DNA of 64,000 nt from Nageia nagi (Eukaryota; Plantae; Pinophyta): NCBI GenBank assembly GCA_050084985.1, contig JBITNC010000001.1, positions 48,422,001-48,486,000 of the forward strand, in the 5' to 3' direction. Made by a program: the position numbers and the translations under genes. Positions within the stretch are counted from its first letter, which is position 1, and every line of letters starts with the position of its first letter. Positions 1-64,000 of the stretch are shown here, one piece after another. Under the pieces are notes generated by a model. That model worked only from the letters and a program-made list of their open reading frames with translations, was not told the origin of the DNA and did no database searches.

Positions 1-806
1 AGAGGTATAGCGGTCTTTGATTTAGCATATATGAAGCATGAAAAACAATACTTATGCATCTGATTTCGGTGAATTTAACCCCTTGTTGAAACTTTCAACC
101 TCTCCTAAATGATTCCTACAAACAATGTTTTGGAGGGGTTTTGATATTTTTCCTAGATATTCTAGGTTGTTAAGACCAACTTTGATGATGATCAAGGTCT
201 CTGCCATATGTTAGTGAACAAAAACCAGAAAGAAATAAATAAATGACTTAAAATATGCATTTGATACTTGAAACGAACAAACCAATATCAAAACAAACTT
301 GGAATTTGAGTTCAGAAGCCACTACAACGTTTTAGGGTTGAAAAATCTGGAAAGAGGAATGATGGCAGTCCTGTTCTTTGGAGAATTTCATGGATTTGAA
401 TTTTGTGGAGGTTGTCGGATGATTTCAAGACTTCGGCTCTAGGGTTCGACTAATTTTGTTAGTCTTGAAACTTTCCATTTAGGCACAAATGAATTCCAAT
501 TTGGCATAAAATTGTAGCAATGTCTTTTTCAACAAATTATCTTGAAATTGATGATCATGGAGAGCTTGAAGGGCTCATGCATCAAGAGATATAACAATTT
601 GAATCTTTGCTTGTCAAGAAGTTTGATTGTTTGAAATAACATTGAGCTTGTTATTTATATTAAGACATGATTTAAAATTGGATTAGCTGATCTTATCTTA
701 TAAAATCTGAATTTACTTTATTATTATTCTCTCCAAATAATAAATCATTTTAGATACCTAAATTTTGTATTTAATTAAATACGAAAATGAAGTTTAGGTG
801 TCTACA
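1..806 (-). mobile_element. Partial LTR (5' end) of a gypsy-type retrotransposon running off the left edge
   Basis: The minus strand starts TGTAGACACCTAA at 806. There is a TATA-like TATAAATA on the minus strand near 652-660 and no coding capacity. The other end is not in the window. Confidence 0.5.
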
Positions 807-2044
807 TTCTACAATATTACGAAATGTTGTTGGGACATTGGTCAACCTACATTGCATTACATAAAATTTATAGTGACCATAATGAGTTCTTAATGTTGCC
901 TTAAATTGCTAACATTCCCTTATCCTTATTTTGTGATAACCAAAACTCAAATCAATATTTGTAATAAATGTTGTATTAAAACAATGCAATAATCAATATT
1001 TGTAATAAATGTTTTGTATTGTAAAAACAAAAATAATGAACAATGTATTAAAACATGTACATTTATTTATGTTTATTGAATGAAAATAATTAATAGCCAA
1101 ATGCAATATGAGATCTAGCAATTAGGATTATGTGAAATTACAAAAGGAGATACAAGGAATTTATTTGGAAGGTGGAGGATTGGAAGTTTGATGGTAGACA
1201 ACTTGTGATCTCGAAGGGTGAAGCCTGGTTGTAGCCAAATGATAGATTTAGATAATTTTGAGATAATTCTAAAGGGAATAGTTTGTCAATCAAGAGGAGA
1301 AGCAAACAATGAAAGTCAAAAACATAGCTAAGGAGCTCCTCGTAAAGGCAAGCAAAGTCTGAAAACAAAGGCAAAAATTCCAAGGAAAAAATATGTATGT
1401 TCATAAGGGAGAACCAAGTGATTACTGAGATAACCAAAGAACTATTTAGTGGTTAACTAGATGTGCATGAAACATGAGGCTACCAATGCAGTCAAGTTAG
1501 GTTTGATACATATGCAACTATTCTAACCATGAAAATGCAAGCGTAAGATATGCAATTTGATAATGCAAAATACAAAGGGAAATTTTGAGAAAACATACCT
1601 TATGTGGTGTAGCAGTGGATGATACTTACCATTCATGGTAGATGGTTTGTAAATGATAGGAATTGCACTATTGTCCACAGAGATGAACATAATTTCTATC
1701 CCGATTTGACATTGCATGTCTTGTGAGCATGTCCTTATAATAGTAGAATATATGCTTAAACGAACATTATGTGAAAGACAACTGTTAGGAGCATTGCAAG
1801 TTTCATCATAAGGATCACACAATTCAGTGTTGGATGAATTAAACGAGACATGATATTCTATTTTATTTTTACATTGAACAAGTGGAAAAAAATGGTTATA
1901 TAGGTCATCACGTGCGATATCATTGAAATATGGATCAGAATCATTGGAAGGTATTTGGAATGTATCATGGCTATCATCATGGCTGTCTTCATCTACAATG
2001 TTTGTAAATATAACCTTTTGAAAAAGTATGCAATTGTCATGTTT

Positions 2045-2312
2045 AGCTGAGATACTTCTCTAGCTACAATAGTGCCAATGCAAACACAGATGCCAGAACC
2101 CAAGGGTTGCCCAGCTGGACTGATCAGCTGAGACATCCCTTCAGATTGAGCTTGACTACTCTTTTTCTTTGTTCAATTATGTATTTCCTTTTAGGGCTTA
2201 GCCCCTTTATTGTTATTAGTTTGTTTCTTAGTGAGGGCTATCTAGATCCCCACATGTTGGTTTAGTCATTTTGTAACTTACAGTCCCATTGACCACTTTT
2301 GGTCACCTGTGG
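2045..2312 (+). mobile_element. 3' fragment of the same LINE family as 34543-39780
   Basis: Shares collinear blocks with 39485-39745: tagctacaa..gatgcaaaca.aga, tttctttgttcaa.tat.tatttcctttta, ttagcccct, gtgagggctat, agtcccattga.c..ttttggtca. Confidence 0.75.
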
Positions 2313-2449
2313 TCTTCTATACCCGTCCCGAGACTATACTTTGGTCATAACTCATAATCTTGCTGAAATTGTTACTTGTGATTCAATTTGATTATTCTGG
2401 TTTTGACTTCGGCATTCTAGGAAAGGAGTTCCAAAACAATGGTGTTTTG

Positions 2450-3520
2450 ATTTTGCTATCTTGGAATGTTGGCATTTTGGATCTGTTGTCTCAAAATATT
2501 GGTGTTTTGTGTGTAGAGTGCTAGAACATTAGCATTTTGAGCTCTAGATTCTAGTAGAACATTAGTATACTGGACATGATATTGGGCAAACACGTGCTTA
2601 TAACTTGTGATCCAATATGATTGTCCCACACAAACCATCTAACTTTGTTCCATGAATTTTTTAGTATTATTGAAATTTTGACGTTGATTTTCAACTCGAA
2701 TATTGGTTATGGTAGTTGGGCAATCATAAATTCCTTCACTAATCTATAGTTGAATTTCATTTTTGAGTTTGCAACAATGATTGGCGGTATGACCTTTAGT
2801 TTGATGGTAACCACAATATGATGTTTCTCAATACCAAATTGGTTTCGTTGTATTGTTAGTTTGAACTCTCTTTGAAGGTAATGTGATCAATTATTTTTGC
2901 ATTAGGGCATCAAAGATTATTCATAGGAGTAGAAGGAAAAAGGCTTTACCCTTGTTTTAAGTTTAGACCTTTTTAATTGAATTGGTTGATCATTATCTTT
3001 AGTTGCATTCACTATGTTATTATCAATGTTCTTTATAGGATAGGGTTTTTTGGCATTTTAACGTCCACAAGGGTTTTCATACTTGATTATTATTGCTTGA
3101 ATTAAGAATTTTTTTTTGGTGAGCATCATCTGAATAGAAATTACCACAAGGTGAATTAGGTCTTTACTGAATTGCATAGAGATTTTATTAATGTAGCTGG
3201 TTTCTAGCTGTTATATCCATGTTGATATGATAAATGCATTTGCTACATGTTCAAAATTGTGGAGGGATTCGTAAAACCAGTTGATTGTTTCAATTTTTAG
3301 ACTCCTAAGGAAGTATCTAGTCATTAGTTTTTTATCATTTTCAAATTTCACATTGCATTCTTTTTGAAATAATAAGAGATGTTGCCTTGGATCTCCTTCT
3401 TCACTAAATGTTTCAAATATAAGAGATTTCTTACCTTGAGGAAGTGTGAAATTATGAATATCTAAAGAGACTTTGGCTGAAATTTTTGTAAGAGTACTCT
3501 TGATCACCCTATAGTTTCAT
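2450..3520 (-). pseudogene. gag: Decayed retrotransposon gag (Tat/Ogre type)
   Basis: ORF 3211-3507 reads FETFSEEGDPRQHLLLF...RYFLRSLKIETINWFY, a Retrotrans_gag-like core. At about 2820-2740 it reads YCGYHQTKGHTANHCCKLKNEIQL, the CxxHxxxGHxxxxC knuckle typical of Tat/Ogre gag. Confidence 0.8.
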
Positions 3521-5723
3521 GAATTTTGTCTCATCTCTAGTTTGATACAATAGTTTCCTTACTTTGTCATTTTTAATTTTGCTTGTACCCTAGAAGCCGG
3601 CGGAGTTGAACCTCATGCGCCATGACTATTGAGATTGTTTTGAGTATTTTTGATTGCATTTCAAGAAAAGTTGGTATTCTTCTTCCATACTAGTAGCATT
3701 GAAAAATTGTTCAACTAGGTTTAATAGCAAGTTGGGCCCAGGAGGGTCCCCACAAAGCTAAAAACGACTGAAGGTAACCATAAATACAAAAAGAGGGGGA
3801 TCGAAATCCTATATGCATGAAAGAAAGGAGAATACAATAAGAGCATTTCAAATAAATAAATAAGAGTACTATATTGCCAAAATTGGATGCTCAAGGACGT
3901 GCTAAGGAGTGTGAGAGGGTGCTCCCCCTATCGTAGTTGTAGTGAAGTCTCTTCGATTCTTGGAGTTGATAGTCGTAACACCACCAACGGGACCTCTCCT
4001 TTGAGAGAGGTTGAAAGAAGGATGTGATGCGACAATCGTTGCTCGAGAGCTAGGTTGGGATAGAAGGTGCTTCCATTGAAGGAAAGCCTCTGCATGTAGA
4101 GTACCACACATCTTTGGTTTGTATGCTAGAAAAAGGAGGAGATTTATCCATGGGAGTCTTAGAAAAGATAATGGTACCATCCTTGAATCTCGTAGTAAAT
4201 TGAGCATTGAATGATGAAATGGTCCTCAAACTCAATCTCAACTGCACACAAGTGACAAACTTTGAGCTCACGTGCTAGATGGTGATCCATCTCAGTCCGT
4301 AATTGGTGTGAGCAAAACCCGAAATTGACTAAGAAACATCCTCAACCAAAGAGGTAGATGTAAGTTGATATAAATAGGGGTGACGAGCTGTCCTCTATCA
4401 ATTTGCATAAAGTGTTGAGAGTAGTGGAGTAGCTTGGGCATGAGAGGTTGCTAGGGAGCGACTAAAGTACCATGGATGTATGCTCTGTAAATTGGATCAC
4501 GAATTGAGTTCAATGAGTCATTTGGAGATGTGGATGAATCTAGCATGGGGGTAGGTAATTGGTCGTGTGAAAAACCTAAGTGATGCAACATATATGAGAC
4601 CTTAGTTAATGAACACCAACAACAACCCTATGTTGCTAACTCCATTGGCAAGGCTAAGGCCATGGCAAGGAGTTTGTCAATTTCAACATCTAAAGTTTTG
4701 AAGCCCTGGAAGCATGGGAGCAAAAGGGTCACCACTACTAGAGCCCACACTTGAAGAGGTTGACAATCGAACTTTGCAAATATAATGTGATGGAGAATGA
4801 TCCTCTTGCTCTGAATGGAGCTGGATAATGTATTGATTAGGATCCTTTCTGTCGTGGCCCAATTTGTTGTCCTCAAGCTAGGGCCGCAAACCTTCACACT
4901 AAAGAACTGTGGGAGTAACTAAGGTATGGAATAAATGTATCCTGGATGGTATGTCCTGGAAGTGGAGTTGCATGCAGTATCTCGAGGAAAGAAACCGTTG
5001 CATAGCCTCTACATACTCTTATGAGGAAATATAGGGAAATGTATATTGAAGGTGGTGGATTGGAAACATGTTGGTTTACAACTTGCAATCTTGGAGGGTA
5101 AACCCTACCTATAGCCAAATGATGTATTTGGATGATTTTGAAAATGACTATCTTGTAGATAATTTCGAGATGATGATTCTAGAATGACTTGGTTCAATCC
5201 TAGGGGTTGTTAAGGCTCGAAAATAGAGCATTCATGTTTTGGGGCTTATGATACTAAGACATTGCACATTATGGGCCTAGGTGCCAAAACATTGGGTGTT
5301 CTAGCATGCATGTCCATTTCAAGTTGCATTGCTTTTGAGAGGCACCTTTTGGCTTTGAAGATGTCCCTACAATTCAATTGCAATGATATTGCACTTTTGC
5401 TTCCTCTTTCTTAATGATCTTTGATAATCATACTTCTTTGATTTGCACCATGATTTGAAATTAGCATTTGAGAGTGTTTTATGAAAGACTTACAAATTGG
5501 ATTTTGAGTTCACCTAATTGGACCCACTTAGGACAATGTGTGCATAAGATAATGCTAATTTAGAGAAATTCACTTTAACCTTGATTTATCCAAAATGGGT
5601 CTAAATTAACATTTTACATGAATCAAAGAGAACAATTAATATTTGCATTAAGTACCCTTTTGACTTTCCTAGGATAACTTTTCCCTCTTTTCTCTTGCAA
5701 ACTTTGGTTAATGAACTTCAATA

Positions 5724-8700
5724 TGTTGGGATGCTTTTCTTTCCCTCGACGACCCTTTGAAGAACGCGTGTAGGACTTATGAGTTGCCCACCAACATAGT
5801 TGGGAATGCGTTACCAATTCCCTCGTTTGAAAAGGATTGGGCACCTCCAAGGCTTTTGTTTAAACACTTACTCAACGACTCAACATTTTGTCGTTGTAGG
5901 TATGCCTGCAAGCGAGATCTCGTGCTTGGGCAAGTGTTTTTGATCTAGGGATAGGTGAAAGAAAGTGCGGTATCCCTCTTTGGAATCAACCTCAATGGAA
6001 TGGAATGAGAGTTAGCAGTGTGTTAACCAACGTTGTTTTATTTGATGTATAGAGTTTATTCAAAATATCTGTGTGTGGACTTAATGATTGTATTTGGTTT
6101 TGAAAGCATAAATAAAATATTGTAAAGTGAGAGACTACACTTTGTGAACCAAAAACGGATACTTGGTTAGATACCAAACAAGTCACCATGATGAAGCATT
6201 GTCTAAAAAGTTAATCCTTTTCGGATCAGTTTAGGGATTTCATCCAGTTCATCCAGCTTTGTGAACAAACAACTATGTTCGAGTTGTTCCAAAGAGGAAT
6301 GGGGAGGAATGCTGATTGAGAGCAATCAAATGGATGTGGTGGAAGAACATGGAAAGAACAAGAGTTTGGATGTAAACCTCTAGTTTGATGTCATAAAATA
6401 GGAAATAGATTCAAAATACCTCATCTAGTGCATGCTATTAACCAAGCAACTATCAAATACTGATTTCGAACACTTTAAAGAATAAAGCAATGATACATTC
6501 CCTAAAACTCTTGAGTTTTCAAAGGAAGGACGCAAAAGTGTCAAACGAGCAATGATAATCCTTAAGAAACAATTCACAACACCACAAATGGATAAACAAG
6601 CTCAATCTTTGCCTTAACCACTTTGTATTAACTTATAAAAGAGTTGTGCAAGGATACATCAATTTGCTCCTCTTTTACAAAAGTTTCACTTTTTTCACAA
6701 AATGAGCTCTAGTGAAAATGAGACCCCATGCCATTTATTTATAGGCAAAATTAGGTCAAATTCTCAAGTGTTGCCCTAATTTCTAGAAAAACACTAAAAT
6801 GCTAATTTGAATAATAAATTGAGATTACAATATCGTTTTAGTGGGAGAACAGTCTCATCCCACTAAAATATGCTTGAAATAAAATATTTACAAAAATTGA
6901 TGCCCTTCAGCATGGATTTTGAGGCGTTTTGCATCAATTTGGCAAAATTTGGAGCTTCAAATTGCCGTTTTGGATTTGTTTGTCAGTCTTTTGAGCTCCT
7001 CTTTTTTTCAATTTGGATTTGCCCTTGATGTGATCGTTCTGGCAAATTTTGAAGGAATTCTAAGAAAACTTTTCGAAAAAGTGAATTTTTGGTCTATTTT
7101 TTGGAAAAGATGGGGTGGTTCGAAATTTGAAATTTTTTTAAAAAGTGGATTTGACCCCATGGATGGATGAAGTATGGGATTTTAAGGTTCTTGGGAATTT
7201 TTGAGAGGATTTGGATCCTTTTTGCATCGAATTTGGGGCTTTTTCATGAAGGGGCATTTTGGGGCTCCATAAGGTGTTTTTGTATTTTTGGAGTTTTCCA
7301 CTCATTCCCAATATTGAGAAGAAAGGCCAAAGGTGGGAAAACTTGGAAAATGAACGCCTACGCATTTTGGGCATGATTTTCCTCTTTTTTAAAAATTTCA
7401 AAGGCCAAAGTGCTTAAATCCTTATTCCATATATGATCTCCAAATTTCTTTTTTTTTTTGAAAAAGTGAAGATTTTCAGCCTTTAGATCTTGGATCTTAG
7501 ATTTTTTTGTGTTTTTCTTCACTTTTTTGGATCAAAATCACTTCTCTTCACAATAGAAATGGGTACCCAAATCAATAATCAAAATTGATTTCTAAAATTT
7601 TGGATCTTGAGTCACAATTTCGAAAATTTGAAGTTCTCTTTTTTTTTTTTCTGATTTTCTCCATTTTGGGAGGGCAAATCCATGATTTGAGGAGTTTTTC
7701 TTGTCCAAATCATGCACTTGGGAGACCAAAATGATGTAGAATTGAATTTTGCACCCCATGAAGCTCACAAATTCCACTTTTGACAATTTTTAAGCCTCCT
7801 TGATGTTAGGTGCAGGTTTTAGGAGTTTAGGCAAGTTTTTGTAAAAATTGAAAAATGACGGAAACAAGTCAAAACTGCCGCCTAGCTTTTTGAGGGAGTA
7901 AACTTGATTTTTTTGCAACATCGCAAGAGGCAATGTTGATCTCGTTTGAATTTGACACCCTACCTTTCTTTCCAATTTTGATTTTGAGAATTTTTGAAAA
8001 AATTGGAAAATTTTAGAGCTCTCCCATTGGCTGATCCAAATTTTGGGATTTTGAGGGAGTAGATCAACTTTTTTCCAAAAACTTAAAAACATGAATGAGA
8101 TGCAAAATTGGATTTTCCATGCACCTAGGACCTAATTTTTTCGATTTTTGAGCAAAAATAGGCCCTTGCAAGCTAGGTGCAGGTTTTGAAAGATTTAGGC
8201 AAGTTTTGGAAAAAATGGAAAATGAGGGAAAAGTCTCAAAACTGCTGCCTAACTTTTTGGGAGGCAAAACTTGATTTTACATTGCAAGAGGCAATGTTGG
8301 TCTCCTTTGAATTTTGCACCCTACTTCACTCTCCTTTTTTGATTTGGCCAATTTTGGAAAATTTAGAAAATTTTGGAGCTCTTTCATTGGCCAATTGAAT
8401 TTTGATTATTTGAGGAAGTAGATCTCATTTTTTTGGAAATCTCAAATCATCAAACTTGTGTGAAATCCCATGAAGATAAAAAATTTCACTTTTTTGCAAT
8501 TTTGGGGCACAAGAAGGGTAGGCGCAGGTTTTAGGGTGTTTAGGCTATTTTTGAAATTTAACAAAACATGGGAAACATGCCAAAACCAGCGCCTAGCTGT
8601 TTTGAGGGGTATTTTTTTATTTTTTTCGAAAATTCCAAGAGGAAAAGTGCCTAAAATTGGGTTTGGCACCCTACCTCATCCTTGGATTTTCGTTTTTGCA

Positions 8701-10075
8701 TTTTTGAAATTTTGGAAAAGATGGAGCATTCCTATTGGCTGTCCTTTTGCTCATTTTCCATTTTTCTCATTTTTGGTAGAGCAAAACTTGTCGAAATCGC
8801 GAACTTGAAAGACCAATTTGATGTAGAATCACAATCCCCATGCTCTTGAGCTCAAAATTGCCATTTCAGATCAATCTAGGCCCTCCAAAAGGTAGGAACA
8901 GGTTTTGAAGAGAATAGGCCATTTTTCGAAATTTGACTGAGGGAGGGAAAACTCGCAAAACTCCCCCCCTAACTTTTCAGGGGTCAAAACTCGATTTTTT
9001 TCTAAATTTCCAAGAGTAGAGTGGCCTTAATTTGTCATTTGGCACCACATCTCTCTTAGATTTTCATTTCAAGCACTTTAGAAAAACTCACTTTTTGGGG
9101 TCAACCTGAAGCTTCTCAGACACCAAAACACTCATTTTCTGATTTTACCCCTTAAGGGTGCTCAAACTTGCTTTCCCCATTCATCCCGGGCTATATTGCA
9201 CATTCTTGACTTTCCCATCCTTTATGGGCTCAAATGGTGTATTTCTAGCCATTTCCGCATTTCGGCTCTAATATGAGTTTCGCATTTCGCTTTCGGGCTC
9301 TAAGTATGAGTTTCGACCATTTCCGGCTTTTTCGGACACTTTTGAGCTTGAACGGTGAGAAAACAATCATTTCCGGTATTTTCGGCATTTTGAGCTCAAA
9401 GTCTACATCTCCGGCCTTTTCGGACTTAAGATATGCAAAAACACTCATTTTCGGCATTTCCGAGCATTTTGAGCTCAATTTGCAATTTTGGTCAATTTCG
9501 AGCTTTCCGGGTTCAAATTGTGCAAAAATGCATATTTCTACGACACTAACTACTCCCAGGCTCAAAATTGACTAAAATGTGCTTTTCCATGCTATCGACC
9601 ATTTTTTGGCTGTTCGGGCTCTAAATTGACAAAAATGCGCTTTTTGGCTATAGATGCCCTTTATGGGCTTAATTTGTACAAAAACGCACATTTTCGTTAT
9701 CTTAACTGTATCCACTGCTCACAGGCTCAAACTTGATGAAAAATGCACCTTTGGTCATCTTGGCACCTTTGTTGCTCAATCTTGCCAAGATAGTGCCACC
9801 TTTGCTGACCCCATCTTAGAGCCAAGAAATTCATGCTCTGTTAATAGCTCTCAGATCCTAGTTCCTTGGCTGCAAAACTGGCAGCTGGATACTTTGATAC
9901 TCTTTAGGGTCTTTGTCGCATGATGTCCTTGAACTACTACCTAATATCATGTTTTCTACTCTTCAAACTGAACTATCTGTCGCCCAAAAGCCACTCTCAA
10001 GGCAATGCACATCATTGCCTTTGCAAAAATAGGGTCCCCAAAATGCTGCATCTTGGGGTGTGTTGTGCCCGCATC
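5724..10075 (-). repeat. Long LTR (~4.35 kb) with ~360-bp internal subrepeats
   Basis: It is the reverse complement of the outer solo LTR (13835-14624 plus 20426-23928), roughly 75-85% identical by eye. TATA is at about 6736-6744. The motif agg.gcaggtttt recurs at about 7809, 8175, 8520 and (more degenerate) 8893. Confidence 0.85.
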
Positions 10076-11688
10076 TAGTTAATTTAGAGAGGTAAATTCA
10101 TCTTCAGCTCCTCTTCCCATCCGTTCCTATTGGTATTAGAGGATGGTTTTAGATGGAGTCATTAGGTTATAGGAATTTGTAAATTATATATAATAACTTG
10201 TAACATTCAAAGAGATTTGTCAAAATAAGATGGGCATTATACCAAAAAAGTGAAGTCTACTTCCAAAAAACTCCAGCTATACCTGGATTTTTTGGAATTG
10301 CATGGATGCCAGTCTGTGTTAAGATGGATGTTTCACAATCCTAGCATATGGATTCCTTGAATTACTTGTGTGGTATGAATCCCTAGCAAAACGAATGGCT
10401 AAAAGAAGAGTGCAATAAAGTAAAAGTAAGGTTAACATGATGGATCCTAATGCAACCATGAAGTAATCTTAGCAGACAAAAGACGGAACTGTTGCACCTG
10501 GAGTCTTCCGACTATGGAATGATATCAGTCATTGCCCTTGTAGGATTGCAATACCTTCAACAGCAATCTTGTGGAATGCCAGAGAAGTATAGGTGCATAA
10601 TTCACTAAAATTAAATAGAATATCAGATCTGAAGGAGAGGATCTGGAGATCACACAGACGTCTATGGATTGGGAGTCACCACTTGTTTAGAGTGTTTGAG
10701 AATCAATAATTATAGAGAGTATTTAACGAGGTGTATGAGAATCAATAATCATAGGGAGTATTTAATGAGGTATTTGATGAATAGACAGTGGATTTCATCC
10801 TGCAAAGTAAAATTTTGTTGTCTTATTCACTAAACGGACAAATTTGATGAAAGTCATACCGTATTCAGGAACCTTCAAGCACATAGGTAATTGGAAGAGT
10901 TGCAGTGTATTAAATTGATCAGCAGTCCTTATCATCGAGGGACTGCAGCTGTTTCCAGAAAACCACAGTACGGATTGCTATTTCCCAAAATTTCAAATAA
11001 CAATGTCCCATCATGCTCAATGTGATCAGATGCTACTGGGCCATAGTGAAATGCTCCTATGATATAGGATAGATTCGACTTTGAGCATAGATGGTTAAGT
11101 GGCAAGCTTATTGATATATTAGTACTGATCATATTGTGGGTATTGGTTGCAATCTAACATGCCAGGTCTCCATGCAGTACTCCAATAATGAAGGACAGAT
11201 AAGGGTGGTCATATGATGTTGGAACCAGGTTGTCACCCGCATAAAGGAAAAGAAACATGGATGAGAATACTACTGTACTGATTAAGGAAATTAGTTATGA
11301 TGTCTACTTGGAATTTAATTAGCATAGTCATGGCTTCTGCTTGCAATCATCAATGTTACGAGATTTGTGCATTCATTAGTTAATGACAATATGGAAATTT
11401 TCAATCTTAGTTATATTTGTGACTCTGCTTGGGGTACCTCTTCTATATCTCATTCTCAAGAATCTCTGTATATCTCTAATCAAGAATAAATGTAATTATT
11501 TTGATCTTATATACATAAGGCTGTTTGGGACATTAATATGTTTTCCTTTATGGAAGTTAAATTTTGGTTTTGAAATTTCTGGAATATCAATGTCTGATTT
11601 CAGTAAGTCGTTGTTCTCACAAATCTGATGGTTTTAATCTTTAGATGCACATGATGATAACAAATCTTGTATTTTGATAATCTTGCAG

Positions 11689-11769
11689 TTTCTGATGACT
11701 GGAATTGCTGTCCTGAAAGTTGACCAGCTTGGTAGGAGACCTCTGCTAATTGGAGGCATAAGTGGAATT
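11689..11769 (+). CDS. VGT3: Sugar transporter (VGT3/pSuT-like, MFS sugar porter), internal exon
   Basis: Splice sites ttgcag|...|gtaaga. 81 bp encoding FLMTGIAVLKVDQLGRRPLLIGGISGI, which contains the D-x-x-G-R-R sugar porter motif. Confidence 0.93.
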
Positions 11770-12093
11770 GTAAGATCCTTTTGTCCTTCATTCACTGAGG
11801 CTGACAATCTGTTAAAAAACGGTATAGGGAATCAATTTCAGCAAGCTTTTATCTTAGGGAAACATGAGTTTTAGGGAGAAGTTGAAATGGATTATGTTAG
11901 GTGTTTTATGTGATATTTATTATCTTCTCTGATTCTTTCCTTGGGCAATTACTTTGTTTAATTTCAGGATTTACTGTATCCATTTTTTTCCTAACATTGT
12001 TATTTAAATAGTGTTTCACATTCCTTTATTTTTTTGTTTGAAGTCTCAGTTAAAAAATAATAAGCAAGCAATTTTTGTATTTTGTTTTTGCAG

Positions 12094-12192
12094 ATGGTAT
12101 CATTATTCCTGCTTGCAGCTTATTACAATTTTCTCAGTGGTGCACCTATTGTGGCAGTTCTTGCACTGCTGTTGTATGTTGGCAGTTATCAA
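12094..12192 (+). CDS. VGT3: Sugar transporter (VGT3/pSuT-like), internal exon
   Basis: Splice sites tttttgcag|...|gtattg. 99 bp encoding MVSLFLLAAYYNFLSGAPIVAVLALLLYVGSYQ. Confidence 0.93.
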
Positions 12193-13328
12193 GTATTGAC
12201 CCTTCTTAATACCCAAAATTTGCTATATACATTTGCATGTTCTTATGGATGTTGGATTCTTTGTTAATGAATTCTCACTATATACAAAATAAACTATTAA
12301 GTTAATAGTTAAATCTTAATACATTATCAGGCTTCAAGTTAAAACTACATATTATATGCATTTTGTGACGCTGAGCTTCAGTTTTATGATTTTGCAACTT
12401 TTGTCATTAACAATGTTATCTAGAATATGTTCTTTTCCTTTGATAGCCAGAAAGATTTGCATCGTATTTGAGTTGAAATGCAATAGGTGCATTATATATG
12501 TGTATGTGATTCAAGTTGTGAGCCTTTTCAAGGGAGGCACTTTTAGGGTAGCATCACTGGACAAATATCGAAAGAACCATTTTATTACCATGATTATAAG
12601 AGTAAGCAATCTCAGTTTCCTTTTGTGCATTGATTTTGGATTGGCAATTAGCTTAATCCCCAAGGATGCAAGGGAAGTATTTCGTGAAGTGCAATTCTGC
12701 ACCTTTGTTTCTCTTTATGTGAGGTGTTCTTACCTATTTCTCCTACCTGTCTGTTGCTTTTACTGGCAACTGTTTTGATTCATTCCTTTTATCTGATTGG
12801 TCCAGAGGAGGAAAATGATTAATTGTTACATCCTCAGTGTGCTACATTGATAGTTTACAAGAATTGTCCTTAACCATACTGCTGTTTCTTGTTTGTTACT
12901 TTATATCTGTTCTCTTAACATCTTTACTTTAGTCTGCTTTCCTTCAAGAATAGATTGATTATTTTTCTTAGTGTGAGGATTCCAGGTAATGCTAGGAAGC
13001 ATTAAGGTTCCATGAAATATTTCTTCTTTTCATGTCCATGTGGATAATCTAGTCATCATCACTTCAAGAATCACCTTCAGAAAAGTGCATTTTGTCATTA
13101 TTTCAATTGTTCATTCACTTATGCAAGTTGCATACTTCCCTATATTGCATCAATCGGTTATATTCGCATTGTATTCTGTACATAATCTCTTGTTTCATCT
13201 GTAGACTTAGTGAGATAAAGAACTGTTATCAAGAATGGAATTATATGTTTTGAATATGGATTCAGAGGAATGTACGTACCAGACCTTCTAGCTGCTACTT
13301 CATAAGAATATATTTGAGTGCAATGCAG

Positions 13329-13466
13329 GTGTCTTTTGGCCCCATTGGCTGGCTGTTGGTCTCGGAGATTTTCCCTCTACGTACAAGAGGTCGTGGGATA
13401 AGTGTTGCGGTGCTTCTGAATTTTGCCTCAAATGCTCTTGTTACATTCTCCTTCTCTCCATTGCGG
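13329..13466 (+). CDS. VGT3: Sugar transporter (VGT3/pSuT-like), penultimate exon
   Basis: Splice sites atgcag|...|gtaagg. 138 bp encoding VSFGPIGWLLVSEIFPLRTRGRGISVAVLLNFASNALVTFSFSPLR (GPxxW and SEIFP motifs). Confidence 0.95.
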
Positions 13467-15518
13467 GTAAGGTTTTTTATAATTTTATATTTCGTTACTG
13501 CTTCCAATATAACCCGTTCAAATATATTCTAGTAAAGTTCTTAATTAAAATTTAAACCTGAATTCCTTGAAGAAAAGAGTCGGAAAGCATGCACATGAAA
13601 TTTGAAACTCTTTAGTTTCCACATCTGTAGCTGAAGGCTTTATGAAAGGTGTCACCATAACACTAATAAAATAATATAAACTATACCCTACTTAAACAGG
13701 TTATCTGAAAAGCTGGAAAAAATGACAGCCACCACATATTGGCCAAATTGGGAAATTCTGTTAATCATAAAACTAAACATCCTTGTTTTTGTTTACTCCT
13801 GTAGGGCTATCAAAATTTCTGTGGAGAGGAAAGTTGTTGTGCCTGCATAACACACCCTAAGATGCAGCATTTTGGTAACCCTATTTTTTGCAAAGGCAAT
13901 GAGGTGTATTGTCTTGAGATTGGCTTTTGGCGACAAATAGTTCATTCTGAAGAGTGCAAATATGATATCAGGTAGCGATTCAAGGAGATCATGCGATGAA
14001 GACCTTGAAAAGTATTAGAGTATCCATCGTCAGTTTTGCAGCCAAGGAGTTAGGATCTGAGAGCTATTGACAGAGCACGGGTTTTTGGCTCTAGATTGAG
14101 ATTAATAGAGATGGGATTGTTTTGTTCAATTTTGAGCTTGGAAATGGCGAGTGTGACGAAAATGTGCGTTTTTGCAGTGTCAAAAATGCAAAGTTGAGCT
14201 CGAAATGATCGTTTTTGCACACTTCGAGCTCGGAAATGCTGGAAATGACCGAGTGTGGTGGAAAATGTGCGTTTTGGTCGAGTTTGAGCTTGGAAAGGAT
14301 GAAAATGATCGAGATGATAGGGAATTGATCATGAATGTTTGGAAACAGTTGATACTACTAAAGATGGTGCACAAAGGCTTTTCACGGGACACTATGATAC
14401 TATCTATTTTGAAGCTTGTGGGACTCCTAACTCTAGAAGATGGTGTCCCTAAGCAGTTGATTCAAGCATTCGTAAGGATGAGCCAAGTGCAAAATGGGAA
14501 ATTAAGTATCTTTTCCCATGGAAATGATGAAGGATCAAGTGACCATGTAGATGCTCCCAAGGGTGGATAGATAGTATAGATTTTTGGTAATGGAGAGTTT
14601 GATGATAAAGGGTGATGAAGAATATGTTGGAGGCTTTTTCTTTCCTACCCCTGTAGGTTGGCAAGTAGTATTGCAGGGCTTAGGGGAAAGACTCCAATAC
14701 CTGAGTGGTAGGGCGTTACCCCTACCTGCTATGAGGATTGTTCACCTCAAAGGTTAGAAAGTGAAGGGTGCATGGGCTTACTCAGGTGGTTTGGTAGAGA
14801 TGTTTTAAGCTATCACCAACTCAAATGAAATTTGTTACTTAAGGACTCGAAGGGTCTCTCTAATCCAGTGAGGTTGTTTCTCGAAGAAAAATAAAAAAAT
14901 AAAAGAAGGTTGTTGCGAAAGCCGCGCAAAAAAAAAGAAAAATAAACAAAAGGGGTTTGTGAAGAGATGGTGATATATGAATGGGGCTCTAGGGCAATGT
15001 TCTCACCGATTAGTGTGAATTTCAGAGACTTGGCTCGCATGGGTTTGTTCTAGGTTCCATGCATTCCCGATCTGACTTGTGAGGCAACAACACGAATACC
15101 TCAACAAGGGAGCTTGAAGCTCAAGTGTGGAAAGGTAGGATAGGATGGGGTAAGACTCAATGACGGAATGAAGTTCCTAGGTTAAACGGCATATGTGAGT
15201 TCTCTCGAAAGACACTAATCCAAAGTGCAAACTACGGAATGTTACAACTACACACCACTTAGAATGTTTCGTAAGATCTACAAGCACTTTTTTGTCCACC
15301 TTTTAGAAGATTTACAAAATGAACCAAACATTCAAGATAGCATAGAGAAATAACATACAATGACATCCATAGTCTAAAATAAGAACATGCTCACTTTAAT
15401 TACTTGAGATTTATATCACAATTGCGAAAAATAGGAAATTTGCAAGTTTGGAAGAATAGTGTAAGTAGTCCAATTTTTCACAAAAATGTCTAATTCCTTA
15501 CAAGTGACCCAAAATGGG

Positions 15519-15528
15519 CTATATATAG
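15519..15528 (-). promoter_or_regulatory. Main LTR TATA box (U3/R region) of the nested LTR
   Basis: TAGGGTTAGGG...AAAACTATATATAGCCC lies about 900 bp from the LTR 3' end. The same motif and spacing occur at about 28635-28672 in the other solo LTR. Confidence 0.6.
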
Positions 15529-15769
15529 TTTTAGAGCAACTCTAAATGTTGCCCTAACCCTAATTGCAACTTACGAGAAAATAAAATATGGTCCAATCAA
15601 AAAACGCCACATGGCATCACAAGATATCTTCCAAGTTTGTGGGAGCAAATCCTCATCCATCACAAACTTAGGAATTATTAACCAATAAATTCAAGTTTCC
15701 AATAACTATGGAATAAAATAAAATAAAATATAACAAGTATTGTGACTAGGCGTTTGGTGGACCCAACGC

Positions 15770-18700
15770 CTCTACATGCCCCTCAAAGTCGTTGTCTAGG
15801 AATTTAGCTATGAGCTCCAATCCATGCAATATCTCTGATACTGGGCTTGTTCTTGGCCATGTAGTGCTCCACCTTGTCTACTATCCTCAACATATCCTTC
15901 TCCTAGGCATGAGCCTTAAGCAAATGCTCCAAGTGATTGCCAGTCTAGAATGTGTTGATATCTTCAGTCATAATCAAGCTGTGAAGGAAATGCCTCACTT
16001 CTGCCACCACCAAGTCTCTGTCTCGGATGCTTGCATCATCATCAAGGAACTTTACCTGGAACTCCATTTGCTCAAGGTAAGTGTTTGCTTTGTCATTGAG
16101 CTTCTACACATCCTTTTGCACCTCTTGGAATCGAGTGCTATTTGATTGACCACACCCAAATAGAACCAATATTCTTCGCAAAAACTTCACGTCTTTTGGC
16201 TTGTGATTCTGTGTCATCTCAAACTGCATGATCATGTGCCGCCTAGAATCCAGGACTCTGAGAAAATTGGTTCTCTACAATGATATCTTTGAGCTTCTGC
16301 TCCTTGAGCGCTACCCTCTCTAGTGCTCCAATAAATTGCTGAACTACTGCCAAGACCTCATCTATTTGCTTTTGTTTCACCGCAATCATACCCTCCTTAA
16401 GTGGCTTGATCTTTCGAAGTTCTTCAGTGGGTACCTTAGTCGAATCCAATTCCTTTGTCAACTTCTTCTACGCGGCTAACTCCTTCTTGAGGCCCTTAAT
16501 CTCCTTATCTTTCATCATACCATCTTTGGTGATGGCCTCAGCGCTGGAGATGATTGCATGTTTCTGAACAGCCAAACTGATCAAACCTATATTAATGATC
16601 TGGTTAATATGCCTAAGGTCTTCTAGGCGTTGTGGGTTCTCCTTGTTGGCTATAATAGTCTTAATGTGTATAGCATTATCAGCCAAGTGGACATACGTCT
16701 GGGATTTTCTTAGATGAGTGGAGCTTTCTTCTACTTGGTCATCCTTTTCCCCTACTTCAAATTCTTTTCCGACGTCCATATTGAACACATCAAGACATTC
16801 CTCCATGTTGACACCCTACTTATCCCTAGGTGATGGTTGATAAGTGTCCACAGATGGCCTCTTGATTGGCAAAAATGTTCCTCTTTATTCTCTTTGAGGG
16901 TCTCTCCTCCTTCTGTTCATCATGCTGATCATCTGAAACTCCTGTGGCTTGGGATTGCGGAGTCCCTTCAATTGAGCCCTCCTTTGTATTGTCTTTGAAA
17001 TTGGTTCTCTGCTTCTCTCTGTAGATGGCCCTAACGTTGTATGCCTACGAATCTCCTCTAAAATCTCCATAGACACATCTTGTCATTGTGCATCAGGGAT
17101 CTCCTCGTCTTGGACCATATTCTGCTCCTGTTCATCCTCCGATACAATAATCTCTCCTTCCTTTTGGTTTTCATCGGGCTTGTAAGAGGGACTGGAGGTT
17201 GTTGACCCAGATGATGGTAAAACAGGTGACATCGCAGCTAAGGTGGCTCTAGGTGGTGGAGAAGGATCTTGATGTCTATTTCGCACACACCTTACTACCT
17301 TATCTGTGGCTACCCGCTCTAGTTCCCTTGCATCATGCTCATCCATGATGGCCTGCACTTGCTGTACAACTCGTTCAACTAGGTTCTTGCAACGCATGGA
17401 TGCATACTGCCCAACAGGTGTCTTGTTTACTGGAGAAGATTGCGTGACCTTGGAAGTAGACTCTTGAATTCTTCTTCTTTTGTTCCCCGAGAGTCTCTTA
17501 CTAATTGTGGCTTCCACACAGTGTTGCTCATCACTTGCATTCTTGTGTACCCTTTCCCTTATCCTCTTGATCTCTACCTCATTGCTGATATTCCGGAAAG
17601 GTTTCTTGTCCGCAAGTGGCTTATGTTCATAGGCTTTCTTCCTTTCCTTCATGAAGAATGAGTGCAACCTGTGGTTCGGATCATAGTGGTCAGTGGAAGG
17701 CATCTTCTTGAAGTTGAATCTAGCCAACTCTTCTTTCATAGCATCCACATCCGCCTAGAACTTACATTGGTATTCTCCCACATCGATCGGTAGATTTGAT
17801 GTAGCCGATTTCTTCTGCCACACTTGTTCGTGTAAAAAGGCCAATTGCCTCATAATCTCCATTAGCAGAATCCTATTATTCACGAACCTTGGCAATTGAT
17901 AGGGCTATACGACTGATCCATGTATACGAATATAAGAGAAGTGTTGGTGATGGAGGAAGAAATCGCCATGCTTCTTCAAAGCATCTTGGGCAAAATTGGA
18001 GATCCGTGCAATTGTGATCTCTCCCTTAAGTTCTTTATATATCTAATATTCCCATCCATCGTTTTTCATTGTAAAACTATCCCACCTCTCTAACTTCCAC
18101 TTGGGATAGCACTTCCAAATGGAGTAAGTTCCTCTTTCTACCCAAGCCGTCTCACCTTGCGCTGTAACCCTGTATTTGCTATGGAGCAACATGTAACCAA
18201 GTATGAATTGATGTAGAATTTAGAAGTTGTATCAATGGATGACAATTGATCGGCAATTGAGTTGCTCAACACCTTGCTCCATTCGATCCTTCTACCTCTA
18301 GCAATCTCAAGAATGAACCCAAAGACTCCTTCATGAATTTTGAAGCGTCTTCCTTCTTGAGAACTTTGGATAACAGGAGAATCATTAACTCGTCTGCCGG
18401 GTAGAAGTTAGAGCGAGGAGCATTGATGAGTGCATTTCCCTTCAACCTGTGATGTTCTTCGAACATCCAACTCTTAATAGCGATGGATGCCCTGGGAGTC
18501 TCTTTGTAGCATGCGAGTGACCTAGCTTTGCTATATTCATAGTCACCCTCAGAAGTCCATTGAAATGCTGCTTTAATAGCTTCGGGGCGAAAGTCCATAA
18601 TGATGTCTCCCTTGATGTCTTGGAGGATTCTCTCTCCCTTCTGCTAGTGGTGATTAACTTCCATGCACAACTTAGGGAATGGGGCTGTGAGCGGGATGAA

Positions 18701-18960
18701 GGTGCAGGTGGAGAGCCGGAGAAGAAGACAATGTCCTGCTTTAGGTCGGTGGAAAGAAGCCCACCAATGCTCTCCCTCATCTGCATGGGGTCTATGTTTT
18801 GCCAGTTAGTATCTCCGATGGTTGCAAAACCGTTCCTCAAGAACCGGGCCCCTTGCGGAAGGGCTTGTTGTCTCTCAAGAATGGAGATAATGCAATCCTG
18901 TTTCAACCGCTCGAGGTCTCTAGCAAAGTTAGGAGCTGAATTGCCCTTGGAGGGAGTCAT
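15770..18960 (-). pseudogene. Decayed ORF of ~1000 codons and unknown function inside the LTR (structured N-terminal domain, S/P-rich and acidic linker, coiled-coil C-terminus)
   Basis: A chain of collinear minus-strand ORF fragments (19011-18442, 18598-18266, 17748-17083, 16806-16468, 16461-16243 and beyond) is joined by single TAG/TGA stops or 1-bp frameshifts. No RT, RH, IN, PR or gag motifs. Confidence 0.8.
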
Positions 18961-19180
18961 GGTATTTTCAATTGCGATGTGGCTCACCAAGGATGCTACG
19001 TGGCTTTCCAAGTGAGAATAACTCTCACGTGATGGTAGCTAACCTCCCAAATGCTTGCGCAAGCCCTAAGATGCACTAATTAAGATGTTTGGATGCAAAA
19101 ATCTGCAATTTCTTGCTATTTTGGCGCAAGGGTAGAAGTGGAGCAAGTTTTGAATTTGGGAAAATGAGGTCCCAAAGCTT

Positions 19181-19190
19181 GTATTTATAG
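19181..19190 (-). promoter_or_regulatory. TATA box upstream of the LTR-embedded ORF
   Basis: GGCTATAAATACAAGCTTTGGGACCTCATTTTCCC lies about 220 bp before the ATG at 18960. Its context resembles the outer LTR TATA (GCCTATAAATAAGAGGCATGGGGTCTCATTTTCACC). Confidence 0.55.
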
Positions 19191-22100
19191 CCAATTTGTC
19201 TCCCACCTTGCTCTAGGTAGCTAGAGTTTCTATCAAACTTGATCATAGCTCTCTATCTGGTTGACCTCGAGATGTGTGCCGGTTCGGAAATTCATGCCAA
19301 GCCTCTTGTGTCCATACATTGGGGTCCAGAAGGTCATTCAGGCTGGGCGCATGGACAAAAAAGACAGAAAGGTAACTTTTTAAACCATTTGCCAGCCCTG
19401 GAAGGGAGTATGCTCCCAATTTTGGGTCTCCTGGTCATGTGCTTGCTTGCTTTTATCTTCCAACTCACCCATTAACCTGATTTCTCTCAATTTTTGGTGT
19501 TCCAATCGGCTGAATTTACCAATTTTGATGCTTCGTTTCAAATTGGGCAACTTGTAGGCTTGGTGCATTTTCATGCTTCTCGAATCTTGGAGGCTTCCTA
19601 GGCTTGGTGCATGCCTCAAAAAGTCAAGAATTTGTCTTTTGAGGTCATGCGCCAGCGCCCCTAGATATGATTGAATTGGTTTTGAATCCCTCGGGTCCAT
19701 GCCTTGTCAAATTTTCACTTTCTGTCGGATTGAAAGCCCTTCCAAGCTTGGCGCATGGTTCAAAAAGACAAGATTGAGTCATGCACCAGCCTCTTGGGTG
19801 ACTTAGATTTTTTTTCCGACATCCAAACTTGCTCAACTTGTCCTCCTAGTCAAATCACATGGTTTAAAAAGACAAGATTTTGTCTTTTTGAAGCATGCGC
19901 CAGCCTCTTGGTGTCTTTGCCTTAGGATTATTGCACCTTCTTCTGGTCTAGAATACTTTCTGTCTCTGGCGCATGCTCAGGAAAGTCATAATTGTCTCCT
20001 GGAGGCATGCGTTGGGCTTGCAAGTGCCTAGACTTCATCTTCGAACCTTTCCTCCCGCCTGGATGGCCCCTTGGCCCAGTCACATGGGTCAAAAAGACAA
20101 GATTCTGCCTTTTTGAAGCATGCGCCAGCCCTTGGGAATGCCTAGTTTGATTGATCAGCTTTCGGCTCGTCTTGGACTTCCTAATTCACCTAGATTCGAC
20201 TTTTACTCTTCCCGGACTTAGCCATTCTAAGGAATTTGCAATTTCTATTTTATCATGGCTAACTCTAACGAAGGGGGAGGCTATGAACTTTGAGTAGTCC
20301 GGGTCTCGGTGACGCAACATGGGGAGTAAAGATGACAACAAAACGAAGTATATACAAAGGTGTGCTTTAGGGTCCCCAAAATTGCAAGGTTTTGGGGCAT
20401 GTTGTATTTTAGTCACAACAAAATACAGTTTCAAACACATTTGGGCTTCGAACTTTTCAGTTCCGATCGAAGGAGCTTCGTAGGGGATGAAATCAAGAGA
20501 TAAAAGTTTTGACTTCCAAGAAGTGTGGAGTTGAGCTTAGATATGGAAAATTGAGTTTTTTCAAACAAGTTGAAATGAAAATCTAAGAGAAAGGTGTGAT
20601 GCCAAATGACAAATTAGGCAACTTTGCGCTTGGAAATTTTGAAAAAGCTCAAGTTTTGCCCTCCGAAATCTTAGGGGGGAGGTTGCCAACTTTTCCCTCA
20701 TTTTCCAGAATCTCGAAAATGGCCTTTCTCAAAATCAGCGCTTACCTTTTGGGAGGCCTAAATTGATCCCAAACAGAAATTTTTGAGCTTGGGAGCATGG
20801 AGAATGCAATTCTACATCAAATTGGTCTTTCAAGTTTGCAATTTCAACAAGATTTGCTCCCTCTAAAGTGGAAAAAACAGGAAAATGAGTAAAGAGGAGT
20901 AAATGACAGCCAATAGAAATGCTTGAAATTTTCGAAATTCCAAATTGTTAAAATGAAAATCTAAGAGAAAGGTGTGATGCCAAATCCAATTTTAGGCACC
21001 TTTGCTCTTGGAATTTTTGGAAAAACACAAAAAATGTCCCCGAAAAGCTAGGTGTAGGTTTGGCATGTTTTCCCCCATTTGGCAAAATCTCGAAAATGAC
21101 CTATTCCTCCCAGAACCATCACCTACCCTTCTTGCACTCTAAAATTTATAAAAAATGGAATTTTTGATCTTCATGAGGTGTAGGATGGGATTTCATACAA
21201 GTTTGATGATTTGAGTTTTTAAAAAAAATTGAGATTTAGTCTTCCAAAATCATCAAAAAGTGATCACCCAATGAGAGAGCTCGAAAATTTTCAAAATTTC
21301 CCAAAATTGGCAAAATCAAAAAAGAAGGAATCCAAAGATGAGCAACTTTGCTCTTGGAACTTTCAAAAATACCAAATTTTTGCCCCCCAAAAAGTCAGGC
21401 ACAGGTTTTCCACCTTTTCCTATTTTTTTGAAATTTGGAAATCCTCCTATCTTCCCCAAAACCTGCGCCAAGCATGGAAGGCTTCAAATTTTGTCAAAAA
21501 TTAAAATTTTTGATCATAGGAGCATGGGAAATCCAATTTTGCACAAGTTTGATGTTATAAATTTTTGAAAAAAAGTGGATCTACTCTCTCAAGATCATAA
21601 ATATGGATCAGCCAATGGGAGAGCTTGAAATTTTTTTCAAAATTGCCAAAATCAAAATTGGAGAGAAAGTTAGGGTGGCAAATATCAAATTGACCATCTT
21701 TGCTCGTGGAATTATTGAAAAAACTCAAGATTTGCCCTCCAAAATCCAGGGGGGATTTACCAAGTTTTGGATCTTTTCAAAATTTTCTCAAACATTCCCA
21801 AGACCTTGAAAACCTGCACCTAGCATTATGGGGGCTTAAAATTTGTCAAAAGTGAAGTTTGTGAGCTTCATGGGGTGCAAAATTCTATTCTACACCATTT
21901 GGGTCTTCCAAGTGCATGATTTGGACAAGAAAAACTCCTCCAAACCATGGATTTGTCCTCCAAAATGGAGAAAATCAGAAAAAAAAAAAAAGAAAACTCC
22001 AAATGAACATAATTTTGAGTTAAGATCCAAAATTTTAGAAATCAATTTTGATGATTGATTTGAGCATCCATTTCCATTGTGAAGAAAAGTGATTTGGATC

Positions 22101-25100
22101 TAATAAAGTGAAGAAAAACACACAAAATTCTCAAGATCCAAGATTTGAAGGCTGAAAATCTTCACTTTTCTTGAAAAAAGAAAAAAAAATGAAGAAAAAA
22201 ATAAAAATTGGAGATCATGTGTGGAATAAAGATCCAAACACTTTGGCTTTTGAAATTTTTGAAAAAAGAGCAAAATTATGCCCATTATGCCTAGGCACTC
22301 ATTTTCCAAGTTTTCGATCTTTTGGCCTTTTCTCAATATTGGGTATGAGTAGGAAACTCCAAAAATGCAAAAACACCTTTGGAGCCTCCAAAAGGCCCTC
22401 TCATGAAAAAGCTCCAAATCTAGTGCCTAAAAGCTCCAAATCCTTTCAAAACTTCCCAAGTACGTTATAATCCCATCCTTCATCCATCCATGAGGTCAAA
22501 TCTACTTTTTAAAATTTTTCCAAATTTTAGACCTATTTTCCAAAAAATAGACAAAAAAATCCACTTTTTTTCGGAAAATTTTCTCATAATTCCTCGATAA
22601 TTTGCCAAAATGATCACATCAAGGGAAAATCCAGATTGAAAGAAAGAAGGAGCTCAAAAGATTGACAAATGGATCCAGAACGGTGATTTGAAGCTCCAAA
22701 TCTTGCAAAATTGATGCAAAACGTCTCAAAATCTTCGCTAGAGGGCATTAATTTTTGTAAATATTTTATTTCAAGCATATTTGAGTGGGATGAGTATTGT
22801 TCTCCCACTAAACGACATTGTAATCTCAATTTAGCATTCAAACTAGCATTTTAATGTTTTTTTAAGAATTAGAGCAACACATGAAAAAATCCCCAAATTT
22901 GCCTATAAATAAGAGGCATGGGGTCTCATTTTCACCAAGCTCATTTTGTGAAAAAAGCGAAACTTTTGTAAAAGAGGGGCAAATTGATGAATTCTTGCAC
23001 AACTCTTTTATGAGCTAAATACAAAGTGGTTAAGGCAAAGATCAAGCTTGTTTATTATTTGTGGTGTTGGGAATTGAACTTTAAGGATTATAATTGTTCA
23101 TTTGACACTTTCGCATCCTTCCTTTGAAAAATCACGAGTTTTAGAGAAAGTATCATTGCTTTACCTTTCTAAAGTGTTGGAAACAAGTCTTTGATAGTTG
23201 CTTGGTTCATCAAATGCATGTCAGATGAAGTATTCTGAATTTGTTTCCTGTTTTATGACATCAAACTAGAGGTTTACATTTAAACTCTTGTTCTTCCCAC
23301 TTCTTCCACCACATCCATTTGATTGCTTGCAATTGGTTGCACTTCTTGCTCCTCTTTGAAACAACTCGAACAATAGTTGTTTGTTTGCAAAGTTGGATGA
23401 ATTGGATGAAATCCCTTAACTGATTCGAAAATGAACTTTCTAGACAATGCTTTATCGTGGTGACCAGTTTGGTATCTAACCAAGTATTCGTTTCTATTTC
23501 ACAAGTGCAGTCTCTCACTTTCCAATATTGCCTTTATGCTTTATTTATGTTTTTGCAAACCCAAATACAATTGTTAAGTCCACACAAAGTATTATGAATA
23601 AAATCTTAATCAAATAAAAAAACGTTGGTTAACAAACTGCTACCTCTCATTCAATTCATTTTCCATTGAAGCTGATTCCAAAGAGGGATACCGCACATAC
23701 ATTATCTATCCCTACGCAGAAACACTTGAGCAAGCGTTGAATTTTGCTTGGCAAGGATACCTACAACATCAAAGCATTGAGTAGGTGTTTCGACAAGAGC
23801 CTTGGAGGTATAAAGTCCTTTTCAAACGGGGGAATTGGTAACGCTTTCCCGACTATGTTGTTGGGGAGTTCCTAAGTCCCAAGGTGATTTTCAGAGAGTT
23901 GCCAGCGGGAAAGAAAAACATCCCAACAAAAGTCTAACCAATATATGTAAATAATCATCTTTCAGTATAATTTGACACATAAAACACCAGTTTGAAATGT
24001 TGATGATATTAACAACAGGAGAATAAGTAAAAAAGAAATCTCATCCTTCCTGTGAGAGACTAAATTTGTAGTGTCAATAATTGGCTATGCCTTGAATATT
24101 GACAGGTACTGAATTCGAAACTACAAACATGAATAGTCTTTTGAATAAATTGGCACAGGACAAAATACAGTGAAGACCTAGGATGCGGAGCCATGGCATG
24201 CTTTTAGATACATGCTTGGACAGTAATAATATGCCAATAGCAAGTAGCAATTTCAATGTTATTTACATTTTTTTGTGTTTTAGCAGTTGAACCAGTTTAG
24301 ACAACCTGCAAGGTCTCCAAGGCTTTTCTGAATCTCTTGCACAGGTTTGGCTGATTCTAGTAACTGGGCCAAATAGAAATGGTGTCAACGTTATACTTCC
24401 AAATCCAAATTGATACATATGGCAGCTTAAGACTCACCTGAAATGTGCTTTCATCATAGCTGAACATGTAGATGAATTGCAGAGAATCATTCGTAAGTGT
24501 TCTTTATTAGATCTGTCAAAAGTAAAAATTGAATCATCACTGTGGTATAATAAATTATAAACTTGGAAATCAAAGTTTAGTGGGTGGTCTTAATGGTCTT
24601 GAATATAGGAGCAATACTGTTCATGTGTACACACCACACATTCATGGGCTCTAAGTTTGTGTGGTGATGTTCAATATCAGTGACTGCACTGCAGAGTAAT
24701 AGGCATTGAATTGCTATTTGAGTTTATGCTATGACTGAATATCGGTACAAATTGCCAATGAATTGTTGAACATGTGGACCATCCGACCAAGTATTGCTTT
24801 GGACTTTGAGGAGTATGAGGGCAAACATCTATTCATGCTCAAGAATACATAGCTTGTTTTGTCAAGTTTGTAGGGTGTTATTTAAATTTGAAGGATCTAA
24901 ATCTATATTTATATGTTCTTGTTCTCTGTTTTTACATCCTCTCTTTTTAAGATAGAAGAGAAAACATCGCATAAACAAAACAAGCTTGACGATTTTATTA
25001 TACAACTTAATTATATGAGAAACAATCATTGATATATATTTATTTCTAGACAAACTTTGATAGGTCTTACAAACCAAGGGGTTTAAAAGGACATTAAAAG

Positions 25101-25826
25101 ACTTTCTATCTATATCCTATGTTAAGAAATCTACATGCATTTCTAGAAATTGAAGATTTGGGACATAAAATATCCAAGTTGGAGTTAAAAGGGGCTTTAA
25201 AAATGCAAGTGATAGTCTAATAACCTGTTTTAAAGATTGCTTCTAAATTAATAGGATTTCTATGCTTAGCTGTATATTATCAATACTTTATTTGAAATTA
25301 AGCCTATATTGTTGCACCCCTAACAGACCTATTAAAAAATGATTCTTCACTTTGTTCATTGAAACTGAACAAAGTTTTAGAAACTAAAGAAGTATTAACA
25401 TGAACACCTATTTTAACAATGCCAATTTTTTCCAAACCATTTGTAATTGAATGTGATACATCTGGCATAACAATCAGAGCAGTAATCATGTAAGAAGGTC
25501 ATCCATGACTATCATGCATGGCATTGGAAATTTAGGTATTGTTTGTTAGGAGTTATATTTAACAGTACAACTGATCACGCCAACCTATAGTATTTACCAC
25601 CAGAGAAAACCTTATCTGCATAACAACAAAATTGTTGAGAAGACACAAACTATCAACTACGAAATATATCACAAAAAGCAAAAGGATAATCAAGCAGCTG
25701 ATACCTAATCAAGATAGTATGCATATGCCACAATTTTCTATTAATGTTCTTGACTGGATAAGTGAGGTTTAGGGTGATAATGTAAAAAGCAAAGAATGTT
25801 GTAATATTAACAAATAAAATATATAT

Positions 25827-26337
25827 CAACGTTGATTAAACAAGAACCATCCATGCTTCTTGCTTGCAAGGGATGGTCTGCTATCTTAAGTGTGCCCCCG
25901 AGGGATGGCATTGAGGACTTCCCTTGTCATCCTCGATTCAAAGGGTGAAATCCCAGGATTTCCTTGGACTTATTCAGGCCGTTTTCTGTATTTGCTTGAA
26001 AGGGGGATGTTTTGTGGATGGCTTGGGGATGCCCAGCTGACCTAGTTCCATGAGGCTCAATGGCAAAGAAAAAGCTTATGTTTTGCATTGGACATAGTTT
26101 TGGTTGAGATATGATTACATGATTCAGATTTAGGATTGATAATCGTATGCAAATTTTCTGATTCCACGTTTACAGTTTTTATTATGTATTTATGCTTGAA
26201 TTTATGGAAAACTCTACATTTATTTTTCATGTTTTTTTTTAATATCCTCGTGATGTCCCTAAAAATGGCCAGTTGTGCCCTGTCATCCTAATTACCTATC
26301 ACAGCGTTCCTGTCCCTCATACTCTGTCTTAACATTG
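25827..26337. mobile_element. Possible non-autonomous DNA transposon (hAT-like MITE)
   Basis: Imperfect terminal inverted repeats CAACGTTGA / TTAACATTG and repeated ggggatg / tgtccc motifs. It interrupts the chromovirus pol. No TSD found. Confidence 0.3.
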
Positions 26338-26423
26338 GAAAAATGATATTTTGTCAATTAAAGATTGAATCTATTTGCTTGCAGAACCAAAATTTATACA
26401 AAAGGTTTTGAGCGATAGCCATG

Positions 26424-29400
26424 TGTTGTGCTCAAACAGAACACACACCAAAATCTGCCATTTTGAGGACCCAACAATTTTGCTAAAGTCATGACCCCTC
26501 CAGACCATGCGCCCCCTTTTAGGGAATCAAAATGACGGATACAAGTGACAAATGAGGAAAGTGACTAAGTAGAGGCATGAAAGTCCCTCCTCTACACTAC
26601 TCAAGTTTGACTCAAGAAAACATTCATGTCCCCTCCAAGACTTGTGCCAGCCTTCCAGGGACCTCAAAAGGCAAAGATATACAATCAGGAAGCAAAATTG
26701 CCTAAGTACCAAACACGACAACACTTCCAAAGCCCAAGCGTAAATCTCCTAGGAGACATGATTCTTTACCTCTCCAGACTTTGCACCAAGCTAGTTTCCT
26801 CCCAGACGCAAATTTTGATGAAGACAAGGGTTGGTGACCCCCTCCAAACTTGTGCCAGCCTAGAAGAGCCTTCTGTGTTGGCACAAGGTTGCCGAAAGAT
26901 AGAAAAATCATAAATTAAAAGCATATCCATTCTTGGTGCAAATCCAGACCCAAACAAGAGTTTTGACCTCTCAAAGATGTGCATCAGGCCTAGTTGTCTC
27001 TCTTTGGCGCAAATCTTGACCAAGACAAGGTTGTTATTCCCAAAGGACTTCCGCCAAGTCAATTCTCCCTTTAGGCACAAGTCTAGACTAAGACAAACAC
27101 CTTGACTCTTGGAAGACTTGACCTAGACACCTATATCCCTCTGCCTTGGTGCAAATCTCAAGTAGGACAACCATCATGACTCTCCTCAAACCTACGCCAA
27201 GCATTCCTCCTCTTGTTGAGCGCAAGTTCATGCCAAGTCAAACCTCTTAACCTTCATGACACATTTGTAGGCTCGTTGGAACATAAAAAATGACAAGTTA
27301 AAACAATCCCCTCCCTTGCTGCAAATCTCACTTGAGACATTGTCCCTAACCCCAGGGAGACTTGTGTTGGGCTTGTCTTTCTCCTTTTTTGACACAAATG
27401 CAAACTGAGACACCCATTTTGACTTCTCCAAACCTTGCGCAAGGCCCACACTTCTCCCTCTTGGTGCATGTCTTCATTAGGACAAAAGTTGTGACCTTAC
27501 AGACATTTGTGCTAAGCTTTCAGGTGCATGTCTCAACCAAGACAAACCCCTTGACCTCCTGGAAACCTGCGCTAGCCATGAATTCCCACCTTGAGCGCAT
27601 ATCCTGGTATAGACAAGCATTATGACCCCCTCAAGATTTGTGCCAAGCCTTCTTGGGTACAAGCTCAAGGCAATACAACTTCTTTGACCCTCTAAACACA
27701 TGCGCCTACCTCCTAAAACTAGCCGACCTCAAATTTCGTATTAAACTTGCCTAGAAAGCCACATCCATCCATTAAAGCACATATCCCTAGGCCCCATTCG
27801 ACTTACCCTAGAAAATATTTATAAGAGGGGAGTTTTTCATTCCCACATCATAAATTTACTCCCTCTTTCAGATTTGCTAAGGCGTTGTGGGTACTATTTC
27901 AGATTAGGGATCCAAATGACGAAGACAAACTCCGAGATGAAAGGGAGAAGATTGAGCTAGAATAGGTGGGGAGTAACGAAGGAACTTCATCAAACAAGTT
28001 CAATATTGACCTCGCAACTCTAATGAGAGCATCACATGAAGACCCTAGCTAGAGGGTGAAAAATGAGTCCACAGAAACTCACTATGTGAGGAAATTCATC
28101 TTCAAAGTCAACAATACACTGTCAATCACCAAGGTCCTCTTGAACAAAGACCTAGAGAAATCTCAAGACTTGGAGGCTCCTACCTAGAAGATGGAGATTG
28201 GTGAGATCAAGACCATTGGAGCAAAAGAGATGGAGGAGAGCTAGAAGAAGTAGAGTCCTGAAGAAGATAACACACTCCCAAGGCCATACCATCCTCAAGA
28301 CAGGGTGACCACTCAAGAACAATGACATCCTTGACATGCGAATGGTAAAGATTCCAAGTCATGTGTTGCAGAGGTGAAAGGGGTAGATGAACTCATGGGC
28401 AACAGTTAATGGAAGGCGTTTCATTTGGGGTGAATTATTTTCAATTTTATTTTATTTTGCATAATTACATTTTAATTTGGATTTCAAAACATTATTCATT
28501 TTGGATTAGCCTTGTGATGGATGAGGATTTGCCCCCACAAGTGTTGGATTTGATCTTGTATCGCCATGTGACATGTTTTTATTGGACCATTGTTAGTTAG
28601 GGTTAATTTAGATGAATTTCATTTGAATTTGCATTAGGGTTAGGGTTTTCTTCCAAAAACTATATATAGCCCTAGAGGGCTCATTTTGAGGAGGATGATC
28701 ATTTTACTCGAGGAGTTATTTTGAATTTGCTAATATTTTTAACACTCTCTTGTATGTGAATGTTGAGCATAATCTAATACATCAAGACTTGCTTCACTTA
28801 ATGGGATTGTGGACTTGAGTAATTCTAATTAGTGTTTACTTGTGGTTGTTATACGACTTGTGTGCATTTCCGCAATTGTATTCTTGTTAGAAAGTTGAAT
28901 GAGTATCTTATCAAGTTATGTGATTACCACTTGATAAACATTGTCTACTCTTTTGCATGTAAATGGATATATGTTAGTGAAGTTCTCTCTATGTCATTTG
29001 GTTTGGTGGACTGCTCATGTTGTTGCACTTAGTAACATTGCTATAGGCTCCATCTTGCTTACAACTTGGACTTAGTCATTTGTGGAAAAGATCGGATATG
29101 TGAGTAGGCACATCTAATAAACCCAGAGTGAAGGTGATCTAACCCATGATGCATTGTTGAACTCCTCTCGAATGAACTCACCTCATATGCCATCATCCCC
29201 ACTTTTTCATTTTCTTTTACCTTTACTTTGTTATTTTTCCCTTTTTTTTTTTACCATAAAAGTCTATCCTTCCAGTCGGTGCAAGACAACTCCAATGCCC
29301 ATAGTAAAACGTGGTTAACAGTTGTTGTCTCTCCTTCCACTGAGCATTTCAAGTATAGCTACTGTCATAGTCGCATAAGATATCTTATGATGCTAGAAAC

Positions 29401-29520
29401 CTTAGTGTAATCAGTCCTTACAAATGAAGGTTAGCAATGCGACCTCACTCATATGTTGGGTGCCCTTTCCCAGTTATCATCTAGGTGGTCTTTGTAAGTG
29501 GAAAGAAAAACATCCCAACA
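26424..29520 (+). mobile_element. Solo LTR (3097 bp), third subfamily of the same lineage
   Basis: Ends are TGTTGTGCTC...GGAAAGAAAAACATCCCAACA with a perfect TSD CCATG (26419-26423 and 29521-29525). Removing it restores the integrase HHCC reading frame. Confidence 0.93.
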
Positions 29521-31450
29521 CCATGATTCCCCTCATGCAAGCCATATTGGATGTCTTAAAACTTACTATAATATCCAAGAGGATGTTCCCTATACAGGTT
29601 TGTTACAACCTTTGCATATTCCTCAACAAAAATGGGAGAAAATTCGCTTGGAGTTCACTTAAGGGTTACTAGTATCTGCAGGTCAATAGTATTTTTTGTT
29701 GTTGTGCATAGACTCATTAAATATACTCATTTAATAAGCATGAAACAAACCTGGTCAATATCAGAGGTTGCTGGAGCTTTCGTTTAGAATGCATATGAAA
29801 TTTATGGTTCCCCAACAAAATTATTGTTGGTTATAGATATCCTCTTTTCAGAACTTGGCAATCAAGCCACTGGTAAGGAGTTCTTCTCATCCTCAAACTG
29901 GTGGGCAAACTGATATTTTCATTTAATGTATAGAAGGCTATTTGAAATGTTTTTCTTTAGAAAAAGCAACACCAAGGTGCTAAAATTGTTGCATTTGGCT
30001 GAATGGCGTTACAATACTACTTATCATATATGGGCCAAAATGACTCCAGCTATAGTTTTATATGTAGAATCCTCCATGACTCCAAGACTTATTTTTTTGT
30101 TAAAGTCAAGGTTTCTGTAGTATGAAATTTCTTAGAGGATTCTCAAGAAATCATTCTAACTTTGAAGAATAGCCTTCAATTTGTTTGTAACTGAAGAATG
30201 CAGCAAATGATTAACATTGTTTTGAGAGGGAAATCCAAGATAATTGGGTCTACATGTGTACAACCTTAAAAATAAATGTCTTTAAAACAAAGTGGTAAAA
30301 TCTCATATTATCTCTTAAATGTTATGGCAAAGGAAGGTCAGTATTGCATGTATGACGATTCTAACCTGTCATGTTTAAGAAATTAGTTGGGAACACACAC
30401 CAATTCAAATGGAGCTTCGAATTTCAATGGTGAAGGTTGACTTATCCTTGAGCCTGAAGGTATTCTTGAAATACAAATAGAATCCCTGTTTTCACATGAA
30501 ATTACAAAATAGCTTCTCAGATGGAAAGGTTTGCCTAAAGTGAAAGCTTCATGAAATTGAAATTTGATATTAATGTCCATGAGTGACCAAAACAATGATC
30601 AATGAGATTATAGAAAAATACGTGTAATTAGAGCAAAGAAGTGCCTAATGTGACTTCAATGTGTAAGACAAGTAGATAGGGAAAAAAGTAGCAGGGGGTT
30701 TTCATTATCCAGTAGGTTTCATTGAAGCCATGAAGACTGCAGATGGAGAGTTAGGGGGCTTCCCCAGCATTCGAGGTCGGAAAGAAGCTCATGATGTTGC
30801 AAGCAAAGGGAGTAACCCTAGTGGGTTTAGTAGTAATGTGCCAACAAGTAGTTCTTCCAGAGACTTCAGGGATTATATTTACTTTAGCTCGTAGCTTCCT
30901 ATGGTTGAAAAAAAGATGTGATAAGTTTGGAACTCATGTGCTTTGGGATTTATCAGTGATTACTTTCTGTCTGAAGCGGATGGCTTCTCTGATATAAATG
31001 CGATGCCTTTCTAATTTTCGTAGTTCATCCATAATTTCAAAGTATGGGCACCTCTGGTAGGCAGTGATATCGATCACAAATTTCATAGTAGATTGTTGAT
31101 CCTTCGCTTTCTATGCGTTCGAGTCTTCCAGATAAATAAGTGTTTTGGGATAGGAAGATTTTGTTATGATTCTAAGATCTAACTAATCCTAATTATAGGT
31201 GCTAGTTACATTTATCTCTCTTACAATACCCCTTCGTACATATTTATGCTAGGTGATTTGCCCTCATAATGATCTCAAATTCTCAATATATTCTATTTTA
31301 TTCATATACTAAATACATGTACATTCTTTGGATCTTCCGACCTACTTCATTCGCAATTGTTTTATGTATTGTACTTACACGCTGTTCTTTGGCATAAATT
31401 CAAGATCAATTACTAACAAATTGTGTGCATGTCATGGTTTTCGATTACAG

Positions 31451-31585
31451 GAATTTCTTGGAGCTTCACTTCTGTTTGCTGGCTTTGGAGTAATTTCACT
31501 CGTAGCACTATTGTTTGTCATTTTCTACGTTCCTGAGACAAAAGGATTGACCTTGGAAGAAATAGAATCAAACATCTTGAAATGA
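31451..31585 (+). CDS. VGT3: Sugar transporter (VGT3/pSuT-like), last coding exon
   Basis: Acceptor ttacag|GAA, encoding EFLGASLLFAGFGVISLVALLFVIFYVPETKGLTLEEIESNILK* with the PETKG motif. It is in frame with the previous exon across a 17,984-bp intron. The C-terminus resembles the plastidic VGT3 clade as recalled. Confidence 0.95.
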   Translation, partial: EFLGASLLFAGFGVISLVALLFVIFYVPETKGLTLEEIESNILK

Positions 31586-34542
31586 ACGTGTGGAGACCAA
31601 TTAGGTTCATAGGATTATGACAGCGCAGATTATTGTCTCTGCATAAGAGCAATTTAAGATAGACATTGGATTGACTCTGGTTGATGGGTGGTGCATGGTT
31701 TCTATGATGAAAATTCTATTTTCTACGAATTCTAACTTTCCCACGGGCCACAGTTACAAACAATCTGCAAGTTATATTTCTGTGATGTTTTTTAACTCGT
31801 AGTATGTGGTCTTATGTTTCAATCTTACCAGTTGTGGCAATGGAAAATGTAATTATGTCCTACCTGCTAATCAAGCTGTTTTTACATGAAAATTATGTTT
31901 AACAGCCTCAAATGATTAGGACAACCGTATTTCAAAGCACATGATTTGCCTATTGTAAAAACTAAGAAATACATTTAAGTTGCTCTATTGTGCCCTTTGC
32001 TGTAAATATTTTATTTTAGTTGAAGTTCTGTAAGCAGAAATGTTTAAAAGCTTAAAATGTTCGCTACAAATCCTCCAAACCATATGATTTTTCTCTATTA
32101 AGTGAAACCGAAATGTTGCTTCATTTTGGCCTTTTTACAAACTATTGACTAATTTAACCCATTTATAAATGGTAGAATTTCTTTCTTTGTGAGAACATAA
32201 ATCTCTTTCAGAAAATATTGTATTAGGCCAGAAATTATATAAATAGATAAACTAATCATTTTTCATGTATACTTTTCTTGTAAGCAAATTTTCACATTAA
32301 AAAATCAATACAATTTCTTGTTTATTCATTCTAGTTAAGGTTTTTTTTTTGTATTTATATTTGTTTTATGATTTAAAATTAGAAGTGAGGATTTAATCAA
32401 TGTAAATCAATTTTTTTATTTATAAATTAATTTTAAATGAATTTTAAGTTTGTGACTCAAGGACTTGCCATTTAAGTCTTAGTTCATAACTGTATATTTC
32501 AAGTATTAAGAAAACAATATAATATAAGCCTCATGCAAATTGATTAAATGTTTTAAAAATGGTTGAATGTCAAACACACGTATTAAAAGTATCTATAGTT
32601 GAACACAACAGAGAAAATCAACAGGGGATGCAAGTTGCAAAAAGTTCCTTATATTGACAAAGAGGAAGTCATTATTTACAGAGATTTAAGATACAACTAA
32701 ACTTTTGTCAAAGGGTATTTTGTAAAGATTTCTAATTCTAATAGCCTGTAAGTGTTGCATATGCAACATGCACTCAAAATTTTGAACTTTAATCTCTTCA
32801 AAGTAATCATTCTAACTTATTCCTCCACCCACCCTTGCAAACTAGTTTTTAAATTTTAATTTTCATCAACAATTAAGTTTTATGCCGTCAATGTTAATGT
32901 GGATTGTAGTTTAAAATAGTATTGCGTTTGAACAAGGAGAAGGCATATTGATATCAAAAACTCAAATGAAAATGTATTAAATATCAAAATTGAATTTAAA
33001 TTATATAATTAGATTAAAAAAATCAATAGAATTATTTGTATTTGATAGTAAAATTTTACAAATTTTACATAGGAATAATATAATATAAATCTTTTAACAT
33101 CTTTTTAAATCTAAAGTTTGTTCAAAGATAAATATAAATTAATTATTCATTTAAATTATTTTTTTAATAAAAGAGAATTATTTTTATAAAGATGGTCGAT
33201 ACAAAAAAGGGCGGGTAGGATTAACATACCCTCAAAAGCACATTAACCAAAAAGATCAGATAAAAGTCATAATTGAAAAACCCAAAAATCATGATTGGCC
33301 AAAAGATAGGTGCAATAACTAACTAGTCATCATTCGACATTATTGAAGCTTAGGGGATTGAGTTGGAAATTTTCCTCTCCACAAACATAGTGCCAACTAC
33401 TAGAGAAGACGTTGGGACATTCCATCCCTCATCATTAGAACCATTAATATCACCTCCTCGAGGATTGTCCTAAGCGCTTATGGGAGCAATGACGATATCA
33501 CCCTATCCAGTTGCATATTCAGAAGTTGCAGGTCAAACATCCCAATCGGAGGTATAACATGAAGGTCTCCCTCCATAAGCATTGGAATGCTTTTAACTAG
33601 GGGGATGTTGCGATCACTGCCTTTCCTCAAGTAGATTAAAAGGTCGAGAGTGTGAGTTGCATTGAGAATGAAAATATGACCTGGAATGTCCCCTTGCTGG
33701 CAGATTGGGAGGGACCTTGCTCACAATGCAAGGAGCATTCCCCAATGGTCCATTAAATTCCTAGATGTATATCCATATTAACCTTCTCCACTTGCAGAAT
33801 TCATCAATAAGAGAAAAAGAAACATAAGCATCTTGTTGGGTGAGCAACACTTTGTTGTGAGTTTTCCAGAGGTGAAAGAGAGTACTAATTCTAAAAATAT
33901 CCAAACAACATTAAGGTGATCTAAAGAATCTATGGGATCACCTAGAATAACACAAGACAAGGAGGAGTTGAGGATGAAAGGTCTGAAAAATAAAAAAAGC
34001 CATTTCCATGCAAGCTTGGCCTATCTACTATTCCAAAAAGGATGCAAAAAATCTTCAAGATCACCACAAAAATCACAATTAGGATTTTCTACACCAAGTT
34101 ATTTCAGGCATTGCCCTAGTGGTAAACTTTGATGAATTAAACTCCATACAAAGAATGCTTGTTTAGGTTCAATATAAGGGTCCAAGCCATATTAAATTCG
34201 GACTCCACCTACAAGAAGAGGAGATTAAATCCCATTTTTCATTGAGAGAGCTAGCCATCAAAATATGAGGGGAGATCTCACTATAACCAAGATAAGCCTT
34301 ATCTTGTAACAGGGACACATTTTTAGGCCAAAACCAATAAACCTACCTAGACCTCGAAATATGCTTAGACAATTTGCACCAAATGGAAAAGGGAATTTGG
34401 TTAATAACCACATCATAAGTAGCTTTATCTTCAGGTTTCAATTCATAAAACTACTTAAAAGAATCCCATGGGATCCAATCCTAGTATGATTAGAGTAGAA
34501 GTTTGAAATTCAAGTAATTCCTTTTTTGAAAAAATGTTTATC

Positions 34543-37500
34543 TCTTCCAATTTTTTCGATCTATTAGTTGCGTTGTCGAAGATTTGGAGTCGTTGGATCG
34601 TTCGTGGTCATTATTTAGTGCCTCTATTTTACAAACAAGGAGGACCATGAGATTGAAAGGAAACAGCCTCACACACGTTAGGGACACAACACACTACAAC
34701 CACCTGGTTCAAATTTTGTCTGCAAAGACCATAAAGTACATGGAGAAAACATGAGGAGTTCCAAGCCACCACGTAACGCCAGAACACATGAACCCATAGA
34801 ATGAAGGGCATATTGGGTGATACGTAACGCTAGAAATATTTTGTCAAACACTTCATGCGCTTCTCTTTTTCTAGACTATTTGTTTTGTCAAACATTCATT
34901 TGGGATACCATGGTAGCTCTCATAGAGATTTTTGCTCATTTTGGATTGCCTCCTATTGAGAAGAAGACAATAAAGAGAGAATTCTATTAATCACTATAAT
35001 GTGGATGCTTGGGATACACTTGTTAGTGAGGCCTAGCAAAAGCCCTATTTATGAGGTAGAATCTATATAGGAACAACTGCTTATTGCGTTCCCCACATCT
35101 GCCAAGTATTGAAGACTTTATGTAGAGGCACAAATGGCTACCAATAATGATAATGCAACAAGACAAATATTCAATCCCTGCCTCTTTAATTATCTTCATA
35201 ACTTAATAGAGTTGATATCCTCCCTCATGGAAATAAACTCCAAACAAAAGGTTCTTATTACTACTCTACAAGCCCAAGGTACATGAACTGGAAAATAGAC
35301 TCAAAAACATGGAGACAGTACAGACCCCTCTTGTCGATAAAATCCAACAAATACAACAACTTCACGAATCTATCTTTGAGATCAAAATCAAGCAATATAC
35401 GATCATTTCCTAGCAGAAACAATTTATACAAGCCACTACAAGTTAGCAACAATCAATGTAAAAATAGGTGGATGATTGAACCTCTTGGGTTCAAGTAGCT
35501 AAAGGCAAGAAAACTTCTCCACGTGTAGAACTTGTTGTGAATGCAAAATTTAGAAGAACGGTTGCATCAGTTGAAAGCCTTCAATTTGCGAGTTTTGAGG
35601 ACTACCAAAATCCCAAGACCCTCAAAAAGCTTAGTCTTGATTTTCTTCATGATACACTAGAGTTGCAGAATATCACAATGCAGAAAGCTTGGTTTGCCAG
35701 GATGAATCTCTTATCATCTATTTTCATTTAGCAATAGATCATCTCCAAGCCCTAAGAGCGAAATAGAAATTATTCTCTCTCTCTACTAAGATCTACTTGG
35801 ATGCTGATCTCACTCGCATCCAAGTTGATGAGCTTTAGAAAGCTAGAGCATTGGTAGCAATGCTCAAGAAAGATAACAAATGGGTTGTTATTCGAGATTG
35901 CAAGGCAGTCATCCATGACATTCCCCTTTAGACTAGGTTCACCCCAAACCCCCATAATGACACCAACATGATACCCTTACAGTGCTCATATTTATATTTT
36001 GGAATTGTAACAACATGATTTGGTATTCACTTGGATTAGTCTATGATATCATCCATAATATAGACTTGATTCTTTTATAAAGACACATGAGAGCGTTGTT
36101 AAGGGTCTTCCTTCCTTCACTAGTTATTCTTGGATCTCTACATTTAGGACTTATACACACTTGGGTAGCTATGAGCATGGCTCAAGAGGGGTAGCCTTGT
36201 TGATCAATGATCGCTTGCACCTTAGGATGCGAGTGGAGGGGATTGACACGCATGCACGATATATTTGGTTATCCATCACGAGACCACCACCTCTTAGGAG
36301 ACTCTATATAACAGGTTGTTATTTCCCTCTAATGACCTCACGTTATGCCATCTATGGAGATGGCGAGTCTCCATTCTTGGATCTCTTCCTCAAGATCTCT
36401 AGATATGCAATGCAAAGGGATATCATCTTGGAAGGGGATTTCAATGGTAGGACAAGGAGTCTTTAGATGTAGTATTTTATTGAGCAGGCAGATCCTCTCC
36501 ACCTTAGGGATTTCGAGCAAAATGATGAGCTCCAACGAGCATATGATGATACTATGCCTACATCAGCCTATGGAAGATCTCTTATTGAGCTTGAAGAGAC
36601 TCATGACCTCATCATTCTGAATGGTATTGCTTGATTTCCCCTCTCTTTGCATCACATATGTTTTCCTCATACAGGTGGGTACAGTGTTATGGACTACATC
36701 CTTTTTAGCCCCCCACTTATCTCCCTATGCTAGACCTTCTGTGTAGCCCCTTGTCTCCTCCTATTTGACCATGCCCACCTGATGCTTTTGCTCATGGACT
36801 CCCCCCCTCACCCTTGTCAACCCATCACCCAACCCCTCACACACCTTGTATAATCATCCATTTTGATTGGACTCTTGCCCCTAATTATAGTTTTGTCCTA
36901 AAATAAAAACTTCCTCACATGCACTCTTTCTCCTCCATCGATGATTAGGCATTTTTCCTTTCCAAGACCCTACACTCCATTGTCATGCAAATTTTTCCTC
37001 ACACCATCCACCCTCCACCTTGCCCCCAACATCTTGGCCATTCCCTAATGAACCAATGGTTCAATGTGGAATGTAAATCTAGCCACTGCCAACTCAAATA
37101 GGCCATCGCCTTTGCAACCCCCCTCATGTCATCCATTCCCTACATCGCTCTTATCGTCAGCTCTTGAGGACCAAGAATTGCCACTTCTTGGCCAAAAGAT
37201 GATAAGAAATCATCTAAACCCTCTATAATGATTCCAAATCTTTCTAGCGCTCTTTCTCACCTAGAATACATCACACTAGCCACATCACCTTACAGGATGG
37301 AACATTTATGCCTCTCATCTCTACATCAATCCCAACCACATCCCTTCACCCATTATCACTTGCCCTTCCTCCTTTGAATTCTTTTCCCCTCCCCTCGTCC
37401 ATAAAGCCATCCTTAAGCTTAGTTCTAGGAAAGCACTGACATTGACAACCTTCAAGCTGAATATCTCAAGCATGCTAGTTCCATCTTGCCCCCCTTCCTC

Positions 37501-39780
37501 TCCCATCTCTTCAACACCATCATTTGCATTGGCTTCCCCACCCCTTGGACCTTGAACATTATCCACCCCATCCTCAAATCAGGTGACCCTTGTGATCTCA
37601 GCAATTATTGCACCATTATGATTAGACACACTATGCCCAAGCTTTATGCCACCATTCTTGAGGACTACACATCTTAGTTTGTGGATGCTAGAGGCTTCAA
37701 GGCAAGAGGACATGTAGGTTTCCAAAGAGATCATCGCACCATAGACCACATCCTCACTCTTCAAGTGATTATTAAGGAGGTTATGTTCCAGAAGATATTA
37801 GTTTTTAGTTGTTTTGTGGATTTTAGGAAGGCTTTTGATACCATCCCATGTCATAAACTCATGGATAGACTTAGATGATTAGGGATCCCCAAGCTAAGCC
37901 TTATAACCATCTTGATACTATACGAGTCGATTTCAAGGAGGGTGCATATTGTATAAGGTCTATCTGACATGATTCATAGCACCATCAGGGTGAAGCAGGG
38001 TTGTTCGCTTTCTTTGATTCTCTTTGGTCTCTATATTGATGAGTTGGAGTCACTTATACTTGAGATTGCAAGCATCAACACTGGGTGTCTTCTCCACAAC
38101 ACTTATGTTCCCATCCTCCTCTTTTTTGATGATATTGTATTACTCTCACACACAACAAAGGGTCTTTAGCATTTGATGTATACCCTATATTTGTTCAGCA
38201 CTAGATAGGACTTAGTGTTAATATCAATAAAACCAATATTATGATCTTAAACACCTCAAAGGCCATTGTTGATAAGATTCAGATCACTTATAGGGGTAGG
38301 GTTATTGAAATTGACACATATTACACCTACCTAGGGGTGCTCTTCATGGGAACTCAATTCTCTATATGAGTGATAGCCCCACCTAGAGTACGACGAGGAT
38401 ATGAAGCAGTTTTCTCCCTAGAGAGACAATGTGTCCAACTCCATTTCAAGGATATCCCATCCAAGCTCCAGTTCTTCCACACTTTGGTCACTCCCATAGT
38501 GTTATATGGTTATGAGGTTTGGTACCCTAGCTTGAGGAGCTCGTATTGGGCCATAGTTGAGAGGATCTTGGTTGGCACTCTATCTCGCTCTATTCGGATC
38601 AAGAGGTCTATTCCACACCACATTATGTTGGTAGAGTTAGGCTGCCAACTTTTATAGATACATCCCTTGCATTGATGGTTCTTTTTTTCTTCATTTCCAC
38701 ACCTTTTCTTCTATTGGTAGAGATGAGTAACTCCCCTACAGAGCCTTGATGTCATCCATGGACTTGGTAGCTTAGTGATGTTGTTGGTGTTGGTTCCCTG
38801 AGGTATTGTAGCACTTTGGGTTTTCACTAGACCAGTTACCTATACCCCAGGGGGACACACATAGAGACTTGTATGATATGTTGGCTTCGATTAGAGACAT
38901 GATTTTCAAGGCCTATATTCAACGCACTTGGGTTTCCCCTCAACCTCCCCTTATACCCAAGTTGTTGCACTACTCTCATCACTTCCTGAGTCTTGATAAA
39001 GGATTGATTTGACCTCTTAATTAGGTTAGTATACAACTCCCTCTTGGCTTGTGGATGTTTCTAGGTTAGTTTAGAGTGTGCTCCCACCAGCTTCGAATTG
39101 AGACTGATTACCATTTGGCATGTGAGCTTTGAGTCTATTGGTATGCTTGATAAAGCCTGATACTGAGGATCATTTCATATTTTGATGTTTGATTTATTAT
39201 GATATTTGAGGGTGGTATAAATATATTTTTTGAGATGCTCGTAGCTTGATCTTGATATTCTTTTAGTTATCAAACCACTATCGTTTGGCACTCTATCTTA
39301 GAGAGACTTTCCTTCTCAGGAAACATCTATTATCTAACTCTAAACAGCTAATAGGTGTTTACTTGATTACCTCTTTCTTCCCAGTTACCTCAAGAGAGGG
39401 AGTTCATAGGAGGAGGATTGAGGAATCTCCTTAGCCTACTCGATGTACCAAATAGAGGGTGCATGAGGTTGTACTGGATCACGAGCTTCTTTAGCTACAA
39501 CAATGTCGATGCAAACATAGATCAATCGAAGACTGTACATTCAGATAGATCATGAGAGACCTACCCTCTAACCATGTTTGCTTAATATGTTTCTTTGTTC
39601 AACTATATATTTCCTTTTATGGATTAGCCCCTATATTGTTCTTAGTATTTTCATAGTTTGCTTTGAGTGAGGGCTATTGAGCCCCTCATGCTACTTTAGA
39701 CTTGTATACCTTCTAGTCCCATTGATCGATTTTGGTCATCTATGGACATTAATATATATTATTTATTTATTTATTTATTT
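34543..39780 (+). mobile_element. Apparently full-length decayed LINE of RTEX-like type (ORF1 plus EN-RT ORF2, (TTTA)n tail)
   Basis: ORF1 remnant ..KIYLDADLTRIQVDEL..ARALV..KKDNKWVVIR (about 35790-35900). EN SRGVALLI..ILEGDFNGRT. RT GFQRDHRTIDHILTL..CFVDFRKAFDTI..VKQGCSLS..LFGLYIDEL..LLFFDDIVLLS. C-terminal SHQLRIET. The 3' tail is at 39759-39780. The clade is assigned from recalled motifs only. Confidence 0.85.
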
Positions 39781-40497
39781 CTTTATTATCCATTGCACTT
39801 TTCCAAGAGGCTGACCTTAATAGGTGATAATAGGGGACCATTAAACATTAATACTAGAAATGGAGGCTCTTGCCTGATCATCAAAACCTTTCCAAGAGAG
39901 CCATGGCTTGATGGCTTCCCAAGATTTCCAAATACTCTTGATGACAAAAGAGCATAAGATTTAAATGGAAGTTAGGGTAGTAAGAACAATTTGCAAGTTA
40001 ATATCTTGCTAAACTTTCTTACCTTAAGGTAAAGAATTAGAGAGGCAATGTTTGATATAGATTTTCCATGCCTCTTATTAAAGCTTGAATAATCCACTTA
40101 GCACATAAGGCAAAGCCCTTATTTTGGCAATAAAATAATCCCATGACACTATAGTATTTAGGAAGACAAAAAATATCCAAGGAAACTCTATGGAAGCCTC
40201 TTGTGACAATATCTCTAGCCCATAAAAAGTCACTTAGAAGCTTCTCTAGCTTATTGCAATACAATTTGGAACAACATGAGAAGAAGCTAGAACTTTGGAA
40301 GAAATTTGGTACTTCCTAGCCAAAGAAAACTTATAAGATCAATAAATCAAATTCTTCTCCACCTTTTGAAAAACATACTACCAAAGTTGAGTCAACTATC
40401 CTTGAAAAGCAAAGGGGATGCCCAAGAATTCTAAAACTTCACTAGGTTGAATCCAACTCCATTGAGTTGTTGAGTATGATGCAGTGGTGTTGTTATT

Positions 40498-41641
40498 GTT
40501 GTCAACACGATGAGATCAGTAAGCATATGGTTTACATGGTTTCACATGTCAAAGAAATGAAATCAAAAATATTTGCAAAGTTGTCAGACGCAAAAATGAC
40601 AAAGGGACCAAAAGTTGTCATGAGGTACCAAAAGTTGTCATGAGGGCCAAATTGCAAATGGAAGGTGACGGACAACCAAAGATGGCTTGGATAAGTTGTT
40701 GGATTGATAACAAACTTGTGTGCAGTGTTGGAATGGTCAAATTTCATGTTGGTTCTTTTTTGGGCACACTTATGGATTTTTGAACAGTAAAAAATTTGGG
40801 TGAAATTGGCTTCGTGCAAGTCAAATTGCGAGTAAACATTGTTGATTTAGAAGCTGAAATTGAAATAATATATATTAATATATACCAAAAAGATGTACAA
40901 ATTTCATAGAAAGATGATGGCCAAGGCAAAAATGGTGCAAGCTGCAAAATGCCACTTCGTAACTTTTTATAGTTTTGAGAATAAATTTTTGGCCAAGTCA
41001 TGGAAATAGTTGGATGGTTGTTTCGGGATCTTAAAGTCTTCAAATTTATAATTTAAAAGTTTGCACATTAATAAATTGATGATATGAACAACTTTATCTT
41101 TTGAATCACTCGGTTTGAGGTCCCAAAGTGTGAGAATCTATAATTTACACAAAACTAAGCATGTGAATTGTTTGACAAAATACCAGTGAACTATTTGTCA
41201 AAGGCCACTTTGCAAGATGTGATATGATAAAAATATGAGTATTTAGACCTTAAAATTTGTATAGAGTGTATTTGGGTATATTTAGTATATGTGGTCCAAA
41301 TTTCATATCAAGAAGGCAACCGATATGAAAATGGTACAGGTTACAAAATGCCACTTAGTAACTTTTTGCAGTTTGGTGCACTTTTTGGGACAGCAAAGAA
41401 AAAGAGGAATTCCATGAGTTTGATTTGAGATATTTGTTTTTTGGTTGTATATTTGTAATCAACGTGAAAAATATCACAACTTTGGTTTTTGGTTCATCTC
41501 AATTCGAGGTCTAGAAGTTAATGAACTAGGATGCCTGATAAGTGTTTGATGAAATGACAGGACATAAATTTTTGCTAAGTGTTGAGCCCAGTTTTGGTAG
41601 TGAAATGTTTGAAAAAATGCTTATTATGATTTTTGAAAATA
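40498..41641. mobile_element. Non-coding insertion with ~400-bp internal duplication, possibly a DNA-transposon derivative
   Basis: caaaatgccactt.gtaactttt occurs at about 40945 and 41344. It is flanked by TGTTGTTATT at 40488-40497 and 41642-41651 and interrupts the L1. Confidence 0.4.
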
Positions 41642-43279
41642 TGTTGTTATTTCTTGTTAAAATATATTACACTCCCAATTAAGTTTGGAGAGTCTTAGTG
41701 ATATAAAATATAAATACGAGCTTTTAGAGATGATTGAGCATCTATGCAGAAATCGTAATACCATTTCGTGCCATATGGTCTTGGAACATGCATTTTTAGT
41801 GCAATCAATTTGAAGTCTTGGCCCATTCCATTCCTTCCTAGACAACCAAAACATTGTATAAAATATACCTACTTTGGACAAAATCAATTTTCTCATATCA
41901 AACAATCAAGGCTAGTAAGGGTCTAAGCTTTAAGGCTAAAGCATTGGCAATAATCTTGTAACTCATATTCAAAATAGTGATGGACCTATAATTGGTAATA
42001 ACCTCAAGGTCCCTAGACTTGGGAATGAATTCAACATTACCTTTGTTAATGAGGGATCCTAATGAGCCACAACTCATGCCTTCATAATACACTTTGATCA
42101 AGTTAAACCCAACATATCCAAAAACTCCTTATAAAACTTACATGGAAAACGATCCAAGCTAGGGGCTTCATCATTAGCCATATGAGATAGAGCTTGTTTT
42201 AGATATTCAAGAGAGAGGTGCTTATCACTAAATTCAACTTGAGTTAGGAGAGAGCTCACACCTGATAAAAAAAAAACATTCCTCTAAAGCTCATTGACAA
42301 GCCTTAGTAAGTAATTGAGAAGTAAAGACCTTCTAATAGTGAATAACAAAATATTTGATAATCTTTGGAAGAGAGGTGAATTGAACCTCTTCTATTTGAA
42401 TAGATTGAAATTGAGAGTATTGAGCAGGTGTTTGAATCCTTTTGAAGAGTTATTTGGATACTCTATCTCCTAACTTGATCTAATGCATACAAACTTGGAG
42501 CTAGGCTCCTTTAGCTTCATAAATCTCATATTTTTTAAGCTCATGTATCAAAGAGGTCATTTGAGATTGTAATATAGGATTTAAGGAGAGGATTTGATAT
42601 GAATACAAGCTTTAGCAAGCTCATCTTTGAGAGTGCAATTTGCTTATTTTTTACACTTTGTAACCTCAACTTCTAAAGTTTCAACAACTTGGTTATGCAA
42701 AGAATTATAGAGTTCCACCAATCGAATCCATCCTGAATGGCATGAAGGTATTGAAACTAGATTCCAAATTCTACAAATATGAGCACACATAACATGATTA
42801 TGAAGGAAGACAAAATTTAAATAGAATTGAGAGGAGAAGGAACAAATTCTAGAATTTTGCCATTCTATAAAAAAATAATAGGAACATGATCAGAAAGAGT
42901 GGTATTGGAAATGGTATACACATGAGGTAAAGTTGACTAAATCCATAAAAAATTAAAAGAATCACACTCTAAAATCATAGCTCTATCCAACCTCTCAAGG
43001 ACTCTATAAGCATCATTATAGAAATTATAACAAGTAAACCATAACTCATGAGGAAAATTAGCCAGAGATAAACAAGAGTTAGGGTTAAATAATATATGAG
43101 TATTTCTAATAGAAGAATTAATATGTATAATAAAATTCCCAAGATTATTTTGATTTCTTGGTCTATAAATTCATGGATCAAGTTATAATTACAATATCTT
43201 TATTAATTTGCTTGATGCTTTTGTAAAGTGGTTAAATAAGGAGAAAATGAGTTTCATCTTCTATGGTATTTAGATTACA

Positions 43280-45829
43280 AAGCTTACAAGTCCTTTTATC
43301 TAACAACTTGATTAAGTTGATATCCTATATTATTTGTTGTGTAGTATATGTAATATTTTTATTATTTTTTTTTTATAACAAGTTGATTAAGTTGTTATCA
43401 TGTTCTAAGTTTGTATTCACTTGTTGGAGTTAAACTGTTTTTACATTGTAATGGGACAAAATAGTATAATAACATTCTACACTATGATGCTTAAAAAAAC
43501 CATCTTAGGGTGTAGAATAGCTAAGTACTTTTTTATCCTATTACAACATAAAAGTAGGCTAACATTTTTTGTATTCATCTATTTATATGAAATACTATAA
43601 TAAGTTTGTGTTATGCTTCAATATTTTCTAATATGGTATTAGAATGAGTGAGCAAATCATGAGCTGGTGAGGTTGTGCTCCAACTTGATTATGTGGAGAT
43701 ACTAATTCCTATTTCTCTATTGTAATAATAAATAGGTGTATAATATATATTATATTATATAATAATACTGAGAAAAGAGAGAGAGAGAGAGAGAGAGAGG
43801 ATGAAAGAGAAAAGAGAAATGAAAAAATTTTTAGCTTTGAAGCATTGGTGGTCATGGTGCATGGATTCATCAATTACCATGATCAGTACATTCAAACATT
43901 ACCTAAAGGAGATTACAAGTATTTATCTTCATAACAAGTATCATTGTGATCCCCGATGGACTTATCTTACTATGATATCACAATTTCTTAAGGAGTGATG
44001 TATTTTTTTCTAAAGAAGTTATTCCTGACATGTACAAAATGGAGAAAGCGAAGTGGAGCCACATGAATGACTACTGCAAATCTGATAGCCAACTATCATG
44101 ATCCCATGCTTGGTATCAATTGTTGTATTTTGTAGCATAAGTATTCTCCATAAATATGTGTGCATAGTGGCTACTATAATGTGCTTATCTCTCATTAGAC
44201 TTAGATCTTATCATTTTCTTATTTGGTTGTGATTTGTTGTGAGACTTATCAACCATATGTACTCTAGAACATAATGCTTTTAAGGCATCAAGCATGATGT
44301 GATCTATTGTAGTTTTTGTTATGATATGCAAGCACATTATATTGGATTTATTATTGTTTCATACATGAATCCATTTTGCTTTTGTCTAATCAACTACCAT
44401 ATCTTTAATATTGTTGTTCACAAAAATTAAATGACCTTTGAGTTATGGTATGACTATTGTACATGTAGTACAAGGTCACATTTGCATGGACACAACTCAA
44501 AAGCCATTTAATTCTAGTGTTGTTGTTTTGAAGCCTACATGATAAGGTAAGGAGGCACATGTTGTATGAATATTGTGTATGAAATACGCAATTCTCTTTG
44601 TGAAGAATGTAATCTGGAAATTATTCATGTTGAGAGTGCTAAGTCTACATGAGTGGAGAAGGCATGAGTTTGGAGCTATGAAAGTTATTTTCAACATGGG
44701 TTATGTCCTTCTAGTATGGATTTGATACTTTTTTTACCCATCTTGATTATTTACTATCCTGCTCATAGTCGAGATTTATGCTACAACATGCCTTGATATG
44801 CTCCATATTGCACCAATCCAATTATCAAATAGCACTATATGTTTGGATTTTGTATTTTACTATTAAGAATTTTATTAATAATAATTAAATATTACCACTA
44901 ATAATTTTATATGTGCCCATGTTTAGTTATTATCAGTAATTGTGTTAATCTTTTACCTTCTTAGTGGTGCCAAAAATATTAAGTTGTCATGAAAGTGGAC
45001 AATTTTTCAAGCCAAATTTTTCAATAGCTTGAATAATGAAGTTTTTCAGGTTACCATAAGCTTGTAAAGAAGGTTGAAAGAAGACTACCAAAAGTTTGCT
45101 TATTGAGAAGGTTGGATTAGTTGGTCCCAACCATTATTTGTTTGGTGACATAATATAATAGTTTGTTATGATCTCATGCTATTGGATGGTCATCAAGACA
45201 TAATAGTTTTCTTTGATTTATATGTTGTTGGATGGTTGTGTCATTATTTGATAAGTGTTTATGATTGGATGTGTGTGTTCCCAATCATAATGGTTGAAAA
45301 TAGATGTGCTTTTCCTTGTTTACACCTTGTAGTTTAGTTATGGATAAATGTCTTAGTCCCTATCCTTTCTTGGTTGTGACAATGCCCAATCATTGTTATA
45401 GAAGTTACTCTTAAGATGGGGAGGTATGGAATTCAAAACTTACCTTTTTGTTAATTGGATATGATGGTAAATGCCTAAGTGATTACCATATGAAGTATGA
45501 AGGATGGTAAATACCAAGACATTATCACATGAGGATTGAAGTTCAAGGAGTCTTTTATCTTTCAATATGGTTTCAAGATTAGTGAACCCATTATCACTGA
45601 GAAATAAAGATGTTGATGTAATCAAAAATCTAGGTATTTATCATTAAGGGAAGGGGTGTTAGAGATATTGTGTGTAATATATTATTGGTTTTGTAGTATA
45701 CATGGGATTTTGGTTATTGTTTTGTTATAACAATTTGATTAAGTTGTTATGTTATTCTAAGTTGGTATTCACCTATTTATATGGAATAATATAATAAGTT
45801 TGTGTATTGTGTTACAATATTTTCCAATA
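43280..45829 (+). mobile_element. Decayed non-autonomous LTR element with short LTRs
   Basis: The 5' LTR ends at 43633 and is followed by the degenerate Met PBS TGGTATTAGA. The PPT AAGGGAAGGGG precedes a 3' LTR at 45657-45829. Shared blocks include ttgattaagttgttat, tctaagtt.gtattcac and ctatttatatg.aata.tataataagtttgtgt. Confidence 0.7.
43776..43799 (+). repeat. (AG)n microsatellite
   Basis: About 12 AG units. Confidence 0.9.
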
Positions 45830-46499
45830 TTGTGAAATGGAAAGTAGGTTGATGAATGATTTGTGACCTTAAAGGATAAATTTTGAGGTTTTGAAGTGTT
45901 TAATGATATTTAAAGGTGATTAGATTATATTTTTGTTATGTACCAAGATATAGATATAGTGCATGTTAAATTGAGTGTATCCATTTGGAATATATATAAT
46001 TCTCCTTGCATTGAATATATAATATATTATGTTGTTCAATTATCATCTTCTATGTTATTTAATAATTGTGTGTCGACCTTCTTAGGATATGGATCATCCC
46101 CTCCTCTCAAATAGCTATAAATAGGTGTAGACTTATGTCAATAAGCAAGCAATGAGATCATTTGTAATGTTTGGACTCATGGAGTAACTTTGTAGAGTGG
46201 CTTCCTTCTAAAAGGCACATATTATGATGTTTCCCTACCTTAAAGGTTCATAATAAAGGAGGATATCATTTTTCTCTTTTATTATTTGATATACTTAGTT
46301 ATTCTTCAATTGATACTATATGATGATATTATGCTTCTATTTCTCTTCATTTCTATTATTTTGATATAATTAGGATATTATTCTATTATTTTATTATTGG
46401 GATCATAACAAGTTTTGAATTATAAAATATTAGATTCAACTTGCGAATTTGGTTGAGGGTGAGTTTAGCTCAAGAGCTAAATAACCCATGTTCTTAAAT

Positions 46500-47660
46500 A
46501 AGATTTTAAAACATCCAACTTTTTGAGGGAATATTTTAAAAGGATTTCTACAAATATTTTGTCTTATTATGAGGCTCTTCACACATGTGAGTTAATTCCT
46601 TTGTAACTCTTTAAGAGGAAGCTTAGGTGACCTTATGTTTTACACTCATGCATCCTTCTGTATTGTTAGGTAACAACATTTAAAATGAGAGTTGCTCATG
46701 TAACATTCTTCTCACCTCTATATGTAGAGGTGCTTCTCATTCATATTTAATAATATAACATAGGGTAGTATTATAATGTTAATTTAGTGTAGCAATTAGA
46801 TTACAGTGCAATTCTCTCTTGTTGCACTTATGTAATACTTTTTAGGGTTTATCATCTTCATTAATTATGAGGGGTTTTGCTTTATTTTTTTACTTACAAC
46901 TTTGTTTATGAGATGAGATTTATTTACCATATTTGTAACATGGTATCAATGCAAGTTAGTAATATTTTGTTTGATAAGTTTGGAGAGCAAAGCTCTCTTG
47001 TTGAAGGAATAATAAAAATGATAAAATATATTTTTTATTTTGAAAAAAGATCTTAAATATGGAGGTTCAATTTCATCATTTGTAACACCACCATAGGTTT
47101 TAAAGAGTTATAATTTTATAATTTCTATATTAGAAATATCGATCATAAAAAAAAAATTAATCCCATGAGCAAAGTTGGAGGAAAATACCATTAACCAAAA
47201 TATGATGAGTTTCACCATCATAAGAAGAGAAGTCAAGTATGGAGAAGGTTTTAAGATACCATTCCCACCAACTTAACCTTCATTACATAAATCATAAATG
47301 AAAGAGGCACCAAAATAAAAGTGCATTCACCATCAAAATGAGATATTATTTTTTAAGGGGAGTGTGAGAAATAATAATAACACTACAATCTAATAAATAC
47401 ATTAAACTAGCATTATAATATTATTTTATGTTATCCCATTGAAGAATAAAGGAGAAACACCTTTACATATAGAAGTGAGAAGGGGAGTTGCACCATCTCT
47501 AATATTACCACTTTGCATTAAAGAATGATACATAAGTGTGACACATAAGACCACTTAAGATTTATTTTGAAGAGAAGTTATAAATTACTCATCTTTACAT
47601 GTGTGAGGAATCTCATAAGAGGAAAAAATACTTGTTGAACAAATATATGAATTTGATCCT
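46500..47660. mobile_element. Two decayed LTR fragments of one family in opposite orientation
   Basis: About 46550-46745 is the reverse complement of about 47445-47635. The left copy ends TAACA at 46940 followed by a PBS-like TGGTATCAATGC. A PPT-like AAGGGGAG-TG is at about 47356. Confidence 0.6.
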
Positions 47661-48794
47661 TCAAAATATAATAAATGTTATTACGAGTTGATACCTTGTT
47701 AGTATTAAATAAATATAACATACTATCCCAAACTACAACTTTATAAAAAATTAATGGAGTTTAGGAAACACATAAACAAATGTTATGGCATCATAAAATG
47801 ACTTTATCATTGATCACAAAAATCAAACCTTCAAAGATCATCATAAGTGTCATTTATATTTTTCAGAAAACTTAATTTTAAATGAAGAAACTTTTAATTT
47901 TGGTTATAAATAACAAAATTCATGTAAAAAGTATAATCATGAGGTTGCCAAAAAAGATCTTGAAAATATCAACTATTAAATAAATATTTAAAAATAAATC
48001 ATCACACTTTTATATAAAAATTTATCAAGCATATGAGTTAAAATAAATATTGATAAAGTAAAATTCATTTATTTCAAACAAGATAAAATTAAATTATTAT
48101 ATGCTTGAATTAAACATAAAATGATTTAAAACATGAAAATTAATTTGAAACTATTAAGAAAGAAAATAATGTTGTTGGGAAGGACACACATTGGTAGGGT
48201 TTTTAGAGGTAGAGGTGATCCTCATGTTAGAAATGGTCTAAAAGGATTTGTAAATGGTTTAAGAGGGGGTTTTGTAGTGGTGGTGGTCCAAAAACTATTG
48301 GCTTCTCTTCCCTCCCTATTCTTCTTAATGGTTATGATTTTTTCATCCATGAGGTTGGCTTGAGGAGCTTTCCCATTACTTTTGATGAGATATTTGTAGT
48401 AAAGAACCCAAATGGGTTACCTTTAGTGATGGATATCCCTATCTTTCCCTCTTTGGCATGTGTAGGTGGTATTGAAGCAAAAGAGGTTTGAATGATGATG
48501 GCCAATATTTGTACAATGTGGCATGGAACCAACATGAAGAAGGAGGAGTGAAGTCATTTGAATCCTATTTTTATCTTGCAAAATCCAAGGCCCTATTTTG
48601 TATCAATCCTTGCATAGTTCCAAGAAATCCTCAAATCACATTTTACACCTTTTAAAATTGAAGCTATTTTTTTTCTTCAACTGCTTATATCTATAGTTTC
48701 TTTGAGATATGTGGAGAAGGACTTCTATCATGAGGATGGGCTTGACATTTATGTAAAATTGAAGGTTAAAGGCTAAAATGGATTTGAGCTCATT

Positions 48795-49055
48795 TTAAGG
48801 ATGATGTAAAACCCTTGGATGGAACTCAAGGTTTGTGACCCTCTTTCATGGATGGGAATAGGTAACTCATTTCATATAGACTTCCCTCAAATGGTTTATA
48901 TAGTCTTTAGCTTTCTCTTAAGGATCCAAGGTTTATATAGTCTTTAGCTTTCTCTTAAGGATGATGTAAAACCATTGGATGGAGATCAAGGTTTGTGACC
49001 CTTTTTCATGGATGGGAATAGGTAACTCATTTCATATAGACTTCCTCAATTGGGT
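48795..49055 (+). repeat. Local compound tandem duplication (~100-bp unit twice, plus an inner ~31-bp unit twice)
   Basis: ttaaggatgatgtaaaacc.ttggatgga...catatagacttcc occurs at about 48795 and 48955. ggtttatatagtctttagctttctcttaagg occurs at about 48893 and 48930. Confidence 0.85.
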
Positions 49056-52000
49056 ATTTGGTTTTGCTAGATGGGATTATGATCATTTTTGTCATTGTTC
49101 CAAATTTGGTACTGCATGTAGAGACCTCCAAATGTATTGGGATGGACCTCTCTACCTAGCACTATTGTAGGGTAGGGTCTTATAGAGTTTCATACATTGT
49201 GAGGGATCTCTCTACCTACCCTCTTATGGGAAATAGTTTTGTAGGGTTTATTGGTCTATCTTTTTTAGAGTCCTCTTAGGAGAACCCTTCTATTAGAGGA
49301 GAGTCTTATTTTGGGTGGCAACTTTATTTTTCAAATTTTAGTCCATTTTTCATTCTTGTGGTTTCATCTTATGTGAGGAAAAGTTTGAAATCTATTTTAG
49401 GTGATAATAATGTTTTTTAAAATCTTAAGCCCATATTGCGAAATAGAGAACTATAAAGTGCTAAGTGTAGCTCTTAGCTTTATAAGGGGTCATGGTTGCA
49501 GGATACTGCTCAACTTTATATCTTGATAGTTTTTTGGAATTATTGTTCCTATACTACATTGTAAAAGGTTGGATATCCTTTAAAATCCATATTTTCAATA
49601 TTATCAAAAAAAAAAACAATTAAAAATTTTAATTTGGAAAGTGACATGAAGATCACATGGACAATCCTTTCATTCGATGACATCATACATGCAATTTTGG
49701 TTTAAAACTCATTATGAGTTATGTTATGATGTTTAGAACTTAGAACACTCAATTGTAGGACTTATAACACTTAAAAAACTTCTTTGAAATTCAAAAAAAA
49801 TATTAAAAAAAAACCTTTAAGAAAAATTACCTAATGTAAAATATTACCTTCCTTATTCTACAATTACCTACATTTTAAACCTATAGAAAGGTGAATTTAA
49901 ACTTTAAAAAATAATTGTTTGTGATATTTTTTTATCTTAATAGTTTTGATATTAAAAAATAAACAAAGAAAAAAAACTCATTAAAAAATTATTTTAAAAT
50001 AATTAATCTTAAAATAAAGTAGTTTAAAAAAAATGAAGTTTGAACTTAAAAAATAATAATTTATCTTCCTTTGCAAAAGAAATGAAATTTACCCAAATTA
50101 AAAATTTACTTGAAATAATTATACTCTTAAAAAAAATAGTAATTTTGTCCTATAAAAATAAATTTTGTTAAAAATAATAACGATTAATATTTAAAAATTT
50201 GCAAAAATAAATTCAAACTTTTTTATGGATGGAACTATGTAAATTAACTTGTTGTATGCTTCTAAATCATGCAAGTGAGAATAGGGTAGGATGTGGCAAG
50301 TGGGATTTATCACCCATCACCAAGAAACACAAAGTTATGTTCCTTTGTGATACCTAGGAGTGGCACAAGTTGAGTTGGTGAAAATAAGCTTAATGAGAAG
50401 GAAATGATGTTGGCAATTAGTGTCATGGATGGGAAGGATCACGTCAACAAGGTGTTTTATCAACTACATAGTTCGAGGAATTATTATATGTGGCCTCATG
50501 AAAAGCTAATACATGTAAAGGAACCAAAGGCTTATTTTGGAAGAAATAGATAAATGAGCAATATCAAAGGATAAATTTGTAAAGAAAGGCTTCATAGAGC
50601 CAACATCAAGTTCTCAAAGTTTGTTGTTGGACCATAAGGACCCTTTATTGGAGATGATTAAGCTTGTGGTGGGTGATAATGTAAAAGAATATCTTCAAAA
50701 GGTGATGTACTAGGATTTTTTGAAACTCTTTGATGGTTTTGATTTGGAATTATCTAACCAAATGGCTTCGAACTGGAAGGATGGAAGAGTGAAGGTGGGA
50801 GATTTTTGAGAGAATTGAACTAAAGTATGAACAACTCTAAACTCCCAAGATCAAATGCAAGCTCACAAATAACATCTAAATAACTCACAAAGCAATCTCA
50901 CAAAGATAACTCAAGATGCAAGTGGTTCCTCCAATTAGGAGTACATCCACTAACTAGATCTTACTTCATTCACAAAGATAACTCTCTTACAATCCTCCTA
51001 ACTTCATCTCCTAAACACTATACTAAAGCATAGCTTTACTCTACAAATTGGTGTGTGATTACAAAGAGGGAACCTTCTATTTATAGGCTAAAAATCTCTC
51101 TTTGGATAACCTTTTATCCAATGTACAAAAGTATGACATGCACATCCTTTCACCCAAGGGGCTTGCTCATGACATGGAGTGTAGGACAAGTTAAATTATC
51201 ATATTCACTTAAATACTTAAGGTATCTAATGATACCCTTAAGTATTAGTGAATTTAAAAAGAGGATTATTACAAAACCTTTACAATAATGCATTATACAT
51301 TCCAACACTCCTTGATAAAATGGGCATGGATTTCCACATGTTTTGTTCTCTGATGGAACATAAGATTCTTAGCCAAAAGATAGCCAACTAATTATCTAAA
51401 TAAATAAAAATGAACCAATTTGATCATATCCATTTTTTTCAAAATATGCCTTAGCCAAATAGCTTCCTAGGCTACAATAGACATAGCATGGTATTTAACT
51501 TCTATGGTGGAAAGATAAATAGTGGGTTGCTTCTTGGAAACCAAGAGATAGCATCTGAACCAATGCTAAACACATATGCAAAGGTTGATTTCCTATCATC
51601 GTTATCTCCCCTATAGTCAGAATATGATAATCTAGAGAGAACAAATGAGGGTAACTTAGAATACTTGAGAGCAAGATTCTTAGTCCCTGCAACATACCTC
51701 AAAATTTGCTTAATAGCATTGAGGTGCTCAACATTAGGTTTCTACATGAATCATGCCATCAGATTCACTACAAAGGTAATATTAGCTTGGGTATAGTCAA
51801 ATATAGAATAATATCAATTAATTACCTGTAAGCTATAGCATTAGCCAACTAAGAGTTGGAGCTTAGAGAAATAGTTATTTTAGAAGATATTGGGATTGCA
51901 GCATATTGACACTCCTCCATTCCAAAATTTTACAAGCTGTATGATATATATTTGATTGATTACTTTTGGGTATGCACCATTGAATGATTTTATCATTATT

Positions 52001-53075
52001 TTTAGTAATCAAAAGATCATCCACATAAAGGAGAATCAAGACCATGTCTTTTCTTTGAATGAGCACATATAAATTGGAGTCTAAAAAACACTTGAAAAAA
52101 CCAAATTTTGCAAAATACCCTAAAATCTTCTTGTACCAAGCTCTAGGTGCTTCTTAAGTCCATATAATGACTTCTTTAGCTTGCACATAAAAGATTCTTT
52201 ACCTTCCATAATGAACCCTTTTGGTTGATGAAGATTTTCACATCTAAGTCACCATTGAAAAATGCACTCTTGATGTCAAGTTGAAAAACTTTCCATCCTT
52301 AAGCTACAGAAAGACTAAGGATAATTCTCATAATAGGCATCTTTGCCACGGGACCAAAGGTTTCTCACAAGCTACATTGTATTTTTGAGCAAAACCTTTG
52401 GCTATTAACCTTGCCTTGTATTTCTCAATATCTTGGATATAATTGAACTTGATCTTGAAGATCCACTTATTGCAATCACATTCTTATCATTAGGATAAGG
52501 AACCAAATCCAAGTTTCATTTTTTATAAGCACCTTATACTCCACTTTCATAGCTTTCATTTAGCACTCACGCTTAGAAGCTTCTTTGAAAGTTGAGGTTC
52601 ATGTTTGTTGTCAATATTGGCAAATAAGGATTTCCTCAAGGTCATGCTCATTGTTACCCTTTGAGTTGGAGAGTTTTGTTCTTGCGATGACTTATCAACA
52701 TCAATATCTAACCAGCTAGGTGCAATTGAAGAGTCCTCTAGATCATCAACATCCTCATTAGAAGTAGATTCTTTAAGAATTTCATTGAAGTTTACATCCT
52801 TTGAAATAAACATAGCTTTGTAGGATGGAGTAGAGCTTATAGCCTCTATATTGACTTTCATAAGCCATAAAGATGCATTTTTTAGCCCTTTTATGTAACT
52901 TATCCCTTTTCTCAGAAATAATGCAGAAGAATACTTCACAACCAAACATACTAAGGTGAGAAATGTTAGGTTTTCTTCCTGATCATGTCTCAAAAGGAAT
53001 TTTACCCTAAACGGCTTTTGTAGGGTACTTATTCAAGGTGTAAATAGTAGTGCTCACAACTTCACCCCACAAGAA

Positions 53076-53564
53076 TGAAGGATTTGAACTAGATCTAAAC
53101 AAATCCGCTAGGACCTTAGACTAGGAAACTCAAGTGTACACAAGATAACACAATCACTCAAGATAACACATCAATATAATATGGTTCCTCCCTCCTTGGG
53201 AGTACATCCACAACTAGTTCTCTTATTCTCTTGCTATGTCTCTCTTACAACTATTCTCTAGCTCTCTCCTACACAACCAAGTAGACTAATCTTACTCCTA
53301 GACTTAGATATGTTTACAAGAGGAGAGGCCCTCTATTTATAGCTTGAGAGCACCTCCCTAACCTTCCTTTAACCCAAGGGTAAGGTTAGGGTTACATTAA
53401 ATGTATCACCAAACTTCAACCTACCAACTAACCACTTTGGTAAAGTCAAAGTCTACATATTAAAGAATTCTATTAATCTCTTAAGGTATCTACATACCCT
53501 TAAGTGATTAATTGAATTTACAAGGAGTTTAGATATTCACAATATTTCATTACAAATTCTAACA
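53076..53564 (-). mobile_element. Solo LTR (489 bp) of a related Copia family inserted in the integrase of element A
   Basis: TG...CA ends with a perfect TSD AAGAA (53071-53075 and 53565-53569). It shares ggagtacatccac, ctatttatag and acccaaggg with the neighbouring LTRs. Confidence 0.9.
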
Positions 53565-53843
53565 AAGAAACTAAGCAGATTACCCAACATGCATCTAGCC
53601 ATTTCCATAATTGTTCTATTTTTCCTTTCGATAACACCATTTTTTTGAAGAGTGTAAGGAATTGTAAATTATATTTTGATTTCATACTTAGTACAATAAT
53701 CATTAAACTCATTGCTATTGTATTTTTCTCCATTATCTGATCTCAACATTTTGATCTTAAGGTTAGTCTGATTCTAAACAAAGGCCTTAAAAATCTTAAA
53801 ACTCTCAAAGGTTTGATCCTTATGCTCAAGTATTTACCCAAAG

Positions 53844-56800
53844 TGAAAGAATTGAATTATAACAAGAAAAATCTTAAACTACCAAGATCATATGAAAGCT
53901 CTCAATTCACATCTAATATCACACAAAGTAATCTCACAAAGATAACATAAGATGTAAGTGGTTCCTCCAACTAGGAGTACATCCACTAACTAGATCTCTC
54001 TTTTTAACAAATATGAACTCTTACAATTCTCCTACTCTTTTATCCTAACCACTATCTTATAGCATATCTTTACTTCATAATTTATGTGTGATCACAAAGA
54101 GATAGCTTTCTATTTATAGGTAAAAATCCCTCTTTAGATCACCCTTTTATCCAATGTATAAAGGCATGACATGCATATCCTTTTACCCAAGGGGAATGCT
54201 CATGATATAGAGTGTAGAATAAGTAATATTATTATATTCATTTAATACTTAAAGTATCAAATGATACCCTTAAGTATTAGTAAATTTACATAAAATATTA
54301 TTACAAAACCTTTACAATAATGCATTATATATTCCAACACTCTCCCTTAATGCAATATTAGAATAGAGCGAATAAGAGAGAAGAAAGAAGAAAAAGTAAG
54401 AGAGTTCTCCTCCAAATAGATACAACGAAGATGAAAACTTTTTACATATTTGTGAAGTAAGAAAGATCTAATTTGAGACTCACTACTTTGCCAAATACAA
54501 TCATTAATCATAACCGATTTCAATGTACATGAAGTAATCATCCAAATGGAAGTCATGAAGAGTCTCCAAGAGCCTGCATACCTAAGGTAAGTAACCTGCA
54601 ATCTCAAAGGAACTTTCAAATCATAAGCAGATCAAATAACAAGAATAATTAGATGTAACATATTCATCTCAACAAGGATAGATGAATCACACAAATACCA
54701 TCATGAACTGATCAATGGTGCATTATAAGTCATCACGAAGATGCCATGCCAAAAGCTTATAGTCACCTGCTGTATATAAAACATGTGTTGATTATTATTA
54801 CAAAATAGAGCATGCACATATGAGTTTCTCACATATGGATAACTGCATAGTGCCAAAAGACACAAAAGAGTTCCTCTCATATGGATAACTGAATAGAGCT
54901 AGATTAGCCAATATTTTTCTTTTAAAATTTTGTACAAGTTCCTCATGCAGAGTGAAGTTACCACAAAGGTGTACAATAAAATCAACACTATAAAGTACAG
55001 AATTCTCCTTGGTGTTAAGTTATCATCACAAATATGCATTCAACATAAGAATTCAAACTTCACTCCCCTTTGAGGGCAAATTTACCAACCTAATAGCATC
55101 CCTAAGCTTATAGAATTAAGATTTCGAAAGGGGCTTGGTGAACAAATCAATGGAGTTCAAGATGGATGGACAATACTCCAGGTGTATGATGCCATCAAGA
55201 ACCTTCTCTTTGATAAAATGGGCATGGATTTCCACATGTTTTGTTCTTTGATGGAATATAAGATTTTTAACCAAAGAAATAGTCAATTGATTATCTGAAG
55301 AGATCAAAGATGAGCTACCTTACTTATACCTAATTTCTTTTTCAATATGCCTTAGCCAAATGGCTTTCTGGATTGTAATTGACATGGTATGGTATTCAAC
55401 TTCTGTGCTGGAAAGAGAAATATTAGGCTACTTCTTGGAAACCTAAGAGATAGCACCTAAACCAATGCTAAATACATATGTAAAGGTTGATTTATTATCA
55501 TCTCTATCTTCCCCATAATAAGAATCTAAGAATCCAAAGAAAACAAATAAGGGCAACTTAGAATATTTGAAAGCAAGATCCTTAGTCCTTGCAATATACC
55601 TCAAGATTTGCTTAACAATATTGAGGTGCTCAAAATAAGATTTATGCATGAATCATGCTATCATATTCACTACAATGATAATATCTGGTTGGGTATAGTC
55701 AAATACAAAAGACTACCAATTAATTACCTATAAATTGTAACATCAGCCAACTGAGAGTTGGAGCTTAGAGAAATAGTGATTCTAGGAGAGATTGAGATTA
55801 TAGCATATCTATACTCCTCCATTTCAAACTTCTACAAGATGTCTAATATATACTTAGATTGATTGAAATAAGTACAATCTTTATATTTATACATTTGCAT
55901 TCTAAGATAGTAGTGTAAGAGAGTTGAAGATTTTTGTTCTTGAGGTGACTTATCTATATCAATATCTAACCAAATAGGTGCAACTAAAGAGTCTTCTAGA
56001 TTATCAATATCCTTATTAGAAGCAGATTTATTAGGAATTTCATTGAACTTTACATCTTTTGAAATGAACACTACTTTATAGGATGGAGAGTAGAGCCTGT
56101 AGCCTCTATGTTGACTATTATAACCCACAAAGATCCATTTTTTAGCTCTTTTGTTAAACTTTTTCCTTTTTTCAAAAACAACATAGGAAATGCTTCATAA
56201 CCAAACACCCTAAGGTGAGAAATGTTAGGTTTTCTTTTTTACCATGCTTCAAAAAGAGTTTTACCCTAAACAGCTTTTGTGGGACACCTAGTCAAGGTGT
56301 AAATAGCAGTGGTCATAGCTTCACCCCACAAAAAACTAGAAAGATTACTCAACATGCATCTAACCATTTCTATAATTATTTTATTTTTCTTTTCAGCAAT
56401 ATTATTCTACTAAGGAGTGTAAGGAATCATAAATTACCTCTTGATTCCATACTTAACACAATAGTCATTGAACTCATTGCTGTTATATTCTCCTCCATTA
56501 TCTGATATCAACATCTTAATTTAAGGTTAGTTTGATTCTCAACAAAGGTTTTAAAAATTTTAAAATTCTTAAAGGTTTGATCTTTGTGTTTAAGTAGATA
56601 CCCAAAGGTCATATTATTAAAGTAATTAATGAATGTTAATAATAAGATGCTCCTCCAAGTGACTTAGTTTGAAATGGACCCATCAAATCTGAATGCACAA
56701 GTTGAACAGGTTGAGATGCTCTTATTTTCTTATCTTTTTCAAATTTTTATCTATGCATCTTTCCAAGAATTCATTTCTCACATAGTCAAATCGAAAAAGT

Positions 56801-59800
56801 AATTGAAGGCAAACCTTATACAAGTTCTTAGTCTTTCATGACTTGAATACTCTTATGGTTAAGGTGTCATAAATGATGGTACCAAAGATTGCCTTTAGAA
56901 CACACACTAGAAGTAAGACACATCTTTGATGGGACTTGATCCACAATGTAAAGGTTATTTTTTATAGATCCTTTAACCAATGTGTAAGTCCTTTTCTAAT
57001 GCATCAAGATTGAGAGTCAAACTCAAAAGAGTATCCTTTTCTAGCAACTTGGATCATAGAAAGAAGGTTCATCCTAAGCTTAGAAACATAGAGCACATTG
57101 TCAAGAACCTTCCTATGAATCAACACACTTCCAATTCCTTGAAATTCAAAGGTAGAGTTATCATCTATCATAATTGCATTTTTTCTATATTTATAAAAGT
57201 TCTCAAATTTTTTCTTTTCAAAGCATAGGTGATTAGTGCAACCAGAATCAACAATCCAATCAGATGAAAAAGAGCAAGACATGGAGTAGAGTGTCATAGC
57301 AAAACCAACATGAATATTCTTCTTTCCTTTGTAGTTCTTTACATTTTCATTACCTTTGTTATTTTTCTCTATTTTCTTTTTATAGCAATCAACTTCTTTA
57401 TAACCTTGGATGCCACAATAGTTACAATTACCACCAAATTTTTTTAAGATAAAGATTATTTACTTTGCCTTTTCCATCGCTTTACTTGAAATAGTTGTTG
57501 TTGCCATTGTTCTTATTGTTGTGATTATTGTTTCTATTATTCTTATTATTTTTATATCCATTACCTCTTTTCTCAAACCTTTTAGAGGAAGAAAGATAAG
57601 ATTTCTTTTGATGGTTGAAATTCTTCTTGAAAGAAGTTTTGGTTGCTCTAAGAGTAATGTTATTAACCTTAAGAGAAGAAATTATCATTTTATTGTTAAG
57701 AGTTTCCTCATGCTTCAATAGGTGCCTAGAAAGGTTCTCAAGGAAGAATACTTCTTCTTCATCATCAAGCCTTATTTCTATAATCGTTACAAAATTTTTA
57801 AACTTTGAAGAAAAGCTTTAAGAATGATGAAGACCATGAACTCATCATTGATTCAATTGCATCTACAAGCAACAAGTTGGGTCCTTAAGTCAATAATTTT
57901 ATTCAAGTAGATAGCCACACTTTCATCTTTCCTTTGATGAGATTGAAGTAACTTTTAGATAATGGTAAACCTTTTTGAAGAGTTTTAACCAAGGTAGATT
58001 TGCTTAAACTTATCTTAAGCTTTCTTTGCTAAAGTTGAAGAGGAAATCATCAGGAGCACATCATCTAAAATTACACGGTAAATCATGGAGGTTGCAACTC
58101 ATTTTTTGTGTTGTAAGATTTTAGTGCCTTCTCATCTGTAGGAGGTACAAAGTTTTCATTCACTATTTGCCAAAGCTTCCATGCCTATAACTCAACTCTT
58201 ATTTAAAGTTTTCAAATTTCAAAGTTGAAACCATCAAGAATGTATTTGAGTAAAGTGGATTCTCTTATTTGCTACATACGAATGTGAAAAATAATAAGCA
58301 TGTGGTTTAATAAATAACATTAAATATTAAGTTTTAACCAAGTAAATAATACATGTTACATTTAACACTAAAGACATGCTTGATTTGATTCACAAGTGTA
58401 AATATTTTACAACTCAAATAATAACCTGTGTACCCAAATACATTTCTCAAGAACTGTAGATGTAAAGTGACATTGTTAAGATTTATTTTCTTGTCTAAAA
58501 TTAGGCCTTCACCTAGATTCCCACATAAGAGGAGACCAAGTACTACCGATCCTCAACCAGTTCACCTCGGTTAGTTTTATACTCTTACAAAGAGAAGTAC
58601 CTACTATTTTCCAAGGTTGTGACATTTATTGGATCTACCAAATTATTAATCTTGATTAGATTTCAAGTTATCATCTTAGGTTATCAAGATAATCCTTGAA
58701 TGGACATGTGAATGTGGTATCACTACACACATACCTATCCACCTATTGGAGTTATATCTAGACGAACAGAGGACTTAGGGGCAATTAAGAAGTACAAATT
58801 ACACCACTTGGATTGTCAAACTTAAAGGTTCCAATCCACCTGTCTTCACCTCATGGCTCTTCAAATAAGTCATGTTATAGAATGTACATACGAATGTGTT
58901 CATTTTTAGGAGGTTGCTTATTTCAATGTTTGCATTTTGGTATAAGTAAATAAAGCAAACTGCAAAACATGAAGTAAAAGAGCATAAGTAAATATCATCC
59001 ACTTGCAATTTTGAAATCTAAGAGTCCAATGGGTTTTGTTTACCAACCTCTAAAGGACATCTTTACATCAACCCTTATTTTATAGAAGTCCATTAAATTT
59101 GCATAAGAAAATACTTAGCATGCATCAATCCCATAAGTATAAGTATGCATCATTAAACTTAAAGAGTATGCATCAATCCATAACTTAAAAAATTAAGCAT
59201 GCATTATTTCTTCATAAGAACTAGTCCATTCATAAAGAAATAAAAAAAAATTAGAGGCATCAACATGCTTTTTAATCATAAGCATGCATCTTAAAAATTT
59301 TAAATCCTAAGCATTAATTTAAAAAAATTAAGTCCTTAAGCATGCATTATTTGACTTAAAATAAGTATCTAACTTAAATTTTAAGTCCTTAAGCATTTAT
59401 CACAAAAAATTAAGTTCTTATCAAGTATTAGGCATGCATAAAATTTAAGTACTAAGCATAAGTATGCAACTCTTTAAATTTAAATCCAAAAATTTAGTAT
59501 GCATACTAGATAAAAAATTAAGTAAGAAATTTATACAAATTCCCTCCTTTTTACTTAAAGATTTATCCCTAAAAGTAGCATACTAAATAATTTATTTGCA
59601 TGCTAAAAAAATTTTAAGTATGCAAAACAATTCCCCCTTTTACTTAAGTATAGCATTCATAAACAAAATACCTCTACTAAAAGAGCTACTTAAGTAGTTA
59701 TTAATGTTGAAAAATTAACTTTGACACTAAAAAATACTTGCCAAAAAAAATTACTATGTTCATTTAAAAAATGTCAAAATACTTTCAACTATTAAGGAGT

Positions 59801-61629
59801 ATATATAAAAAAAATTATTTAAACTAAGGAGTATGATTACTTGTAAGACATTTAGATTCATTTAATATGCATAAAAAAGTCCACACTCCATCTAGGTGCA
59901 TTTAATTTTGTCATTAATGCATCTTTTTGCATTTTACTCCACTCATGAGGCAAGTCATGATAAAAAAAATTGCTTGTAAGAAAACAAAAAATAAATGCCT
60001 AAAAATGCATCTACCAACACTTAAGGCAAAAAAAGGTAGGAGAGATTAAAAAAGTCATAGGGGTTGTGCAAGAGGAGAAGCAAAAAATCTTCAATACTTA
60101 GGGAAGGGTTTGGCCTCTGTATTAAAAAAAAGGGATGGGTGGAGGAAAGGATGATCGGGCAAAGCGAGGCCATGGCAAGGCGATGGGAGGCCACGAGGCT
60201 ATAGAATGATGTAAAGGAGTAGCATGATGGTAGTGCGATGGAAGGCTGTAGAGCTATGATGACAATGAGGAGCAGGAGGCGATGGTTGGTGAGTCTCTAG
60301 AAGGTTGGGAGGGAGGGTGGCCAAACTTTCATCATAGTCATCACCACTACATAGTGGGGTTTGGTCAGCCAGAAGTTGGTTGAATTCCCCCCCTTAAAAA
60401 CTTTTTAAAAATATTTTAATAAAGTTTGATTTCCTTCCTCCAAAAATTTTAAGCAAGCATTTACCAGCTGATTTTGATTTCCTTCCTCCAAAAATTTTTG
60501 AATAATAAAAATAGGAATATAAAAAAGATTATATATCTACAATATATTTTATGTTTAAAATTTTTTGTACATGTCGTACTTTTATTTCTTTATAATGTTT
60601 TAACATTTCTACAAGGCATTATAAACATTTTTGTAGAGAGATAAAAAAAAGGCAATCCCCCTTTTTATTTTTTTTTAAAAAGCTAACAACAATCTTATAA
60701 GTTGCAAAAAAAATAAATTTCAAACCCTAAATAACTTAAGCAATATATCAATTTATTTTGTAAATATAACACTATATTGCAAAGTTTTTAGATTTATTTA
60801 AAAAAATGTACTTTTTGTATACTAACTTCTAAAAAAAACAAAAGATAAAAAAATTGTAAACATTGCAAATAACCAAGAAGTTAGCATATCCCAAAATAAA
60901 TGCATCATATCACTATTTCACCAAATTTGCAATAATAAACTAACACATAGAAAATAATATGTTAGTGTCATTATCCCAAAAAAAAATGAATGGGATTAAA
61001 TGGAGAAGGTTACCTTATCTTGAATTTACCTCACAATGAAGAGTAGGTTAATAATGATAACCTCCAAATTTAAGATGAGTCTCCAAACCAATGATGTAAA
61101 GAGGAGCCTTAAATGGTGATTTGATACCAAATGAGAGAATTAAACTATAATAAGAATAATTTTAAATTACTAAGATCACATGAAAGCTCTCAATTCACAT
61201 CTAACTATCATACAAAGCAATCTCACAAAGATAACACAAGATGTAAATGATTCCTCCAACTAGGAGTACATCCACTAACTATATCTCTCTTCTTAACAAA
61301 TATGAATTCTTACAATCATCCTACTCTTTTCTTTTAACCACTATCCTATAGTATAACTTTACTCCACAATTGATGTGTGATCACAAAAAGGGAGCTATAT
61401 ATTTATAAGCCAAAATACCTCTTTGGATCACCTTTTTATCCAATGTACAAAGACATGACATGCACATCCTTTTACCCAAGGGGCATGATCATGACATTGA
61501 GTGTAGGATAAGTAATATTGTCATATTCATTTAAATACTTAAGGTATAAAATAATACCCTTAAGTATTAGTGAATTTAAATAGAATATTATTACAAAACT
61601 TTTACAATAATGCATTATACATTCAAACA
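53844..61629 (-). mobile_element. Copia element B, two-LTR copy (7786 bp) nested in the integrase of A
   Basis: LTRs at 53844-54339 and 61132-61629 with TSD CAAAG (53839-53843 and 61630-61634). PBS TGGTATCA (minus, 61129-61122) and PPT at 54340-54350. Protease WIVDSGCTNHL and RH HQRTKHVEIHAHFIKE are present. Most of RT is deleted. Confidence 0.93.
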
Positions 61630-63333
61630 CAAAGGTCATCTACTAAAGTCATCAATGAAGGTCAAGATGTAAGATGCTCCTCCAAGCGACTTAGTCTAAA
61701 ATAGATCCATCAAATCTAAATGCACAAGTTAAAGAGGTTGAGATGCTCTTGTTGTTTTATCTTTTTCAAATTTTTATCTATACATCTTACCAAGAATACA
61801 CTTCTCACATACACCAACTGAAGGAGAAATTAAAAGCAAACCTTCCATAAGTTCCTTATCTTTTATGAATTGAATACTCTTGTGGTTAAGATGCTCTAAA
61901 TGTTGGTGCCAAAGATTACCTCTAGAACACACACTTGTAGCAAGACACATATTTTATGGAACTTAATTCACAATGTAGAGATCTATCTTTTATTGATCCT
62001 TTAACCAACATGGCAAGTCCTTTCTTAATGCACTAGGATTGAGAGTTCGAACTCAAAAGAGTACCCTTTTCTAGAAACTTGGATCACAAAAAGAAGGTTC
62101 ATCCTAAGCTTAGAAACTTAGAGCACATTATTAAGAACCTTTTTGTGAATCAATACACTCCCAATTCCATGGACTTTAATGGTAGAGTTATCACTTATCA
62201 CAACTGTATCTTTTTTATACTTGTGAAAATTGTCAAACTTTTTCTTTTCAAAACATAGGTGATTAGTGCAACCAAAGTAAACAATCTAATTAGATGAAAA
62301 AGTAAAGACATGGAGTAGAGTTATATAGCAAGCCTAGCTTGAATATTCTTCTTTCCTTGAATTTTTTTACATTACCATTACTTTTATTCTTTTTCTCTCT
62401 TTACTTTTTGTAGCAATTAACTTCTTTGTGACCTTAGATGCCACAATAGTTACAATTACCATCAAAATTTTTCTTAGGATATGGATTGTTTGTTTTGTCC
62501 TTTTCATATTTTTGCTTGAAGTGCTTATTGTTATCATTATTCTTGTTGCTATTTTTGTTGTTCCTATTGTTGCCATTGTTCCTACTATTGTTGTTGCTAT
62601 TACCTTTTTTCTCAAACCTTTTGGAGGAAGAAGGATAAGATTTATTTTGATGGTTGAACTTATTTTTGAAAAGAGTTTTGGTTGCTCCAAGAGCAACATT
62701 ATTATCCTTAAGAGAAAAAATTAATATCTTTTTATTAAGAGTTTTTTTATGCTTCAAAAGGAACCTAAAAAGGTTCTTAAGGGAGAAGACTTCTTCTTCA
62801 TCATCAAGCCTTGTTTCTATAACCATCACAAAGTTTTCAAATTTTGAAAAAAGTTTTGATGAATGATGAAGACCATGAACTCATCATTGATCTAATTACA
62901 CCCACAAGTAACAAGTTGGGTCTTTAGATCAATAGTTTTGTTCAAGTAGTAGCCACATTTTTATCTTCCTCTTGATGAGATTGAAGTAACTTTTGAAGAA
63001 TAGGAAACCTTCTTGAAAAGTTTGAACCAAGGTAGATTTGCTTAAGCTTATCCTAAGCTTTCTTTGTTGAGGTTGAAGAGAAATCATCAAGACCACATCA
63101 TCTAAAACTACATGAAAGATCATGGAGGTTGCCAACTCATTCTTTGTGTTGTAAGCCTCTAGTGCTATCTCATCTATAGGAGGTACAAGGTTCTTATTGA
63201 CTATTTACCAAAGCTTCCTTGCCTATAATTTATCTCTCATTAAGGTTTCCAAATACCAAAGTTAGAACCATCAATAATGTATTTGGATAAAAAAGAGTCT
63301 CCCATTTGCTACATAAGAATATGAAAAATAATA

Positions 63334-64000
63334 TGTTGGAATGCATAATGCATTATTGTAAAGGTTTTATAATAGTCTTCTATGAAAGTTCATTAATACT
63401 TAAGGGTATCATTTGATATCTTAAGTATTTAAGTGTATATGATAATATAACTTATCATACACTCCATGTCATGAGCATGCCCCTTGGGTAAAAGAATGTG
63501 CATGTCATGCTTTTGTACATTAGATAAAAGGGTGATACAAAGAAGGATTTTAGCTTATAAATAGAAGGCTCTATCTTTGTTATATTTGTGGAGTAAAATT
63601 ATGCTATAGGATAGTGCTTAGGAGTTGAGATTAAGGGGATTGTAAGAGAGTTGTATTTGTGATTGAAGTAAAGATTTAGTTAGTGATGTACTCCTAATTA
63701 GAGGAACCACTTTACATCTTAAGTTATTTTATAAGATTGTTTATGATTGAGTTCTTAATGTTGAATTAGTAAGCTTACATGTGATCTTGGTAGTTTATAA
63801 TTATTTATTTTATAGTTCATTCCTTCAAATTGGTATTAGAGCATGGTGGGAAGCTCTTTTTCAACTTGGAGGCTTTCATCATACTCTTCATTTTGAGGTA
63901 AAAGAACTTCAAAGGTATAACCTCCTTTCCTTCTTGGATTACTACATGATATTAACATTTTTTTTGTTAGTTTCCTCTTCTTAATATAACAATATATTAT
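63334..64000 (+). mobile_element. Copia element C: 5' LTR (63334-63827), PBS and start of leader; same family, opposite orientation
   Basis: TGTTGGAATG...CCTTCA is the reverse complement of the A/B LTRs. It is followed by AAT-TGGTATTAGAGC (63831-63842), a degenerate tRNA-iMet PBS. Confidence 0.9.

Follow-up and report, generated by a model that had tools for sequence, protein, structure and literature searches.

A 5.8-kb unit at 14625..20420 of the window (the whole 64,000-nucleotide stretch of DNA analysed here) raises the question of whether a plant LTR can itself carry an accessory gene, and of what such a gene would do there. The original prediction read the unit as one solo LTR with a gene in its U3. 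Our analysis indicates that the gene is very probably borne inside an LTR. On balance, we favour a solo giant LTR with a selected accessory gene of ~1,070 codons, whose protein is likely a VANC/PMD-fold chromatin factor acting on palindromes in its own U3.

The minus-strand reading of the unit with its flanks is TATTT, TGTTGTGAC...GCCTCCAACA, TATTC, giving a TSD match of 4/5; from 20420 to 14625, the first bases are TGTTGTGACTAAAATACAACA and the last bases GGTAGGAAAGAAAAAGCCTCCAACA. Contigs of four public runs were aligned to 14000-21000, then separately to 14590-14760. All four runs contained joints from 14620 to 20422 (1, 3, 2, and 1 contigs) that skip 5,801 nt (5,796 + 5). In runs X2 and X3, contigs matching to 14624 went directly on with the sequence of 20426, indicating that the target was GAATA and that one TSD copy mutated afterwards. 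Such empty-site contigs may derive from further copies of the host LTR instead of the 14625..20420 locus; whichever locus they represent, they fix the boundaries and the 5-bp target GAATA. A several-fold depth drop at 14625/6 was present in every run. The predicted 5.8-kb unit with TGTTG..CAACA ends and a near-perfect 5-bp TSD was thus borne out. Each run covered 30 of 30 bins of the alignment (1,670-8,162 contigs, mostly <95% alike); because every bin was covered by many diverged contigs, the whole unit is part of a repeated, diverged family.

The unit interrupts an older solo LTR that lies within an ~18-kb intron (13467-31450) of a sugar-transporter gene, between two Sugar_tr exons. An intron of this length, together with the repeats around it, suggests a gymnosperm host. 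As predicted, both terminal motifs are common to the three neighbouring LTRs (Table 1). All complete units within the window are TSD-flanked singletons, and TGG/PBS was found beside none of the five LTR-type ends examined. The expected absence of PBS and PPT was also found at the unit: no TGG (PBS-type) occurs within 8 nt past its 3′ end, and no PPT-like run precedes its start or stands with TG after it in the non-coding parts, the sole such run with a following TG being inside the ORF. No PBS or PPT junction was present among the matches listed (24 loose ends per contig alignment), a result that carries no evidential weight. The unit contains no gag-pol, RT, or transposase. Comparison of its 5′ 1.46 kb with its 3′ 1.15 kb gave no direct repeat (best E = 5). 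The earlier statement that it has no internal repeats therefore holds for LTR-type direct repeats; however, it fails for six 46-bp palindromes at 20126-19346.

Table 1. Features of the unit and of its surroundings (window positions).
Feature	Position	Strand	Basis or remark
LTR-like unit TGTTG...CAACA, 5,796 bp	14625..20420	-	empty-site joints and L001/L002 similarity limits
TSD copy 1, GAATA	14620..14624	+	sequence and empty-site contigs
TSD copy 2, AAATA (one transition)	20421..20425	+	sequence and empty-site contigs
Six ~46-bp palindromes GCATG..TCAAAAAGACAA....TTGTCTTTTTGA..CATGC, candidate binding sites	19346..20126	-	matrix scan
TATA module 1, CTATAAATA ... GGGACCTCATTTT	19182..19190	-	kept in L001 (z 26); 230 nt 5′ of ATG
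Decayed accessory ORF, ~1,070 codons, sense to LTR	15746..18960	-	reading frame, tblastn, and dN/dS
N-terminal conserved domain, ~450 aa, core predicted well folded	17614..18960	-	best structural match VANC21
Linker, basic, S/P-rich and acidic	16850..17560	-	composition; dN/dS 0.22
Conserved C-terminal region, helical or coiled-coil-like by composition only	15746..16800	-	47-59% identity to L002 pieces
Promoter core with TTAGGGTTAGGG, including TATA module 2 (15528-15519)	15483..15733	-	common to 3.1-kb neighbour LTR
Putative R-U5, ending GGTAGGAAAGAAAAAGCCTCCAACA	14625..15482	-	L002 similarity; depth drop at 14625/6
Older 4.3-kb solo LTR, TSD AAAGT, interrupted by the unit	13835..23928	+	shared terminal motifs
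3.1-kb neighbour LTR, TSD CCATG	26424-29520	+	shared terminal motifs
Third neighbour unit, start decayed	5724-~10070	-	shared terminal motifs

A decayed sense ORF had been proposed for more than half of the unit; we found it, together with every peptide quoted earlier. It extends over 3,215 nt from ATG (18960) to TAG (15746), with several in-frame stops and five frameshifts (near 18710, 18330, 18198, 16270, and 15850) located by tblastn with other copies. The 5′ to 3′ layout is palindromes, TATA module 1 (TATA-1), ATG, ORF, TAG, an AT-rich stretch, promoter core, TATA module 2 (TATA-2), and ~900 nt to the end.

A search with 18266-18643 gave one match (P0001, 67% identity), and phmmer with P0001 gave 78 proteins at E <= 0.001, mostly fragments. 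A metagenome scan yielded two loci, L001 and L002, out of 196 pattern matches; both are partial copies, each covering one unit end. The L001 match starts at unit base 1 (TGTTGTGACTAAAACACAACA), takes in eight palindromes and TATA-1, and is cut off within the ORF by the end of the contig; the host DNA upstream of it contains photolyase-like exons and lacks a PPT. L002 starts inside the ORF, of which one stretch is open for 554 aa, covers the promoter core and TATA-2, and stops at the same terminal motif as the unit (GGAAAGAAAAACCACCCAACA), with no PBS after it. The two are different insertions (78.6% over 1,003 nt). Non-coding parts also align (67.7% over 1,215 nt; 69.4% over 1,026 nt in the 1.1 kb past the ORF, against L002). 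Both the window copy and L001 lie within or beside host genes, in agreement with the view that the unit is left in host introns. No related loci were found in viral contigs or prokaryote genomes. Thirty-four viral matches to the 16-nt end motif were dismissed because similarity was confined to the motif, and a cyanobacterial match to the start motif was dismissed as a 21-nt chance match.

Pairwise codon counts between these natural copies gave dN/dS of 0.09 for L001-window (439 codons used of 445 aligned), 0.11 for L002-window (504 of 510), and 0.09 for L001-L002 (256 of 260); with dS at 1.3-2.5, near saturation, the ratios are rough, and three sub-regions gave no dS. Six off-frame controls gave 1.11-1.39. 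Third codon positions were 2-3 times as divergent as second positions, and the C-terminal pieces were likewise third-position-biased. The dN/dS among copies that the original prediction had called for is thus about 0.1, indicating purifying selection on the frame, and the collinear layout in two other insertions agrees with its single LTR-like unit bearing a selected non-gag/pol gene. Since the junctions were also kept, the gene was evidently functional over a long history while staying between the same two ends.

TATA-1 is likely the ORF's own promoter, and the core around TATA-2 is likely the main LTR promoter; the latter is 65% identical over 265 nt to the 3.1-kb neighbour LTR. A short frame of that neighbour showed no homology to the accessory ORF by HMM or tblastn. 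TATA-2 is 900 nt from the 3′ end, a distance matching that of the 3′ TATA of neighbouring LTRs (1,027 nt in the host LTR, which has no ORF and a single TATA; 860 nt for the 3′ TATA of the 3.1-kb LTR). If the gene is LTR-borne, it therefore probably lies in U3 rather than in R/U5. This placement is weakened because the host-LTR TATA resembles TATA-1 more than TATA-2 (z 7-8, itself weak, versus z 2-5). The original prediction placed the ORF upstream of the main TATA; TATA-2, at 15528, does lie downstream of it, and a second module, at 19190, is upstream of the ORF. TATA-1 and TATA-2 show a weak likeness to each other (z 3.6-4.7), which suggests that the cassette arose with a duplicated promoter module.

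The palindromes upstream of the gene form an array whose first spacings are 113, 112, 104, and 144 nt. The matrix was derived from the eight L001 sites, so the window count alone serves as a test: six sites were found in the unit; the remainder of the window, with the three neighbouring LTRs, had none, nor did any of 100 shuffles. Hairpin z was -3.3 to -7.7 in all five of the palindromes that were folded. They lie just 5′ of the gene and form a candidate family-specific target array.

The predicted S/P-rich, acidic linker was recovered and is clear in L002; its dN/dS is in Table 1. The coiled-coil tail was not confirmed: a crude heptad score for the tail pieces was matched or beaten by 24/50 and 10/50 shuffles, and the score rose above shuffles in one linker window (2/50 matched or beat it). 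VANC21 (PDB 9LNK), a transposon anti-silencing factor, was the top structural match of both predicted models; Foldseek gave nothing at E <= 0.001 against PDB (two models) or viral structures (one model). The models thus weakly predict a fold like that of VANC21. This gives the earlier guess of an anti-silencing or chromatin function a structural lead. None of 67 homologues matched the Transposase_32, PMD, or ATHILA Pfam families. Pfam found no family in six window pieces and just scattered, unrelated matches in 77 and 67 homologues; DUF1985 and DUF287 were absent from window pieces and homologues alike. Atlas gave weak leads to PF20167 (0.83) and PF03078 (0.82), and no usable match with P0035; VANC21 offers a possible fold link to the domains of such plant extra ORFs. 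A word-index protein search gave no match for residues 1-200 of window frame 16141-18120 and three matches for profile A5, and a sequence search of PDB gave none. In five pieces that together span most of the ORF, 19-residue hydropathy peaked at 0.46-1.30 and no transmembrane segment was found; an env-like membrane role is thus disfavoured.

The available text of three papers assigns the extra ORFs of OTA (non-chromovirus) Ty3/gypsy elements to the internal region, on one side or the other of gag-pol (PMC6317226, PMC7264820, PMC4408406); that of PMC10508981 is silent on their placement. Their kinds are PMD(-coiled-coil) PF10536 in Ogre/Tat, ORF-1 PF03078/Transposase_32 PF20167 in Athila, and Transposase_28 in Retand. 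Elements with these ORFs resemble our unit in their very long LTRs, their 5-bp TSD, and a large non-gag/pol ORF that begins with a folded domain and ends in a helical tail. In contrast, the ORF described here lies between both terminal motifs in three collinear copies, has its own TATA and no Pfam match, and belongs to a unit with no RT. Very long plant LTRs reach about 5 kb (PMC6317226, in the part available), and those of Ogre are 1.9-6.5 kb (PMC6431247, likewise).

This internal placement favours a different reading, in which internal deletion or recombination in an element whose LTRs were shorter and whose extra ORF was internal gave rise to the unit, such derivatives having arisen or spread several times (PMC6317226, PMC7264820, in the parts available). 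The copies found include no intact element, and the weak likeness of the two TATA modules could mark remnants of two LTRs. We consider this derivation very improbable: order and junctions are the same in three insertions at dS 1.3-2.5, and in both the window and L002 the sequence from the ORF to the 3′ end contains neither a PPT nor a second LTR start, and no direct repeat. LTR reverse transcription needs terminal direct repeats to copy an element, and a derivative lacking them could not have been copied in this way. A complete non-autonomous non-LTR element, e.g., a DNA transposon with TG..CA ends, a 5-bp TSD, and a VANC-like gene as in VANDAL, would account for the TSD-flanked singletons and for the lack of TGG beside all five ends, and VANC is known from Mutator-like DNA transposons. 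However, the terminal inverted match is just 5 nt, the unit has no transposase, and its TG..CA ends, its 5-bp TSD, and the position of its TATA (0.9-1.0 kb from the 3′ end) are LTR traits according to the available part of PMC6317226; we consider this origin very improbable as well. Internal deletion would be expected to leave a PPT and another LTR start past the ORF, or else a direct repeat. Because junctions recur in diverged copies and none of these features follows the ORF, the unit is most likely what a plant LTR retrotransposon left behind as a solo LTR.

The nef gene of retroviruses overlaps U3. A closer positional precedent for a gene within an LTR is MMTV sag, which, in the available text of PMC4667437, lies largely in U3, has several promoters including one in U3, and is mostly kept in solo LTRs (490 of 527 contigs). 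Sag is an immune-modulating superantigen of an animal betaretrovirus; the plant gene, in contrast, has about 1,070 codons, no membrane segment, and no homology to it in our searches. Grande gene23 of maize (Retand/Tat) is likewise an accessory gene; it has a promoter to itself, as the unit's gene likely does, and its product is nuclear (PMC7264820, in the part available). However, it is antisense, lies internally between pol and the 3′ LTR, and is lost at solo-LTR formation. A literature search by title and start of abstract, with most subscription papers outside it, found no account of a plant LTR retrotransposon whose LTR contains a gene. Extra ORFs themselves are already known; the novelty lies in the transfer of a plant extra ORF to the LTR, next to a candidate target array.

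VANC21 of VANDAL21, a Mutator-like DNA transposon, is likewise an accessory TE protein beside a family-specific non-coding repeat array (PMC5735166, in the part available). VANC proteins differ in having DUF1985/DUF287 and a VANDAL Mutator-like carrier, whereas the unit has neither domain, a 5-bp TSD, and no transposase. We tentatively propose a scheme, each step of which we infer, in which a U3 gene transcribed from TATA-1 encodes a product that binds the palindromes, for self-targeted anti-silencing or transactivation of the family's LTRs. TATA-2 would act as the main promoter, placing the gene in U3 and hence in both LTRs after each round of reverse transcription; TATA-1 would drive a separate mRNA for the gene, with its 3′ end in the adjacent R region downstream. 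The protein, probably a dimer or oligomer, would bind the 46-bp palindromes and, on the model of VANC21 acting on VANDAL21 tandem repeats, lower silencing of, or activate, the family's LTR promoters in cis and trans. LTR-LTR recombination would then leave gene-bearing solo LTRs in introns to decay, as at 14625..20420. More tentatively still, an ancient land-plant LTR-retrotransposon lineage may have relocated to U3 both an anti-silencing gene with a VANC/PMD fold and the palindromic array bound by its product. The gene might instead lie inside the LTR and serve in integration steering, import of the pre-integration complex, as a particle scaffold, or in MAIN/MAIL1-like restraint of the family, the palindromes being host-factor binding sites or RNA hairpins. 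We consider such a role unlikely: an env-like membrane role is disfavoured, and the gene is immediately preceded by a family-specific array that the three neighbouring LTR units lack, which fits VANC protein-target co-evolution.

Plant LTRs are regarded as non-coding, and solo LTRs as harmless remains of an element. If an LTR holds a gene of 1,070 codons kept by selection, solo LTRs can remain coding, and annotation by internal-region ORFs would overlook gene-bearing LTRs. Should the VANC-like fold and the palindromes prove to be a protein and its target, one protein and one 46-bp site would suffice to test directly what role extra ORFs play in plant retrotransposons. Sequence-specific anti-silencing, known from the VANDAL DNA transposons of Arabidopsis, would then also reach retrotransposons of very large plant genomes. 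Each LTR, intronic solo LTRs included, would then be a cassette of promoter, target sites, and gene derepressing the family in trans, and a class I element would have an anti-silencing system that outlasts the host's removal of the element by LTR-LTR recombination.

The promoter core of the 5.8-kb unit, which contains the motif listed in the table and a telo-box-like TTAGGGTTAGGG situated 40-50 nt upstream of the TATA, was common to different LTR families. Its bins were among the deepest when contigs from sequencing runs were aligned to positions 14000-21000. The neighbouring 3.1-kb solo LTR had the same two-part layout as the 5.8-kb unit: repeats of its own, a TATA-like box at 27815 and a decayed frame, and, 3′ of this frame, the shared promoter core with a TATA at ~28660. 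The frame showed no homology to the ORF of the 5.8-kb unit; it may represent a second LTR-borne gene, or a remnant.

The two copies of the 4.3-kb LTR family were 79% alike over 3.5 kb. In this family, the repeat region is long and degenerate and a single TATA lies ~1 kb from the 3′ end; no long ORF was seen in either copy.

Features of the window and of two further partial copies of the 5.8-kb unit (L001, L002)
Feature	Position	Strand	Remarks
Sugar-transporter gene	11689-31586	+	PF00083 matches 13332-13466 and 31451-31582
4.3-kb LTR family, copy 1	13835-23928	+	terminal motifs as in 5.8-kb unit
4.3-kb LTR family, copy 2	5724-~10070	-	terminal motifs as in 5.8-kb unit
Promoter core	15483-15733; L002 2749-2960		TGTGA(T/A)GGATGAGGATTTGC(T/C)CCCACAA
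3.1-kb solo LTR	26424-29520	+	perfect TSD CCATG
Decayed frame in 3.1-kb LTR	27912-28415		~170 codons
Photolyase-family gene exons	L001 4575-5250	+	PF03441

Three solo LTRs lie inside an ~18-kb intron of the sugar-transporter gene. Photolyase-family exons were found ~3 kb upstream of the L001 insertion; thus, this copy is also in or beside a host gene. Reading by eye revealed an apparent decayed chromovirus-type integrase region at 29520-30550 of the sugar-transporter intron, and a decayed LINE-like element with endonuclease- and RT-like peptides at 36050-39350, which has a partial relative at 4059-5019. Nested ~500-bp repeats cluster with Copia-like gag/pol fragments at 50800-63840.

The domain family of the unit's ORF, which includes P0035 and other distant homologues, is deep, with 20-45% identity between subgroups, and is therefore carried by several lineages.
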